A stretch of 32,000 nucleotides of DNA. Origin: Candidatus Jordarchaeales archaeon. Lineage in GTDB: Archaea; Asgardarchaeota; Jordiarchaeia; Jordiarchaeales; Freyrarchaeaceae. Both the position numbers and the translations under genes were made by a program. Positions 1 through 32,000 of this stretch are shown in pieces. The stretch is from assembly GCA_038858525.1 (NCBI GenBank), contig JAWCFL010000001.1:60001-92000 (forward strand). The letters are read 5' to 3'. The notes beneath the pieces were generated by a model. That model had not been told where the DNA came from and did not search any database. It saw only the letters and a list, made by a program, of their open reading frames with translations. Numbering within the stretch: position 1 is the stretch's first letter; the number at the start of each line of letters is the position of its first letter.

Positions 1-357
1 GCTATGGCGAGAGGGTTCAGTCCTGAAAGAGCCTTCCGCCTCCTGGACGAAGAACAAATGCTGGAAGTCATAGACTTAACAAAAATAGTAGGAGACTCCA
101 GAAATACGCTTACAAGAATCAAAGGAAGGATAATAGGAGAAGAAGGGAAAAGCAGAAGAATAATAGAGGAAACCTGCGGAGCAGCCATCTCGGTATACGG
201 ACATACGGTAAGCATAATAGGAGACAGCGACCAGCTTCAATGCGCAAAAAAAGCGATAATGATGCTCATCGAGGGCGCCCGTCACTCAACAGTCTATAGA
301 GCAATACAAAGAATGGCTAGAGCCATAAAAATGAAGCGAATAATACCAACAACCTAG
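1..357 (+). CDS. KH-domain pre-rRNA processing protein (Dim2/Pno1 family), 5'-truncated by the window edge
   Basis: KH GxxG motif in RIKGRIIGEEGKSRRIIEETCG, then VYGHTVSIIG and LIEGARHSTVY, typical of the archaeal Dim2 C-terminal KH domain. Confidence 0.9.
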   Translation, partial: AMARGFSPERAFRLLDEEQMLEVIDLTKIVGDSRNTLTRIKGRIIGEEGKSRRIIEETCGAAISVYGHTVSIIGDSDQLQCAKKAIMMLIEGARHSTVYRAIQRMARAIKMKRIIPTT

Positions 358-543
358 ACAACGTAAAAGTGCTTAAAACTGAATTTACATGAAGACGCAA
401 AACAGCAGTAATTTAATGCGTTTATAACTTCATAAAAACTAGAAAACAAAGTGATAAAAGCTTAATTAAAAACAAAAGTTCAACAGTGAAATAGGAGAAA
501 AGCCCTTATTTCGTTAGTCTTACAGGTGTTCATTAAGAACTGG

Positions 544-1215
544 CTAGATATTTAACTGGCGTAGTTTCTGTAGAAGGCTGGTTTTAATATACTTTAGCAA
601 GACTAGGAAGTGCTTTAGGTAGTTTATCTTAAGTCTTCTTTTTCCATCAAGTCGAGGATGAACTGGAATGGGAACTTCGCGTATACGCGCACCCATCGTC
701 GCCGCCTCCAGAAGAAGTGTTCCGCATGTGCTTCTGCTCTCAAGAGTCAGTCTTTGCGCAAGTTTTTTTCTAATGGCGATGAAGCCGCTTCCGGCGTCGT
801 GAACTCTTACGAGGGGCCACACTAGTGCCGAAATTAGTAGTTCAGCTGGAGGGATGCTACTTCTGCGTCCGACAACGAGGTCTGCCTCGCCAGAAGCAAC
901 CAGCCCAGCTAGCAACGGAATGTATGATGGGTCGTGCTGGCCGTCTCCATCTACACGGACGATGATGTCTCCCCTAGCTTCCCTGAAACCTGTTTTCAAG
1001 GCCTCGTTAATTCCTCTATTTTCTCCGTGACGGATAACTTTAGCACCAGTCTTCTCAGCAGCCTCGGCCGTTCCATCCCAGCTACCGTCATCGACGACAA
1101 TAACCTCACTAGCATACCGCAAACATCTCCTAACGACACAACTAATAGTTTTCACCTCATTAAAGGCAGGAATAATCACTGAAACATCATAACAACTGCC
1201 TAAAAATTTAAACAA
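544..1215 (-). CDS. Glycosyltransferase family 2 (DPM1-like)
   Basis: VIIPAFNE, VVDDGSWD, DGDGQHDP (DxD) and IREVPI motifs. Confidence 0.9.
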   Translation of the reverse strand: MFKFLGSCYDVSVIIPAFNEVKTISCVVRRCLRYASEVIVVDDGSWDGTAEAAEKTGAKVIRHGENRGINEALKTGFREARGDIIVRVDGDGQHDPSYIPLLAGLVASGEADLVVGRRSSIPPAELLISALVWPLVRVHDAGSGFIAIRKKLAQRLTLESRSTCGTLLLEAATMGARIREVPIPVHPRLDGKRRLKINYLKHFLVLLKYIKTSLLQKLRQLNI

Positions 1216-1350
1216 TTACGAACACCACCCGGAAACACTAAGTTCAAACGAAAAAACTATGCGTCCGATAAGACCGCTTCTAAAAAGATTTTTGAAAATC
1301 TTAGAAAGAAACATTGGGATTGATAAGTGGAGACGTTTGGTTAAAGGAAG

Positions 1351-1477
1351 TGGTGCAGGGGGTGGGATTTGAACCCACGCAGGCTTACGTTCCCAGTTTG
1401 GGTCTACGCCACGCGGGCCTCAGCCGCGTTCCTTTGACTTAGCCCATAGTATACACGTCTGGCTCGGACACCCCTGC
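1351..1477 (-). tRNA. tRNA-Leu(GAG) with two non-canonical introns (18/19 at 1439-1458; variable loop at 1385-1403); CCA encoded
   Basis: Removing the 20-nt and 19-nt inserts gives an 88-nt cloverleaf: acceptor GCAGGGG/CCCCUGC, anticodon arm CGCGG-CUGAGGC-CCGCG, variable arm GGC-GUAG-GCC, T arm GUGGG-UUCAAAU-CCCAC. Both inserts fold as BHB-like motifs (AG/A ... AA/G). Confidence 0.92.
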
Positions 1478-1542
1478 TCCATATTGGAGTATTAAAATGT
1501 ATCTTTTATAGTTTTCTTCGTAGCGAAAGAAAAAATTGCTTA

Positions 1543-2259
1543 TTACTGTTTTGATAGTATGATTCTGGCATCTACGGCCTTTGCTCCTTTGGGGTAGGCG
1601 AAGATTGGGTTTAAGTCTAGTTGGTCTATTTCAGGATGGTCTATGACGAGTGTTGAGACCTTCAAGAGTATGTCGATTAACGCTTCTATGTCTGCGGGGG
1701 GTTGTCCTCTTATTCCTTGTAGGATTGGATATGCTTTTATTTCTTTTATCATTTCTTCTGCATCATACCTTGTTATTGGGGCAACTCTGAAGGAAACGTC
1801 TTTGAGGACTTCTACGAAGATTCCTCCTAGCCCGAACATAAGTGCTGGTCCAAACTGGGGGTCTTTAGCCATTCCGACTATTACTTCTCTTCCTTCCGGG
1901 CAGAATTCTTGAACTAGAATTCCAGTGATTTTCGCGTCGCTTTTGTATTTTTTCACGTTTTCATGTATTTCATTATAGGCTTTTATGACTTCGTTTTTGT
2001 TTTTCAGGTTGACTTTTACTCCACCCGCATCACTTTTGTGTATTATGTCGGGGGAGACTATTTTGAGGACGACGGGATAACCTATTTCTTCAGCGTACTT
2101 GGCTGCCTCATCGGGTGTTTTTGCTACTTTGAAGTTTGTTGTTGGGATTCCATAGGACCGGATTACTTCTTTTGCTTCTGGTTCTAGGAGATAAGTTCTT
2201 CCCTCATCCAGAGCTTTTTGGATTATTTTTGAGGCTACTTCGTTGGACATTCCACTCAT
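1543..2259 (-). CDS. acdB: Acetate--CoA ligase (ADP-forming) beta subunit, ATP-grasp fold
   Basis: LLEPEAKEVI, VVLKIVSPDIIHKSDAGGVKV, GMAKDPQFGP, DLNPIFAYPKG and VDARIIL. Confidence 0.9.
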   Translation of the reverse strand: MSGMSNEVASKIIQKALDEGRTYLLEPEAKEVIRSYGIPTTNFKVAKTPDEAAKYAEEIGYPVVLKIVSPDIIHKSDAGGVKVNLKNKNEVIKAYNEIHENVKKYKSDAKITGILVQEFCPEGREVIVGMAKDPQFGPALMFGLGGIFVEVLKDVSFRVAPITRYDAEEMIKEIKAYPILQGIRGQPPADIEALIDILLKVSTLVIDHPEIDQLDLNPIFAYPKGAKAVDARIILSKQ

Positions 2260-2366
2260 CCTCGCATGATTCGTGATTAATTGTGATAAGTTCTGAAGGA
2301 CATTTTCAGTTAGGTTCTCGAGAGCCAGCTCCCTATAAAAGTTTCCAGTGTTAACGAGTTACTGGT

Positions 2367-3137
2367 TTACTTTGCTAGTTCGCCGCCAGTGTATATTCGT
2401 TCTAAAGCCGCTTGGAGATTGTCGAGTCCTTCAAGTCTGGTTGAGGATACAGGTATTGGGATGTCGAACATATGGATTTTCGCTAGCGCTTCGCATATAC
2501 TAAGTGACATTTCCCTTTTCATGCCTTGGGTTTCGCGCTCTATTGCTTCCATTAGCGTGCGTGGCTCCGATACCCAATCAACGATTTTTTGAAGTTCACG
2601 GTCGGTTAGAATGTCACTTTTGGAGAGAATGTTAAGTTGAGGAAGGAAGAAGCGGTACTGTATGGATGCTCCCAGGAGCATGACGCTCACAAAGCCGTAT
2701 GGTGTGCGTGCAAGAAAGGGGTCCATCAGGAAGCAAACGGCGCTTTGGGCTCCTCCAAGCGAAGACGTCACTATTGGACCGGATTCTCTGAAGGCGAAGA
2801 GTTCCAGTTGACCTGGAGTGTCTACTAGAACGTGAGTTGCACCTAGGTCGTCAATCTCCCTTTTGATTTCCTCTATAAAGTTGACCGTCATGTCAACGCA
2901 CGCTACAAGCCCACCGTTAGGGCCTAGATTGAACGCGTCCATCACATCTTCTAGAACTACATATTCTCTTATATCAACATCTGGGGTGTAAGGTATGTAG
3001 CGTGCTCCTGGGTCGAGGTTTACAGTAGCTACATCTATGTTCTGTTCTCCTAACCACTCCGAGTATACGTTTGCAAGGGTTGACTTTCCACTTCCAGCGG
3101 TTCCAACAAAAAAAGTTGTGTAGTACATTTTCCCCAC
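2367..3137 (-). CDS. GPN-loop GTPase
   Basis: GTAGSGKST P-loop, VNLDPG, the signature LGPNGG and DTPGQLE. Confidence 0.93.
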   Translation of the reverse strand: MGKMYYTTFFVGTAGSGKSTLANVYSEWLGEQNIDVATVNLDPGARYIPYTPDVDIREYVVLEDVMDAFNLGPNGGLVACVDMTVNFIEEIKREIDDLGATHVLVDTPGQLELFAFRESGPIVTSSLGGAQSAVCFLMDPFLARTPYGFVSVMLLGASIQYRFFLPQLNILSKSDILTDRELQKIVDWVSEPRTLMEAIERETQGMKREMSLSICEALAKIHMFDIPIPVSSTRLEGLDNLQAALERIYTGGELAK

Positions 3138-3205
3138 AATTCAGTTGAATCTCATGAGCAAAGATAAAAAGAGGATCGGAAAAATCTTTTGCAGGGGAGT
3201 TAAAT

Positions 3206-3361
3206 TTGGTTCACCGTTGTGCCGTGGTTAATTGCGGAAAAATACTTGACGAAAAGGAAGGCGTTGAACTTGACGGGGAAAGGTACTGCAGAGAATGCGC
3301 CACGCTAATCATGAGAGATATACTGGCGAGACTTGCAGGAAGACCTGACCACCAAGATTGA
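3206..3361 (+). CDS. Small zinc-finger protein (51 aa; C-x4-C-x17-C-x2-C), absent from the ORF track
   Basis: TTG start after GGGGAG. Translation MVHRCAVVNCGKILDEKEGVELDGERYCRECATLIMRDILARLAGRPDHQD; fills the gap between two minus-strand genes. Confidence 0.7.
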   Translation: MVHRCAVVNCGKILDEKEGVELDGERYCRECATLIMRDILARLAGRPDHQD

Positions 3362-3409
3362 CGCGGGTGTAAATAAAAAGAGAGTCTAAGTGTTTGAGGG
3401 GGTTATTGG

Positions 3410-4090
3410 TCACCATGGTTCCTTTTTTAGGTGTAAGGCGTATCCTGCAGTGTTAGTTGCCAGATGTATTAAGGGAGTGACTATTATCGCTGCCACTAGA
3501 AGTTCGAGTGGTGGGACATAAACTATTGAAGAAAATGCGATGGCGCCTGCTATAAAGTCAAGCTGGTCTAGTCCGGGTGCAGGGCGACCACGACTTAGGT
3601 TTAAACGACGCTTGATAAATGACCCAACTAGGTCCCCTGTTAAAGCTCCAAACGAAAGGAGGAATCCCTTAGTGATGCTAGGAAGAATAGCTTCTTTTAT
3701 CATTGGAGGATACCCCACAAGGGCAAAGTAGATAGGAGTGAGAAGAATAACATTGATTGTTATGATGCACATTGCGTTATCAAGGCCTAATGCATTTGCT
3801 GCCAATATGAGAGAGATTGTTTGATGGGAGGACAGTAACATCGGGATGCCTATATTTTCTCCTGCAACAGCTTGAGCAAAACCAACTAACGTTCCGGCAG
3901 TCACACCACCCACGAAGCCTCTTACTGTTTTTCCTTCTCCGAAAATTCTTCTACCATCAATGAAGTTTTTTCCTAGGTCTAATGGTGCATTAAACTGATT
4001 ACCTCTTCCGAATATTACTGCTAAACCATTGGCAGCATAGGCGGGAAGAATATACCAGAACATTAACAGGAGAAGTGTTAATAAGTCCAT
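3410..4090 (-). CDS. carS: CDP-archaeol synthase
   Basis: PAYAANG, PLDLGKNFIDGRRIFGEGKTVRG, GDLVGSFIKRR and LDQLDF; multi-pass membrane protein. Confidence 0.92.
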   Translation of the reverse strand: MDLLTLLLLMFWYILPAYAANGLAVIFGRGNQFNAPLDLGKNFIDGRRIFGEGKTVRGFVGGVTAGTLVGFAQAVAGENIGIPMLLSSHQTISLILAANALGLDNAMCIITINVILLTPIYFALVGYPPMIKEAILPSITKGFLLSFGALTGDLVGSFIKRRLNLSRGRPAPGLDQLDFIAGAIAFSSIVYVPPLELLVAAIIVTPLIHLATNTAGYALHLKKEPW

Positions 4091-4153
4091 TTATCTTGCA
4101 GCCTCCAATAAATTGGAACTTGAGCTCACCTTTTAGACGCCGATTTTTATTTT

Positions 4154-4825
4154 TTATGTTAATCCGCTTTCAGAGATCATTAGCTCCACGGATGAGCCTG
4201 CTTTTCTTCCGCCCTTAATCAATGTTACCTGCACTTTGCCGGGCGAAATGCGCTCCATTTTTAATTCTACCATAGACCAATAAGATATAACGTTTCCTCC
4301 CACTGGACACGTTTCACCTGTTTCTGGATTAAACGTAACTTGGTTTGTTAAAAGAATAGCAGACAAAGTGTTTCGAGCTACAGCTAGAAGTTCCGCAAGC
4401 TGCATGTTCAATTTACGATTCGCAACTATGTTCCGCTCCTTCTCCTCAAGCTCCAACCGATACAGGCTTGTAACACTATCAAGAATCACAAGTGATGACG
4501 GGGGGACGATAAGGCTTAGTTGCTCTATTAATCGCTCTTGCTCCGAGAAAGAGAAAGGTTTAGCGATCATGAACTTCTTCAAGTCTCTTTCCTTAGGCAA
4601 CAACTGCGCTAGGCGTTTTGGATGAAGAGAATGTTCCGCATCTATGTAAAAAACAGTTATGTTATTAGATAGAGCTGCGAGAGCACATTGAATGACAAAA
4701 GTAGTCTTACCTCCGCTCCTAGGCCCGAAAATGTGAGTTATCATTCCAACGGGAAGGCCACCAGAAAGCAACGAGTCAACTTTGCGCACTCCCGAAGACA
4801 TTTTCTTCATTGATCCTATCGTCAA
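4154..4825 (-). CDS. radB: DNA repair and recombination protein RadB
   Basis: RecA-core-only protein of 223 aa with GPRSGGKTT, YIDAE, ILDSVTSLYR and LTNQV. Confidence 0.85.
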   Translation of the reverse strand: MTIGSMKKMSSGVRKVDSLLSGGLPVGMITHIFGPRSGGKTTFVIQCALAALSNNITVFYIDAEHSLHPKRLAQLLPKERDLKKFMIAKPFSFSEQERLIEQLSLIVPPSSLVILDSVTSLYRLELEEKERNIVANRKLNMQLAELLAVARNTLSAILLTNQVTFNPETGETCPVGGNVISYWSMVELKMERISPGKVQVTLIKGGRKAGSSVELMISESGLT

Positions 4826-4974
4826 TAGATCACCCGTTTCATATGTCGTAAAGAAACTCTAAAAGAAGATAATTAAAAATAAATTAAAAAGCAATTGAAT
4901 GTCTCTTAAAGAGACGGTGTTTCTTTCTTGCCTTAAAACTGAGAAGCATGAAGGAAGTAATCTGAGGGAGAACA

Positions 4975-6252
4975 TTGGAGTGCATTGAAACGGTAAATGA
5001 CGGAGAGTGCATCCTAATAAAAGGTCCTGCTAACATAGAGGTCAAAGAGGGCAAGGTGAAAGTGCTGGGTGGGACTTTTAACGCAGGAGAACGCATAGTT
5101 ATTCCTAAAGGAAAGGCTCTCCCCTTAAAAGCGTGCACGCCAACTACATTAAAGATTATGTCAAGCAGTATTGAACGGATAAAGGAGGATATACCATCCC
5201 AGTGGCGGATTGCTGTCGAGGAGCTGGACAAGGCTGAGAAGCCTGTGGTGGTCCTCGTTATAGGGGGTGTTGATACCGGCAAAACAACGCTTACAACTCT
5301 TCTAGGAAATATGGCTCTCGAGAGAGGCTTAAGAGTTGCTATTGTGGATGCAGATGTTGGTCAAAGCGACATAGGACCACCATGCTTTGTAGCGATGGGG
5401 TTACTTAATCACCCTGTGTCAGACATGTCAAAGGTTGAATTAAAGGACGCTTACTTTATAGGGTCAACCACACCATCAGCATATCCACATAGAATGATTG
5501 CAGGCGTAAAGTTAATGGTTGAAAGAGCACTTATGCTTGGAAGTGAAGTAGTACTTATCGATACCCCAGGATGGATTTCAGGCTTTAGGGCAAGAGACTT
5601 AAACGTCGCGTTAGTGTATGTTTTGCAACCTTCCATGATCATAGCGCTACAGAATGGAAATGAGGCTGAGGGAATTCTTAAGGCGTTTTCCAGTTCGGAG
5701 ACACGCGTTATAAGGCTTCCGGCTTTAGCGTCATGCAAGAGAGACAGGGAAACGAGAAAGTTCCTCCGCGAGACAGCTTATAGGCGGCACTTAAGTGGAA
5801 GTATAAATGTCGAACTAGACATAGACAGGGTTTCGGTGGTATACACCACGCTGTTCAGCGGAAGTATTTTGAACAGCGACGACAAAAGGAAAATTTCGGA
5901 AGTTCTGGGAATTAACCCGGTATATGCGGAGGCTTCATTCGACACGTTAACTCTGATCTTGCCGAGCGACGTTGATGTAACTCGGGAAAAAATCGAGGCA
6001 TTAAGACTACTATTTAAAGGAAGAGAATTACACTTGCTCCGTGAGACGTCTCTCGAAAATATTCTAGTTGCGCTGCTGGATAGAAAAAACATGTATCTCG
6101 GGGTTGGTATTCTAAAAAAGCTTGACTACGCAGCAAGGAAAATGGTCATCTACACTCCAGTCTCCCCAGATAAGATAGCAACAGTACTTTTTGGGTCAGT
6201 AAAAGTGGTAGAGAACGGTGAAGAAATAGGCTCCATACGTTACGGCTATTAA
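4975..6252 (+). CDS. Clp1/Nol9(Grc3)-family polynucleotide 5'-OH kinase
   Basis: GGVDTGKTT, DADVGQSDIGPP, IDTPGW and an RxxRxxLR lid; N-terminal beta domain as in Clp1. Confidence 0.88.
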   Translation: MECIETVNDGECILIKGPANIEVKEGKVKVLGGTFNAGERIVIPKGKALPLKACTPTTLKIMSSSIERIKEDIPSQWRIAVEELDKAEKPVVVLVIGGVDTGKTTLTTLLGNMALERGLRVAIVDADVGQSDIGPPCFVAMGLLNHPVSDMSKVELKDAYFIGSTTPSAYPHRMIAGVKLMVERALMLGSEVVLIDTPGWISGFRARDLNVALVYVLQPSMIIALQNGNEAEGILKAFSSSETRVIRLPALASCKRDRETRKFLRETAYRRHLSGSINVELDIDRVSVVYTTLFSGSILNSDDKRKISEVLGINPVYAEASFDTLTLILPSDVDVTREKIEALRLLFKGRELHLLRETSLENILVALLDRKNMYLGVGILKKLDYAARKMVIYTPVSPDKIATVLFGSVKVVENGEEIGSIRYGY

Positions 6253-6270
6253 AGTTTAAGGTTTTTCTAT

Positions 6271-7449
6271 TTATTTTAGTCCAAGCCAGATTATGCCACT
6301 AGGCTCCCCATCTTCTTCCATTACTCTGAACGCCTGCTTCAGTAAGCCTATTTCTTCTTCAAGAGTAACGTCTCTGCCTCCTAGACCAGCCACGCATTCA
6401 ATTACAATAGGCATTCCTTTGAAGCCGTAAAGTGTAGCTTTGAGCTCTGAAGCTAGTGCTCCTCCCTTTCCGGGACTAAGGTTTCGGTCTACGACTACGA
6501 TGCACTTGGTCCTCTTTGCAACACGCCTAAGCTCCTCTTCGGGGAATGGCCTGAAAGCCCTAAGCTTTAGGGCTCCAACCTTATATCCTTCCTCTCTCAG
6601 CACGTCAACAGCTACCTTAGCTTGGTCAGCCAGTGATCCCATGGAAAGAAGAATGACGTCAGCGTCGTCACACTTGTACTCTTCTACTAGGTGACCATGG
6701 TTACGCCCAAAAATTTTTTCAAATTCTATCGAACAACGGACTATTTTTTCTTTGGCAGCATCCATAGCTCTATGCATAAGGAATCTAAACTCGTAAAACC
6801 AGTCTTCAGGCATTTGGAGATTTCCATGAGTTATTGGGTTGTCGACATCAACTATGATGTGCCTCCAAGGCTCATGAGGTATGAAGGAGTCTACGTCCTC
6901 CTGGTTAGGAAGTATTACCGGCTGAGCGGTATGACTAATTACGAAACCCTCGAGACACACCATGACGGGAAGAAGGACATTTGGATCCTCAGCAATTTTA
7001 TATGCTTGAATAACCGTGTCAAACGCTTCTTGGTGGTTACTCGTGTAAAGCTGGATCCAGCCCGTGTCCCTCTGAGATACCGAGTCACCATGCTCAGCCC
7101 AAATGTTCCAAGGGGGACCTATAGTTCGATTCACGACAGCCATAACTATTGGAAGCCTAGTGGCAGAGGCCCAGTGAACCATTTCATGCATGTATGCTAG
7201 CCCATGACTACAGGTAGCCGTAAACGTTCTCACTCCAGTTAAACTTGCACCGATACACGCAGCCATAGCCGAGTGTTCAGACTCAACAGGAACGAAGACC
7301 GCTTCTAACTCGCCATTAAGAATGAACTCCGACAGTTTTTCAACTATCCCTGTTTGAGGAGTTATCGGATAACACGAGATGAAGCGTGCCCTGGCCATCT
7401 TAACCGCATATGCGACAGCGTGGTTTCCTGTTAGAATTAGAGTCTCCAT
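6271..7449 (-). CDS. porA: 2-oxoacid (pyruvate/ketoisovalerate):ferredoxin oxidoreductase alpha subunit
   Basis: GNHAVAYAV, YPITPQT, ESEHSAMAA, TATCSHGL and GLGGRDV. The ATG at 7449 is preferred over the TTG at 7476, which overlaps the upstream gene. Confidence 0.9.
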   Translation of the reverse strand: METLILTGNHAVAYAVKMARARFISCYPITPQTGIVEKLSEFILNGELEAVFVPVESEHSAMAACIGASLTGVRTFTATCSHGLAYMHEMVHWASATRLPIVMAVVNRTIGPPWNIWAEHGDSVSQRDTGWIQLYTSNHQEAFDTVIQAYKIAEDPNVLLPVMVCLEGFVISHTAQPVILPNQEDVDSFIPHEPWRHIIVDVDNPITHGNLQMPEDWFYEFRFLMHRAMDAAKEKIVRCSIEFEKIFGRNHGHLVEEYKCDDADVILLSMGSLADQAKVAVDVLREEGYKVGALKLRAFRPFPEEELRRVAKRTKCIVVVDRNLSPGKGGALASELKATLYGFKGMPIVIECVAGLGGRDVTLEEEIGLLKQAFRVMEEDGEPSGIIWLGLK

Positions 7450-7459
7450 GCGCTCAGCC

Positions 7460-8380
7460 TCACTTTTCTTCGACAACCATGCTTATAGCTTTTCTAGGGC
7501 ATTCATTAAAGCATACTTCGCAGCCCTTACAGTAATTGTAATCTATTTGAGGAAAACCACTATCATCTATATTTATTGTGGCTTCAGGACAATACATCCA
7601 GCAGAAGAGGCACTTATTGCACTTTTCTTTATCGATTACGGGCTTACGTGTGCGCCAGTCTCCCGTATTACCTATGCTTCCCTTACTCGGGGTCGATACA
7701 GGAACCGGAGGCAGATCAGTCCAGTGATGAATCTCAGGTATCCTTATTGGCTTTGAAGGCGGAACTGGAGGCACATACTGCTCAGGCATTAGATGAGCTT
7801 TTCTCGTTGACTCATACGCCTTTACGACAGCATCCACATTCTTCTTCGCCAACTCTGCCTCAAAAGAGGAGGTTATAGATTCTTCAAGACTCTTGAGGCT
7901 AACCAAGCTTGTAGCTTTAGCGAAGGCGCCCAACATGGGCATAGCTAAGACTTCCAGTCCTGCAACTTGAAGATCAAGTTCCAAGCATATAGATGTGGCG
8001 TCGACCAAGTAAACCGAGCATCCTTCCGGAACTCGGAGTGATGAGATAATGTTTGAGCGAGCCGTATTAATCACGAGGAAGCCGCCGCTCTTCAAGCCAC
8101 GAACAACGGCATTGTTATCTTCCGAGATTATGGATGGGTCAACAACTATAACGGCGTCAGGCGCGTACACTTGAGAGTGTAGCAAAATCGGCGTTCGTGA
8201 AATCCTGTTGTAAGCTTCTATCTGGGCGCCCCTTCTCTCGGCACCTATCCACGGAATAGACTGAACGCCCACAAAACCTTCATTGAAGGCTGCAACCGCA
8301 AGTATCCTCGACGCAGTTACGACTCCCTGCCCGCCACGACCATGCCACCTTACCTCGAAAATGCCACTCATACTAAGCAC
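7460..8380 (-). CDS. Fused 2-oxoacid:ferredoxin oxidoreductase gamma and delta subunits
   Basis: N-terminal EVRWHGRGGQG and AERRGA (gamma); C-terminal TGDWRTRKPVID with two CxxCxxCxxxCP motifs (delta). Confidence 0.9.
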   Translation of the reverse strand: MLSMSGIFEVRWHGRGGQGVVTASRILAVAAFNEGFVGVQSIPWIGAERRGAQIEAYNRISRTPILLHSQVYAPDAVIVVDPSIISEDNNAVVRGLKSGGFLVINTARSNIISSLRVPEGCSVYLVDATSICLELDLQVAGLEVLAMPMLGAFAKATSLVSLKSLEESITSSFEAELAKKNVDAVVKAYESTRKAHLMPEQYVPPVPPSKPIRIPEIHHWTDLPPVPVSTPSKGSIGNTGDWRTRKPVIDKEKCNKCLFCWMYCPEATINIDDSGFPQIDYNYCKGCEVCFNECPRKAISMVVEEK

Positions 8381-8382
8381 CT

Positions 8383-9297
8383 CTAAAAGAAAAGCGGTTT
8401 CCCATCTAGCTCAGCCACTTTCTCCAACTTACTATCAATCATTTCTTGAAGAAGGGTTATCTCATTCTCACTCATTCCTCTGAACCTTCCCTGAGCTCTA
8501 ATATACTCTTTAACTGGAACACGTTTTTCGGGGTTCTCCAAGATCTTTCTGCTTGGAGGACTTAAACGAAAAACGCCATTCTCAACTTCATACAGAAGCC
8601 ACATCCCAGACTGAACGGCTAACCTACCAATCTTAACTGCTAGTCCAGTGTCGAATCTCCATCCAGGAGGACAGGGGGTAAGAATATGGATATATCGCAT
8701 TCCTTGAATGAGCTTAGCTTTCTTGGTTTTTCCATATAGATCAGCGGGGTAAGAGGAGCATGAAGTAGCCACATAGGGAACTCTATGAGCAGCCATGATC
8801 AATGCCATGTCCTTCTTGCTTTCCTTCTTCCCCAGGGGGGTCGTTGTGGTCCAAGCACCCGCAGGAGTACTACCACTCCTTTGCGTTCCAGTATTCATGT
8901 AAGCCTCGTTATCATAACAAAAGTATATGTAATTCGTATTTCTCTCTGCGCTGCCTGAAAGGCTTGAGACGCCTATATCAGCAGTACCTCCGTCACCAGC
9001 CCAGCATATTACTGTAACGTCTTTTTTACCCTGAGCCTCCAAGCCTCCCACCATGCCTGACGCGGCAGCAGGCCCCGCTGCGAACGCCATTTGAATGTAC
9101 GGAACACTTACCGCCGTCCGCGGATATAGACCTACATAGACGCAACCGCACGAGGCAGGGTTAACTATAACTGTTTTTTTGCCTAAAGCCTTTAGCACCC
9201 ATCGAAGAGCGAGTGTTGAGCCACATCCTTGACAGGCAGAGTTTCCGGGTAACACGTATTCCTCGGAGGCCTCTTGGAAAAATTTTCTAGCAGACAA
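8383..9297 (-). CDS. porB: 2-oxoacid:ferredoxin oxidoreductase beta subunit (TPP-binding)
   Basis: GNSACQGCG, GDGGTADIG, YDNEAYMNTGTQRS and PCPPGW. The start is reassigned to the in-frame TTG at 9297 because the first 58 codons of the track ORF look spurious. Confidence 0.88.
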   Translation of the reverse strand: MSARKFFQEASEEYVLPGNSACQGCGSTLALRWVLKALGKKTVIVNPASCGCVYVGLYPRTAVSVPYIQMAFAAGPAAASGMVGGLEAQGKKDVTVICWAGDGGTADIGVSSLSGSAERNTNYIYFCYDNEAYMNTGTQRSGSTPAGAWTTTTPLGKKESKKDMALIMAAHRVPYVATSCSSYPADLYGKTKKAKLIQGMRYIHILTPCPPGWRFDTGLAVKIGRLAVQSGMWLLYEVENGVFRLSPPSRKILENPEKRVPVKEYIRAQGRFRGMSENEITLLQEMIDSKLEKVAELDGKPLFF

Positions 9298-9586
9298 TGT
9301 TTCACTTCGCCCCTTTAAAGCTGAATGGAAGCTTAAGTAACGAAAAAGGCAAAAATACTTAAAAAAATAATGGTTCCGATCACGTTTTCTTGAAAACATA
9401 AGAAAAATGATAGGAAGAACATGAACGATGATGCGAGAAACCAGAATAGAAAGGTTTTTAAAGCTCTGCATGATAGACAGGTAAAAACTTTTTAGTGTTC
9501 TTTTATAGTATTTGTTAAGGAAAAGTAAAAGGATACCTTCATTTTAATGGATATGTTGGTTTTGCTTGGGACTCGAGAGGTGAAGT

Positions 9587-10024
9587 GTGATGAGTGGTGT
9601 TGCATCCAGCAGTTTTTTCAAAGATTTGAACGCTATAATTAATAAAAAGATTAAAGTGAACCTTGAAGGCGGCAGGACATATGAAGGAACTTTAAAGAGC
9701 TATGAAGCTGGCACCTTGAGCCTATGCCTAACTGATGCTGAAGATGATAGAGGAAACACGTATAGTAGAGTATTCATTAGAGGGGATAAAATTGTGGATT
9801 TCTTCCAAATAGAAGAAGGAATTAACTTAAGGGAACTTTACATGGAAATTAGCAAAGTTTTCCCTCATGGAGACGTGGAGTTCCTTGAAGAAAACAACGT
9901 AATACTTGTTCTTAAAAAGGTCAAGGTCACAGAGAACGGGGTAGAGGGCGAAGGACCTATAGCGAGAAGAGTTAAGGAGATATACGACAGGTTCATGGCG
10001 GAAAGAGGGGCTTCTACTTCTTAG
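9587..10024 (+). CDS. Augmented Sm/Lsm protein (SmAP3-like: Sm fold plus C-terminal domain)
   Basis: Sm1/Sm2-like KKIKVNLEGGRTYEGTL...LCLTDA...VFIRGDKI followed by about 70 extra residues. Confidence 0.8.
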   Translation: MMSGVASSSFFKDLNAIINKKIKVNLEGGRTYEGTLKSYEAGTLSLCLTDAEDDRGNTYSRVFIRGDKIVDFFQIEEGINLRELYMEISKVFPHGDVEFLEENNVILVLKKVKVTENGVEGEGPIARRVKEIYDRFMAERGASTS

Positions 10025-10434
10025 CTTTCCAGCGTTTCGAGCGGGTGCATCCTAAATAGGACGATAGCCACCCATTTTTTCTCTGGATAGAGGCTCTCCT
10101 CAGCTTTTTTTAGTCGGGAGCGTATGCACTGCCTACAAGTTGAGTGGCGTGGGTCAAGTGGGCCCTCGCAGGAGGCGCAGTGAAACATAATGACTGGGTG
10201 TTCCCCTATTTTTGCTTGCAGGAATTCTTCTTCATCATATTCCGGAGAAAAGTCGGGCCATATATCATACATGAGAGGGTCACCTATGACGTCCTTTAGT
10301 TTTTTGAAGATACGCTCGAAACTTGTCATCCAAATCCACCTTTCCATAGAAAGTCTCAAGGTGAAGACGGTGGCACACCATTTAAAATAACTTGATCTTC
10401 TCAAGGCAACACTTGACTTGAATTGGAAAGGCAA
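10021..10434 (-). CDS. Hypothetical protein with C-x2-C...C-x2-C metal site; true start probably near MTSFERIF
   Basis: Coding-like composition; CASCEGPLDPRHSTCRQC; convergent overlap with the Sm gene stop. Confidence 0.6.
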   Translation of the reverse strand: MPFQFKSSVALRRSSYFKWCATVFTLRLSMERWIWMTSFERIFKKLKDVIGDPLMYDIWPDFSPEYDEEEFLQAKIGEHPVIMFHCASCEGPLDPRHSTCRQCIRSRLKKAEESLYPEKKWVAIVLFRMHPLETLES

Positions 10435-10584
10435 GATGTGTGTTACATTTCATCCAAAAATACAACTGATTTATGTGGTGTCAATGCTTAAGAAAAAATG
10501 TTTCTGTGTGAGTGATGTGGGAGGGTTGAAAAAATTTAAATCGTGTTTCTGATCATTCTCTCGTAAACCCTTGGAGGTAATGGT

Positions 10585-10845
10585 ATGGAACCCCATGAGG
10601 TTATAAAGGCTCCGTTAGCGACCGAGTCTGCTTTCAGAATGATCGAGGAAGAGAATAAGTTAGTTTTCATAGTTGACCGAAGAGCTAATAAGAAAGCTAT
10701 ACGAGCCGCTGTTGAGAAGCTTTATGGCGTTAAGGTCGAGAAGGTTAACACGCTCATCACACCTAGAGGAGAGAAAAAGGCGTTCGTTAAGCTTAAACCG
10801 GAGTTTAACGCAGCCGACCTCGCAACAAAGATCGGGCTATTCTAG
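10585..10845 (+). CDS. rpl23: 50S ribosomal protein uL23
   Basis: [33 protein letters not shown] and GEKKAFVKL; GGAGGT Shine-Dalgarno upstream. Confidence 0.95.
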
Positions 10846-10883
10846 GCTGGGAGGAAAACAGAACGCCTTCAGATCTACGTTTT

Positions 10884-11492
10884 CTGCTAGATAAAATAGG
10901 CGAGCTCAAAAGAGGAGAGGTTGGAGAGCTAATTAGAAGCAGGATTAAAGAGTTTAAGAGTCTTCCTCCTGAAAAATGGTTTTCTGAGCTTTGCTTTTGT
11001 ATTTTGACCGCTAACTCTTCGGCGCAGATAGGGATTAAAGCCCAAGAGGAAATAGGAAACGGATTCCTAACGATAAGTAAAGATAGCCTTGCTCGCCTCC
11101 TAAGAGAACTAGGCCACCCATACTATGAAAGAAGAGCAGAGTACATTGTTGAGGCGAGAAAGTATAGTAATATTTACGAGATTATCTCTCAGTTTAGAGA
11201 TGAAAGGCAAGCAAGGGAGTGGCTTGCTAAAAACGTAAAGGGGATAGGGTACAAGGAGGCTAGCCACTTTCTGAGGAATGTGGGATACGAGAATGTAGCA
11301 ATAATCGATAGACACGTCATTAGAGCAATGATTAGATATGGATTAATTGATAAAATGCCGAAAAGCCTGACGAGGAAAAAATATCTTGAACTTGAAAAAG
11401 TGCTCGAAAAAGTGGCTAAAGATGCAGGGTTAACGCTGGCAGAACTGGACCTTTACCTCTGGTATATGGAGACTGGGAAAGTTCTCAAATAG
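10884..11492 (+). CDS. ogg: 8-oxoguanine DNA glycosylase/AP lyase (Ogg2 family); start codon uncertain
   Basis: ELCFCILTAN, VKGIGYKEASHFLRNVG, AIIDRH and LDLYLWY. Homology extends about 40 codons upstream of the track start (11004), to about the CTG at 10884. Confidence 0.9.
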   Translation: MLDKIGELKRGEVGELIRSRIKEFKSLPPEKWFSELCFCILTANSSAQIGIKAQEEIGNGFLTISKDSLARLLRELGHPYYERRAEYIVEARKYSNIYEIISQFRDERQAREWLAKNVKGIGYKEASHFLRNVGYENVAIIDRHVIRAMIRYGLIDKMPKSLTRKKYLELEKVLEKVAKDAGLTLAELDLYLWYMETGKVLK

Positions 11493-11510
11493 CAAAAGAA
11501 TCGGGCTGAA

Positions 11511-12290
11511 TCAGATGCCAGCAAGGAAGATGATTGCGATGGACATAATAACGTAGGAGGACACGAGGGAAAGGCTTGTAGAGAGTTTAGTTATCTTCCG
11601 GATGCCTGGCGTCAGCATAAAAGCCACACCCAGCAAGCATACGAGTTTAGTGTTTTTCCCTAGAACCCATGCGGAATAAAGGTGAAGTTGAAGGATAAGC
11701 AACTGAAGTAGAGGAAGCATTTTCGGCATGAAAATTACGCTGCCGGAGGTAGAAGCTATTGGAAAAAGTTCTCCTAACACTACTAAAACGTACGCGTAAC
11801 CGACCATTGAAATGAAAGAGTTAAACTTGCCACCACGCCCCAGAAGCTTGAATGGTAACCAATATAGGAAACTAACTAATACGAGCTCTAGGAAGGCAAA
11901 TGTAATGTTGATGTAGAAAAGTTCCACTGAAAGAAGACTGGACATGGACTTAAAGACTAGGAGTGAAAACATATCCATGAAGAAAATTTTGTTAAGGACG
12001 GATGAAAAGTAAACTGTAAGGAGAAAGCCGTTTAGGAAAGCTACGATAAATGGACCGACTGGGTCTGGTGATATAGCGATGTTACTAAAAACGACGCTCG
12101 GCTTAATTATGCCAGCTAGAAGCCTGTAATAGATTGGAAGAGGGCTTGCAGGCTCCTCTGGAGGCTTTTTTAAGAGAGGGAGTAGACGTTCAATGGTCTC
12201 CTCGCCGATTTTAGCGCCGCAACTTGGACAATTCACCTCATCAGGTGAAACTTTAAAGTTACAGTTTGGGCATCTCACCCCAGCCACCAA
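11511..12290 (-). CDS. Zinc-ribbon plus Yip1-like multi-pass membrane protein
   Basis: N-terminal CPNC-x10-CPSCG, then IIKPSVVF..I and about 5 hydrophobic helices, as in Yip1 domains. Confidence 0.65.
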   Translation of the reverse strand: MVAGVRCPNCNFKVSPDEVNCPSCGAKIGEETIERLLPLLKKPPEEPASPLPIYYRLLAGIIKPSVVFSNIAISPDPVGPFIVAFLNGFLLTVYFSSVLNKIFFMDMFSLLVFKSMSSLLSVELFYINITFAFLELVLVSFLYWLPFKLLGRGGKFNSFISMVGYAYVLVVLGELFPIASTSGSVIFMPKMLPLLQLLILQLHLYSAWVLGKNTKLVCLLGVAFMLTPGIRKITKLSTSLSLVSSYVIMSIAIIFLAGI

Positions 12291-12352
12291 AAAGAAGAAT
12301 GAGTAAGTCCCTCTAAATATTTTTTCTGAGAAAAAGATTGTTTCAAACTAAT

Positions 12353-13690
12353 CTAGACCATTTCTGTAAGAGAAAGACGGATGTATCCATCATAAGTTAT
12401 GTTTACAGATAATAGATAGTAAGGAGTCCAGGGCTTAACACCAAAGACGAGAGTGTAACCGTTTTTCTCGCTGAACGTGAAAACGCGGCTTGCTAACCCC
12501 TGAATTACAGGTGAGGGCTCCGAGCATACACCGAGCAGACACATGTTTCCGACTAAGGGACGACTTGTTAATGAGTATATCAAGCGCGTAACATCATTAT
12601 ATCCGAGCTCGGCATTCAAATAATCAATGTTAAGTATAAGCAGAATAGGAGACGACACGCCTTCTGAAAGACGGGCTCCAATGTTACTTATAATTTCATC
12701 CACACTGCCGAGGACCGGGAGAAAGACAAGCGACTTGTATTCTTCGAAGGGTAGAAAGGGAGGCGGTCTTAAGAAAGGTTCCATACCGATCGAAGCAACA
12801 ATACCACCATTCTTCACGAAGCAATTAATGATGCTTAGAAAGGTCAATGATCGAATAAGCAACGGAACATTTGCGTCAAAAACGAAAAGGTTGAAACAGT
12901 CCTCGGCTAAGCCACCCAGAAAGCGATCAAAGGACTCTGATCCAAAACTAATGAGTCTCTTACCCAACACTCCAGTATAGGCACCACTTTTTTCTAAAGC
13001 TAAACCTTGAATTTTACTTAAAAAATTCCCTGGCAAACTCTCAACATCCATCAACGAACGTGAAAAAGGCAGAAAACGACCCCCAAGTAGAGTGTAGAAA
13101 AAAGACGAGTCGGAAAGCTTCACTCCGCAAAGCTTCTTAAACAAAGCTCTTCTGACCACCCTACTATTCACTTCTTCCGATTCAAGCACTACAACACCAT
13201 CAACAATACGACCCAGATCACCCTCTCTTCTAACAGCAACAATACTGCGAAGACCTGTATGCCTAAGAAACGAAACGTAAAGTTCCATGACTGAAACAGG
13301 GTCCAAGCCGACCACGTTACAAACGCCCTCGAAGTCGTCTACAAAAATAAAAGCGCCCTTCACCTTTTCCGCCTTTTCATAAAGAAACCTCAAAAATATC
13401 GGCAAATTAGACCTCGAAATAGACTCATAAACATCTTCCTCTTGAGGAAAAGTGAAATCATTTGCATCAATCACTTCACGCAAATACCGACTCAAGTCAC
13501 CATGCCTACTAAGAAGGGCAGCGCGACTAACACCACAAGAAACATAGATCCCGCACTCGACGCCACCAATCTCCCTTAACACCTCAAACCCAAAGAGAGT
13601 CTTCCCAACCCCAGAATCACCACAAACAAGCAAAGCATTATTCTCATTCAATCCAAAAAATGCCCTAAGAAGTTTAAACAAATCTTTCAC
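12353..13690 (-). CDS. KaiC/RAD55/GvpD-like RecA-superfamily ATPase with a degenerate second domain
   Basis: Walker A GDSGVGKT and Walker B IFVDD. The second half begins SFGSESFDRFLGGL but has no Walker A. Confidence 0.7.
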   Translation of the reverse strand: MKDLFKLLRAFFGLNENNALLVCGDSGVGKTLFGFEVLREIGGVECGIYVSCGVSRAALLSRHGDLSRYLREVIDANDFTFPQEEDVYESISRSNLPIFLRFLYEKAEKVKGAFIFVDDFEGVCNVVGLDPVSVMELYVSFLRHTGLRSIVAVRREGDLGRIVDGVVVLESEEVNSRVVRRALFKKLCGVKLSDSSFFYTLLGGRFLPFSRSLMDVESLPGNFLSKIQGLALEKSGAYTGVLGKRLISFGSESFDRFLGGLAEDCFNLFVFDANVPLLIRSLTFLSIINCFVKNGGIVASIGMEPFLRPPPFLPFEEYKSLVFLPVLGSVDEIISNIGARLSEGVSSPILLILNIDYLNAELGYNDVTRLIYSLTSRPLVGNMCLLGVCSEPSPVIQGLASRVFTFSEKNGYTLVFGVKPWTPYYLLSVNITYDGYIRLSLTEMV

Positions 13691-14067
13691 CCAAAAATAA
13701 AAAAATACACAAAAACCACAAAAATACTTAACGCAATTTGAAAAAGAAAACCACCAAGTAATATTGTTATACCAAAAACACCATTATAACAAGGCAATTT
13801 GTAGTGCTGTTTTTTACACAGTATTTATTGTATAATCCTCCTTTATTCTCCTTTATAAGCACGCAATAAGTTTTAAGCGACGAAAGAAAAATATTACTCG
13901 TCAAAATAGCGTTATCCGTCAAATGATAGATTCACTTCCCGCAATATGAGCTAAGATTAGCGAAGAAACAAAAACAAAAAAGACGGCAAGCACCTCAACG
14001 AATAAAACCCCTTCCATCCTATGAAAGACGGAAAGAGCAACCAAAACAGTATATGTAAAAAATACAT

Positions 14068-14187
14068 CACGAAAAAATTAATAACGTCTCGAACAACAAG
14101 CTCGCTGAGCGCCCCGGTGGTGCAGCCACCCTACAGCTATAACGGCAGAGCATAAGGGATATCATAAGCCCTAAATCTCAATCCCCC
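14068..14187 (+). repeat. Decayed direct-repeat copy of the tRNA-Asp promoter and 5' part (partner at 15915-16032)
   Basis: CACGAAAAAATTAATA vs CACGAAAAATTTAATA, each ending 28 nt before GCCCCGGTGGTG. The shared ACAACAAG..GCTGAGCGCCCCGGTGGTG continues through homologs of introns 1 and 2; there is no T arm or 3' acceptor strand. Confidence 0.85.
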
Positions 14188-14286
14188 ACACTCATCCTCG
14201 TCTTCCTTACTTTTAGTGATGAAAGACTGCACTGCTGCCAAGAAAGAGAAGCTTCGGGTTTCATGCAATTCGCGGTGCTGCCGCCA

Positions 14287-14820
14287 CTACACTATGTTTG
14301 ACACCCTCAGCATCCACGCCACATACTTCATGTCCTCCTCACTCAGCTTCCCCGCCACCGAACCATTAAGGACCAGAAGCTTAGCCTTCCTGTCCGGCAG
14401 CGCCCCCATCACCTGGCCGAGTGCCACTACGAGCATCTCCCTAGGCAGCTTCTCCACGACAAGCCTCGCAACTTCAAGCTTAGCCTCCTTGTCCGGCATT
14501 CCGCCTATGATGTCTCCCGCCTTGCGTGCCATCTCTTCTGGCGGCAGTTTTTCGGTGATGGTTTTTGCGGCCTTGAACTTGTATTCTTGTGGTAGTGCCT
14601 TTATTATTCCGAGGGATTCGCTTGCTAGAACTTGTGGTGGTAGCTTCTGAGCTAGCTCTATTACCAGCTTTATGGCTTCCTCCTCTCTCCTATTCATCAC
14701 CAGCGTCTCTATTATTGGAGGTATCATTAACGGGTTTTTCAATGCAGTCTTTGAGGTACCACTCATACGAGAGACGGGCCATCCCCTCATCTCAATATAC
14801 TGCATACACTTCATCGCCAA
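14287..14820 (-). CDS. Hypothetical alpha-helical repeat protein
   Basis: Three to four repeats of about 33 aa: KLPPQVLA..IIKALP, KLPPEEMA..IIGGMPDKEAK, KLPREMLV..VMGALPDRKAK. The start may be internal (MSGTSK or MNRREE). Confidence 0.7.
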   Translation of the reverse strand: MAMKCMQYIEMRGWPVSRMSGTSKTALKNPLMIPPIIETLVMNRREEEAIKLVIELAQKLPPQVLASESLGIIKALPQEYKFKAAKTITEKLPPEEMARKAGDIIGGMPDKEAKLEVARLVVEKLPREMLVVALGQVMGALPDRKAKLLVLNGSVAGKLSEEDMKYVAWMLRVSNIV

Positions 14821-14824
14821 ACCC

Positions 14825-14998
14825 CTATCTGTCCCTAGGGAGTGTTAAAATTGTTTCGCACACCATTCTCTTCCGCTCCTCCGTCTTCGGCTCCGTTATT
14901 ATGGCGGGGATGATGACCGACGCATCATCCTTTGCCACCCTCTTGCAGTCCACAATAGTGATAATCGCCTCAACGTCTCCCATCTTCGCCCTCAACAC
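14825..14998 (-). CDS. Hypothetical 57-aa protein, absent from the ORF track
   Basis: GTG start 3 nt after the upstream stop; MLRAKMGDVEAIITIVDCKRVAKDDASVIIPAIITEPKTEERKRMVCETILTLPRDR; tightly packed between neighbours. Confidence 0.55.
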   Translation of the reverse strand: MLRAKMGDVEAIITIVDCKRVAKDDASVIIPAIITEPKTEERKRMVCETILTLPRDR

Positions 14999-15001
14999 GT
15001 A

Positions 15002-15370
15002 TTACCCGCTCTTCGGCTTTCCCAGAAGCGTTAAGGTTAGGTCTCCCCTGGTGAGGGTGGCGTCCGGATGCTTAATGAGCGACCAGAGCTCAGTTGAGAA
15101 GGAGCCAGCGTTGACCAGTATAGGGATGGGGACGCCGCGCCCCCCAGTCATTTCCGTGACGCCCTTAACCTCCCTAACGATGCTTGTGATCGTTTCGAGT
15201 GAGGCTGTGTCGCTGGAGGTCTTCGCCTCAAACATGAATATGAGCGGCCCGCCGCCCTCGAGCTCCACCCTCTTCTCCCCAGGTAGGAACCCCTTGATGA
15301 AACCGAGCACCTTCTCCGCCAGCCCACCCCTCTTAACGTCCTCCAGCGACACCACAGTAAGATCGATCAT
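15002..15370 (-). CDS. Hypothetical protein
   Basis: ATG preceded by GGAGGAGG; globular composition; part of a co-oriented gene string. Confidence 0.65.
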   Translation of the reverse strand: MIDLTVVSLEDVKRGGLAEKVLGFIKGFLPGEKRVELEGGGPLIFMFEAKTSSDTASLETITSIVREVKGVTEMTGGRGVPIPILVNAGSFSTELWSLIKHPDATLTRGDLTLTLLGKPKSG

Positions 15371-15623
15371 CTTCCTCCTCCCCCAACTCCCTTACCGTCA
15401 GCTCCCTGGCATCTATCACTCCCTTAATCCCGGCAAGTGCACAGATGACGTCAACTAGGAGGCTGTGGGCTCCCCTCACCCCACCCTCAGCTTTCCCCCC
15501 AGTACTCCCAGCTTCCTGAAGGAAGCTGTCGAGGGTTACGTATCTGCTCTCGCGCCTTCCACCCTCGCAACGCTCACACCCTTCCCTCATCCTCCCACCC
15601 CCATCTGCGCGGCAGCAAAACAC
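15333..15623 (-). CDS. Hypothetical protein with CxxC (likely start MREGCERCEGG)
   Basis: Purine-rich coding-like strand; overlaps the next gene by 38 nt. Confidence 0.35.
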   Translation of the reverse strand: MFCCRADGGGRMREGCERCEGGRRESRYVTLDSFLQEAGSTGGKAEGGVRGAHSLLVDVICALAGIKGVIDARELTVRELGEEEDDRSYCGVAGGR

Positions 15624-15914
15624 CCACCCCTCAGTGTATTAAACTTTGCGCTCTCAAAGCCATCCCCTCACCCACAACCCCACCAGAACGCACCCGGCGC
15701 CACTCTCTCCCAACACCCATACACACAACCACTCTAACCCCGAGCCAGCAACCCACCCGAACCAACAATAACGCACATAAAAGCACTACTTAATCCACAC
15801 AACCAAAGACGACCACCACGAAATCACCCCCAACAGCCCTAACCAGCCGCAACAAAACCACAACAACAAAAAACACAACACAGCTACACCCCCAAACGAA
15901 ACCACCCCGCCAAC

Positions 15915-15930
15915 CACGAAAAATTTAATA
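15915..15930 (+). promoter_or_regulatory. BRE/TATA promoter of tRNA-Asp
   Basis: GAAAAA followed by TTTAATA, ending 28 nt upstream of mature G1; conserved in the duplicate copy. Confidence 0.7.
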
Positions 15931-15957
15931 GCACGCCACACAACAAGTTTGCTGAGC

Positions 15958-16115
15958 GCCCCGGTGGTGTAGCCACCATAAAACGGCTGTAACGGCCGAG
16001 CATACGGGACAGTGATAAGCCCCTAATGTCAACGACGGTGGCAGAACTCCCGCGACCCGGGCGGTGCACCCTTTTTTGGGTGTATTAGGGATTTCAAATC
16101 CCGGCCGGGGCGCCA
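15958..16115 (+). tRNA. tRNA-Asp(GUC) with four introns (17/17a 15975-15992; 32/33 16011-16026; 37/38 16032-16046; 53/54 16062-16092); CCA encoded
   Basis: Removing 80 nt gives the 78-nt GCCCCGG UG GUGU AGCCCGGCCGA GCAU A CGGGA CUGUCAC UCCCG CGACC CGGG UUCAAAU CCCGG CCGGGGC G CCA. Each insert forms a BHB-like motif. Confidence 0.9.
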
Positions 16116-16213
16116 TTCCTTCTTGTTCGTTGGTTTATGTTTTCCTTATTTTTAAGGAATAGTGGGGTTTTTACGTAAATTATTTAAGTTTTGTGTTGGG
16201 CAAGGTTTAGGTA

Positions 16214-16357
16214 GGGCGGGTAGTCTAGAGCGTGGTGTGCGGGGAACTTGGTATGATTCCTCTGTTTTGGGGAATGAAACCGGGTTTGGGACCCGGAGGC
16301 CCTGGGTTCAATGCTGCAGCGTGATTTTCGCTGGGCGAGTAGATCCCAGCCCGCCCA
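16214..16357 (+). tRNA. tRNA-Pro(UGG) with three introns (15/16 16229-16246; 25/26 16258-16278; 58/59 16312-16342); CCA not encoded
   Basis: Removing 70 nt gives the 74-nt GGGCGGG UA GUCU AGCUUGGUA UGAU A CCGGG UUUGGGA CCCGG AGGCC CUGGG UUCAAAU CCCAG CCCGCCC A. A TATTTAAG box lies about 25-30 nt upstream. Confidence 0.88.
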
Positions 16358-16396
16358 TTATGTTTCTGGATGGCTTTAAACTGGAGGGAGTTGTAA

Positions 16397-17962
16397 GTGA
16401 AGTTTGCGTTGAAGGGTTACATGGAGCTCAGTGATAGTATTCCTAATGAGGCGATTGGTGAGATTGAGAGGTTTTTAGGTGATGTTCGTGATGCCCTTTT
16501 CTTGAGGGGTGTTCCTCGTGGACGGGAGAGTGAGGGGGCGCGTCTAATCGGGTGGAGGGTGGAGGGTGATAGGTTCTATGTTGAAATTGAGAGTGGTAGG
16601 TATGTGCGTGCTCATGTTGCTTTTGTTAGGTTGAGAAATGCCCTGGCGGGTTTTCTTGGTTCTAAGTTTAGTGTTGGTGTTCGATCTTGTAGGGTGTTTG
16701 ATTATGTTTTGGAGTTTGAACTTGAAAGAGAGCCCTTGGAGCCTGTGAGTGTTTTGTTTGCGAGGGATATCAAGTTTGACGGTAAGAAGGTTACGGTTTT
16801 CTTGGAGGAGCTGAATGACGAAGCCTTAGAGAAGAATTACCCTGACCGTGTAATAAGTCGGATTCGTGAAAAGGTTTCGAGGCAGCATGTTTCAGGTAAG
16901 GGAGAATTCACTCGCACGGTTAGACGTAATGTTAAAGGATTTGAGAGGTATAAGCTGAGTGAGGACCCAACCGAGGTGGCGGTTAAGCTTGGTTGGGTTA
17001 AAGAGTACCCTGCAGCGGGGATTTGGCAAATTATGCCGCCTATGGCGGCTTTGATTAGAGCTATGGAGGGGCTAATTGTCGACGAGGTTGCTAAACCTCT
17101 CGGGTTCCAAGAGGTTATGCTTCCACGTCTCATTCCACTTGAAGTTGAGTATAGGAAGGGGCATTTCGGAATTGCAAACGAGATTATTTGGGCTTGCCCA
17201 CCAGTTTCCCGGGATCCGAAGGAGTTCGAGGAAATTATGGATTACGTCGAGATAACCGGCGGCCCCCCGCCTGCTGAAATGCTGAGAGAGAAGCTCAGAC
17301 CACCCATGTATGGTCTTTCATATGCTCAGTGTGAGCCCTTCTACGAGATGTTTCATGGGGAGATAGTGGACTTGGACCTTTTAGAGAAGGAGCCAATTAT
17401 GCTTTTTGATAGAAATGGACCGACGTACCGGTGGGAAAGCGGGGGGCTTAGGGGGCTTGAGAGGCTTAATGAGTTTCACAGGGTGGAGCTTGTTTTCCTT
17501 TCAACGCCTGAGAAATGTGTTGAGATAAGGAACGCTATACTTGAGAGGGCGGAAAAAGTTGTTGGCGAGATTCTGGATCTAGATTATAGAGTGGACGCTA
17601 CTACTGCCGTGTATCTTGAACATGCAGGAAAGACCGAGGAGAGAAAGGAGGAAGAGGACTTGGTTAAAACATATGACTTAACTGTTCTCTTGCCTTTCCA
17701 GACAAAAAGCAGGCCTGAAGCTGAACTTGAAGTGGCAAGTTTCCACGTTCACACGGATTTTTATGCCAAACGATTTAGTTTCAAGGATAAGAAAAGAAGG
17801 ACAGTCTTTACCGGGTGTGCTGGACTTGGCCCTTCAAGGTTTGCTTACGTTTTCTTAGTGAGGTATGGATTTGACTTTGAAGGATGGCCTTCTGAGGTCA
17901 AAGGATACATAGGGGACAAGCTTCCTGAGCCGCCACACATGCTGACATGGCCGAAGAGGTAA
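16397..17962 (+). CDS. serS: Seryl-tRNA synthetase, methanogen (type 2, zinc-dependent) form
   Basis: 521 aa with N-terminal ESGRYVRAHVAFVRL; YAQCEPFY, YRWESGG, EFHRVE and GCAGLG supply the Cys/Glu/Cys Zn ligands of mSerRS. Confidence 0.92.
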   Translation: MKFALKGYMELSDSIPNEAIGEIERFLGDVRDALFLRGVPRGRESEGARLIGWRVEGDRFYVEIESGRYVRAHVAFVRLRNALAGFLGSKFSVGVRSCRVFDYVLEFELEREPLEPVSVLFARDIKFDGKKVTVFLEELNDEALEKNYPDRVISRIREKVSRQHVSGKGEFTRTVRRNVKGFERYKLSEDPTEVAVKLGWVKEYPAAGIWQIMPPMAALIRAMEGLIVDEVAKPLGFQEVMLPRLIPLEVEYRKGHFGIANEIIWACPPVSRDPKEFEEIMDYVEITGGPPPAEMLREKLRPPMYGLSYAQCEPFYEMFHGEIVDLDLLEKEPIMLFDRNGPTYRWESGGLRGLERLNEFHRVELVFLSTPEKCVEIRNAILERAEKVVGEILDLDYRVDATTAVYLEHAGKTEERKEEEDLVKTYDLTVLLPFQTKSRPEAELEVASFHVHTDFYAKRFSFKDKKRRTVFTGCAGLGPSRFAYVFLVRYGFDFEGWPSEVKGYIGDKLPEPPHMLTWPKR

Positions 17963-18265
17963 TAGGCAAAAATAACTTGGCCACCAACATTCTTCCTCCA
18001 TTATTTTGAAGGAAAACACCACAACGCCTGAAGGAATTTCTGACTTTAAGCTTCTTGAAACTTTGGAGCCGCGAGGACTTAAAGAGCCAAATGTTCCAGG
18101 TTCTCCTTTTACATTGAACTTTATTTGTTTATTCGCCTACAAATAATCTTGTTTGAAAATGTCAGTAATTAATTTAAGGAAGAAGAGAGCGAAGCCACGG
18201 AGATAGTTTTTTAAACGCCTTGAGTATTATTGCATGAAGACTTAATTTTTGGGGGGGAATAGAGA

Positions 18266-18424
18266 GTGGTGAAAGAGGTAAAGAAGGGAAGTAAAAAGCT
18301 TTATGTTTGTGAGGTATGTGGCCTCAAGTATGGAGAAAAGGTATGGGCGGAAAAGTGTGAGGAGTTCTGTTTTAAACACCATTCTTGTTCACTGGAAATA
18401 ACATCTCATGCCGTGCGAGATTAA
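18266..18424 (+). CDS. Small zinc-finger protein (52 aa), absent from the ORF track
   Basis: GTG start after GGGGGGG; MVKEVKKGSKKLYVCEVCGLKYGEKVWAEKCEEFCFKHHSCSLEITSHAVRD resembles a recurrent small archaeal CxxCG..Y..WA.KCE..C..H.SC family. Confidence 0.75.
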   Translation: MVKEVKKGSKKLYVCEVCGLKYGEKVWAEKCEEFCFKHHSCSLEITSHAVRD

Positions 18425-18977
18425 ATTTAATGTATTTGCATGAAGGGAGGAATAAAAACTTAGGGTTCTCTAATTAAACAACAGTTTTTTGAAGGGCTAT
18501 TATTATTTAATTACGCTTGAAAATCGATGACGTGTTTTGATAAACTCCCTTACAGAAATTATCAGTCAAAAATTTATGAGGGCTGTTTTTAATAAAGTTA
18601 GATTTGATTAGAGACGGGCCTTTGACTTCTATTCCATTCTTGCATTTAAGGGTCCATCAAGTTATGCTGTTTTCGCTTAAAGTGCATCAGTTAATGTATG
18701 ACACTTACTTCGAGATCCTAAATTATGAAAAAAGAAGCAAGTCTCAGGTAAGGAATTATGCTGAAACTTGCTCGCCGGCCTTTATGAGGTAACTTTAACT
18801 TGCTTCTCGAAAGTAATACCCTGCTGGCTCAGTAAAAATTGAAAAAGTTCTCGCTTTTTTCAGCGAAAGGTATTAATTATATCCTACTTTTTCCTTTCAT
18901 GTTTATCCCTTCTTCACGTTAAAAGTTTAAACGGGAAGCCAGTTTTCTTCAGTATTTGTTTGAGTTTTGCTAAGTAC

Positions 18978-21809
18978 TTACTCGATATAGATGCCAGGCT
19001 TTAATGGTTCAGCAACTTTAGCCTTTTCATGCGTTGATCTTTCGGCGAGTGAGACCTCGACCTCCGCTTCAAATTCTCGCCCAATGAATGATAAAGCGGA
19101 CTTTATAGCGTCTAGTTCTTCCTCTTGCGTGAGGATTACTGGTGGAAGCTCCTTCATTAGTTTTTCCGCGTACTTCACAGCCTCCTTACCGTGCACTCTA
19201 ACTTCTGGGGTCTGCATCACGCGTTTTACTAGTCCTTCTTTTTCTTTAACGGCTTCTTCTAGTACTCTGTATTTCCAGCGTGGAGCAACAAACAGAAGGA
19301 TGCGAGTCGGCTTTTTACCCGTCACATTTATGATTTCTCTTATGTCGTTTACGAGATTCTCAAGTAATGCTTCCTTTCCTTCTACCACATCGTTGAAGTA
19401 TTTCTCGTCGTATTCAGGCCATTTTTCGGTAACTATAAGAGTTTTTTCCCCCATTTTTTCCCATAACTCCTCACATAAGTGAGGTACAACTGGAGCCAGC
19501 AGGAGAACCATTGTTTTTACGGCTTCCCTGAGTATGTCACCGTATTCGTTTGTCCGCCTCATGTACCATCTTAAGTCGTTCCATATATTGAAAAGACACT
19601 CTTGTATGGCGGACCTAGTTTTTAGGGATTCGTAATTTTCGGTTGCAGCTTTTATTCTTCGGTGTAGCCGGCTTCTAAGCCATCTGTCTATCTCCCTATC
19701 AAGAGGTTTTGTTGGTGGGAGGTTGACGACGAAGTCGTATAACGCTTCAAGGCGTCTTTTGAGCCCTTGAACTTCCTTATCTCGCCAGTCGGGGTCGTTT
19801 AATTCCTCAGCAGCATAAGCCAGCCCGATTCTCGTGACGTCAGCACCATACTTGTTTAACGCTTCACGCATTGTGATGAAGTTCCCCTTAGACTTAGACA
19901 TTTTTTCTCCTTCAACTCGTATCATACCGTTGACTCCTATTTTGCGAGGCCACTTATCTTCAGGCCAGATCGCCACATGATGAAACAGGAAGAATGTGAG
20001 ATGATTAAAAACTAGTTCCTTGGCGGAAACTCTTAGTTCCACAGGGTACCAATACTCGAACTCATCACGCATAGTTTCTAGAAGCGCCTCATCAAGCCCG
20101 CTCTTGGATGCAACTTCCTCTAAGCTCCCCTCACCGAGAAAAACATAGTTGAAAACTTCAGGCGTAAGTTTGCTCGCATCTATATTAAAGAGGTTAAAGT
20201 ACTTTGCTAAAGTATAGAAGGCCATGTATATCGTCGAGTCAGAGAGAGTCTCGACTATCCATTCACGATCCCATGGCAGACGGGTCCCTAACCCGGTCTT
20301 GCGGACGCATGCCTTGTCCTCAAGCCATTCGATAGTACTCTCAAAGGCGTTCCTTGCTTCTTCGGGAAGGATTACCATCATCCTCAGTAGGCGGTAAACT
20401 TTCTCCTTCCACTCTGGGTCAGAATACCTTAGAAACCACTGGTTCTCAAGTATCTTAACTATGCACTTAGTATTGCATCGACATATGACCGTGTCGGCGC
20501 ACTCATACATAACGTCGGCCTTATTTTCAGTTATAAGGTCATCAACTAGGACACGTTTAACAGACCTAACAGGCATTCCACTATATTTGCCTGCGTTCTC
20601 ATTAAGTACGCCTTTATGGAATTCTTTTTTGTATATTTCCTTGGTGAGCTCCTCAAGCCTCGGGTCAAGCTGGTTTGTCACACCAGCATTATCGACAGCT
20701 TCTACTGCAGGATTTTCCCCTAAGCCCTCTGTTCTTATCAGGCTTATGGGTTTCAATTCTTTAACTACATCCACGGAAACATTATACTTATTGAGAAGCG
20801 CAGGGTTAGACCTTAACTCCTTTATTGCAGCCCAGTCATATGGAGCATGGCTAGGTACGCTCATAACCACTCCGGAAGCGTTGCTAGGATTAACGAAGAG
20901 TGCTGGAAGAATTGGCACTTTGTTGCCTAAAACAATATTCTTACAGAGTTTTCCTACAAGGAAGCTTCCTTTAAACGATTCAAGAACCTCAACTTGTTTC
21001 CCTTGTGCTCTAAGTTTGGGAACGGCATCTTCGCTCACAATCCAAAACTCGTTATTACACTTAGCTCGGACATATGTTGCATCCGGGTTAACCCACATGT
21101 TGGTAACACCGAACACCGTTTCAGGCCTTAATGTCGCAGCCATCAAGAAAGCGCCATCCAGTTCAAACTTCAACAAAACGAACTCAACATAAGAGACGCC
21201 TTCCCCCACGAGGCGGTCATGGTCACCTGTTGGACTTTCACAATTGGGACACCAGATAACGGGGTGCGTTCCAAGGGAAACGTATCCCCGTTCTCTCAGC
21301 TTAAGATACTGCCACTCGATAAAGCGGTTATAACATGGGTCTATTGTTGTGAACTGACGCCGCCAATCAACAGAGAAACCAATCCGCGTAACGTCTTCTA
21401 TCGCTTCACGTCGGTAATACTCAACAATGTAACGAGGATCCTTAAACTTCTCAATCTCCTCCTCTGGTACACCACCCCTCACCAAAATTCTAATCTGTTC
21501 TTTATCGCCTTTGCGAACTCTTTCAGCCACTCCAACTATAGGTTCACCTGTTGCGTGAAAAGCGAATGGAAAAAGAACGTTAAAACCCTGCATTCTTTTA
21601 ACACGAGCATAGATATCAGCCTTTAAACAAGTAAAAGCATGTCCCAAGTGGAGACGACCATTAAGGTACGGGTAAGGGAAGGTTACAAGCAAACCTTTCT
21701 CTTTTTTCCCGGTTCTTTTACCTTTTGGCACTGGGTCGGCTTCAAAAACTTTGGATTCAGCCCAGCGCCTCTGCCATTTTTCCTCTATGCGGTTCCAGTC
21801 TACCTCCAT
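18978..21809 (-). CDS. leuS: Leucyl-tRNA synthetase (archaeal/eukaryal type)
   Basis: TFPYPYLNGRLHLGH (HIGH), KMSKS and a CP1 editing domain with ATLRPET and GVVMSVPSHAPYD. Confidence 0.97.
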   Translation of the reverse strand: MEVDWNRIEEKWQRRWAESKVFEADPVPKGKRTGKKEKGLLVTFPYPYLNGRLHLGHAFTCLKADIYARVKRMQGFNVLFPFAFHATGEPIVGVAERVRKGDKEQIRILVRGGVPEEEIEKFKDPRYIVEYYRREAIEDVTRIGFSVDWRRQFTTIDPCYNRFIEWQYLKLRERGYVSLGTHPVIWCPNCESPTGDHDRLVGEGVSYVEFVLLKFELDGAFLMAATLRPETVFGVTNMWVNPDATYVRAKCNNEFWIVSEDAVPKLRAQGKQVEVLESFKGSFLVGKLCKNIVLGNKVPILPALFVNPSNASGVVMSVPSHAPYDWAAIKELRSNPALLNKYNVSVDVVKELKPISLIRTEGLGENPAVEAVDNAGVTNQLDPRLEELTKEIYKKEFHKGVLNENAGKYSGMPVRSVKRVLVDDLITENKADVMYECADTVICRCNTKCIVKILENQWFLRYSDPEWKEKVYRLLRMMVILPEEARNAFESTIEWLEDKACVRKTGLGTRLPWDREWIVETLSDSTIYMAFYTLAKYFNLFNIDASKLTPEVFNYVFLGEGSLEEVASKSGLDEALLETMRDEFEYWYPVELRVSAKELVFNHLTFFLFHHVAIWPEDKWPRKIGVNGMIRVEGEKMSKSKGNFITMREALNKYGADVTRIGLAYAAEELNDPDWRDKEVQGLKRRLEALYDFVVNLPPTKPLDREIDRWLRSRLHRRIKAATENYESLKTRSAIQECLFNIWNDLRWYMRRTNEYGDILREAVKTMVLLLAPVVPHLCEELWEKMGEKTLIVTEKWPEYDEKYFNDVVEGKEALLENLVNDIREIINVTGKKPTRILLFVAPRWKYRVLEEAVKEKEGLVKRVMQTPEVRVHGKEAVKYAEKLMKELPPVILTQEEELDAIKSALSFIGREFEAEVEVSLAERSTHEKAKVAEPLKPGIYIE

Positions 21810-22031
21810 TGTTGGGCACCTCTCTAGAGGAGGCTATTTAGAGAGTAAGATGCAAGGTAAATAAGTATTTTCACCAAGATGAATAAATACACGTTACAGT
21901 CGTTTTTTATTATACTTTTGGGGGGTTCATTTTTCCTCATCAACTGCTTAATAACTAGAAAAGCTTTTTAGCGGTTTGTATTCGATGGTCTCACGGAGAA
22001 ATTCCCCCTCATAGGTTCTCGGGTGTTTAAA

Positions 22032-22226
22032 ATGGGTAGAGTGAAACTCTCGGAAGAAGAGAAGACTGTTGTCAAGGAAGTCATGGACGAACTAGGGATA
22101 AGTGGCGGAAGAATTAAGATGCTTGTCGAGGCTGTAGGCGTTAGGACAGGCTTTGATAAGAAGAAGATGCGAGTAGCTGTTAAGCGTGCACTAGTTGGGG
22201 GAGAACCCACCGTTAAGAAGAAATGA
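22032..22226 (+). CDS. Small basic hypothetical protein immediately upstream of hdrA
   Basis: ATG at 22032; helical, Lys-rich 64 aa; 34 nt from the hdrA start. Confidence 0.65.
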   Translation: MGRVKLSEEEKTVVKEVMDELGISGGRIKMLVEAVGVRTGFDKKKMRVAVKRALVGGEPTVKKK

Positions 22227-22260
22227 AGAAAGGAATGCTAATTGGAGGTGATTAAAAAAG

Positions 22261-24225
22261 ATGGCTGAAAAGGAGAGAAAAGCAGAGGAACCGGTTATTG
22301 GCGTCTACGTGTGCAAGTGAGGAGTAAACATTGGCGGGGTCATAGATGCCGAGGCAGTGGCGGAATACGCAAGTAAGCTACCAAACGTTAAGGTTGCGAA
22401 GACATACTCGTTCTTCTGCTCCGACCCAGGACAAAAGATGATAAAGGAAGACATCGAAACGCAAGGGATTAACAGAGTTGTAGTCGCAGCCTGTACGCCC
22501 AAAATACACGAGCCAACATACAGAGCGTTGCTACAATCAGCGGGACTTAGCCCATACTACCTTGAGATGGTAAACTTAAGAGAGCATTGCTCTTGGGTTC
22601 ACATGACAGATCCACAGTCGGCGACTGAGAAGGCCAAGAAGCTTGTGGCTGCAGGGGTGGCGAGAGCTAGACTGCTCGAAGACGTACCCCAGAAGAGGTT
22701 GCCCGTCGAACCTGCCGTCATGGTTATAGGTGGAGGCATTGCTGGAATAAGTGCTGCTCTGAGTGTTGCAAATCACGGAGTAAAAGTTTACCTTGTGGAG
22801 AAGGAGGCGACCATTGGAGGGCTGGCAGTCCGCTTAGACAGGACTTTTCCAACAGATGACTGCGCCATCTGAATACTTGCGCCGAAAATGGTTGAGGCTG
22901 CCAAGCACCCTAACATCAAAATATTCTCTTACACAGAGGTCTTGGACGTTAAGGGAGTACCGGGATCATACAATGTGAAGCTTCTTAAGAAGCCGAGATA
23001 CGTTGATGAGAAAAAGTGCACAGGGTGCGGCAGCTGCACAGAAGTGTGCCCCGTAGCTGTACCTGACGAGTTTAACTATGGACTGGGCTACAGGAAGGCG
23101 ATCTACATACCCTTCCCCCAGGCTGTGCCCAAAGTTGCGCTAATATCAATGGACGACTGCATCCAATGCAAGTCCTGCCAGAAGGAGTGCAAGGCGGGAG
23201 CAATAGATTACGAGCAGAAACCAGAAGAAATAGAGTTGACCGTTGGAAGCATAATAGTTGCAACGGGATTTGAGATCTACGACATAGCTAAACATGGCGA
23301 CTACGGTTACGGACGGTTCGAGAACGTCATAACTCAAATAGAACTGGAAAGAATGCTAAGCCCCACAGGACCCACCGGAGGAAAGGTCGTTAGGGTCTCG
23401 GATGGAGAGCACCCGAAGCGTATAGCGATGATACAGTGTGTTGGGTCAAGGGACGTGAAGAGGAACCCCTACTGCTCAGAGGTTTGCTGCATGGTCGCCG
23501 TTAAGAACGCCAAGATCATAAAACAGGAAAGCCCTGACACTGAAGTGATCATCTTCTACATGGATATCAGAGGAATAGACGAGGGGCATGAAGAGTACTA
23601 CTTGGCGACGCGCGAATATGGAGTAATGTTTGTAAGAGGAAGAGTGGCAGAGGTTATAGAGGACCCGGAAACCAAGAACCTTAAGCTTCTCGTCGAAAAT
23701 ACTCTCACTGGAGAACTGCTGGAGACAGAAGTAGATCTGTTGGTGCTTTCAGCCGCTGTAGTACCCTCTGAGGGCACGAGGAAAATAGCACAGATCCTAG
23801 GGCTTAATAAGAGGCCAAGTGGCTTCCTAGCACCGCAACACGTGGCACTAAATCCGCAGGAAACAAAAAGTCCGGGGATATACATCTGCGGAGCAGCATT
23901 GGGGCCGAAAAACATACCTTATGCTGTTTCGAGCGCTAGGGCAGCAGCAGCTGCAGCTACCGCATGGACGCTTTCAGGAGAAGTTGCCGTTGAAATGATG
24001 ATCCCAGAGGTTAATGAGGAGCTATGCGTCGGTTGCAGAAGATGTGAAAGAACATGTCCTTTCGGAGCCATAAAGGTCGTGGAGGGAAAAGCAGTGGTTA
24101 GCGAGGTACAGTGTAAGGGGTGCGGTTCATGCGTCGCTTCATGTCCAGCTCATGCTTTAGACATGCGTTACTACAGGGATAGGCAAATCATAGAGGAGAT
24201 AAAGGCGGCGATCAAATCACGCTAG
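22261..24225 (+). CDS. hdrA: Heterodisulfide reductase subunit A, selenoprotein (Sec20 at TGA 22318-22320; Sec204 at TGA 22870-22872), 654 aa
   Basis: One frame from the ATG at 22261 (GGAGGTG SD upstream) through two TGAs: IGVYVCK-U-GVNIGG (canonical CHCG) and TFPTDDCAI-U-ILAP (canonical C..CI). Also FAD motif GGGIAG, ferredoxin motifs and CSEVCCM. Joins track ORFs 22357-22872 and 22888-24225. Confidence 0.95.
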
Positions 24226-24230
24226 CTGAA

Positions 24231-24308
24231 TGGGTCTTGGCCGATGAACACGCTGGAGAAAGCTCAAAGCCCAGCGTGGAAGGCTCTGGCTAGCGGCCAG
24301 ATGACCCA
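24231..24308 (+). ncRNA. SECIS-like 3'-UTR element of hdrA
   Basis: Outer helix UGGGUC-U-UGGCCG/CGGCCA-GAU-GACCCA; AUGAA; helix CACGCUGG/CCAGCGUG; unpaired AGAAA and mini-stem GCU/AGC; GA on the 3' arm. Confidence 0.75.
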
Positions 24309-24397
24309 TCTGCTTCTCTTATTCTTCACTGTAGATGTTTTTGAGGAGTAAATGTTTTATAATACCGTTTGAAACAGTCCACCGAGGTGTTGTTAGT

Positions 24398-24814
24398 ATG
24401 CCCACGCCACGCTTCAGCATAGTGTCTTTCTGTTGCTGGAAGTGAGGCTATGGTGCCAGCGACTTGACAGGAGTTTCTAGGGTTCAGTATGACCCTTCAG
24501 TAATTATAGTGAGAGTGAAGTGCACTGGTAGAGTCGACGTTAAACATATACTGGAAGCGATAAGGCAAGGCGCTGACGGCGTCATGGTCGTTGGTTGACA
24601 CGTCGGCGAATGCGACTTTGGAGATGGGAACGTGAAGGCACGACAACGCGTGGAGTTCGCGAAAAAAGTTCTTGACAAGGTCGGTCTTGGAGGAGACAGG
24701 GTCAACATGTATAACGTTTCAGCGGCTGAAATCGGTAGGTTCAGGGACGCCATAATGGATATGGTTGAAAAACTGGAGAAAATCGGTCCAAACCCATTGA
24801 GGAACAACGAGTAA
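24398..24814 (+). CDS. vhuD: VhuD/MvhD [2Fe-2S] subunit, selenoprotein (Sec16 at TGA 24443-24445; Sec67 at TGA 24596-24598), 138 aa
   Basis: MPTPRFSIVSFCCWK-U-GYGASDLTGVSRVQYDPSVIIVRVKCTGRVD...GADGVMVVG-U-HVGECDF...NVSAAE...GPNPL. Both TGAs fall at conserved MvhD Cys ligand positions; GAGGTG SD upstream. Confidence 0.95.
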
Positions 24815-24833
24815 CCGATGAAAAAGGATTAGT

Positions 24834-24880
24834 GGGAATGATCCTCAGGCCTAAAGTTAAGTGTCTGAGGTGACTGGCCC
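24834..24880 (+). ncRNA. Eukaryote-type SECIS-like element 3' of vhuD
   Basis: Core AUGA-U/U-GA-C (24838-24842/24871-24874), helix CCUCAGGC..CU/AG.G.UCUGAGG and apical loop AAAGUUA. Confidence 0.75.
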
Positions 24881-24896
24881 TCGTAAGCGGTGGGCC
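24875..24896 (+). other. GC hairpin downstream of the vhuD SECIS
   Basis: TGGCCC-N11-GGGCCA inverted repeat; function unknown (possible RNA end or stability element). Confidence 0.35.
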
Positions 24897-24991
24897 AAAT
24901 CAAAAATAAATGATAAAGCATTACTTGTTGAGAAATAAGTGAGGCGATCTGACGTGTTGCGGTTTAGCTTTAGTTGCGGAGGGTGCCTGGC

Positions 24992-26410
24992 TTGAGTGAA
25001 CTTAGGAGAAGAGTTGATGCTATTACGGAGGCTGCGGACAGCTTTAGGGTAAGAGCGTTTTTCACTGGAGAAAAAGAGATAGTAGAGGCAGGGAAGTTTT
25101 CTAAGGGAGAGTACGAAAGATACTTGGATTACTTGCTAGAAGACGAGTTTAGGAGACGGCTTGTGCTCGGAGTTATAAGAGAAGGAGAGGGACTAACAAT
25201 AGAAGAGATAGCTCATAGAACAGGGTTTTCCAAGCTTGAAGTGGCTAGGCATGTTAATGCGTTAAGATACGAAGAATTAGTCGAATGTAAAGATGACGGA
25301 CTCGTAATTACCAGGAAGGAAGAACAGCGAAAAGTGCCTTATGAGAAAATAAAGTTCATTGTTGAAGAGGGATTATGCACTGGGTGCGGTGGATGCATTG
25401 CGGCTTGCCCGGTTTACGCCATAACTTTCATTGATGAGAAGCCTGTGATAGATGAAGGCAAATGTATAGGTTGCGGTATTTGCAACATTCACTGCCCTAG
25501 AACATTCTTCCCCATAAGCATGATTAGGGAAAGCTTGAAGGGCAGCCCTGTCAACGTGGAAACAGAGGGCGTATCGTTCTTTAGGCAAGCTTACACTGCA
25601 CAGACGGCCAAGGAGAAAGTGAAGCAGGTTTGCCAAGACGGAGGAATAGTGACTTCCATTCTAGCATATCTTTTCGATAAGGGAATGATAGACTGCGCTA
25701 TAGGCGTCAGAAAGGCGGATGAATATTGGAGGACGCAGGCAACGTTAGTTACTAACTTAGAGGAGCTACTTGGAATTGCAGGAACTAAGTATACGGTGAC
25801 TCCTTCAGTTTCCTTGTTGGAGGAAGTTAAGAGAAGGGGCTTTAGAAGAGTTGCTGTTGTTGGGGTTCCTTGCCAGATACATACTGTTAGAAAAGCTGAG
25901 GCTTACTCCTCTGAGCTCTTGTCGTCCCTTGGAGAGATTGTAGCTTTAATAGGGATTTTCTGCATGGAAAACTTCGGGTACATTGCCCTTAGAGAAATAG
26001 TTGAAAACCGTCTCGGCGTTAAACTCGAAGATGTTGCTAAGTTTAACATAGATAAAGGAAAGTTCTTTGCCCACACTAAAAATGGTGAAGAAAGATCGAT
26101 ACCAGTTAAAGAGATATCCATGTTAGCGAGGCATGCATGCCACTACTGCCCCGACTTAACTAATGAGTTAGCAGACATATCTGTTGGGTCTATAGGATCT
26201 TCGAAGGGATGGTCAACAGTGCTGGTAAGGACTAAGCGAGGGGAAGAAATATTTGAAGGAGCTTTAAGGGAGGGCTATGTAACCGCTAATCCGCTTCCGG
26301 ACGCCAGCATGGAGCTACTTCAGAAGCTGGCCAAGGGAAAAAGAAAGAGAAATCTTGAAGCATTAAGCGAGAGAGCAAGAGAGGGAAAATATGCAACACT
26401 AGTCATTTAA
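24992..26410 (+). CDS. Winged-HTH + 2x[4Fe-4S] ferredoxin + F420-binding FrhB/FdhB-family protein
   Basis: TTG at 24992 after GGAGGGTG. LTIEEIAHRTGFSKLEVARHVNAL (HTH); CTGCGGCIAACP and CIGCGICNIHCP; QDGGIVT, GTKY, VGVPCQ, GIFCMENF and CHYCPDLTNELADISVGSIGS. Confidence 0.88.
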   Translation: MSELRRRVDAITEAADSFRVRAFFTGEKEIVEAGKFSKGEYERYLDYLLEDEFRRRLVLGVIREGEGLTIEEIAHRTGFSKLEVARHVNALRYEELVECKDDGLVITRKEEQRKVPYEKIKFIVEEGLCTGCGGCIAACPVYAITFIDEKPVIDEGKCIGCGICNIHCPRTFFPISMIRESLKGSPVNVETEGVSFFRQAYTAQTAKEKVKQVCQDGGIVTSILAYLFDKGMIDCAIGVRKADEYWRTQATLVTNLEELLGIAGTKYTVTPSVSLLEEVKRRGFRRVAVVGVPCQIHTVRKAEAYSSELLSSLGEIVALIGIFCMENFGYIALREIVENRLGVKLEDVAKFNIDKGKFFAHTKNGEERSIPVKEISMLARHACHYCPDLTNELADISVGSIGSSKGWSTVLVRTKRGEEIFEGALREGYVTANPLPDASMELLQKLAKGKRKRNLEALSERAREGKYATLVI

Positions 26411-26468
26411 GTCGAGGCTATCCTCTTAATTTTTCTTAATAATTTTAATTTTAGCAAAAAAAGAAGGA

Positions 26469-27596
26469 TTATAGCCGCTTAACTATAAAGTTTCCTTCGT
26501 TATCCTCTAACGTTACTTGGTAATTTTCGGCTTGCTCCTCATAATCGAAGGATATCTCCCCGCTAGGAGGTAACTCGCTTATGCCTTGAATGAATGGTTT
26601 AACTTCAAATAGTTCTTCCTTAATAGCGCTTACACGCACTGTTACTCCTCTTAAGACGCTGGTTGACGTATTTTTAACTGTAAAAGTTGTTTTTGATGCC
26701 CCCTTGTTCATTGAAACAATGATAAGGCGTGGGTCTAAGAGTTTGGAGAGAGGTTTGGGCTCTTCCACTGGTCTCTCAAAGATTTTCTCTTCGACCTTTT
26801 CCTCTGTAATCACGTTTATTGGGATCTGGAACTTTATGGATTCGCCGCCAGCCTTCACGCATTCCACCTCAAGATACCATCTAGAGTACGCCCCGAAGGT
26901 TAAAGACCAGTAGGTCACTTCGGGAGGTTCCCAAAGGTAGTTGTAGCTTGGCTCAGCGTATCCAGGTATCTTTATAGTCACGAAACCTGACCCTGGATTT
27001 CTCTCTTCGACAGAAAGAACCTTTTCTTTTGGTTGTTTTTTAACGTGAGCGCATACCGTTCTATACTGGGGACAGGCACATTGTACGTTTGCTTCATGGA
27101 CTAGGTTAACGAACATCGTTCTGACGTTTTGGGTGGAATAGTTTAGTTTGACTTCTTCTCCAGGTTTAAACGTATCTTTGTCCAGAGAGAAGGACATGCC
27201 CTTTATATTCATTGAAACTGGTGTCGCCTCAGCGGCCACTCTAGCTATTAGAGTCACTGGTTTCTCGGATTGTATCCGCCATTCTTCTTCGCGTGTTCCG
27301 GTTTTCTTTATGGAAAGTGAAGCTCTAAGAGTATAGTTGACCTTGTTGGGTATTGATGGGACGACACGTCTACTGATAATTAGTTCCCGTGACCGTATAT
27401 ATTCACCCTTCCTTAATATGCCTTCGCAGAAAACGTCGCTGCTCGCCACAGTGAGCTCGTTTCCACATGGAAGCTTAGTGAGGACGGAAAGTCCTCCACT
27501 CCAGATTTCCATATCTTCATCTATGCTAAAGACCGTCTTAGTTTTTAATGAGCCACCTACCTCTGCAACATCATCTGAAGACAGTTTTACAGACAT
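26469..27596 (-). CDS. Beta-sandwich protein, arrestin/Vps26-like by inspection, with a C-terminal domain shared with the FrhB-like protein at 28606-30093
   Basis: Two alternating-hydrophobicity beta regions (VVPSIP..VNYTLRASL; FSLDKDTFKPGEEVKLNY...IKIP...WYLEV...FQIPINV), a CxC-x5-CxH insert and an 87-aa tail. The ATG at 27596 avoids the overlap of the track start (27650). Confidence 0.6.
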   Translation of the reverse strand: MSVKLSSDDVAEVGGSLKTKTVFSIDEDMEIWSGGLSVLTKLPCGNELTVASSDVFCEGILRKGEYIRSRELIISRRVVPSIPNKVNYTLRASLSIKKTGTREEEWRIQSEKPVTLIARVAAEATPVSMNIKGMSFSLDKDTFKPGEEVKLNYSTQNVRTMFVNLVHEANVQCACPQYRTVCAHVKKQPKEKVLSVEERNPGSGFVTIKIPGYAEPSYNYLWEPPEVTYWSLTFGAYSRWYLEVECVKAGGESIKFQIPINVITEEKVEEKIFERPVEEPKPLSKLLDPRLIIVSMNKGASKTTFTVKNTSTSVLRGVTVRVSAIKEELFEVKPFIQGISELPPSGEISFDYEEQAENYQVTLEDNEGNFIVKRL

Positions 27597-27630
27597 GGGC
27601 CACAACCCAGAAAAGTTTTTACATGGAGAA

Positions 27631-28545
27631 CTACTTTTCGGTGTGAGCACGCACCACTAAATCTGCGAATACTTCCATGTCCTTTAGGAGAGTTTCCACT
27701 TTTTCCTCGTCTTTCTTATCGAATTTGCCGCTCTTCATTATAAGAACAGCTATGATGTATTTGAAGAGATTTAAGACCAATTCTTTCCCATCGCTTTTGC
27801 CTTTTCCCGTGAAGACCGCTGAGTCAACCATGAAAAAGTTTTCCCTTAGATTATTGCATGCGGTGATAAAGTCTCTCAGGTCAGCTCTAAGTTGCAATCC
27901 AGTACTTACTCCCTGAACATTATGGACTATGACGTTTCCCGCAGTGTCACTTATAATTACCTTTGCAGGTATTTCTGCTAGTTGTTTCTGTGCGTTTTCA
28001 AGGTGCTTCTGAAGCTCCTCATAGTGGGCTACCAAAATGTCCCTGAATATTTCGGCAAGTCTCTCCTGTTCATAAATGGAAGTCACATAGTACTTTGCAC
28101 CCCACTTGTCGAAGATGTCACTAAAAACGCGTTTAGCCTCGCTCAAGTTCTTCTCTAATAGTTCTTTAGCGTAATCCTTAACGTCGTACTTGTGGAAGAA
28201 AACATAAATTGCAGGCTTAACGCCTTCCTTTTTAAAGAAGTTCAAAACCTTCTGGAAGTAGTTTTTGGCTTCTTCAAACTTACCTGGGTCATGAAGGTCT
28301 ATCACTGGGATCAGAATATCTGTGCCAGCGAAAACTTTTGGGTCCTCTAAGTATGATTCAATGTATTGTTCCTGCCCGCCGAAATCGAAGAGGCTTACGT
28401 CAAGTCCCAAAAAGGGATGACGGCGCACCTCATACATCACGGTGGGAGCAATTCCTTTCGTCTCTTGGGGCTTCTTACCGGCAAAGGTTGTAAGGTATAT
28501 GCTTGTTTTTCCACTACCAGCCAACCCTATAAGTGAAATCTTCAT
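27631..28545 (-). CDS. Rag/Gtr-family small GTPase fused to a C-terminal roadblock/longin-like domain
   Basis: G1 GLAGSGKTS, G2 APT, G3 DFGGQ, G4 HKYD, G5 TSIY (compare RagA DCGGQ/HKMD/TSIW); C-terminal domain of about 120 aa beginning KVIISDTAGNVI. Confidence 0.85.
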   Translation of the reverse strand: MKISLIGLAGSGKTSIYLTTFAGKKPQETKGIAPTVMYEVRRHPFLGLDVSLFDFGGQEQYIESYLEDPKVFAGTDILIPVIDLHDPGKFEEAKNYFQKVLNFFKKEGVKPAIYVFFHKYDVKDYAKELLEKNLSEAKRVFSDIFDKWGAKYYVTSIYEQERLAEIFRDILVAHYEELQKHLENAQKQLAEIPAKVIISDTAGNVIVHNVQGVSTGLQLRADLRDFITACNNLRENFFMVDSAVFTGKGKSDGKELVLNLFKYIIAVLIMKSGKFDKKDEEKVETLLKDMEVFADLVVRAHTEK

Positions 28546-28605
28546 GCGGATCCCCTCCAGTTTCGGCTTACAAAAGAGGAAAAATTAGCTTTAAACGTTT
28601 CCGTT

Positions 28606-30093
28606 TCACTCCTTCTTAAGCTCAGCCATCGTGATACGCTTCACCAGTATGGGGCCACGTTTAGTAGCAACTCTCACCAAGTACTCCCTGTCATTTGATG
28701 CACGCGGATACTTGAATTCAAGCTCTTCTGATGGATGCCACATTTCGATGTCCGTTGTCCAGGCATTTGTTTCGAACAACTCATCAACGTGAGATATTCG
28801 CACATTTACGTCATAAAGGATCTGCCCTGAGCTGTTTTGAAGGACCAACAGAAGTTCCTGACCGCCATTCGTCAACGCAGACTCCACAATTTTAACAGGA
28901 GACTTACCAGTCAGTTTAATGCCCTCCATAACTTCCTTCTCTAATGGGATCGGCCCTGCCTTCAGTTCTAATTCTGCTAACGGCACCCCGGGAACTCTCA
29001 CGACGTAAGTTCGCCGTCTCTTAACAGTGTAAAGCTGAACCTTCTTAACTCTAGCCAAGTTCAGCACACTTGTAAGTCCCTGCCTGTCAAGCGGCTCAAC
29101 TTCAAGGTAACCATTCTCAGCGGCATTATAAAGAAGTTCAAGAGCAATGGGGGACCTCACTAGAACTGTTGAGTAGCCCTCGGGGGAGCCAACGCTACCA
29201 ACAGATATATCCGCGTCCTCAGAAGTCAAATCTGAACAGAAATAGCAGCTTGATGCTCTATACTTGTCTAGCCTGCTCAGAGGATATGAAGCCACTTTAT
29301 CTCCGTCATAGTAAACGTTAAATTTACCAGCGGAAATGCTCATCTTCGAAATAGACGCCAAAGGAATCTTCTCTTCTTCCTCAAAAAAGGTCTTTAAGCC
29401 CTCATAGGAGAACGAGTCCATACAGAACAAGCCTACCTTAAGGATATTAGCTCTCATCAAGAGGCGAAGCATCCCAGCAGGGAACCCCTGCATTTTCTTA
29501 ACAGCAGATATATTGCATGGAGTGCCAACGAAAGCCAAAGAGGTTAACCCTCTTTTTATCGCGTCAACTAAAGCTCTAACAGTGTAACTGTGCGAGTAAA
29601 CGCTACCTGAACCTTCCAGTATTTCCTCCTCAGTAGTGGCGACAACAGCTACAGGCTTCCATGGCTCCTCTTTGCTCTTATGCGTCACCACAGCACCATC
29701 AATTAATCCTTCTCTCAAGGCATAGAGAAGTAATCCGGTAACCACACCTCCATCCTGCCCACGAACAGCGTCGATCTTACACTTAGCCTTGTAAGCCGAG
29801 ATAAAATCACCTATTAAGTCATCCACATGAGTCCTTGTTCTAGGACATACATTATAGCACACTCCACAGGCGGTGCACTTTCCCTTAAGAGTTGGTCGTC
29901 CATCAACCATTTCCAGGGCGTTTTCGGGGCATGACGCTATGCAAGCAGTGCACTCTGTACAAACTCCTGAAAGTATGACGTGGTTTTGAAGACGAGCAAA
30001 GTTTTCGAATTTCTTTTCTTTTAGAGCGCGTTCCGGGTAAAAGTAGCTTACGTGAGTTTCTTCGTTAGACGATGACAAGCCCTCACCATCCAC
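28606..30093 (-). CDS. Ferredoxin + FrhB-family F420-binding protein with an extra C-terminal beta domain
   Basis: CTECTACIASCP, CTACGVCYNVCP, GQDGGVVT, FVGTPCN, GLFCMDSF and CYFCSDLTSEDADISVGSVGS, plus an extension of about 140 aa. Confidence 0.88.
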   Translation of the reverse strand: MDGEGLSSSNEETHVSYFYPERALKEKKFENFARLQNHVILSGVCTECTACIASCPENALEMVDGRPTLKGKCTACGVCYNVCPRTRTHVDDLIGDFISAYKAKCKIDAVRGQDGGVVTGLLLYALREGLIDGAVVTHKSKEEPWKPVAVVATTEEEILEGSGSVYSHSYTVRALVDAIKRGLTSLAFVGTPCNISAVKKMQGFPAGMLRLLMRANILKVGLFCMDSFSYEGLKTFFEEEEKIPLASISKMSISAGKFNVYYDGDKVASYPLSRLDKYRASSCYFCSDLTSEDADISVGSVGSPEGYSTVLVRSPIALELLYNAAENGYLEVEPLDRQGLTSVLNLARVKKVQLYTVKRRRTYVVRVPGVPLAELELKAGPIPLEKEVMEGIKLTGKSPVKIVESALTNGGQELLLVLQNSSGQILYDVNVRISHVDELFETNAWTTDIEMWHPSEELEFKYPRASNDREYLVRVATKRGPILVKRITMAELKKE

Positions 30094-30136
30094 CTTTTCT
30101 CTGGAAAGATAAAAAGGATCTAGTTGAATATAAAAA

Positions 30137-32000
30137 TTATTGAGTGGTAGATATTTTTTGTCTTTGTCCTGGTGGACTTTTTTTCGTGTTATTTCTTTTT
30201 TGGGTAGAACCGTGCAGGAGAAAGAGCATTATGACTAGGATGGCTGTTATGGTTATTGTAAGCGGGATTCGCCATGTGACTTGTTGTGAGACTACTAATG
30301 GGAGGTTTAGGGGCACTCTGTGTTCCGTTATTGTTATAGATTTGGCATCTGAAACATATATTTTCCCATTTTCCGTTGTTGCTACTGCGTAAATTACTAT
30401 TTTGTTTTCGAGTTTTGTTGTGTCAAGTTGGAAGCAAACTTTATTTTCCTGTGAGGTTTTCGTGATTGTTTTTTGTCCACTTATAACTATAACTGTTAGG
30501 TTAACAATTCTGTAGGGATGAGTGGCTGTAATGCTTATTGATACTGTTTCGCCTTTCTTTGCTTCCGAGGGAATTTGTATATTGAACTGTGCCGGGGCTA
30601 TGTCTCCAGCTAACCATTCACACAAAGATTTGAATAATTGAATGTTGTCTTTTTCTGTTACCGAGGTGTTTTTCCATAGATCTAGGTCGGCGACAAACGC
30701 TACTTTTCCATTATGCCATTCGATGCATGAGGCAATGATGTATTCTTGAGTGATGGATGGAGCAACAAGTAATGGTCTTCCTCCCTCGACTTTTCCAGGG
30801 TCTTCTAGCAGGATTTCGTTTGCCCTGAATGTTTGAGGCGCTTTCGTGCATCTGGCAATTACAGTACCTGATAGACTCGATGTTGAGAAAGCGACATTAA
30901 AGTATGATGCGAGCTTGTTCGCGTTACTTGCTAGAGCTGGGTCATTCTCTCCGATTATAAGTAGGCTTCCACCTGATTGGACAAAGCTAAGTACGGCTTC
31001 AATCTCGTCTTTAGTATAGTTTTGTGAAGGGTAATAAACGACGAGTATGTCGAAGTTTCTAAGGGTTTCGAGTGTTATTTCGCTGGTAAGTTTCTCGAAG
31101 TAGAATAGACTTGCGTTGAGTGTGTTTCTGAGGATAGAGGTGTTGTTCCAGAGTTCCAAATAACGGTCTTGTTGATGATACTCATCGATAAGGATTTTTA
31201 TGGGAGCTCCCACCTCAATAATGGTTTGAAAGGGAGAGAAGCCTTCTTTGGTCACCGTTACGTTATATATGCCTCTTTCAGGGCAGGGAAAACGTATTTC
31301 GCCGTTTTTGTCTGTGATGTATGTGTGGTAGTAGTTTAATCCTTTTATGCACACATAAGCACCGTTAATGGGAGCGTTTCCATCTGAAACCCTGAGTGTT
31401 GTTATGCGCCCAGGAACCAAACGATTATCGACTTCTAAGTTTAAGCTCTTTATCGGCCCGAAGCATACTGGAAGCTCAGGGTCACCTAGAAGGATGTACT
31501 CAAGGAACAGTTGGGTATACGTCACGTTGTTTTCAAGTAGATTTTTGTATGACTTATAGTATTCCTCCTTAGCTTTGTATAGGGCGTACCCTGGACGTTG
31601 GTTGAATGGCTGGTCTGCACTGAAGAAAACTTTGAAGAAGGTGTAATCGAAGAAGGTGTCTGCGGCGTCGTTTATCGTGTCACCGCCGAAGGTTGTTCTG
31701 GTTGACGCTATAACCGCTATGGCGCCACCTCCAGAATTTTTAAGTAAAGATTCTGCAATGGAGTCGGTGCCACCATCAATGTAACCTGCAAGGCACGCTG
31801 ATATGAAAAACAAAGGTAGACGGTAACCATTAGAGAGGTTTTTCGCGGTATTTGAAGTTAAAAATGGTGGGGAGTTTTGCGCAATATAAAGACCAGTTTG
31901 GCTTCCGTGAGAGCATATATTAACTATCGCTACCCCTTCGCTGACTTTCTCCATAAAAGATTGCTCTGTGAGGTTGTCAAAATTCCGTATACTGTCATAT
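30137..32000 (-). CDS. Membrane-anchored peptidase C25 (gingipain-like) with Ig-like and GldG/DUF4350-like domains; 5' end outside the window
   Basis: Frame open to the window edge. Catalytic-type IVNICSHGS and FFISACLAG, AIAVIASTR and YILLGDPEL; ILIDEYH/GGSLLIIGE Rossmann-like domain; C-terminal TM helix with a basic tail. Confidence 0.82.
   Translation of the reverse strand, partial: YDSIRNFDNLTEQSFMEKVSEGVAIVNICSHGSQTGLYIAQNSPPFLTSNTAKNLSNGYRLPLFFISACLAGYIDGGTDSIAESLLKNSGGGAIAVIASTRTTFGGDTINDAADTFFDYTFFKVFFSADQPFNQRPGYALYKAKEEYYKSYKNLLENNVTYTQLFLEYILLGDPELPVCFGPIKSLNLEVDNRLVPGRITTLRVSDGNAPINGAYVCIKGLNYYHTYITDKNGEIRFPCPERGIYNVTVTKEGFSPFQTIIEVGAPIKILIDEYHQQDRYLELWNNTSILRNTLNASLFYFEKLTSEITLETLRNFDILVVYYPSQNYTKDEIEAVLSFVQSGGSLLIIGENDPALASNANKLASYFNVAFSTSSLSGTVIARCTKAPQTFRANEILLEDPGKVEGGRPLLVAPSITQEYIIASCIEWHNGKVAFVADLDLWKNTSVTEKDNIQLFKSLCEWLAGDIAPAQFNIQIPSEAKKGETVSISITATHPYRIVNLTVIVISGQKTITKTSQENKVCFQLDTTKLENKIVIYAVATTENGKIYVSDAKSITITEHRVPLNLPLVVSQQVTWRIPLTITITAILVIMLFLLHGSTQKRNNTKKSPPGQRQKISTTQ

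Follow-up and report, generated by a model that had tools for sequence, protein, structure and literature searches.

The window analysed here is a stretch of 32,000 nt, positions 60001-92000 of one contig (G000:C1:60001-92000) of an assembly of 2.09 Mb in 63 contigs that is 92.7% complete. The source organism belongs to the Jordiarchaeia, a class with 11 species genomes in two families, and the tRNA genes of this class are heavily interrupted and rank among the most interrupted known (bioRxiv 10.64898/2026.10.13.758758). Three genomes of the same genus, Jordarchaeum (G001, G002 and G003), and one genome of the sister genus (G004) served for comparison. ARAGORN and Rfam detected no tRNA feature in the window, neither the intact gene nor the fragment described below, and a search of the whole genome with RF00005 returned just eight matches, weak or strong. 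tRNA identities were therefore established by splicing in silico, followed by ARAGORN.

The window contains a complete tRNA-Asp(GUC) gene and, 1.85 kb upstream of it, a second promoter with the 5' fragment of such a gene (Table 1). Removal of four introns in silico, one more than the initial annotation had counted, turned the complete gene into a perfect tRNA-Asp(gtc) cloverleaf. With its four introns, and with D-arm introns that standard callers miss, the gene is typical of the tRNA genes surveyed in a recent preprint (bioRxiv 10.64898/2026.10.13.758758). The fold of its pre-tRNA is better than that of shuffled sequences (z -2.78). In the predicted minimum-energy structure, GCCACC at the exon-1/intron-1 junction (15972-15977) pairs with GGUGGC in the 37/38 intron (16038-16043), and according to this model intron 1 and the 37/38 intron may interact before splicing. 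A separate observation concerns the D-loop introns of tRNA-Asp (15975-15992) and of tRNA-Glu(CUC) (C1:94706-94722), which occupy the same position and have common ends, ACC...GGCTGTAA, in all four congeners. Judged by position and ends, they are one intron family across two tRNA types.

Table 1. Features of the tRNA-Asp(GUC) locus (positions in the window).
Feature	Position	Strand	Remarks
Left promoter and leader	14068-14110	+	BRE/TATA CACGAAAAAATTAATAA at 14068-14084
Truncated, decayed tRNA-Asp-like 5' part	14111-14191	+	Repeat alignments, BLAST
Fragment exon 1	14111-14127	+	
Fragment intron-1 homologue	14128-14142	+	
Fragment exon 2	14143-14160	+	
Fragment intron-2 homologue	14161-14175	+	
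Fragment anticodon region UCUCA	14176-14180	+	
Fragment 3' anticodon-stem strand remnant	14181-14191	+	
Inserted foreign DNA	14192-15914	.	About 1.72 kb, G+C 0.545; absent from relatives
Pseudogene	14287-15370	-	Pieces 14287-14820, 14825-14998 and 15002-15370; broken, 5'-truncated relative of a 751-aa gene
96-aa ORF	15333-15623	-	No relative detected
C/A-rich tract, almost no G or T	15600-15914	+	Part of the insert, reaches up to the right promoter
Right promoter and leader	15915-15957	+	CACGAAAAATTTAATAG; drives the intact gene
Intact tRNA-Asp(GUC) gene	15958-16115	+	Four introns, encoded CCA; ARAGORN after splicing; orthologues in G001-G004
Introns of the intact gene	15975-15992, 16011-16026, 16032-16046 (37/38), 16062-16092	+	

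The stretch from 14068 to 14191 repeats part of the tRNA-Asp(GUC) gene at 15915-16115, namely its promoter and tRNA positions 1 to about 43-47. Two blocks align without gaps, 14068-14133 with 15915-15980 (66 nt, 82% identity) and 14164-14181 with 16015-16032 (83%), and a BLAST search of the entire genome with this region gave 80% identity over 114 nt (E 8.9e-21). The duplication of a promoter together with a 5' tRNA fragment, as initially annotated, is therefore real. In the gapped alignment the similarity extends from the BRE/TATA box through the 3' strand of the anticodon stem, and the homology tapers off at 14187-14191. Both copies lie on the plus strand (14068-14191 and 15915-16055), with the complete gene at the right border, and a search of the whole assembly revealed no third copy. 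The longest identical run between them comprises 19 nt (GCTGAGCGCCCCGGTGGTG, -5 to +14 of the gene). Such a run occurs by chance in 27% of 120-nt alignments at 80% identity (P ~0.27); it is thus no longer than chance allows, and no att core can be defined.

A genome-wide self-BLAST search for other tRNA 5' fragments found none, the matches being tRNA paralogues and one scaffold-gap artefact. At C7:11840-11939, 100 N are flanked by a perfect 127-nt duplication, which is an artefact of scaffolding and not a biological repeat. For the locus in the window an assembly chimera was rejected, because no exact run longer than 19 nt exists between the copies and both flanks are syntenic with the relatives.

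The fragment has retained many properties of the intact gene, and most details of its initial description hold. TTAATA ends 28 nt before position +1 in both copies (14083 to 14111 and 15930 to 15958), the U13>C exchange in the D arm leaves a pair of C13 with G22, the intron homologues are shortened (15 versus 18 nt for intron 1, 15 versus 16 nt for intron 2), and AGGG (14155-14158) and CCCU (14170-14173) are able to form the intron-2 helix. The anticodon region UCUCA is indeed followed by A-UCCCC without a 37/38 intron; however, the stem does not close cleanly as had been supposed, because A27 and C43 are mismatched. The extra A that had been noted in the promoter is actually an A/T substitution. 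Nothing is left in the fragment of the T arm, of the 3' acceptor strand or of the rest of the variable loop. Directly after it lies a pyrimidine-rich, trailer-like tract (14192-14212, CATCCTCGTCTTCCTTACTTT), with a T4 run at 14209-14212.

Seven of the 46 exon positions that are invariant in the tRNA-Asp genes of G000-G003 are altered in the fragment: U13C, three positions in exon 2, G34C, C38A and G43C. They include the A27-C43 mismatch and bear out the earlier view that the mismatches are a sign of decay. The CUC anticodon is explained in the same way, since it is due to one of these seven substitutions at genus-invariant positions. A search of 185,579 species genomes and of the viral contigs of IMG/VR found the exon 2 of the fragment in none of them, and therefore a living gene with this sequence is not known. 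The predicted fold of the fragment RNA is no better than that of shuffled sequences (z -0.24 and -0.08), and neither Rfam nor ARAGORN yielded a match on the fragment. The fragment is a relic, and genomic evidence effectively excludes the functional readings.

Each of the four relatives has one tRNA-Asp gene at the syntenic site, with the gene for a KaiC-like ATPase to the left and tRNA-Pro and serS to the right. The KaiC-like gene and tRNA-Asp are adjacent in G001-G003, and the spacing between the flank matches is 66-490 nt in the relatives compared to about 2.2 kb here. Neither the fragment nor the insert is present at this site in G001, G002, G003 or G004. A comparison with relatives had been proposed as a check on integration, and, as the interval is missing in all four, it is lineage-specific. 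With a G+C content of 0.545 the insert also deviates from the genome (0.474) and from the loci of the relatives (0.43-0.47). One further box was seen in G002, which lacks the insert. About 35 nt upstream of the real promoter of tRNA-Asp, this genome has a second, degenerate BRE/TATA-like sequence (G002:C1:741280-741300, GCGAAAAATTTGTAAG). It may be left over from an earlier event, or it may serve as the promoter of the divergent gene.

The open reading frames of the insert had been taken for an orphan operon, which they are not, as at least three of the four are pieces of a single pseudogene. A 177-aa ORF matches residues 480-751 of a 751-aa protein (E 5e-32) and a 122-aa ORF residues 294-409 (E 1e-25). 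A six-frame match at 14729-15382 covers residues 283-504 and contains one internal TGA, one TAG and one TAA; at 15002-15004 the pseudogene has a TAA where the paralogue has Tyr. The first ~290 codons are missing altogether. The 96-aa ORF has neither a Pfam match nor significant similarity to the 751-aa protein, and may represent either a chance ORF or upstream debris that belongs to the pseudogene. The C/A-rich tract at the right end of the insert spans about 300 nt, has a GC skew of -0.50 to -0.53 and an AT skew of up to +0.54, and is without a counterpart upstream of tRNA-Asp in the relatives. Similar C/A-rich sequence was observed upstream of another tRNA gene (C3:47400-47480) and beside an island on contig C2.

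The intact paralogue of the pseudogene, a gene for 751 aa, is located at C2:120673-122925, within this second island of high G+C content (0.59). The island (C2:120400-123349) starts right after a Pus10-like gene and ends in a poly-C contig end, the rest being unassembled. Besides an HTH_31 gene it carries the 751-aa gene, whose product is an HTH/helical-repeat protein containing three perfect tandem repeats of 33 aa. The 751-aa protein has an N-terminal HTH and weak, low-TM structural leads to Mrr-like proteins (ESM Atlas), and searches of Pfam, PHROGs, PADLOC and NCBIfam returned nothing usable. Its family is nearly an orphan, with only three near-identical proteins among 5.8 billion. It is absent from G001-G003, and pattern searches and tblastn found no member in GTDB species genomes or in IMG/VR; among 400 genomes of the phylum there were two weak partial matches to the protein in G004 and one in another family.

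No hallmark gene of mobile elements was found in the insert with Pfam, PHROGs, PADLOC or NCBIfam, and an integrase (PF00589) was detected neither among the ORFs of the insert nor anywhere in the 92.7%-complete assembly. It may have been lost by deletion together with the rest of the element. The G+C content, the lineage-specific presence and the broken copy of a near-orphan accessory gene identify the insert as a decayed rump of accessory DNA, which is probably of mobile nature.

The two promoters differ in their surroundings. The left promoter is identical at 33 of 43 positions to the right promoter and, likewise, at 33 of 43 to the promoter of G003. Upstream of the BRE only the left copy has similarity to G003, a weak collinear match lies further upstream at 13950-14004, and nothing upstream of the right BRE is similar to any relative. 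The leader of the right promoter is C/A-rich like the insert, which it abuts. From these sequences, the left promoter is probably the resident, ancestral one, and the right promoter was probably brought in by the insert.

Taken together, it is quite likely that an insertion into the 5' part of the tRNA-Asp(GUC) gene left the fragment behind as a non-functional scar. The initial annotation had offered an att scar as one of its readings, and the absence of the interval in all four relatives, the foreign base composition and the broken gene inside agree with it. Foreign DNA of higher G+C content would have carried its own tRNA-Asp promoter and, together with the introns, about 45 positions from the start of the gene. 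One Campbell-type crossover with the resident gene, catalysed by a site-specific recombinase or occurring by homologous recombination in conserved exon sequence, would then have joined the two. The left product would consist of the resident promoter and a 5' part of the tRNA that ends where the incoming homology ended, the middle would be the incoming DNA, and to the right the incoming promoter would precede a complete, working gene. The incoming promoter would keep the sole tRNA-Asp gene expressed. For this reason an insertion on the 5' side has to duplicate the promoter. Subsequent decay would have introduced the exon substitutions into the left copy and the nonsense codons into the cargo gene, and most of the element would have been lost. 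The edges of the repeat, from exactly the start of the BRE to about position 45, are as expected of a single crossover with a promoter-bearing 5' segment.

Duplication of the 5' part had been called the less common geometry; it is indeed rarer than duplication of the 3' part, but it has a published precedent. Either terminus of a tRNA gene can be an attachment site (PMC3293823). In Caldiarchaeum subterraneum, a 5' fragment (tRNA-Thr-F) lies 1.8 kb upstream of the full tRNA-Thr(GGU) gene (tRNA-Thr-II), with an insert of 1,868 bp (Sugahara et al. 2012, PMC3293823). The model put forward for that locus is that an element integrated whose attP contained the tRNA's 5' part with an intron (PMC3293823), and this model fits the locus described here. 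In both archaea the 5' fragment lies as a direct repeat some 1.8 kb upstream of the complete gene, which has one intron more than the fragment; the insertion between the two is missing from other genomes of the genus or population, and relatives of the inserted DNA exist elsewhere in the genome. However, the fragment of the Jordarchaeum locus is old and decayed (80% identity, compared to 100% in Caldiarchaeum), and it reaches to about position 45 and includes a promoter and two intron homologues. Also unlike Caldiarchaeum, the insert contains a pseudogene and no recognisable recombinase gene, the extra (37/38) intron occurs also in a congener without the insert, and the host is an Asgard archaeon instead of an aigarchaeon.

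With integrations of the SSV1 and pNOB8 type the locus shares the partial duplication of a tRNA gene, the foreign DNA between the copies and the restoration of a working gene at one border (PMC3293823, PMC3218864). In these classical cases the duplicated part is the 3' part, the copies of about 40-60 bp are identical, and the integrase gene is split or adjacent (PMC3293823, PMC3218864). Here, in contrast, the 5' part is duplicated together with the promoter, over about 120 nt, the copies have diverged, and an integrase is missing.

Several findings speak against this origin. The ages are at odds with a single simple event, since 15% of the constrained exon sites are changed in the fragment, while introns 1-3 of the intact gene differ from those of G002 at only 6%. 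In addition, the insert contains no recognisable recombinase gene and the copies are just about 80% identical. Scans of species genomes and viral contigs revealed no free or intact element with a tRNA-Asp 5' segment, and a metagenome scan for such segments found the G003 sequence again and nothing else. The repeat could have arisen without an attachment site, either by a local duplication of the promoter and the 5' part with later entry of unrelated DNA between the copies, or from an incoming complete tRNA-Asp/Glu-like gene that lost its 3' third. In keeping with the latter, A27, C34 and A38 of the fragment are the states found in tRNA-Glu(CUC), and the tRNA-Thr(GGU) gene on C12 has a 3' trailer similar to the tract at 14192-14212 (19 matches and a 2-nt gap), so that the fragment could be an internally deleted second gene. 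The missing recombinase would also be accounted for. However, this origin would need two or three independent events at one spot, whereas the repeat edges fit a single crossover exactly. The best matches of the fragment are tRNA-Asp loci and not tRNA-Glu loci, and the similarity to C12 is only marginally above chance (E 0.012-0.26) and is followed by ordinary host genes. The trailer of tRNA-Thr(GGU) and the tract after the tRNA-Asp fragment have CATCC-GTCTTCCTTACTTT in common, and this likeness is probably due to chance or to a common trailer motif. An origin of either kind is therefore regarded as improbable. As an aside, the tRNA-Thr(GGU) gene itself is preceded, at C12:51921-51939 (minus strand), by a second copy of its own first seven bases (GCCCCGG AAGTT GCCCCGGTG).

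Considerably less credible is the proposal that the fragment is transcribed as a tRNA mimic, as an antisense regulator of the neighbouring genes or as a binder of a tRNA-recognising protein. Its promoter elements look no worse than those of functioning tRNA genes of the same genome, and the T4 run at 14209-14212 could terminate a transcript of about 100 nt. Yet the supposed antisense target is the pseudogene, the substitutions have hit constrained tRNA positions, no Rfam family matches, the relatives lack the fragment, and its RNA folds no better than shuffles. The mimic suggested by the initial annotation has thus found no backing, neither in the fold (z -0.1 to -0.2) nor in conservation among the relatives. 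And, of course, leftover transcription of a scar would not amount to a function.

The weakest proposal is that the fragment is the 5' half of a split tRNA gene, trans-spliced to a separate 3' half to yield tRNA-Glu(CUC) or a second tRNA-Asp. Split tRNA genes have been found in Nanoarchaeum, in Caldivirga, for tRNA-Asp(GUC) both in Aeropyrum and in Thermosphaera, and for tRNA-Lys in Staphylothermus (Chan, Cozen & Lowe 2011, PMC3218864). They are thus known from other thermophilic archaea also for the isoacceptor concerned here (PMC3218864), and like such a half the fragment is a promoter-bearing 5' tRNA piece that stands alone, with the BRE/TATA at the right spacing of 28 nt, an intact acceptor strand and D arm, and a CUC anticodon region. 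True halves have a partner 3' half with a complementary leader, are the sole source of their tRNA and are conserved; nothing of this applies here. In the 92.7%-complete assembly a T-loop with an acceptor strand at most one mismatch away from CCGGGGC exists only in tRNA-Asp and tRNA-Thr(GGU), both of which are whole genes. No seed of at least 11 nt complementary to the trailer of the fragment adjoins a T arm, candidate duplex energies are at background level, and the 3' half with a complementary leader that the initial annotation had recommended looking for was not found in the assembly. The same annotation had asked whether tRNA-Glu(CUC) is otherwise missing. It is not, because an intact gene with three introns lies at C1:94590-94739 (minus strand), 2.6 kb beyond the end of the window; tRNA-Glu(UUC), on C12, and tRNA-Asp(GTC) are likewise intact, and the acceptor stem of tRNA-Glu differs (GCCUCGG). 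With the A27-C43 mismatch and the absence of the fragment from all four relatives in addition, a split gene is hardly conceivable at this locus. Partial tRNA fragments have also been catalogued, and they were attributed to integrations or rearrangements (Chan et al., PMC3218864).

With the fragment regarded as the scar of an insertion, the 37/38 intron of the intact gene (16032-16046) becomes of special interest. It is identical in G000 and G002 and absent from G001, G003 and the fragment. G001 and G003 thus have neither the intron nor the insert, and G002 has the intron without the insert. The fragment is not the 5' part of an allele without this intron, as 7 of the 46 invariant exon positions differ and its intron 2 is of the long type found in G000 and G002. 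A lineage-specific 37/38 intron represents the kind of recent gain that was counted in a census of tRNA introns, which found no signal of mobile elements near the gains and left the route of arrival open (bioRxiv 10.64898/2026.10.13.758758).

G002 is the most distant congener, its identity being 75.5% for serS and 77% across 7 kb (G003: 84%). Nevertheless, the tRNA-Asp genes of G000 and G002 are identical at 111 of 118 positions from about -8 to the T stem, compared to 227 of 304 in the rest of the tRNA cluster (p 2e-6), and introns 1-3 at 46 of 49 positions, compared to 66 of 93 in control introns (p 0.001). When indels were collapsed to single events and phylogenetically informative sites were used, the difference was weaker (p 0.035 and 0.008). 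An alignment of 15943-16061 of the window with G002:C1:741350-741460 shows 94% identity, with flanks of 75-77%. This pattern suggests that a tract of about 120 nt was exchanged recently.

The patch shared by G000 and G002 covers the same segment as the duplication, which points to a replacement of the resident 5' two-thirds of the gene by the incoming DNA, with the intron brought along. There is a hint, though no proof, that tRNA introns are moved by insertions of this kind. The scar would then record how Asgard tRNA genes gain or exchange introns. A mobile or transferred DNA with a promoter and an intron-bearing 5' segment of tRNA-Asp would have recombined into the gene, replaced the 5' two-thirds and delivered the 37/38 intron, and the same segment would have reached G002, where the insert was later lost by recombination between the repeats (pop-in, pop-out). 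We regard this extension as tentative and rather doubtful. The ages disagree (15% versus 6%), G002 has the intron and no insert, and the same patch would result from homologous exchange over a short tract delimited by conserved exons. These points could be reconciled by one event if G000 imported the whole cassette, i.e., the old fragment, the insert and the 5' patch, from a G002-like donor via homologous recombination in the tRNA gene, which is a conjecture.

The fragment should be annotated as a pseudo-tRNA fragment and not as a gene; by itself it is debris. The locus belongs to a known type of scar, of an ordinary kind, at a site where a tRNA intron is present in some sister species and absent from others. 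It combines this variable intron with a 5' segment that is oddly similar in distant congeners and a hallmark-free scar that duplicates this very segment. Screens that rely on hallmark genes would miss remnants of this sort, and the screen of the tRNA intron census (bioRxiv 10.64898/2026.10.13.758758) would have missed this one. The model of intron gain by integration that was developed for Caldiarchaeum thereby becomes testable in Asgard archaea. Moreover, a tRNA gene with multiple introns still served as a target of recombination, which bears on the idea that introns shield tRNA genes from integration.

Follow-up and report, generated by a model that had tools for sequence, protein, structure and literature searches.

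The 158-nt segment at positions 15958-16115 of the plus strand of the window, the whole stretch of 32,000 nt analysed here, raises the question whether a gene with more intron than exon can supply a cell with one of its essential tRNAs. Our answer is that it very probably does. As read from the sequence, the segment would be a working tRNA-Asp(GUC) gene, apparently present in one copy, of a hot-spring archaeon of the Asgard class Jordarchaeia, a Candidatus Jordarchaeum; EndA would splice four BHB introns from its transcript, and RtcB would join the exons. Five exons of 17, 18, 5, 15 and 23 nt, all on the plus strand, alternate with four introns of 18, 16, 15 and 31 nt, and introns account for 80 of the 158 nt. 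Exon 1 (15958-15974) holds the 5' strand of the acceptor stem, nucleotides 8-9, the 5' strand of the D-stem and the D-loop to position 17, at which point intron 1 (15975-15992, 18 nt) enters the D-loop at 17/17a. Exon 2 (15993-16010) contributes the remaining D-loop, the 3' strand of the D-stem, nucleotide 26, the 5' strand of the anticodon stem and C32, and is followed at 32/33 by intron 2 (16011-16026, 16 nt). The anticodon itself lies in exon 3 (16027-16031), a micro-exon of 5 nt, UGUCA (TGTCA in the DNA), made up of U33, the anticodon G34-U35-C36 and A37. Intron 3 (16032-16046, 15 nt) occupies the canonical 37/38 position; exon 4 (16047-16061) resumes with C38 and runs through the 3' strand of the anticodon stem and the 4-nt variable loop to the 5' strand of the T-stem; intron 4 (16062-16092, 31 nt) sits at 53/54; and exon 5 (16093-16115) brings the T-loop, the 3' strands of the T-stem and acceptor stem, the discriminator G73 and a genomic CCA. 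This is the gene model of a preliminary description made from the letters of the window, which had placed a tRNA-Asp(GUC) with four introns at exactly these coordinates and had pointed out the 5-nt anticodon exon; all of its elements are present, and the model is right in every detail.

With the introns taken out, ARAGORN calls the 78-nt product, CCA encoded, as tRNA-Asp(gtc) over positions 1-78 and folds the whole 78-mer into a full cloverleaf, in which the acceptor stem has 7 bp, the D, anticodon and T arms are regular and the variable loop has 4 nt. Typical of Asp acceptors are G73, C38 and G10.U25, identity elements known from work on yeast and E. coli, and the spliced molecule carries all of them. 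Intron-poor tRNA-Asp genes in other Asgard genomes share 80-95% identity with the mature sequence, and the 23 nt of exon 5 are matched at 100% identity in several distant ones. Upstream, a purine-rich BRE-like stretch and a TATA-like TTTAATA (15917-15930, plus strand), about 28-34 nt 5' of tRNA position 1, form a putative archaeal promoter as read from the sequence. Archaeal RNA polymerase terminates at oligo-T, and for this reason the T-rich tract 3' of the gene (16116-16160, plus strand) is likely to be the termination region. The strand composition around the gene is asymmetric: the plus strand is nearly all A and C upstream (about 15800-15915) and rich in G and T downstream (16116-16300). 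Two mechanically predicted ORFs of 61 and 63 aa on the minus strand (15884-16116) lie over the tRNA gene and are almost certainly spurious.

Do the four junctions look like substrates of the archaeal tRNA splicing endonuclease? We scored them against the standard BHB definition, in which 4 exon nucleotides just 5' of the 5' bulge form a helix with 4 intron nucleotides just 5' of the 3' bulge, the bulges are 3 nt each and cleavage falls after the second bulge nucleotide; the same definition is given in the available text of a recent preprint (bioRxiv 10.64898/2026.10.13.758758). In this register the central helices are those of the preliminary description: GUAG/CUGU with 4 of 4 pairs (two of them G-U) for intron 1, CGGG/CCCU with 3 of 4 (a C27.U mismatch) for intron 2, CUGU/GCAG with 4 of 4 for intron 3 once intron 2 is removed, and CCCG/AGGG with 3 of 4 (a G.A mismatch) for intron 4. 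All four qualify as central helices of archaeal BHB introns, introns 2 and 4 as members of the relaxed class; a central helix of three pairs is, in the preprint's available text, the class called permissive on its own (bioRxiv 10.64898/2026.10.13.758758). Each intron has a flanking helix (h or h') of at least 2 bp: the inner helix h' measures 2 bp in introns 1, 2 and 3 and 9 bp (9-11 across species) in intron 4, and the outer helix h measures 1 bp in intron 1, 5 bp in intron 3, where it is the anticodon stem, and 2 bp in intron 4, intron 2 having none. In four of four introns the 3' bulge consists of AA or AU followed by the first exon base. When each intron was shuffled in place, with the boundaries fixed by the cloverleaf alone and motifs compared by their central-helix and inner-helix pairs, the observed pairing proved rare for every one of them (P = 5.5e-4, 1e-2, 4e-3 and 5e-5 for introns 1 to 4). 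Minimum free energy (MFE) folds, which are of limited weight here in that the cloverleaf of the mature tRNA was not recovered either, contain, for the primary transcript, the three pairs of the intron-2 helix and put the strands of the intron-1 and intron-4 central helices into other pairings.

The 5-nt exon imposes a particular relation between its two neighbours. Intron 3 builds its central helix with C32 to U35, the first of which sits beyond intron 2; the primary transcript thus offers intron 3 a motif with a 3/4 central helix and an outer helix of 1 bp, and the full hBHBh' structure forms after intron 2 has been removed. MFE folding follows the same pattern: the full precursor contains the intron-2 helix, and that of intron 3 shows up only when intron 2 is out. 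Because the canonical intron-3 motif needs C32 contiguous with the anticodon stem, removal of intron 2 before intron 3 would be the preferred order; because the 3/4 version of the motif is present in the primary transcript, it would not be an obligatory one. Such dependence between closely spaced introns has already been described in the tRNAscan-SE 2.0 paper (PMC8450103). The machinery is at hand: the genome encodes two EndA-family proteins (PF01974, ORFs of 191 and 198 aa) and one RtcB (PF01139). The two EndA paralogs lie at C3:81835-82089 and C43:5978-6235. Among solved structures the best matches of both PF01974 ORFs are archaeal EndA chains, one protein being closest to the heterotetramer chains of Aeropyrum and Pyrobaculum and the other to the enzymes of Methanopyrus and Methanocaldococcus. 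We therefore picture a pathway in which the gene would be transcribed as a precursor of about 158 nt, EndA, represented by these two family members, would excise the four BHB introns, with intron 2 preferably leaving before intron 3, on either side of the 5-nt anticodon exon, and RtcB ligase would join the five exons into a 75-nt tRNA with its encoded CCA. That the transcript is spliced, the order in which this happens, and where transcription starts and ends are what we infer from the sequence.

A gene built in this way is easily overlooked. The unspliced tRNA-Asp gene gives no match with ARAGORN, intron mode on or off, or with Rfam cmscan at the gathering threshold, so the expectation that scanners would miss it holds for the simple scanners tried; this silence was to be expected and is uninformative about the gene itself. 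Across the whole assembly of 2.09 Mb ARAGORN reports 11 tRNAs, and 5 matches to RF00005 lie above the cut-off; with so few scanner-detected tRNAs, most tRNA genes of the organism are therefore interrupted. In a rough census, a noisy reference-guided spliced alignment to be read as a lower bound, every one of the 19 strictly filtered loci carries an insert of at least 10 nt, 10 of these loci carry three inserts or more, and inserts average about 2.3 per gene. Free introns let random DNA reach scores of 60-70 in this kind of alignment, several of the census references themselves held unrecognised introns, and the tRNA-Asp locus was not recovered via distant Asp references.

Is this the only tRNA-Asp gene of the genome? 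We aligned the mature sequence to both strands of the whole assembly with free long gaps; the locus scores 125 of 150, and the next-best loci, with 83 and 81, are both tRNA-Glu genes. The check for another tRNA-Asp that had been suggested at the outset thus returns none in the 92.7%-complete assembly. The genome of a second Jordarchaeum species (G002, 95% complete in 8 contigs) likewise contains a single full-length tRNA-Asp match.

The tRNA genes related or adjacent to this locus are elaborate as well. A tRNA-Glu(CUC) gene, read by hand on the minus strand at C1:94604-94739, 2.6 kb past the window end, has three introns, two of them at the tRNA-Asp positions 17/17a and 53/54 and of similar sequence. 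In the tRNA-Glu(UUC) that ARAGORN calls on contig C12 near 60177 (minus strand), an insert ends in TAGGGAA just 5' of the T-loop. These likenesses point to common ancestry of the Asp and Glu introns or to a common BHB constraint acting on their sequences. At 14068-14187 (plus strand), 1.8 kb upstream of the tRNA-Asp gene, its promoter-like element recurs at the same spacing, followed by a 5' tRNA fragment. This fragment combines an acceptor strand resembling that of tRNA-Asp and a D-arm with a Glu-like anticodon loop, CUC, and introns 1 and 2 have shortened homologs in it. The neighbourhood contains no 3' half, and a pseudogene, the scar of a duplication or one half of a split tRNA are possible readings. 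On the other side, 98 nt 3' of tRNA-Asp, lies a tRNA-Pro(UGG) gene (16214-16357, plus strand) interrupted at three non-canonical positions, by inserts of 18, 21 and 31 nt, and not at 37/38; with the inserts removed, ARAGORN calls a 77-nt tRNA-Pro(tgg), and CCA is not encoded. Directly 3' of both tRNA genes is a seryl-tRNA synthetase of the rare methanogen type (16397-17962, plus strand; Pfam tRNA_bind_4 and a class II core). Elsewhere, a 225-nt tRNA-Tyr(GUA) locus (C3:78516-78740, plus strand) contains, by alignment, four large inserts or more. A donor of the four tRNA-Asp introns was sought in the rest of the genome, and apart from one match to intron 1 only chance-level matches were found. 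The one match, of 17 nt and exact, lies at C46:12223-12239 and covers the final base of exon 1 and the 16 nt of intron 1 that follow it (chance expectation about 0.001); it is without evident BHB geometry and without obvious coding context on that strand.

Comparison with close relatives bears on whether the locus is a working gene. We compared the source genome (G000) with three other, independently assembled Jordarchaeum species (G001, G002 and G003). Across the four the exons differ at 1 of 78 positions, a C/U difference at position 16 in the D-loop. Introns 1, 2 and 4 are 58-94% identical with indels, intron 3 is identical in its two carriers, and in the flanks 3 of 21 columns on each side are invariant. 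From G003 and G001 intron 3 is absent as an exact 15-nt gap, and so it behaves as an intron and not as tRNA sequence. The pairing elements of the introns are retained through change. The intron strand of the intron-1 central helix is CUGU in three species and CUAC in G001, making four Watson-Crick pairs with GUAG, and in the intron-4 hairpin 7 of 9 pairs show compensatory substitutions with both sides changed (RNAalifold on the four species, from exon 4 through intron 4 to exon 5). Intron 4 begins with T in the three congeners and with C in the source genome.

These comparisons also bear on three other ways of reading the locus. The gene may be real and the count or the boundaries of its introns different, one insert being retained as an expansion of the tRNA or one junction being shifted by a nucleotide. 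Introns 2 and 4 do have imperfect central helices, the T that begins intron 4 in the three congeners permits a 54/55 placement with the same product, and the intron-2 junction can be moved to 31/32, which would put A32 in place of C32. Yet the shifted registers, scored by hand, retain 2 of 4 central pairs for intron 2 at 31/32 and 2 of 4 for intron 1 at +1, the C at the start of intron 4 in the source genome fixes 53/54 there, and a retained insert would break the D-loop, the anticodon loop or the T-loop of an otherwise canonical tRNA; we regard a different intron count or boundary as unlikely. We give slightly less credence still to the idea of a decaying pseudogene or an assembly artefact at this locus, with the working tRNA-Asp residing elsewhere, for instance in the roughly 7% of the genome that is missing. 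The assembly is indeed incomplete at 92.7%, and the truncated paralogous 5' fragment 1.8 kb upstream demonstrates that tRNA-derived debris exists nearby; against this, the same architecture recurs in four independently assembled genomes, with exons nearly invariant while introns and flanks have diverged, the 95%-complete G002 has one full-length match only, the promoter-like element and the encoded CCA are intact, and no other Asp-like locus was found in the assembly.

Least probable of all, to the point of being negligible, is that, instead of being EndA substrates, the inserts splice themselves or are mobile (group I or group II introns, insertion sequences). Nothing specific favours this beyond the general fact that group I introns occur in some bacterial and organellar tRNA genes. 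A group I or group II ribozyme core takes hundreds of nucleotides, but the inserts, at 15-31 nt, are far too short to hold one; Rfam recognises no family in the window, and all four inserts have BHB geometry. A split or permuted tRNA gene was considered separately and is ruled out by the five exons, which are collinear inside 158 nt. The reading that accommodates these observations remains that of a functional, EndA-spliced tRNA-Asp gene with four introns.

How did four introns come to lie in one short gene? The window also encodes a leucyl-tRNA synthetase (LeuRS; 18978-21809, minus strand), which is 89% identical to that of Candidatus Jordarchaeum sp. LHC_1308, 86% to that of Jordarchaeia archaeon QC4 and 64-66% to those of Freyarchaeota; these identities assign the source genome to Jordarchaeum. 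G004, a genome labelled 'Thermoproteota archaeon S9B3_HD70', has a LeuRS 78% identical to it, and LeuRS and tRNA-Asp together place G004 with the Jordarchaeia, as a sister genus. Its tRNA-Asp gene (C31:3039-3202) has four introns too, at 17/17a, 32/33, 46/48 and 58/59, all with 4/4 central helices, the one at 32/33 being a perfect ACGG/CCGU. Within Jordarchaeum, G000 and G002 have introns at 17/17a, 32/33, 37/38 and 53/54, and G001 and G003 at 17/17a, 32/33 and 53/54. Farther out, G006 (Freyarchaeia-1) has introns at 45/46 and 53/54, in keeping with the two published for it, three Odin genomes have the 53/54 intron only, and G019 and G016 have no tRNA-Asp introns. The 53/54 intron of G006 and the three Odin genomes has, as read from their sequences, a CCCG/CGGG helix without mismatch. 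We parsed the orthologs of G004 and G006, whose anticodon stems differ, by hand and checked them with ARAGORN and BHB scoring. Four-intron tRNA-Asp genes thus occur in two genera with two positions in common, and the family uses six positions in one gene.

The 37/38 intron is absent from all of the outgroups (G004, G006, Odin, G019 and G016). Most parsimoniously, it would have been gained in the common ancestor of G000 and G002, if these two are sisters; the U16 common to G001 and G003 is consistent with such a grouping. We tentatively propose, rating the whole scenario at a little under an even chance, that the 32/33 intron is the older one and the 37/38 intron a recent gain within the genus, placed 5 nt away from it, that this created the 5-nt anticodon exon and hierarchical splicing, and that the sister genus reached four introns independently through 46/48 and 58/59. 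If true, the tRNA-Asp locus of the Jordarchaeaceae would be a live record of tRNA-intron turnover, usable to test how introns arrive.

Is a tRNA gene with four introns exceptional? The preliminary description gave three as the usual maximum, and this is what a 2014 review (Fujishima and Kanai, PMC4033280) and the 2021 description of tRNAscan-SE 2.0 (PMC8450103) state. That figure is overtaken by Valentin-Alvarado et al. (2024, Nat Commun, PMC11291895), who report introns in 92-95% of the tRNA genes of Freyarchaeia and Atabeyarchaeia and whose Suppl. Data 4 has four-intron columns, listing Arg-TCT, Ile2-CAT and Leu-GAG of Freyarchaeia and, for Atabeyarchaeia-2, Trp and Lys-TTT, the latter with four introns by tRNAscan-SE and three by R2DT. 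In its available text, a preprint of October 2026 (bioRxiv 10.64898/2026.10.13.758758) puts intervening sequences at 2.0-2.4 per gene in Jordiarchaeaceae, the family of the source genome, and in Freyrarchaeaceae, and at up to five in one gene for these two families and Atabeyarchaeaceae pooled, and remarks that D-arm introns are often missed by annotators; the rough census of the source genome is in accord with this. Four-intron tRNAs have therefore been reported, judging from these two sources as available (PMC11291895; bioRxiv 10.64898/2026.10.13.758758), if not commonly, and the suggestion that four introns as such are novel is out of date. The gene belongs to the upper tail of a known distribution and is a well-supported extreme example, not a record. 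The structure of the Jordarchaeum tRNA-Asp, its 5-nt anticodon exon and the presence or absence of the 37/38 intron within the genus are not described in the available main texts of the related surveys; new here is the four-intron tRNA-Asp of the sister genus, with two introns at other positions.

The finding leaves the known kind of system unchanged; it adds an essential tRNA that can be made only after four splicing events, its anticodon exon lying between introns with overlapping motifs. It confirms that simple tRNA finders under-annotate the Jordarchaeia, and it offers a compact substrate of 158 nt for studying the substrate range and cleavage order of an Asgard EndA, together with closely related presence and absence states at one locus as material for a study of intron gain and loss. 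The multiple-intron tRNA genes of Thermoproteales, reportedly described by Sugahara et al. in 2007 and 2008, are a natural point of comparison. Like the gene studied here, they are spliced by EndA, have introns at non-canonical positions and include cases in which one intron has to leave before the next BHB forms (PMC8450103), and one EndA subunit of Jordarchaeum most resembles the crenarchaeal heterotetramer chains; unlike the gene studied here, they belong to another phylum and have a stated maximum of three introns per gene versus four here (PMC4033280, PMC8450103). The nuclear tRNA genes of the red alga Cyanidioschyzon merolae carry up to three ectopic introns (Soma et al. 2013, PMC3728597); BHB-type introns there too occupy the D-arm, the 37/38 site and the T-loop, and their removal follows an order that depends on motif stability (PMC3728597). 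The setting there is a eukaryotic nucleus, and the order was shown by RT-PCR (PMC3728597), whereas in Jordarchaeum it is predicted. Closest are the tRNA genes of Freyarchaeia and Atabeyarchaeia, which belong to the same phylum (Freyarchaeia to the same GTDB order) and likewise have short BHB-type introns at canonical and non-canonical positions, mostly several per gene. Even there, the tRNA-Asp of Freyarchaeia has two introns, at 45/46 and 53/54 by our own parse, in contrast to the four of Jordarchaeum.

Follow-up and report, generated by a model that had tools for sequence, protein, structure and literature searches.

The window analysed here is a 32,000-nucleotide stretch of DNA from a Candidatus Jordarchaeales archaeon, and on the evidence of its sequence the segment from 22261 to 24225 on the forward strand is a single intact HdrA flavoprotein gene of a hot-spring Asgard archaeon. 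Read with TGA as selenocysteine (Sec, U) the segment encodes one protein of 654 residues with U20 and U204; the frame contains no frameshifts, and its sole further stop is the terminal TAG at 24223-24225. Translation table 11 yields two ORFs for the same gene, 22357-22872 and 22888-24225, as the initial annotation had implied in attributing its fragments to automated calling. The features of the locus, all on the forward strand, are as follows.

22244..22251, +: Shine-Dalgarno-like GGAGGTGA, 9 nt 5' of the hdrA ATG, read from the sequence
22261..24225, +: hdrA coding sequence, 654 codons, HdrA2-like, unfused to MvhD, with two predicted Sec codons (translation, NCBIfam, PDB)
22318..22320, +: UGA codon 20 (V-C-K-U-G), in the N-terminal mobile domain (orthologue and homologue comparison)
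22870..22872, +: UGA codon 204 (D-C-A-I-U), the canonical HdrA Sec site beside the bifurcating FAD (orthologue and homologue comparison)
24229..24309, +: three-way-junction RNA in the hdrA 3' UTR (MFE fold, comparison of 10 loci, covariance model)
24244..24280, +: SECIS core and helix II (pattern match, 10-locus comparison)
24398..24814, +: mvhD/vhuD, 138 codons, with predicted Sec codons 16 (24443-24445) and 67 (24596-24598) (NCBIfam VhuD, 178 bits)
24838..24897, +: putative SECIS of mvhD itself and a second hairpin (second of two genome-wide pattern matches)
24974..26410, +: FrhB/FdhB-like flavin/F420-binding iron-sulfur protein (Pfam FrhB_FdhB_N, FrhB_FdhB_C, two Fer4 motifs)

The HdrA product aligns to solved HdrA chains in phmmer searches of the PDB with E-values of 9e-237 (8rvu_a) and 3e-234 (5odc_A). 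Both alignments are colinear, extend in one stretch over residues 3-652 and show 55-60% identity, which supports the reading of the two table 11 ORFs as one gene. Pfam reports Pyr_redox_2/FAD matches and three Fer4 regions, and the protein displays the four-domain HdrA architecture of an N-terminal Fe-S domain, a thioredoxin-reductase-like FAD domain, an inserted ferredoxin and a C-terminal ferredoxin. The conserved HdrA cysteines are all present, namely the N-terminal C-x-C-G, the C-x-x-C near the FAD and the C...C-x-x-C-C of the reductase-domain cluster, with U standing for the second Cys of the first two motifs; each is matched in the 8rvu alignment. Among the NCBIfam models the product scores 869 bits with HdrA2, 658 bits with HdrA and 633 bits with Methanobacteria HdrA, all below the respective equivalog cut-offs of 1100, 1400 and 1300. 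Membership of the HdrA family stands but equivalog status does not, because these models (762-777 positions) extend into a C-terminal MvhD-like portion, which in this genome is encoded by a gene of its own. The best of them, NF040770, represents the HdrA2 of Methanosarcina, a fusion of HdrA and MvhD. The hdrA product covers its profile positions 2-642 and the downstream MvhD positions 649-774; what is fused in Methanosarcina is here divided between two genes by a SECIS-bearing spacer, and the score remains under the cut-off.

Both TGAs align with Cys in the solved HdrA structures, and UGA-204 corresponds in the colinear alignment to Cys197 of 5odc. The initial annotation had placed both TGAs at conserved Cys positions and suggested an alignment of orthologues as a check for TGA/Cys alternation, and the comparison confirms the placement. 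At codon 20, 8/9 Jord-/Freyarchaeia orthologues have TGA and the nearest one (L021) has TGC; at codon 204 TGA is found in 9/9 of them and in one Bathyarchaeota homologue. About 50 other homologues carry TGT or TGC at both positions. The orthologues with the same TGAs were independently assembled and share 70-96% protein identity. Relative to L021, the substitutions at codon positions 1/2/3 amount to 6/1/66 and 19/10/153 on the two sides of UGA-204, and a 1,862-nt contig of another strain keeps TGA-204 and differs only at third positions (13/13). TGA-204 is retained in an RNA-library contig of another strain; such contigs do not cover 22235-22333, so that the first UGA lies outside them, and the libraries may also contain DNA. 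The hdrA frame runs unbroken through both UGAs, and purifying selection extends across them; at these two codons UGA alternates only with Cys. An in-frame UGA at a Cys position of the homologues, conserved among orthologues and flanked on both sides by purifying selection, is the pattern expected of a selenoprotein gene. Genome-wide, TGA closes 30% of long open frames and has therefore not been globally reassigned.

The 3' UTR of hdrA is predicted to fold into a three-way junction (MFE -41.2 kcal/mol, z -2.6) consisting of an outer helix (24230-24236/24303-24309), a SECIS arm (24239-24285) and a second hairpin (24286-24300), an architecture that is common to 10/10 orthologous loci. The arm comprises AUGA (24244-24247), a helix (24249-24256/24271-24278), an apical loop beginning AGAAAG (24257-24270) and GA (24279-24280). 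This core is located 19 nt past the hdrA stop and 1,924 nt from the first UGA, measured to the AUGA at 24244, in agreement with the distance of more than 1.9 kb between the N-terminal UGA and a 3' hairpin that had been put forward. Across the orthologues the core reads A/G-U-G-A, with AUGG in one of them (L023). RNAalifold on a plain MAFFT alignment recovered the second hairpin only, the SECIS helix being out of register between the two clades, and a covariance-model alignment resolved this shift. In the junction RNA 98% of cells are paired (slid controls 21-44%) and 12/20 pairs are compensatory; in helix II all 8/8 pairs are. A covariance model built solely from six Freyarchaeia elements finds the junction RNA at 41 bits (E 5e-9), and the model without Jordarchaeia sequences recovers the Jordarchaeia elements at E about 1e-9.

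A strict SECIS pattern has only two matches in the 2.09-Mb genome, each just after a UGA-bearing gene (hdrA and mvhD), and none in three shuffled genomes. The pattern missed the SECIS of other selenoprotein genes in the genome (among them selD and a second mvhD) and is specific rather than sensitive. A scan of the window against Rfam at gathering thresholds gave no match and is uninformative, as Rfam apparently holds no Asgard SECIS family. The hdrA element shares with lokiSECIS and the Asgard eSECIS-like type I elements an AUGA 5' of the helix, a GA 3' of it, an A-rich start of the loop and a position near the stop. Its geometry differs from that published: lokiSECIS has a 9-bp helix and an 11-nt loop starting with AAAAA, whereas here an 8-bp helix carries a loop of 14 nt, a length that varies among the orthologues between 12 and 14 nt. 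From its sequence the hdrA element would be expected to work like lokiSECIS, while departing from the published geometry and arrangement.

The gene directly downstream, mvhD, carries its two in-frame UGAs at the positions occupied by the two X (non-standard) residues of the solved VhuD chain 9sfi_K, where methanococcal VhuD has Sec. The four TGAs to which the initial annotation referred are accounted for as these two and the two of hdrA. The element after mvhD has an AUGA (24838-24841), an 8-bp helix, a loop starting CUAAAG and a UGA, and is followed by a second hairpin. The FrhB/FdhB-like gene is probably the third gene of the hdrA-mvhD module. There is no hdrBC adjacent to hdrA, and at least 12 genes with CCG domains (HdrB/D-like) are found elsewhere in the genome.

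Evidence for the Sec machinery, which had been named as a check on the recoding, is partial. SelD is found above its cut-off and itself has a predicted Sec in a G-U-x-C-K motif; its gene contains an in-frame TAA within a short insert, and its integrity therefore hinges on splicing or on a sequence error. A PSTK-like gene scores 173 bits, under the cut-off of 290. Profile searches of the 92.7%-complete assembly found neither EFSec nor SepSecS. The TIGR00475 matches in the genome are EF-1alpha, aIF2-gamma, aIF5B-like and EF-2 only, the PF05889 match is SepCysS, and PF21208 and PF21131 have no matches even in control genomes and are uninformative. SepSecS is present in 10/10 genomes of the same order, and EFSec adjoins it in the three that were checked (same genus, family and order). 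In comparison with a genome of the same genus, the EFSec-SepSecS locus maps to a break in synteny that coincides with two contig ends. Given the occurrence of SepSecS in all ten relatives and this location, the absence of the two genes is most likely an assembly gap. Searches for tRNA-Sec with ARAGORN (window and genome) and RF01852 (genome and five relatives) returned sub-threshold candidates only, and the one inspected is Leu-like. The genome contains 43 runs of ~97 N that resemble masked tRNA genes, and this result consequently says nothing about the absence of tRNA-Sec.

Taken together, hdrA is very probably a single functional gene in which both UGAs are decoded as Sec by the archaeal/eukaryal pathway, with a eukaryote-like SECIS of the Asgard type as the signal. 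It is proposed that the Candidatus Jordarchaeum-like host would use this pathway to read the two UGAs as selenocysteine in response to an AUGA, 8-bp helix, A-rich loop and GA, which would form one arm of the three-way junction that begins 6 nt past the hdrA stop. As the element lies after that stop it would have to reach back 1.92 and 1.37 kb to the two UGAs. The following gene, mvhD, would contribute another two Sec codons and have its own, second SECIS. We infer that selenium is actually inserted in HdrA and that the spacer element, rather than that of mvhD, serves hdrA. The initial annotation had called this long-range, eukaryote-style recoding; the covarying eukaryote-like SECIS is consistent with the second part of that description, but action over a long range from the 3' UTR is also the normal archaeal mode and does not set the system apart.

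A first rival interpretation concerns the role of the spacer element. The SECIS downstream of mvhD could serve both hdrA UGAs, as in Lokiarchaeota, where hdrA-mvhD pairs have no spacer element and one lokiSECIS after mvhD (PMC4989117; PMC11227280), and the spacer RNA would then be involved in processing, stability or translational coupling. RNA-library contigs cover hdrA, the spacer and mvhD, as would fit a single transcript. This arrangement is nevertheless improbable, since the spacer RNA has all the hallmarks of a SECIS (AUGA, a covarying helix of 8-9 bp, an A-rich loop and GA, just past the stop), has just a single counterpart elsewhere in the genome and has been kept at all 10 orthologous loci.

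It is more improbable still that the hdrA UGAs are read through with no selenium involved, a near-cognate or mischarged tRNA inserting Cys or Trp for instance, be it always or under selenium scarcity. Cys is functionally acceptable at both sites, as judged from L021 with its Cys at codon 20 and from the majority of homologues with Cys at both, but a conserved and dedicated SECIS, the retention of a Sec-containing SelD and a PSTK-like gene, the frequent use of TGA as a genuine stop and the observation by structure of Sec at the homologous site in M. maripaludis (PMC13518236) all argue against it. The split of hdrA into two ORFs by gene callers might finally be taken as the sign of a pseudogene or of sequencing or assembly errors. 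This reading is effectively refuted: 8-9 orthologues from independent assemblies carry the same TGAs, substitutions on either side are strongly biased towards third positions, and the frame has no frameshifts or other stops. Contigs from two DNA runs of other studies likewise show both TGAs unaltered (X10 and X9, the latter flagged as a possible source of this same DNA); the initial annotation had thought errors unlikely. The preferred interpretation is the decoding of both UGAs as Sec.

Multi-Sec HdrA proteins and hdrA-vhuD tandems are described for Lokiarchaeota and other Asgard archaea by Mariotti et al. (2016, PMC4989117), whose report on Lokiarchaeota the initial annotation had cited, and by Huang et al. 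(2024, PMC11227280). A span of ~2 kb had already been proposed for the Loki hdrA-vhuD pair (PMC4989117). The locus resembles the Loki and other Asgard systems in the canonical Sec near residue 200 with a further Sec at a conserved Cys, in a two-Sec mvhD/vhuD directly downstream on the same strand, in the eukaryote-like AUGA...A-rich loop...GA core, in an hdrA that ends in TAA or TAG and in UGAs that would be decoded from ~2 kb away. The N-terminal C-x-U-G site is not unusual: all 20 multi-UGA Asgard HdrA paralogues in a sampled survey have predicted Sec at both positions 20 and 204. We infer from this survey that the site corresponds to one of the five Sec positions of Mariotti et al. (2016). 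Asgard hdrA-vhuD (frhD) spacers have been described as very short, with one SECIS after vhuD shared by the two genes (PMC4989117; Huang et al. 2024, PMC11227280). Spacers in the Loki-type sample measure 11-50 nt, whereas the spacer here is 172 nt and those of all nine Jord-/Freyarchaeia orthologues are 107-253 nt, with a second SECIS specific to hdrA.

For Jordarchaeia, Sun et al. (2021, PMC9723677) reported tRNA-Sec, the Sec machinery and the selenoproteins HdrA, MvhD and Prx, and placed the SECIS elements 30-500 nt past their genes. The main text of that study does not state how many Sec residues there are or where they lie. Its MAG LHC_1308 (L021) belongs to the same genus and its HdrA is 96% identical, but it has Cys at HdrA codon 20 and MvhD codon 67, where both are predicted Sec here. 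Multi-Sec HdrA, the Sec sites and a eukaryote-like SECIS have all been published, and the present gene is a well-supported example rather than a discovery.

Methanococcales HdrA (5odc, 8rvu; PMC13518236, PMC13580544, PMC12350162) has the same four domains at about 55-60% identity, and likewise has Sec or Cys at 197/205 in the C-x-x-C/U pair beside the bifurcating FAD. The canonical site is numbered Cys197/Sec197 (PMC9012536, PMC13518236), and Sec197 of M. maripaludis HdrA has been seen by cryo-EM (PMC13518236); codon 204 is this site, in keeping with the Sec near residue 200 of methanococcal HdrA cited in the initial annotation. As here, each methanococcal gene has one 3'-UTR SECIS, but of the archaeal type, and the methanococcal HdrA has a single Sec (PMC4989117), compared with the two predicted for the present protein. 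The methanogen enzyme works with HdrBC and the Vhu/Mvh hydrogenase on CoM-S-S-CoB, whereas a FrhB-like gene is found next to the pair here and hdrBC is not adjacent.

By analogy with the solved complexes, U204 would take the second place in the C-x-x-C/U pair next to the bifurcating FAD, and U20 would belong to the mobile N-terminal domain, which houses the [4Fe-4S] 'shuttle' cluster HA3. In the sampled Asgard HdrA proteins, Sec is predicted only at conserved Cys of the N-terminal domain (20, 78, 53) and at the flavin-side C-x-x-C (204). The Sec residues would accordingly cluster at the point of electron exchange between mobile arm and flavin. HdrA residue 20 aligns weakly with Cys16/Sec16 of MvhD in hhalign (E 3.5e-4, probability 16%), and BLASTP of MvhD against the HdrA N-terminal domain gave no link (E 12). 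If the alignment of residues 20 and 16 is correct, a selenium relay might be formed by U20, the U204 of the partner protomer and the U16 of MvhD, a tentative and rather doubtful proposal. Such a relay could operate either through selenylsulfide/diselenide exchange or through selenolates that bind the HA3 shuttle cluster as exchangeable ligands, and, if true, it would move electrons into and out of the bifurcating flavin, a step termed unresolved in the 2026 cryo-EM papers. The set of Sec positions coincides with the cysteines that recent cryo-EM has implicated in electron transfer between the mobile-arm clusters and the bifurcating flavin.

Standard gene callers fragment Asgard hdrA and mvhD, and HdrA-type complexes are consequently under-counted in these genomes. 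Published claims of invariably very short Asgard hdrA-frhD spacers and of a shared SECIS need qualifying in view of the separate, covarying hdrA SECIS of Jord-/Freyarchaeia. This element is also relevant to the proposal that the hdrA SECIS was superseded by that of vhuD. The three-way-junction hdrA SECIS may stand midway between the methanococcal arrangement, with one element per gene, and the Loki arrangement, with one that is shared.

The hdrA gene forms a single unbroken frame of 654 residues when TGA is translated as selenocysteine (Sec, U), with no comparable frame on the opposite strand and with a ribosome-binding site, GGAGGTGA, 9 nt 5' of its ATG. Under the standard code the gene is split into two ORFs (22357-22872 and 22888-24225), which accounts for the fragmentation by automated calling remarked on in the initial annotation. 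The 'four TGAs' mentioned there comprise two in hdrA and two in the downstream gene mvhD/vhuD (frhD in Huang et al. 2024).

Features of the hdrA-mvhD region (window coordinates)
22261-24225, +, hdrA, translated with TGA as U
22318-22320, +, UGA codon 20 (V-C-K-U-G), same translation
22870-22872, +, UGA codon 204 (D-C-A-I-U), same translation
24223-24225, +, hdrA stop codon TAG, same translation
24230-24236 with 24303-24309, +, outer helix of the hdrA three-way junction, predicted fold
24244-24247, +, AUGA following the lower stem of the hdrA SECIS arm, predicted fold
24249-24256 with 24271-24278, +, 8-bp helix of the hdrA SECIS, predicted fold
24279-24280, +, GA 3' of that helix, whose 14-nt apical loop starts with AGAAAG
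24286-24300, +, second small hairpin of the hdrA three-way junction, predicted fold
24398-24814, +, mvhD/vhuD, 138 residues, with U16 (C-W-K-U-G) and U67 (V-G-U-H)
24838-24873, +, mvhD SECIS, strict pattern match, followed 3' by a second hairpin
24974-26410, +, FrhB/FdhB-like flavin/F420-binding iron-sulfur protein, 3' of hdrA-mvhD on the same strand

The protein aligns to the solved chains 8rvu (E 9e-237) and 5odc (E 3e-234) in a single colinear stretch covering residues 3-652, and contains a FAD/Rossmann signature and three ferredoxin-type regions. Its top NCBIfam model is HdrA2, with a score of 869 bits that falls short of the cut-off of 1100 because the model spans an MvhD part fused to HdrA, whereas in this genome MvhD has a gene of its own. 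The nearest genomic relatives are found in Candidatus Jordarchaeum MAGs (96% identity), followed by other Jordarchaeia and Freyarchaeota (70-72%).

Both TGAs occupy conserved cysteine positions, as had been claimed. Codon 204 is TGA in all nine Jord-/Freyarchaeia orthologues and in one Bathyarchaeota homologue, and codon 20 is TGA in eight of the nine; in some 50 additional homologues, which come from other Asgard classes and from Bathyarchaeota, Cys codons (TGT or TGC) stand at both sites, apart from two with Asp at 204. The TGA/Cys alternation that was to be looked for by alignment is seen at codon 20 in the nearest relative, the Ca. Jordarchaeum MAG LHC_1308 (L021:3001-5558; HdrA 96% identical), which has TGC there and also a Cys at MvhD codon 67, both recent Sec/Cys switches inside one genus. 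The window and its orthologues differ mostly at third codon positions, and they do so in each of the gene's two long segments: compared with LHC_1308, codons 21-203 show 6/1/66 differences at positions 1/2/3, and codons 205-654 show 19/10/153. Both TGAs are unchanged in contigs from public DNA runs of two other studies, with the run X9 being a possible source of the window DNA. A metatranscriptome contig of 1,862 nt from a slightly different strain spans 22334-24195, and thus begins 3' of the first UGA; it retains TGA-204 and all of its 13 differences fall at third codon positions, in a library that may contain DNA. Genome-wide, 260 of the 870 long open frames (30%) end in TGA; it is therefore a normal stop codon, and the recoding is site-specific. 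A pseudogene and a sequencing error are both excluded as explanations by the conservation of the TGAs in orthologues, the third-position bias and the contigs of other studies.

The RNA immediately 3' of the hdrA stop codon is predicted to fold into a three-way junction (-41.2 kcal/mol, z -2.6). The hdrA-mvhD spacer measures 107-253 nt in all nine orthologous loci and opens with the same architecture, in which the helices vary in sequence while complementarity is kept. A covariance model trained solely on six Freyarchaeia-type elements recovered the four held-out Jordarchaeia-type elements at full length, giving the window's element 41 bits (E ~5e-9). In the model-guided alignment of the ten elements, which is fitted to the structure and represents about three clades, 98% of the cells are paired, and 12 of the 20 base pairs have changes on both sides, among them all eight in the SECIS helix; in controls with the partners shifted by 1-3 columns, pairing falls to 21-44%. 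A strict SECIS pattern has only two matches on both strands of the whole genome, at window positions 24244 and 24838, each just downstream of a UGA-bearing gene, and none in three shuffled genomes. The match at 24838 lies just past mvhD, which therefore has its own SECIS, and the spacer element is putatively assigned to the hdrA UGAs. These lie 1,924 and 1,372 nt upstream of its core, in agreement with the distance of more than 1.9 kb proposed for the C-K-U-G site. The reading of HdrA as recoded with two Sec, that in C-K-U-G included, is thus borne out by the frame, the TGAs of orthologues, the third-position bias and the covarying SECIS, and these sequence comparisons support the gene as an authentic HdrA with two Sec and a SECIS in its 3' UTR, from an Asgard lineage already known to use Sec. 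In an RNA-library contig of a related strain, a C to U change at 24251 in the SECIS helix converts a C-G pair to a U-G wobble and so keeps the pair, which in another locus, L022, is a fully compensated U-A.

Multi-Sec HdrA proteins of this kind are already published. They occur in Lokiarchaeota, for which the initial annotation cited multi-Sec selenoproteins: Mariotti et al. (2016, PMC4989117) describe five HdrA Sec positions that all align to conserved Cys, an adjoining downstream vhuD with two Sec and, past vhuD, one eukaryote-like lokiSECIS which, on their proposal, acts on as many as six UGAs over ~2 kb. The catalogue of Asgard hdrA-frhD selenoprotein genes from more than 400 genomes describes the two genes as always neighbouring, with very short spacers and, in almost all cases, one element shared between the two (Huang et al. 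2024, PMC11227280). For Jordarchaeia the reported selenoproteins are HdrA, MvhD and Prx (Sun et al. 2021, PMC9723677).

In a survey of 150 other Asgard genomes, 20 multi-UGA HdrA paralogues were sampled from 20 genomes of several families, and every one carries Sec at the two sites where the window protein does, so that C-x-U-G is the commonest extra Sec site of Asgard HdrA and not a new one. Further Sec residues, at the C78 position in four (L102, L103, L104, L113) and at the C53 position in one (L114), all fall on other conserved cysteines of the N-terminal domain; among the 21 UGA-containing HdrA genes that were examined in addition to that of the window, none has Sec at the first Cys of C-x-C-G. 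MvhD was detectable beside 19 of the paralogues, and 15 of these pairs are of the Loki type, with spacers of 11-50 nt that lack a SECIS, in agreement with the published accounts (PMC4989117, PMC11227280); most have a lokiSECIS 3' of mvhD with an 8-9 bp helix and an 11-nt loop starting AAAAA. In contrast to the very short spacer and common SECIS of the Loki/Asgard description, the Jord-/Freyarchaeia group has, besides the mvhD SECIS, a separate one for hdrA that lies in a long spacer, an arrangement that resembles the methanococcal layout of one SECIS per gene, with eukaryote-like cores. In a third Asgard group (L105:2041-2167, L106, L118) the spacer is 125 nt long and holds a comparable three-way element, with AGGA as its core as opposed to AUGA in the others, and mvhD has its own lokiSECIS. 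The separate hdrA SECIS is a modest variant rather than a new mechanism. Next to many Asgard SECIS arms, including those of the Loki type, a second small hairpin lies on the 3' side, often with AGC in its loop, and an outer helix encloses both (downstream of mvhD in L100, L102, L107, L112 and L113; window 24875-24897); the three-way junction is not mentioned in the accessible portions of the published SECIS descriptions.

The Sec machinery expected by the initial annotation was recovered in part from the assembly (2.09 Mb, 63 contigs, estimated 92.7% complete): SelD scores above its family cut-off and itself carries Sec in a G-U-x-C-K motif, and a PSTK-like gene has archaeal PSTK as its best family, with a score of 173 bits that falls short of the cut-off (290), while SepSecS and EFSec were not found in this assembly. 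Candidate matches to the latter two proved to be SepCysS, EF-1alpha, aIF2-gamma, an aIF5B-like protein and EF-2. SepSecS is present in all same-genus (three), same-family (one) and same-order (six) genomes, and SelB/EFSec lies above cut-off immediately upstream of it in the three relatives checked; the adjacent pair in relative G002 is at C1:350598-353269 (L092, L098). Synteny with a same-genus genome reaches the end of contig C26 and picks up again on C18, 1.3 kb from that contig's end, and the pair falls in the intervening stretch of ~21 kb, so that a single assembly gap would explain both absences. The PSTK-like gene is on C18, making the machinery genes loosely clustered. The contigs also hold 43 scattered runs of N, 92-100 long, which are probably masked tRNA genes, and the run at C18:24601-24699, ~100 nt past the PSTK-like gene, could be tRNA-Sec. 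Jordarchaeia including LHC_1308 are reported to have tRNA-Sec and the complete machinery (Sun et al. 2021, PMC9723677).

The genome further encodes a SepRS-like class II tRNA synthetase (window 16397-17962, +; tRNA_bind_4 plus class II core) and SepCysS (G000:C17:13822-15024), and the phosphoserine route makes Cys-tRNA in this organism. This route and Sec synthesis share an intermediate. The selD gene (L006:1501-2541; G000:C2 ~6105-7145), with Sec in G-U-A-C-K, contains a short insert with an in-frame TAA (...SDVYSAATCGLRA, stop, AKGATEIAG...) that may be a tRNA-type mini-intron or an assembly error. The EF-2 gene (L017:1725-1790; G000:C4 ~81115-81180) has a stop-containing insert of ~40 nt just past its D-T-P-G-H-V motif, flanked by repeated CCGGGCACGT and with the frame resuming at ...TGHVTRALRVIDG; the insert is a candidate mini-intron of the bulge-helix-bulge type, here in one of the core genes of translation.

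No hdrBC genes adjoin hdrA-mvhD; other parts of the genome hold at least 12 CCG-domain genes, of which some neighbour other HdrA paralogues. This, with the gene order hdrA-mvhD-FrhB-like, points to a module of this non-methanogen which, as judged from its genes, resembles the HdrA2-MvhD-FrhB type of Methanosarcina and ANME and is unlike the classic Mvh-Hdr operon. By colinear alignment, U204 appears to match Sec197 of M. maripaludis HdrA, in keeping with the methanococcal Sec near residue 200 cited in the initial annotation, and Cys197 of the M. thermolithotrophicus/M. wolfeii structure. In the crystal structure, Cys197 of one HdrA ligates the N-terminal [4Fe-4S] cluster of its partner (Chadwick et al. 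2022, PMC9012536). In two cryo-EM papers of 2026 the C-x-x-C/U pair lies between the bifurcating FAD and the clusters of the mobile arm, with an unidentified density bound in one and a Se-S bond in the other (PMC13518236, PMC13580544); the second paper adds that Cys16 of MvhD is a further conserved cysteine of this site (PMC13580544). That position is U16 of the window's mvhD, and in the solved VhuD chain 9sfi_K non-standard residues stand at the positions of both U16 and U67. A weak profile-profile alignment of MvhD with the HdrA N-terminal domain (E 3.5e-4, probability 16%) pairs U16 with U20, C42 with C53 and U67 with C78. If it is right, all Sec sites observed in Asgard HdrA and MvhD would lie at the cysteines around the two mobile-arm clusters and at the flavin-side pair, which suggests that selenium may assist the hand-over of electrons where the mobile arm meets the flavin. 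The separate hdrA SECIS and this pattern of Sec positions are small additions to published knowledge.

What the first reader, a model, noticed from the sequence alone, without database searches (positions are those of the whole stretch)
26469..30093. Candidate new system: FrhB redox protein, Rag-like GTPase and arrestin-like protein linked by a shared private domain
Three tightly spaced, co-oriented genes (gaps of 60 and 34 nt). The first (ferredoxin-FrhB) and last (arrestin-like) end in the same beta domain (28606-28899 and 26469-26732). My manual alignment of KNTSTSVLRGVTVRVSAIKEELFEVKPFIQGISELPPSGEISFDYE--EQAENYQVTLEDNEGNFIVKRL with QNSSGQILYDVNVRISHV-DELFETNAWTTDIEMWHPSEELEFKYPRASNDREYLVRVATKRGPILVKRI gives 23 identities in about 70 positions with two small gaps. 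Established: FrhB folds bind FAD and F420, Rag GTPases are nutrient-status switches, and arrestins are adaptors. Inference: the shared domain is a docking module that lets the GTPase engage either partner, or lets the two proteins assemble, coupling F420/ferredoxin redox state to a Rag-type switch. I know of no description of such a module.
Basis: partly seen in the sequence, partly recalled or inferred. Interest (0 to 1): 0.9.

Follow-up and report, generated by a model that had tools for sequence, protein, structure and literature searches.

The report
Rag-like GTPase module with private docking domain
In about half of the Asgard archaeal genomes searched, a Rag-type GTPase gene travels with a redox enzyme, a GAP-like longin protein and usually an arrestin-like protein that all end in the same rare ~90-residue domain, which points to an undescribed switch complex tied to the cell's redox and energy state.

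Summary
The C-terminal ~90 residues of the FrhB protein and of the arrestin-like protein are homologous (BLASTP E 2e-11). The gene gaps are 60 and 34 nt.

A third tail-bearing gene, a FLCN/NPRL2-like longin, and a CBS gene lie just beyond the window's end.

The tail is not a promiscuous Ig domain. A profile search of 1.84 billion proteins gave 88 hits. Most that could be classified belong to three architectures: longin-tail, FrhB-tail and arrestin-tail.

Among 400 Asgard genomes, 179 have the tail, usually three copies, and 154 have the single-copy GTPase orthologue. Both occur in the same families. FrhB-tail and GTPase are adjacent in 21 of 25 loci examined.

One lineage lacks the arrestin protein. 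In one of its genomes the tail sits on a non-homologous GltD/NfnB-like flavoenzyme. CBS domains are next to, or fused with, the longin protein.

Docking of the tail on the GTPase has only weak in-silico support (ipSAE 0.51, best control 0.00).

Best reading: a Rag-type switch hub with a private adaptor domain that links redox and adenylate status to the switch. I found no description of it in the literature library. The components are known kinds; the assembly is a new variant.

The parts
28606..30093 (-). FrhB-X: 2x[4Fe-4S] ferredoxin domain + FrhB N/C core (FAD/F420-type flavo-FeS protein) + C-terminal tail
   Evidence: Pfam Fer4 families, FrhB_FdhB_N 1.1e-22 and FrhB_FdhB_C 1.6e-42. All 12 cluster cysteines are invariant in 22/22 orthologues.
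28606..28899 (-). Tail domain copy 1 (Ig-like beta-sandwich, ~90 aa) on FrhB-X
   Evidence: BLASTP to copy 2 gives E 2e-11. Profile hits. The fold is inferred from the homologous tail in the AF2 model of the longin protein.
27631..28545 (-). Rag/Gtr1-like small GTPase. G domain is about aa 1-185 (27991-28545). A highly conserved C-terminal domain is about aa 186-304 (27634-27990) and is presumed roadblock-like.
   Evidence: Pfam Gtr1_RagA 77 bits. Best PDB sequence hits are 8yl2_A 1e-24, RagA 2e-12 and Gtr1 3e-11. P-loop, DFGGQ and HKYD motifs are invariant in 39 orthologues. The C-terminal domain has no Pfam or PDB sequence match.
26742..27596 (-). Arrestin-like part (N + C lobes, aa 1-285) of Arr-X, with an invariant CxCx6C Cys triad followed by His in the window protein (CxCx6CxH, SWIM-like signature; aa 173-184, about 27045-27080)
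   Evidence: ESM Atlas neighbours are Arrestin_N/C and Vps26 clusters at 0.91. 9/22 orthologues give a weak Arrestin_C hit, best 5.4e-4, and 7/22 a weak SWIM hit. hhalign to bona fide Asgard arrestins gives Prob 79%, P 1.6e-5, 234 columns. The AF2 single-sequence model failed here.
26469..26732 (-). Tail domain copy 2 on Arr-X
   Evidence: The beta-sandwich has pLDDT 55-78 (block means) even in the single-sequence AF2 model. Arr-type tails form one clade, 100/99.
30137..32000 (-). Peptidase C25-like / DUF4350 membrane protein (runs off the window). It sits between the longin-tail gene and FrhB-X only in this order of archaea and is probably not part of the core module.
   Evidence: Pfam Peptidase_C25 1e-25 and DUF4350 4e-9. 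It occupies this position in families f1/f2 only.
22357..26410 (+). Recurrent neighbours: HdrA-like (22357-24225, in-frame TGA at 22870), MvhD-like (24398-24814, TGA at 24443 and 24596), and an FrhB paralogue with an N-terminal winged-helix region (24974-26410)
   Evidence: Pfam results; TGA codons. An HdrA-like gene, usually with an FrhB paralogue, lies within a few kb of the module in 12 of 25 loci from 5 families.

Best explanation
The three genes are the window's share of a conserved Asgard module. Its full form is: small CBS protein, GAP-type longin with tail (here at window-equivalent 32772-33878, just outside the window), redox flavo-FeS enzyme with tail (FrhB-X), Rag-like GTPase, and arrestin-like protein with tail.

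The ~90-residue Ig-like tail is a private adaptor domain. It brings the longin regulator, the redox enzyme and the arrestin-like adaptor to one hub. That hub is most likely the Rag-like GTPase, presumably dimerised through its very conserved C-terminal domain.

The longin protein carries a 'DExRG[H/P]' motif and a conserved Arg loop, like FLCN/NPRL2/SMCR8. It probably sets the nucleotide state as a GAP, under the control of adenosyl-ligand-binding CBS domains. The redox-active enzyme couples F420/ferredoxin state (or NAD(P)H state in one lineage) to the switch. It may report that state, or it may be the enzyme whose engagement is gated, possibly with the nearby HdrA-MvhD proteins. The arrestin-like protein would be an output adaptor.

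Shown: the homology of the tails, their rarity, and the co-occurrence and synteny of the genes. Well supported: the folds and families of the parts. Inferred: who binds whom, GAP activity, and the direction of signalling.
For: Tail homology and rarity:
- BLASTP between the two tails gives E 2e-11.
- There are exactly three copies in the genome.
- A profile search of 1.84e9 proteins gave only 88 hits. Most that could be classified are longin-tail, FrhB-tail or arrestin-tail. The rest are short fragments, a few unclassified mid-length proteins, and weak partial hits to giant Ig-repeat proteins.

Co-occurrence:
- The tail is in 179/400 Asgard genomes, usually three copies each.
- The GTPase orthologue (E<=1e-60, single copy) is in 154/400, in the same families. 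Neither was found in at least 20 other families.

Synteny:
- FrhB-X is adjacent to the GTPase in 21 of 25 loci from 7 families.
- Arr-X is adjacent to the GTPase in 13 loci and within about 7 kb in 8 more.
- The longin-tail gene is in the same locus in 16.

Links to sensing and redox:
- The longin-tail protein is fused to four CBS domains in some lineages, and CBS genes flank it elsewhere.
- The same tail sits on a non-homologous GltD/NfnB-like flavoenzyme in one genome.
- All 12 FrhB-X cluster cysteines are invariant.

Longin protein:
- The AF2 model has pLDDT 78.7. It shows a longin domain whose best matches are the folliculin complex (6nzd_H, Z 10.6) and GATOR1 (8fw5_B, Z 10.4), followed by an Ig-like tail.
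- The invariant Gly of 'DExRG[H/P]' aligns with the GP motif of FLCN-like Asgard longins. A conserved Arg loop precedes beta5 (motif described in PMC12290439).

Tail lineages:
- Tails group by host protein, not by genome, so they are old, separately kept lineages.

Complex prediction:
- Input: two GTPase copies, GTP and Mg, plus the FrhB tail.
- ipSAE 0.51 (runs 0.52, 0.51, 0.46); best of 3 controls 0.00.
- The mark was reached by 58 of 80 solved complexes and 2 of 110 mismatched pairs. A score of 0.60 or less was seen in only 7 of those 80 and in both mismatches that passed, so this is weak support.
- The runs agree in at least 90% of contacts, and the partner's pLDDT is at least 80.
- My own alignments and the ligands differ from the tool's calibration.
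Against: - Family f13 (3 genomes, 2 genera) keeps FrhB with a well-conserved tail but has no GTPase orthologue, longin-tail or arrestin-tail. So the tail can persist without the proposed hub.
- The complex score lies in the range the tool itself calls more often wrong than right unless the guess was likely beforehand, and no interface was returned.
- The longin protein fails the Pfam NPR2 and Folliculin models. The genome has a separate true Folliculin-family gene.
- Most longin-tail proteins have GH, not GP, and the longin Z-scores are tied with non-GAP longins.
- The roadblock nature of the GTPase C-terminal domain was not tested.
- No expression or biochemical data exist.
Confidence: 0.45

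Rival explanations
1. The tails bind one another. They act as a hetero-oligomerisation domain that assembles the longin protein, the redox enzyme and the arrestin-like protein into one complex. The GTPase then meets this complex only through the longin domain, or not at all.
For: - The usual count is three tails per genome, each on a different protein. It stays at three in the f21 genomes examined in detail, where the arrestin protein is replaced by a second longin-tail paralogue.
- Ig-like sandwiches often pair.
- Eukaryotic GAP longins work as heterodimers (PMC12290439).
Against: - f13 keeps a single tail on FrhB with no partner tails.
- The strict co-occurrence with one particular GTPase orthologue, and the conserved FrhB-X/GTPase adjacency, are not explained by tail-tail binding alone.
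Confidence: 0.2
2. The tail is a localisation domain. It binds a shared non-protein or structural target, such as a membrane lipid, an envelope component or another conserved complex. The three proteins are thereby concentrated at the place where the GTPase acts, without direct tail-GTPase contact.
For: - The tail persists on FrhB in f13 without the GTPase.
- Foldseek places the tail near the lipid-binding sandwiches RhoGDI (E 2.4e-4) and UNC119.
- Eukaryotic Rag systems depend on a membrane anchor (established knowledge).
Against: - The fold matches are generic Ig-like ones: GH2 domains, transglutaminase and DUF3244 at Z 9-10.
- No lipid pocket or basic patch was analysed.
- The weak but control-clean GTPase-tail score favours direct contact.
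Confidence: 0.15
3. There is no common function. The tail is a generic Ig-like appendage, and the gene cluster is a chance neighbourhood of a metabolic FrhB gene and unrelated signalling genes.
For: - The fold is a common beta-sandwich.
- Neighbouring HdrA/MvhD/FrhB genes show that this is a redox-metabolism region.
Against: - There are only 88 profile hits among 1.84e9 proteins, and most classifiable ones fall in three architectures.
- Tail and GTPase co-occur at family level across 400 genomes.
- Synteny holds across families that share only 50-60% GTPase identity.
- The longin-tail protein is fused with CBS domains in some lineages.
Confidence: 0.03

Closest known systems
Eukaryotic Rag GTPase hub with longin GAP complexes (Rag/Gtr with GATOR1 NPRL2-NPRL3 or FLCN-FNIP, on Ragulator/EGO)
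   Same: - The GTPase is Rag/Gtr1-family, with an HKxD G4 motif and an extra C-terminal domain.
- Its partner has a FLCN/NPRL2-like longin fold, a Gly at the GP-motif position and a conserved Arg loop.
- Some lineages have two longin paralogues, which recalls the heterodimeric GAPs.
- Status sensors are attached to the switch.
   Different: - The GTPase is single-copy, so no RagA/RagC-type pair is evident.
- There is no DENN or NPRL2 C-terminal domain, and no TOR kinase.
- Partners are marked by a private Ig-like tail that is not found in eukaryotic complexes.
- A flavo-FeS redox enzyme and CBS proteins are core members.
- GAP activity is not shown.
Asgard 'GP-motif' FLCN/SMCR8-type longins and NPRL2-like longin proteins (PMC12290439; bioRxiv 10.1101/2020.10.19.343400)
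   Same: It is an Asgard longin with the conserved loop before beta2 and an Arg loop. NPRL2-like longins are known to be fused to varied domains.
   Different: - Those papers name no GTPase partner, and one asks which GTPase family it might be.
- Here the longin has a fixed genomic partner, a tail domain and CBS fusions.
- It fails the Pfam NPR2 and Folliculin models and mostly has GH instead of GP.
MglA-MglB and other prokaryotic small GTPase plus roadblock/longin regulator pairs
   Same: A prokaryotic Ras-superfamily GTPase is genetically paired with a longin/roadblock-superfamily regulator.
   Different: This module has more than two components, with a redox enzyme, CBS proteins and an arrestin-like protein. 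A shared adaptor domain links the partners. The GTPase is of the Rag type, not the MglA type.
Arl2/Arl3 with the Ig-like sandwich effectors PDEdelta, UNC119 and RhoGDI
   Same: A small Ig-like beta-sandwich serves as the GTPase-binding unit. Foldseek matches the tail to RhoGDI and UNC119.
   Different: There is no sequence relation and no evidence of a lipid pocket. The resemblance is at the level of a very common fold.
FrhB/FpoF/FdhB family electron-input subunits
   Same: Both FrhB Pfam domains are present well above cut-off, with a ferredoxin domain and all cluster cysteines.
   Different: It carries a C-terminal tail and sits beside a GTPase, not with hydrogenase, Fpo or formate dehydrogenase partners.

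Membership tests
Rag/Gtr GTPases | Match to the Gtr1_RagA family model above its cut-off; closest solved relatives are Rag/Gtr proteins | tested here: met
   PF04670 scores 77.2 bits (cut-off 22). PDB sequence hits: RagA 2e-12, Gtr1 3e-11, RagC 1e-7, ahead of Arl3 1e-6.
Rag/Gtr GTPases | G4 motif HKxD instead of NKxD, with intact P-loop and DxxGQ | tested here: met
   GxxGxGKTS, DFGGQ and HKYD are invariant in 39 orthologues. The HKxD rule is from my own knowledge of the family.
Rag/Gtr GTPases | C-terminal roadblock domain that mediates dimerisation | tested here: inconclusive
   A 115-aa C-terminal domain with 71% mean column identity is present. A helix-strand-strand-helix-strand-strand-helix pattern is only read from the sequence.
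Rag/Gtr GTPases | Obligate heterodimer of two paralogues (RagA/B with RagC/D) | tested here: not met
   There is one orthologue per genome in nearly all of 154 genomes, with no second copy in the locus. A homodimer is assumed, not shown.
Arrestin / Vps26 clan | Arrestin_N and Arrestin_C family models above cut-off | tested here: not met
   No Pfam hit for the window protein. In a six-frame genome scan, Arrestin_C gives 12 bits, E 0.25, covering 7-133/137 of the model, and this is the genome's only hit. Arrestin_N gives none.
Arrestin / Vps26 clan | Profile-level homology to bona fide arrestin-domain proteins over both lobes | tested here: inconclusive
   hhalign to 4 Asgard arrestin-domain proteins (5 found over the Pfam cut-off; the 534-aa one left out) gives Prob 78.9%, P 1.6e-5, 234 colinear columns; controls give 0.2-0.3%. 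9/22 orthologues have a weak Arrestin_C hit. ESM Atlas neighbours are all of the arrestin clan at 0.91. The AF2 model was unusable.
Longin GAPs (FLCN / NPRL2 / SMCR8 class) | Longin fold | tested here: met
   The AF2 model has the longin region mostly at pLDDT 85-97. VIA matches: 6nzd_H Z 10.6 (rmsd 3.3, 143 aligned), 8fw5_B Z 10.4, 8adl_S Z 9.7. Other longins such as Sec22 and VAMP7 are tied within 1 Z.
Longin GAPs (FLCN / NPRL2 / SMCR8 class) | GP motif before beta2 and an arginine finger nearby | tested here: inconclusive
   G53 is invariant in 19/19. The next residue is His in 13 and Pro in 1. R114 (14/19) and R118 (13/19) lie in the loop before beta5. hhalign places 'FDExRGH' on 'ADEvRGP' of FLCN-like Asgard longins, but at only Prob 7.5%.
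Longin GAPs (FLCN / NPRL2 / SMCR8 class) | Match to the NPR2 or Folliculin family model; DENN or NPRL2-type C-terminal domain | tested here: not met
   None of 19 family members has a Pfam hit. The NPR2 model finds nothing in the genome. The Folliculin model finds a different gene. The C-terminal part is a helical hairpin plus the Ig-like tail.
FrhB/FdhB family | Both FrhB domains plus Fe-S ligands | tested here: met
   PF04422 scores 80 bits and PF04432 145 bits. All 12 Cys are invariant in 22/22. Cofactor binding itself was not tested.
Promiscuous Ig-like domains (CARDB, Big, PKD and the like) | Match to a known Ig-like family, and occurrence on many unrelated proteins | tested here: not met
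   The tail region has no Pfam hit in any host protein. There are 88 hits among 1.84e9 proteins, and most classifiable ones fall in three architectures. The ESM Atlas gives no named neighbour with a score of 0.9 or more.

The most novel reading that the evidence does not exclude
This is an archaeal counterpart, possibly a forerunner, of the eukaryotic Rag-centred nutrient-sensing hub. A Rag-like GTPase would be regulated by a FLCN/NPRL2-like longin GAP under CBS (AMPK-gamma-like) adenylate control. It would be wired directly to cellular redox carriers (F420, ferredoxin, NAD(P)H) and to an arrestin-like adaptor. All parts would be held together by a dedicated docking domain that eukaryotes do not have.
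Probability: 0.3. Interest if true: 0.85.

Novelty: new variant of a known kind. Interest (0 to 1): 0.72.

Why it matters
Asgard genomes encode dozens of small GTPases and longin/roadblock proteins. Published work states that these genes rarely sit in operons, so GTPases cannot be matched to their regulators (PMC10933270). It also asks which GTPase the GAP-like Asgard longins serve (PMC12290439).

This module gives one such match. It is conserved across much of the phylum and carries a built-in label, the tail, for its members. It also ties a eukaryote-like switch to archaeal energy metabolism: an FrhB or NfnB-type enzyme, Hdr/Mvh neighbours and CBS sensors. That makes the ancestral role of Rag-type signalling directly testable with a handful of recombinant proteins.

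Tried and rejected
- AF2 of the arrestin-like protein without an alignment failed (pLDDT 35 overall; only the tail folded).
- Profile searches of the arrestin and longin families against PDB sequences gave nothing meaningful.
- The GTPase C-terminal profile hit only designed proteins, which I treat as spurious. Pfam found nothing in that domain.
- Pfam NPR2 found nothing in the genome. Folliculin found another gene.
- hhalign of the tail against arrestin lobes showed no relation (Prob 0.2-0.3%), so the tail is not an extra arrestin lobe.
- The ESM Atlas gave no named neighbour for the tail.
- Rfam, tRNA and tandem-repeat scans of the window were empty.
- I considered that the long Ig-repeat proteins in the profile search showed promiscuity. 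I rejected this, because they match only 30-45 profile positions in repeated He_PIG/Big-type units.
- I considered the peptidase C25-like gene as a module member. I rejected this, because it holds that position only in families f1 and f2.
- Literature searches for Asgard + FrhB + small GTPase returned no paper. The library lacks most subscription journals.

Full report
**Observation**

The region holds three minus-strand genes:
- 28606-30093, 495 aa.
- 27631-28545, 304 aa.
- 26469-27596, 375 aa from the ATG.

The gaps between them are 60 and 34 nt. Pfam assigns a 2x[4Fe-4S] ferredoxin domain plus both FrhB domains to the first protein. It assigns Gtr1_RagA (77 bits) to the second and nothing to the third. 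The last ~90 residues of the first and third proteins align with 29% identity and E 2e-11.

**The system is larger than the window**

An HMM of the two tails finds exactly one more copy in the 2.09-Mb assembly (92.7% complete). It lies at contig position 92772-93887, which is 0.8 kb beyond the window's end. That 369-aa protein (P0001, here 'X1') has no Pfam match.

An AF2 model built with 19 relatives has pLDDT 78.7. It shows a longin domain (aa 42-160), a helical hairpin and a seven-strand beta-sandwich tail.

A CBS-pair gene lies directly upstream of X1. So in this genome one strand carries, in order: CBS, X1-tail, a peptidase C25-like membrane protein, FrhB-tail, GTPase and arrestin-like-tail.

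**Organism**

Names attached to close homologues are Candidatus Freyarchaeota and Jordarchaeales. More distant orthologues are labelled Lokiarchaeota, Promethearchaeota, Helarchaeota, Hermodarchaeota and Hodarchaeota. The organism is an Asgard archaeon.

**Is the tail promiscuous?**

No. A profile of the three tails against 1.84 billion representative proteins gave 88 hits at E<=1e-3. By N-terminal domain, most of the classifiable hits fall into three groups: X1-type longin-tail (the most numerous), FrhB-tail and arrestin-like-tail. The remainder are short fragments, a few unclassified mid-length proteins, and about a dozen giant Ig-repeat proteins that match only 30-45 profile positions repeatedly.

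One hit is X1-tail fused to four CBS domains. No Pfam family and no named ESM Atlas cluster covers the tail.

Structurally the tail is a generic Ig-like sandwich:
- GH2 sandwich domains, transglutaminase and DUF3244 match at Z 9-10.
- Foldseek matches RhoGDI at E 2.4e-4, and also UNC119.

**Co-conservation**

Among 400 Asgard genomes, 179 carry the tail, most often three copies. The GTPase orthologue (E<=1e-60, nearly always single copy) is in 154 genomes. The two sets fall in the same families:

| Family | Tail | GTPase |
|---|---|---|
| f1 | 4/4 | 4/4 |
| f2 | 6/6 | 6/6 |
| f9 | 130/135 | 112/135 |
| f21 | 22/22 | 19/22 |
| f24 | 3/3 | 3/3 |
| f25 | 2/2 | 2/2 |
| f26 | 2/2 | 2/2 |
| f29 | 4/4 | 4/4 |
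| f18 | present | present |

Neither was found in more than 20 other families, for example f5 0/31, f12 0/19, f28 0/14, f14 0/12 and f23 0/12. Related genomes are not independent samples, so the family-level pattern is the fair unit of comparison.

There are three exceptions:
- f13 has a lone FrhB-tail in 3/3 genomes and no GTPase orthologue.
- The single f27 genome, 66% complete, has the tail but no GTPase match.
- G027 has the GTPase but no tail was found.

**Synteny**

I annotated 25 loci that hold the GTPase orthologue.
- FrhB-tail is the adjacent gene in 21.
- Arr-tail is adjacent in 13, and 1 to about 7 kb away in 8 more.
- X1-tail is in the same locus in 16.
- A small CBS gene flanks X1 in most of those loci. 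A four-CBS protein follows X1 in f24 or is fused to it in f25/f26.
- An HdrA-like gene, usually with an FrhB paralogue, lies within a few kb in 12 loci from five families.

Family f21 departs from the pattern. It has two X1 paralogues, and no arrestin-like gene was found there with the family profile. In one f21 genome the tail sits on a 588-aa Fer4_20 + Pyr_redox_2 (GltD/NfnB-like) protein next to a NuoF-like gene, instead of on FrhB. A non-homologous redox flavoenzyme carrying the same tail argues that a redox enzyme as such is what the module needs.

**The parts**

*GTPase.* The P-loop, DFGGQ and HKYD motifs are invariant. The nearest solved sequences are an unnamed GTP-binding protein, 8yl2 (1e-24), then RagA and Gtr1. 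Its C-terminal 115 residues are very conserved (71% column identity across the phylum). Paralogues in the same genomes align only to the G domain. I could not show that this domain is a roadblock fold.

*FrhB-X.* All 12 cysteines for three clusters are invariant in 22 orthologues. It therefore looks like a working redox protein rather than a decayed sensor.

*Arr-X.* Four lines of weak evidence agree on an arrestin-like protein:
- ESM Atlas neighbours.
- Weak Arrestin_C hits in 9/22 orthologues.
- The only Arrestin_C signal in the whole genome falls on this gene.
- hhalign to genuine Asgard arrestin-domain proteins gives Prob 79% over 234 columns, against 0.2-0.3% for controls.

Arr-X also has an invariant CxCx6C Cys triad, followed by His in the window protein, which gives the CxCx6CxH SWIM-like signature.

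*X1.* The best structural matches of the longin domain are the folliculin complex and GATOR1 chains (Z 10.6 and 10.4). Other longins score within one Z unit. The family has an invariant Gly in 'F-D-E-x-[RK]-G-H' before beta2, and a conserved 'S-x-R-x-K-x-R-x-G' loop before beta5. hhalign places the first motif on the 'DEvRGP' of the organism's own Folliculin-family longins, though at low probability. A 2025 paper describes this GP motif plus an arginine finger as the hallmark of GAP-type longins. It notes the motif in some Asgard longins and asks which GTPases they serve (PMC12290439).

**Tail history**

In a tree of 67 tails, the arrestin-type tails form one clade (100/99). FrhB-type and X1-type tails group by host protein within lineages, never by genome. 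The three tails are therefore old, separately maintained lineages and not recent copies.

**Does the tail dock on the GTPase?**

The single complex job used two GTPase copies, GTP and Mg, plus the FrhB tail, with my own alignments. The results:
- ipSAE 0.52, 0.51 and 0.46; best of three controls 0.00.
- The tool's verdict is 'weak support'.
- The mark was reached by 58 of 80 solved complexes and 2 of 110 mismatched pairs. A score of 0.60 or less was seen in only 7 of those 80 and in both mismatches that passed.
- The runs agree in at least 90% of contacts, and the partner's pLDDT is at least 80.
- No interface was returned.

Given the strong genomic prior, I take this as modest support. The f13 case, a tail without a GTPase, argues that docking on the GTPase cannot be the tail's only role.

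**Mechanism**

I commit to a GTPase-centred hub, with these roles:
- The tail is a private adaptor domain.
- X1 sets the nucleotide state, probably as a GAP, under CBS (adenosyl-ligand) control.
- The redox enzyme links F420/ferredoxin or NAD(P)H state to the switch, as an input or as the gated enzyme.
- The arrestin-like protein is an output adaptor that some lineages do without.

My confidence in the whole chain is about 0.45. That the genes form one functional module with a private shared domain I hold at about 0.9. The rivals are tail-tail assembly (0.2), a localisation domain (0.15) and coincidence (0.03).

**Novelty**

Asgard Rag-like GTPases, longins, NPRL2-like proteins and arrestin-domain genes are all on record. 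I found no paper in the library that links FrhB to a small GTPase in Asgard archaea. The papers I read did not mention this module or the shared tail. Tran et al. state that GTPase and regulator genes are generally not in operons in the cultured Loki strain. I rate this a new variant of a known kind, namely a small GTPase with a longin-family regulator. The limits of the library apply.

Noticed in passing
just outside the window: G000:C1:92772-93878 (window-equivalent 32772-33878, minus strand; L003:1447-2553) and C1:93901-94521 (L004:1901-2521): This is the third tail-bearing gene (longin-tail, P0001), with a CBS-pair gene directly upstream of it. Both belong to the module but lie beyond the window's end.
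   Followed up: yes
window 22870; 24443 and 24596: There are in-frame TGA codons at cysteine-equivalent positions. One is in the HdrA-like gene (22357-24225, '..DDCAI*ILAPK..'). Two are in an MvhD/VhuD-like gene (24398-24814). They look like selenocysteine codons, as in methanogen HdrA and VhuD. No SECIS element or tRNA-Sec was sought.
   Followed up: partly
window 24974-26410 (+): This FrhB paralogue has an N-terminal winged-helix-like region (weak HTH_20/MarR_2 hits at aa 56-104) and a ferredoxin domain. The same protein sits beside HdrA-like genes near the module in several distant families.
   Followed up: partly
window about 27045-27080 (Arr-X aa 173-184): A CxCx6C Cys triad is invariant across 22 orthologues and is followed by His in the window protein (CxCx6CxH, the SWIM zinc-finger signature). 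It lies inside the putative arrestin C lobe. Pfam gives weak SWIM hits in 7/22 orthologues.
   Followed up: partly
window 30137-32000 (-), continuing to about 32809: A gene of about 870-890 aa encodes Peptidase_C25, a CarboxypepD_reg-like domain, a DUF4350/GIFT-like domain and a C-terminal membrane anchor. It is wedged between the longin-tail gene and FrhB-X only in families f1 and f2. Its catalytic residues were not checked.
   Followed up: partly
L042:5944-7707 (-) (G089, family f21) and L042:10161-12020: The same tail sits on a GltD/NfnB-like protein (Fer4_20 + Pyr_redox_2, 588 aa) beside a NuoF-like gene. Tail-bearing proteins of this length (581-588 aa) occur in about nine f21 genomes.
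   Followed up: partly
G000:C8:53329-53490 (384-aa ORF; L063): The genome has a separate gene that passes the Pfam Folliculin cut-off and has a 'DEvRGP' motif and a 'DRTARGG' loop. Orthologues occur in f1 and f2. Its GTPase partner is unknown.
   Followed up: partly
L029 and L030 (G021, G031; family f13): FrhB-tail occurs alone, flanked by a GFO/IDH/MocA oxidoreductase and a TrmB regulator. These genomes have no GTPase orthologue, longin-tail or arrestin-tail. This is unexplained under the hub model.
   Followed up: partly
window about 13800-16400: This stretch has few convincing ORFs, and G+C rises to 0.57 with a strong swing in GC skew. It has no Rfam match, no tRNA and no tandem repeat. One 185-aa ORF (14287-14844, minus strand) looks like HEAT/PBS-type repeats.
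   Followed up: no
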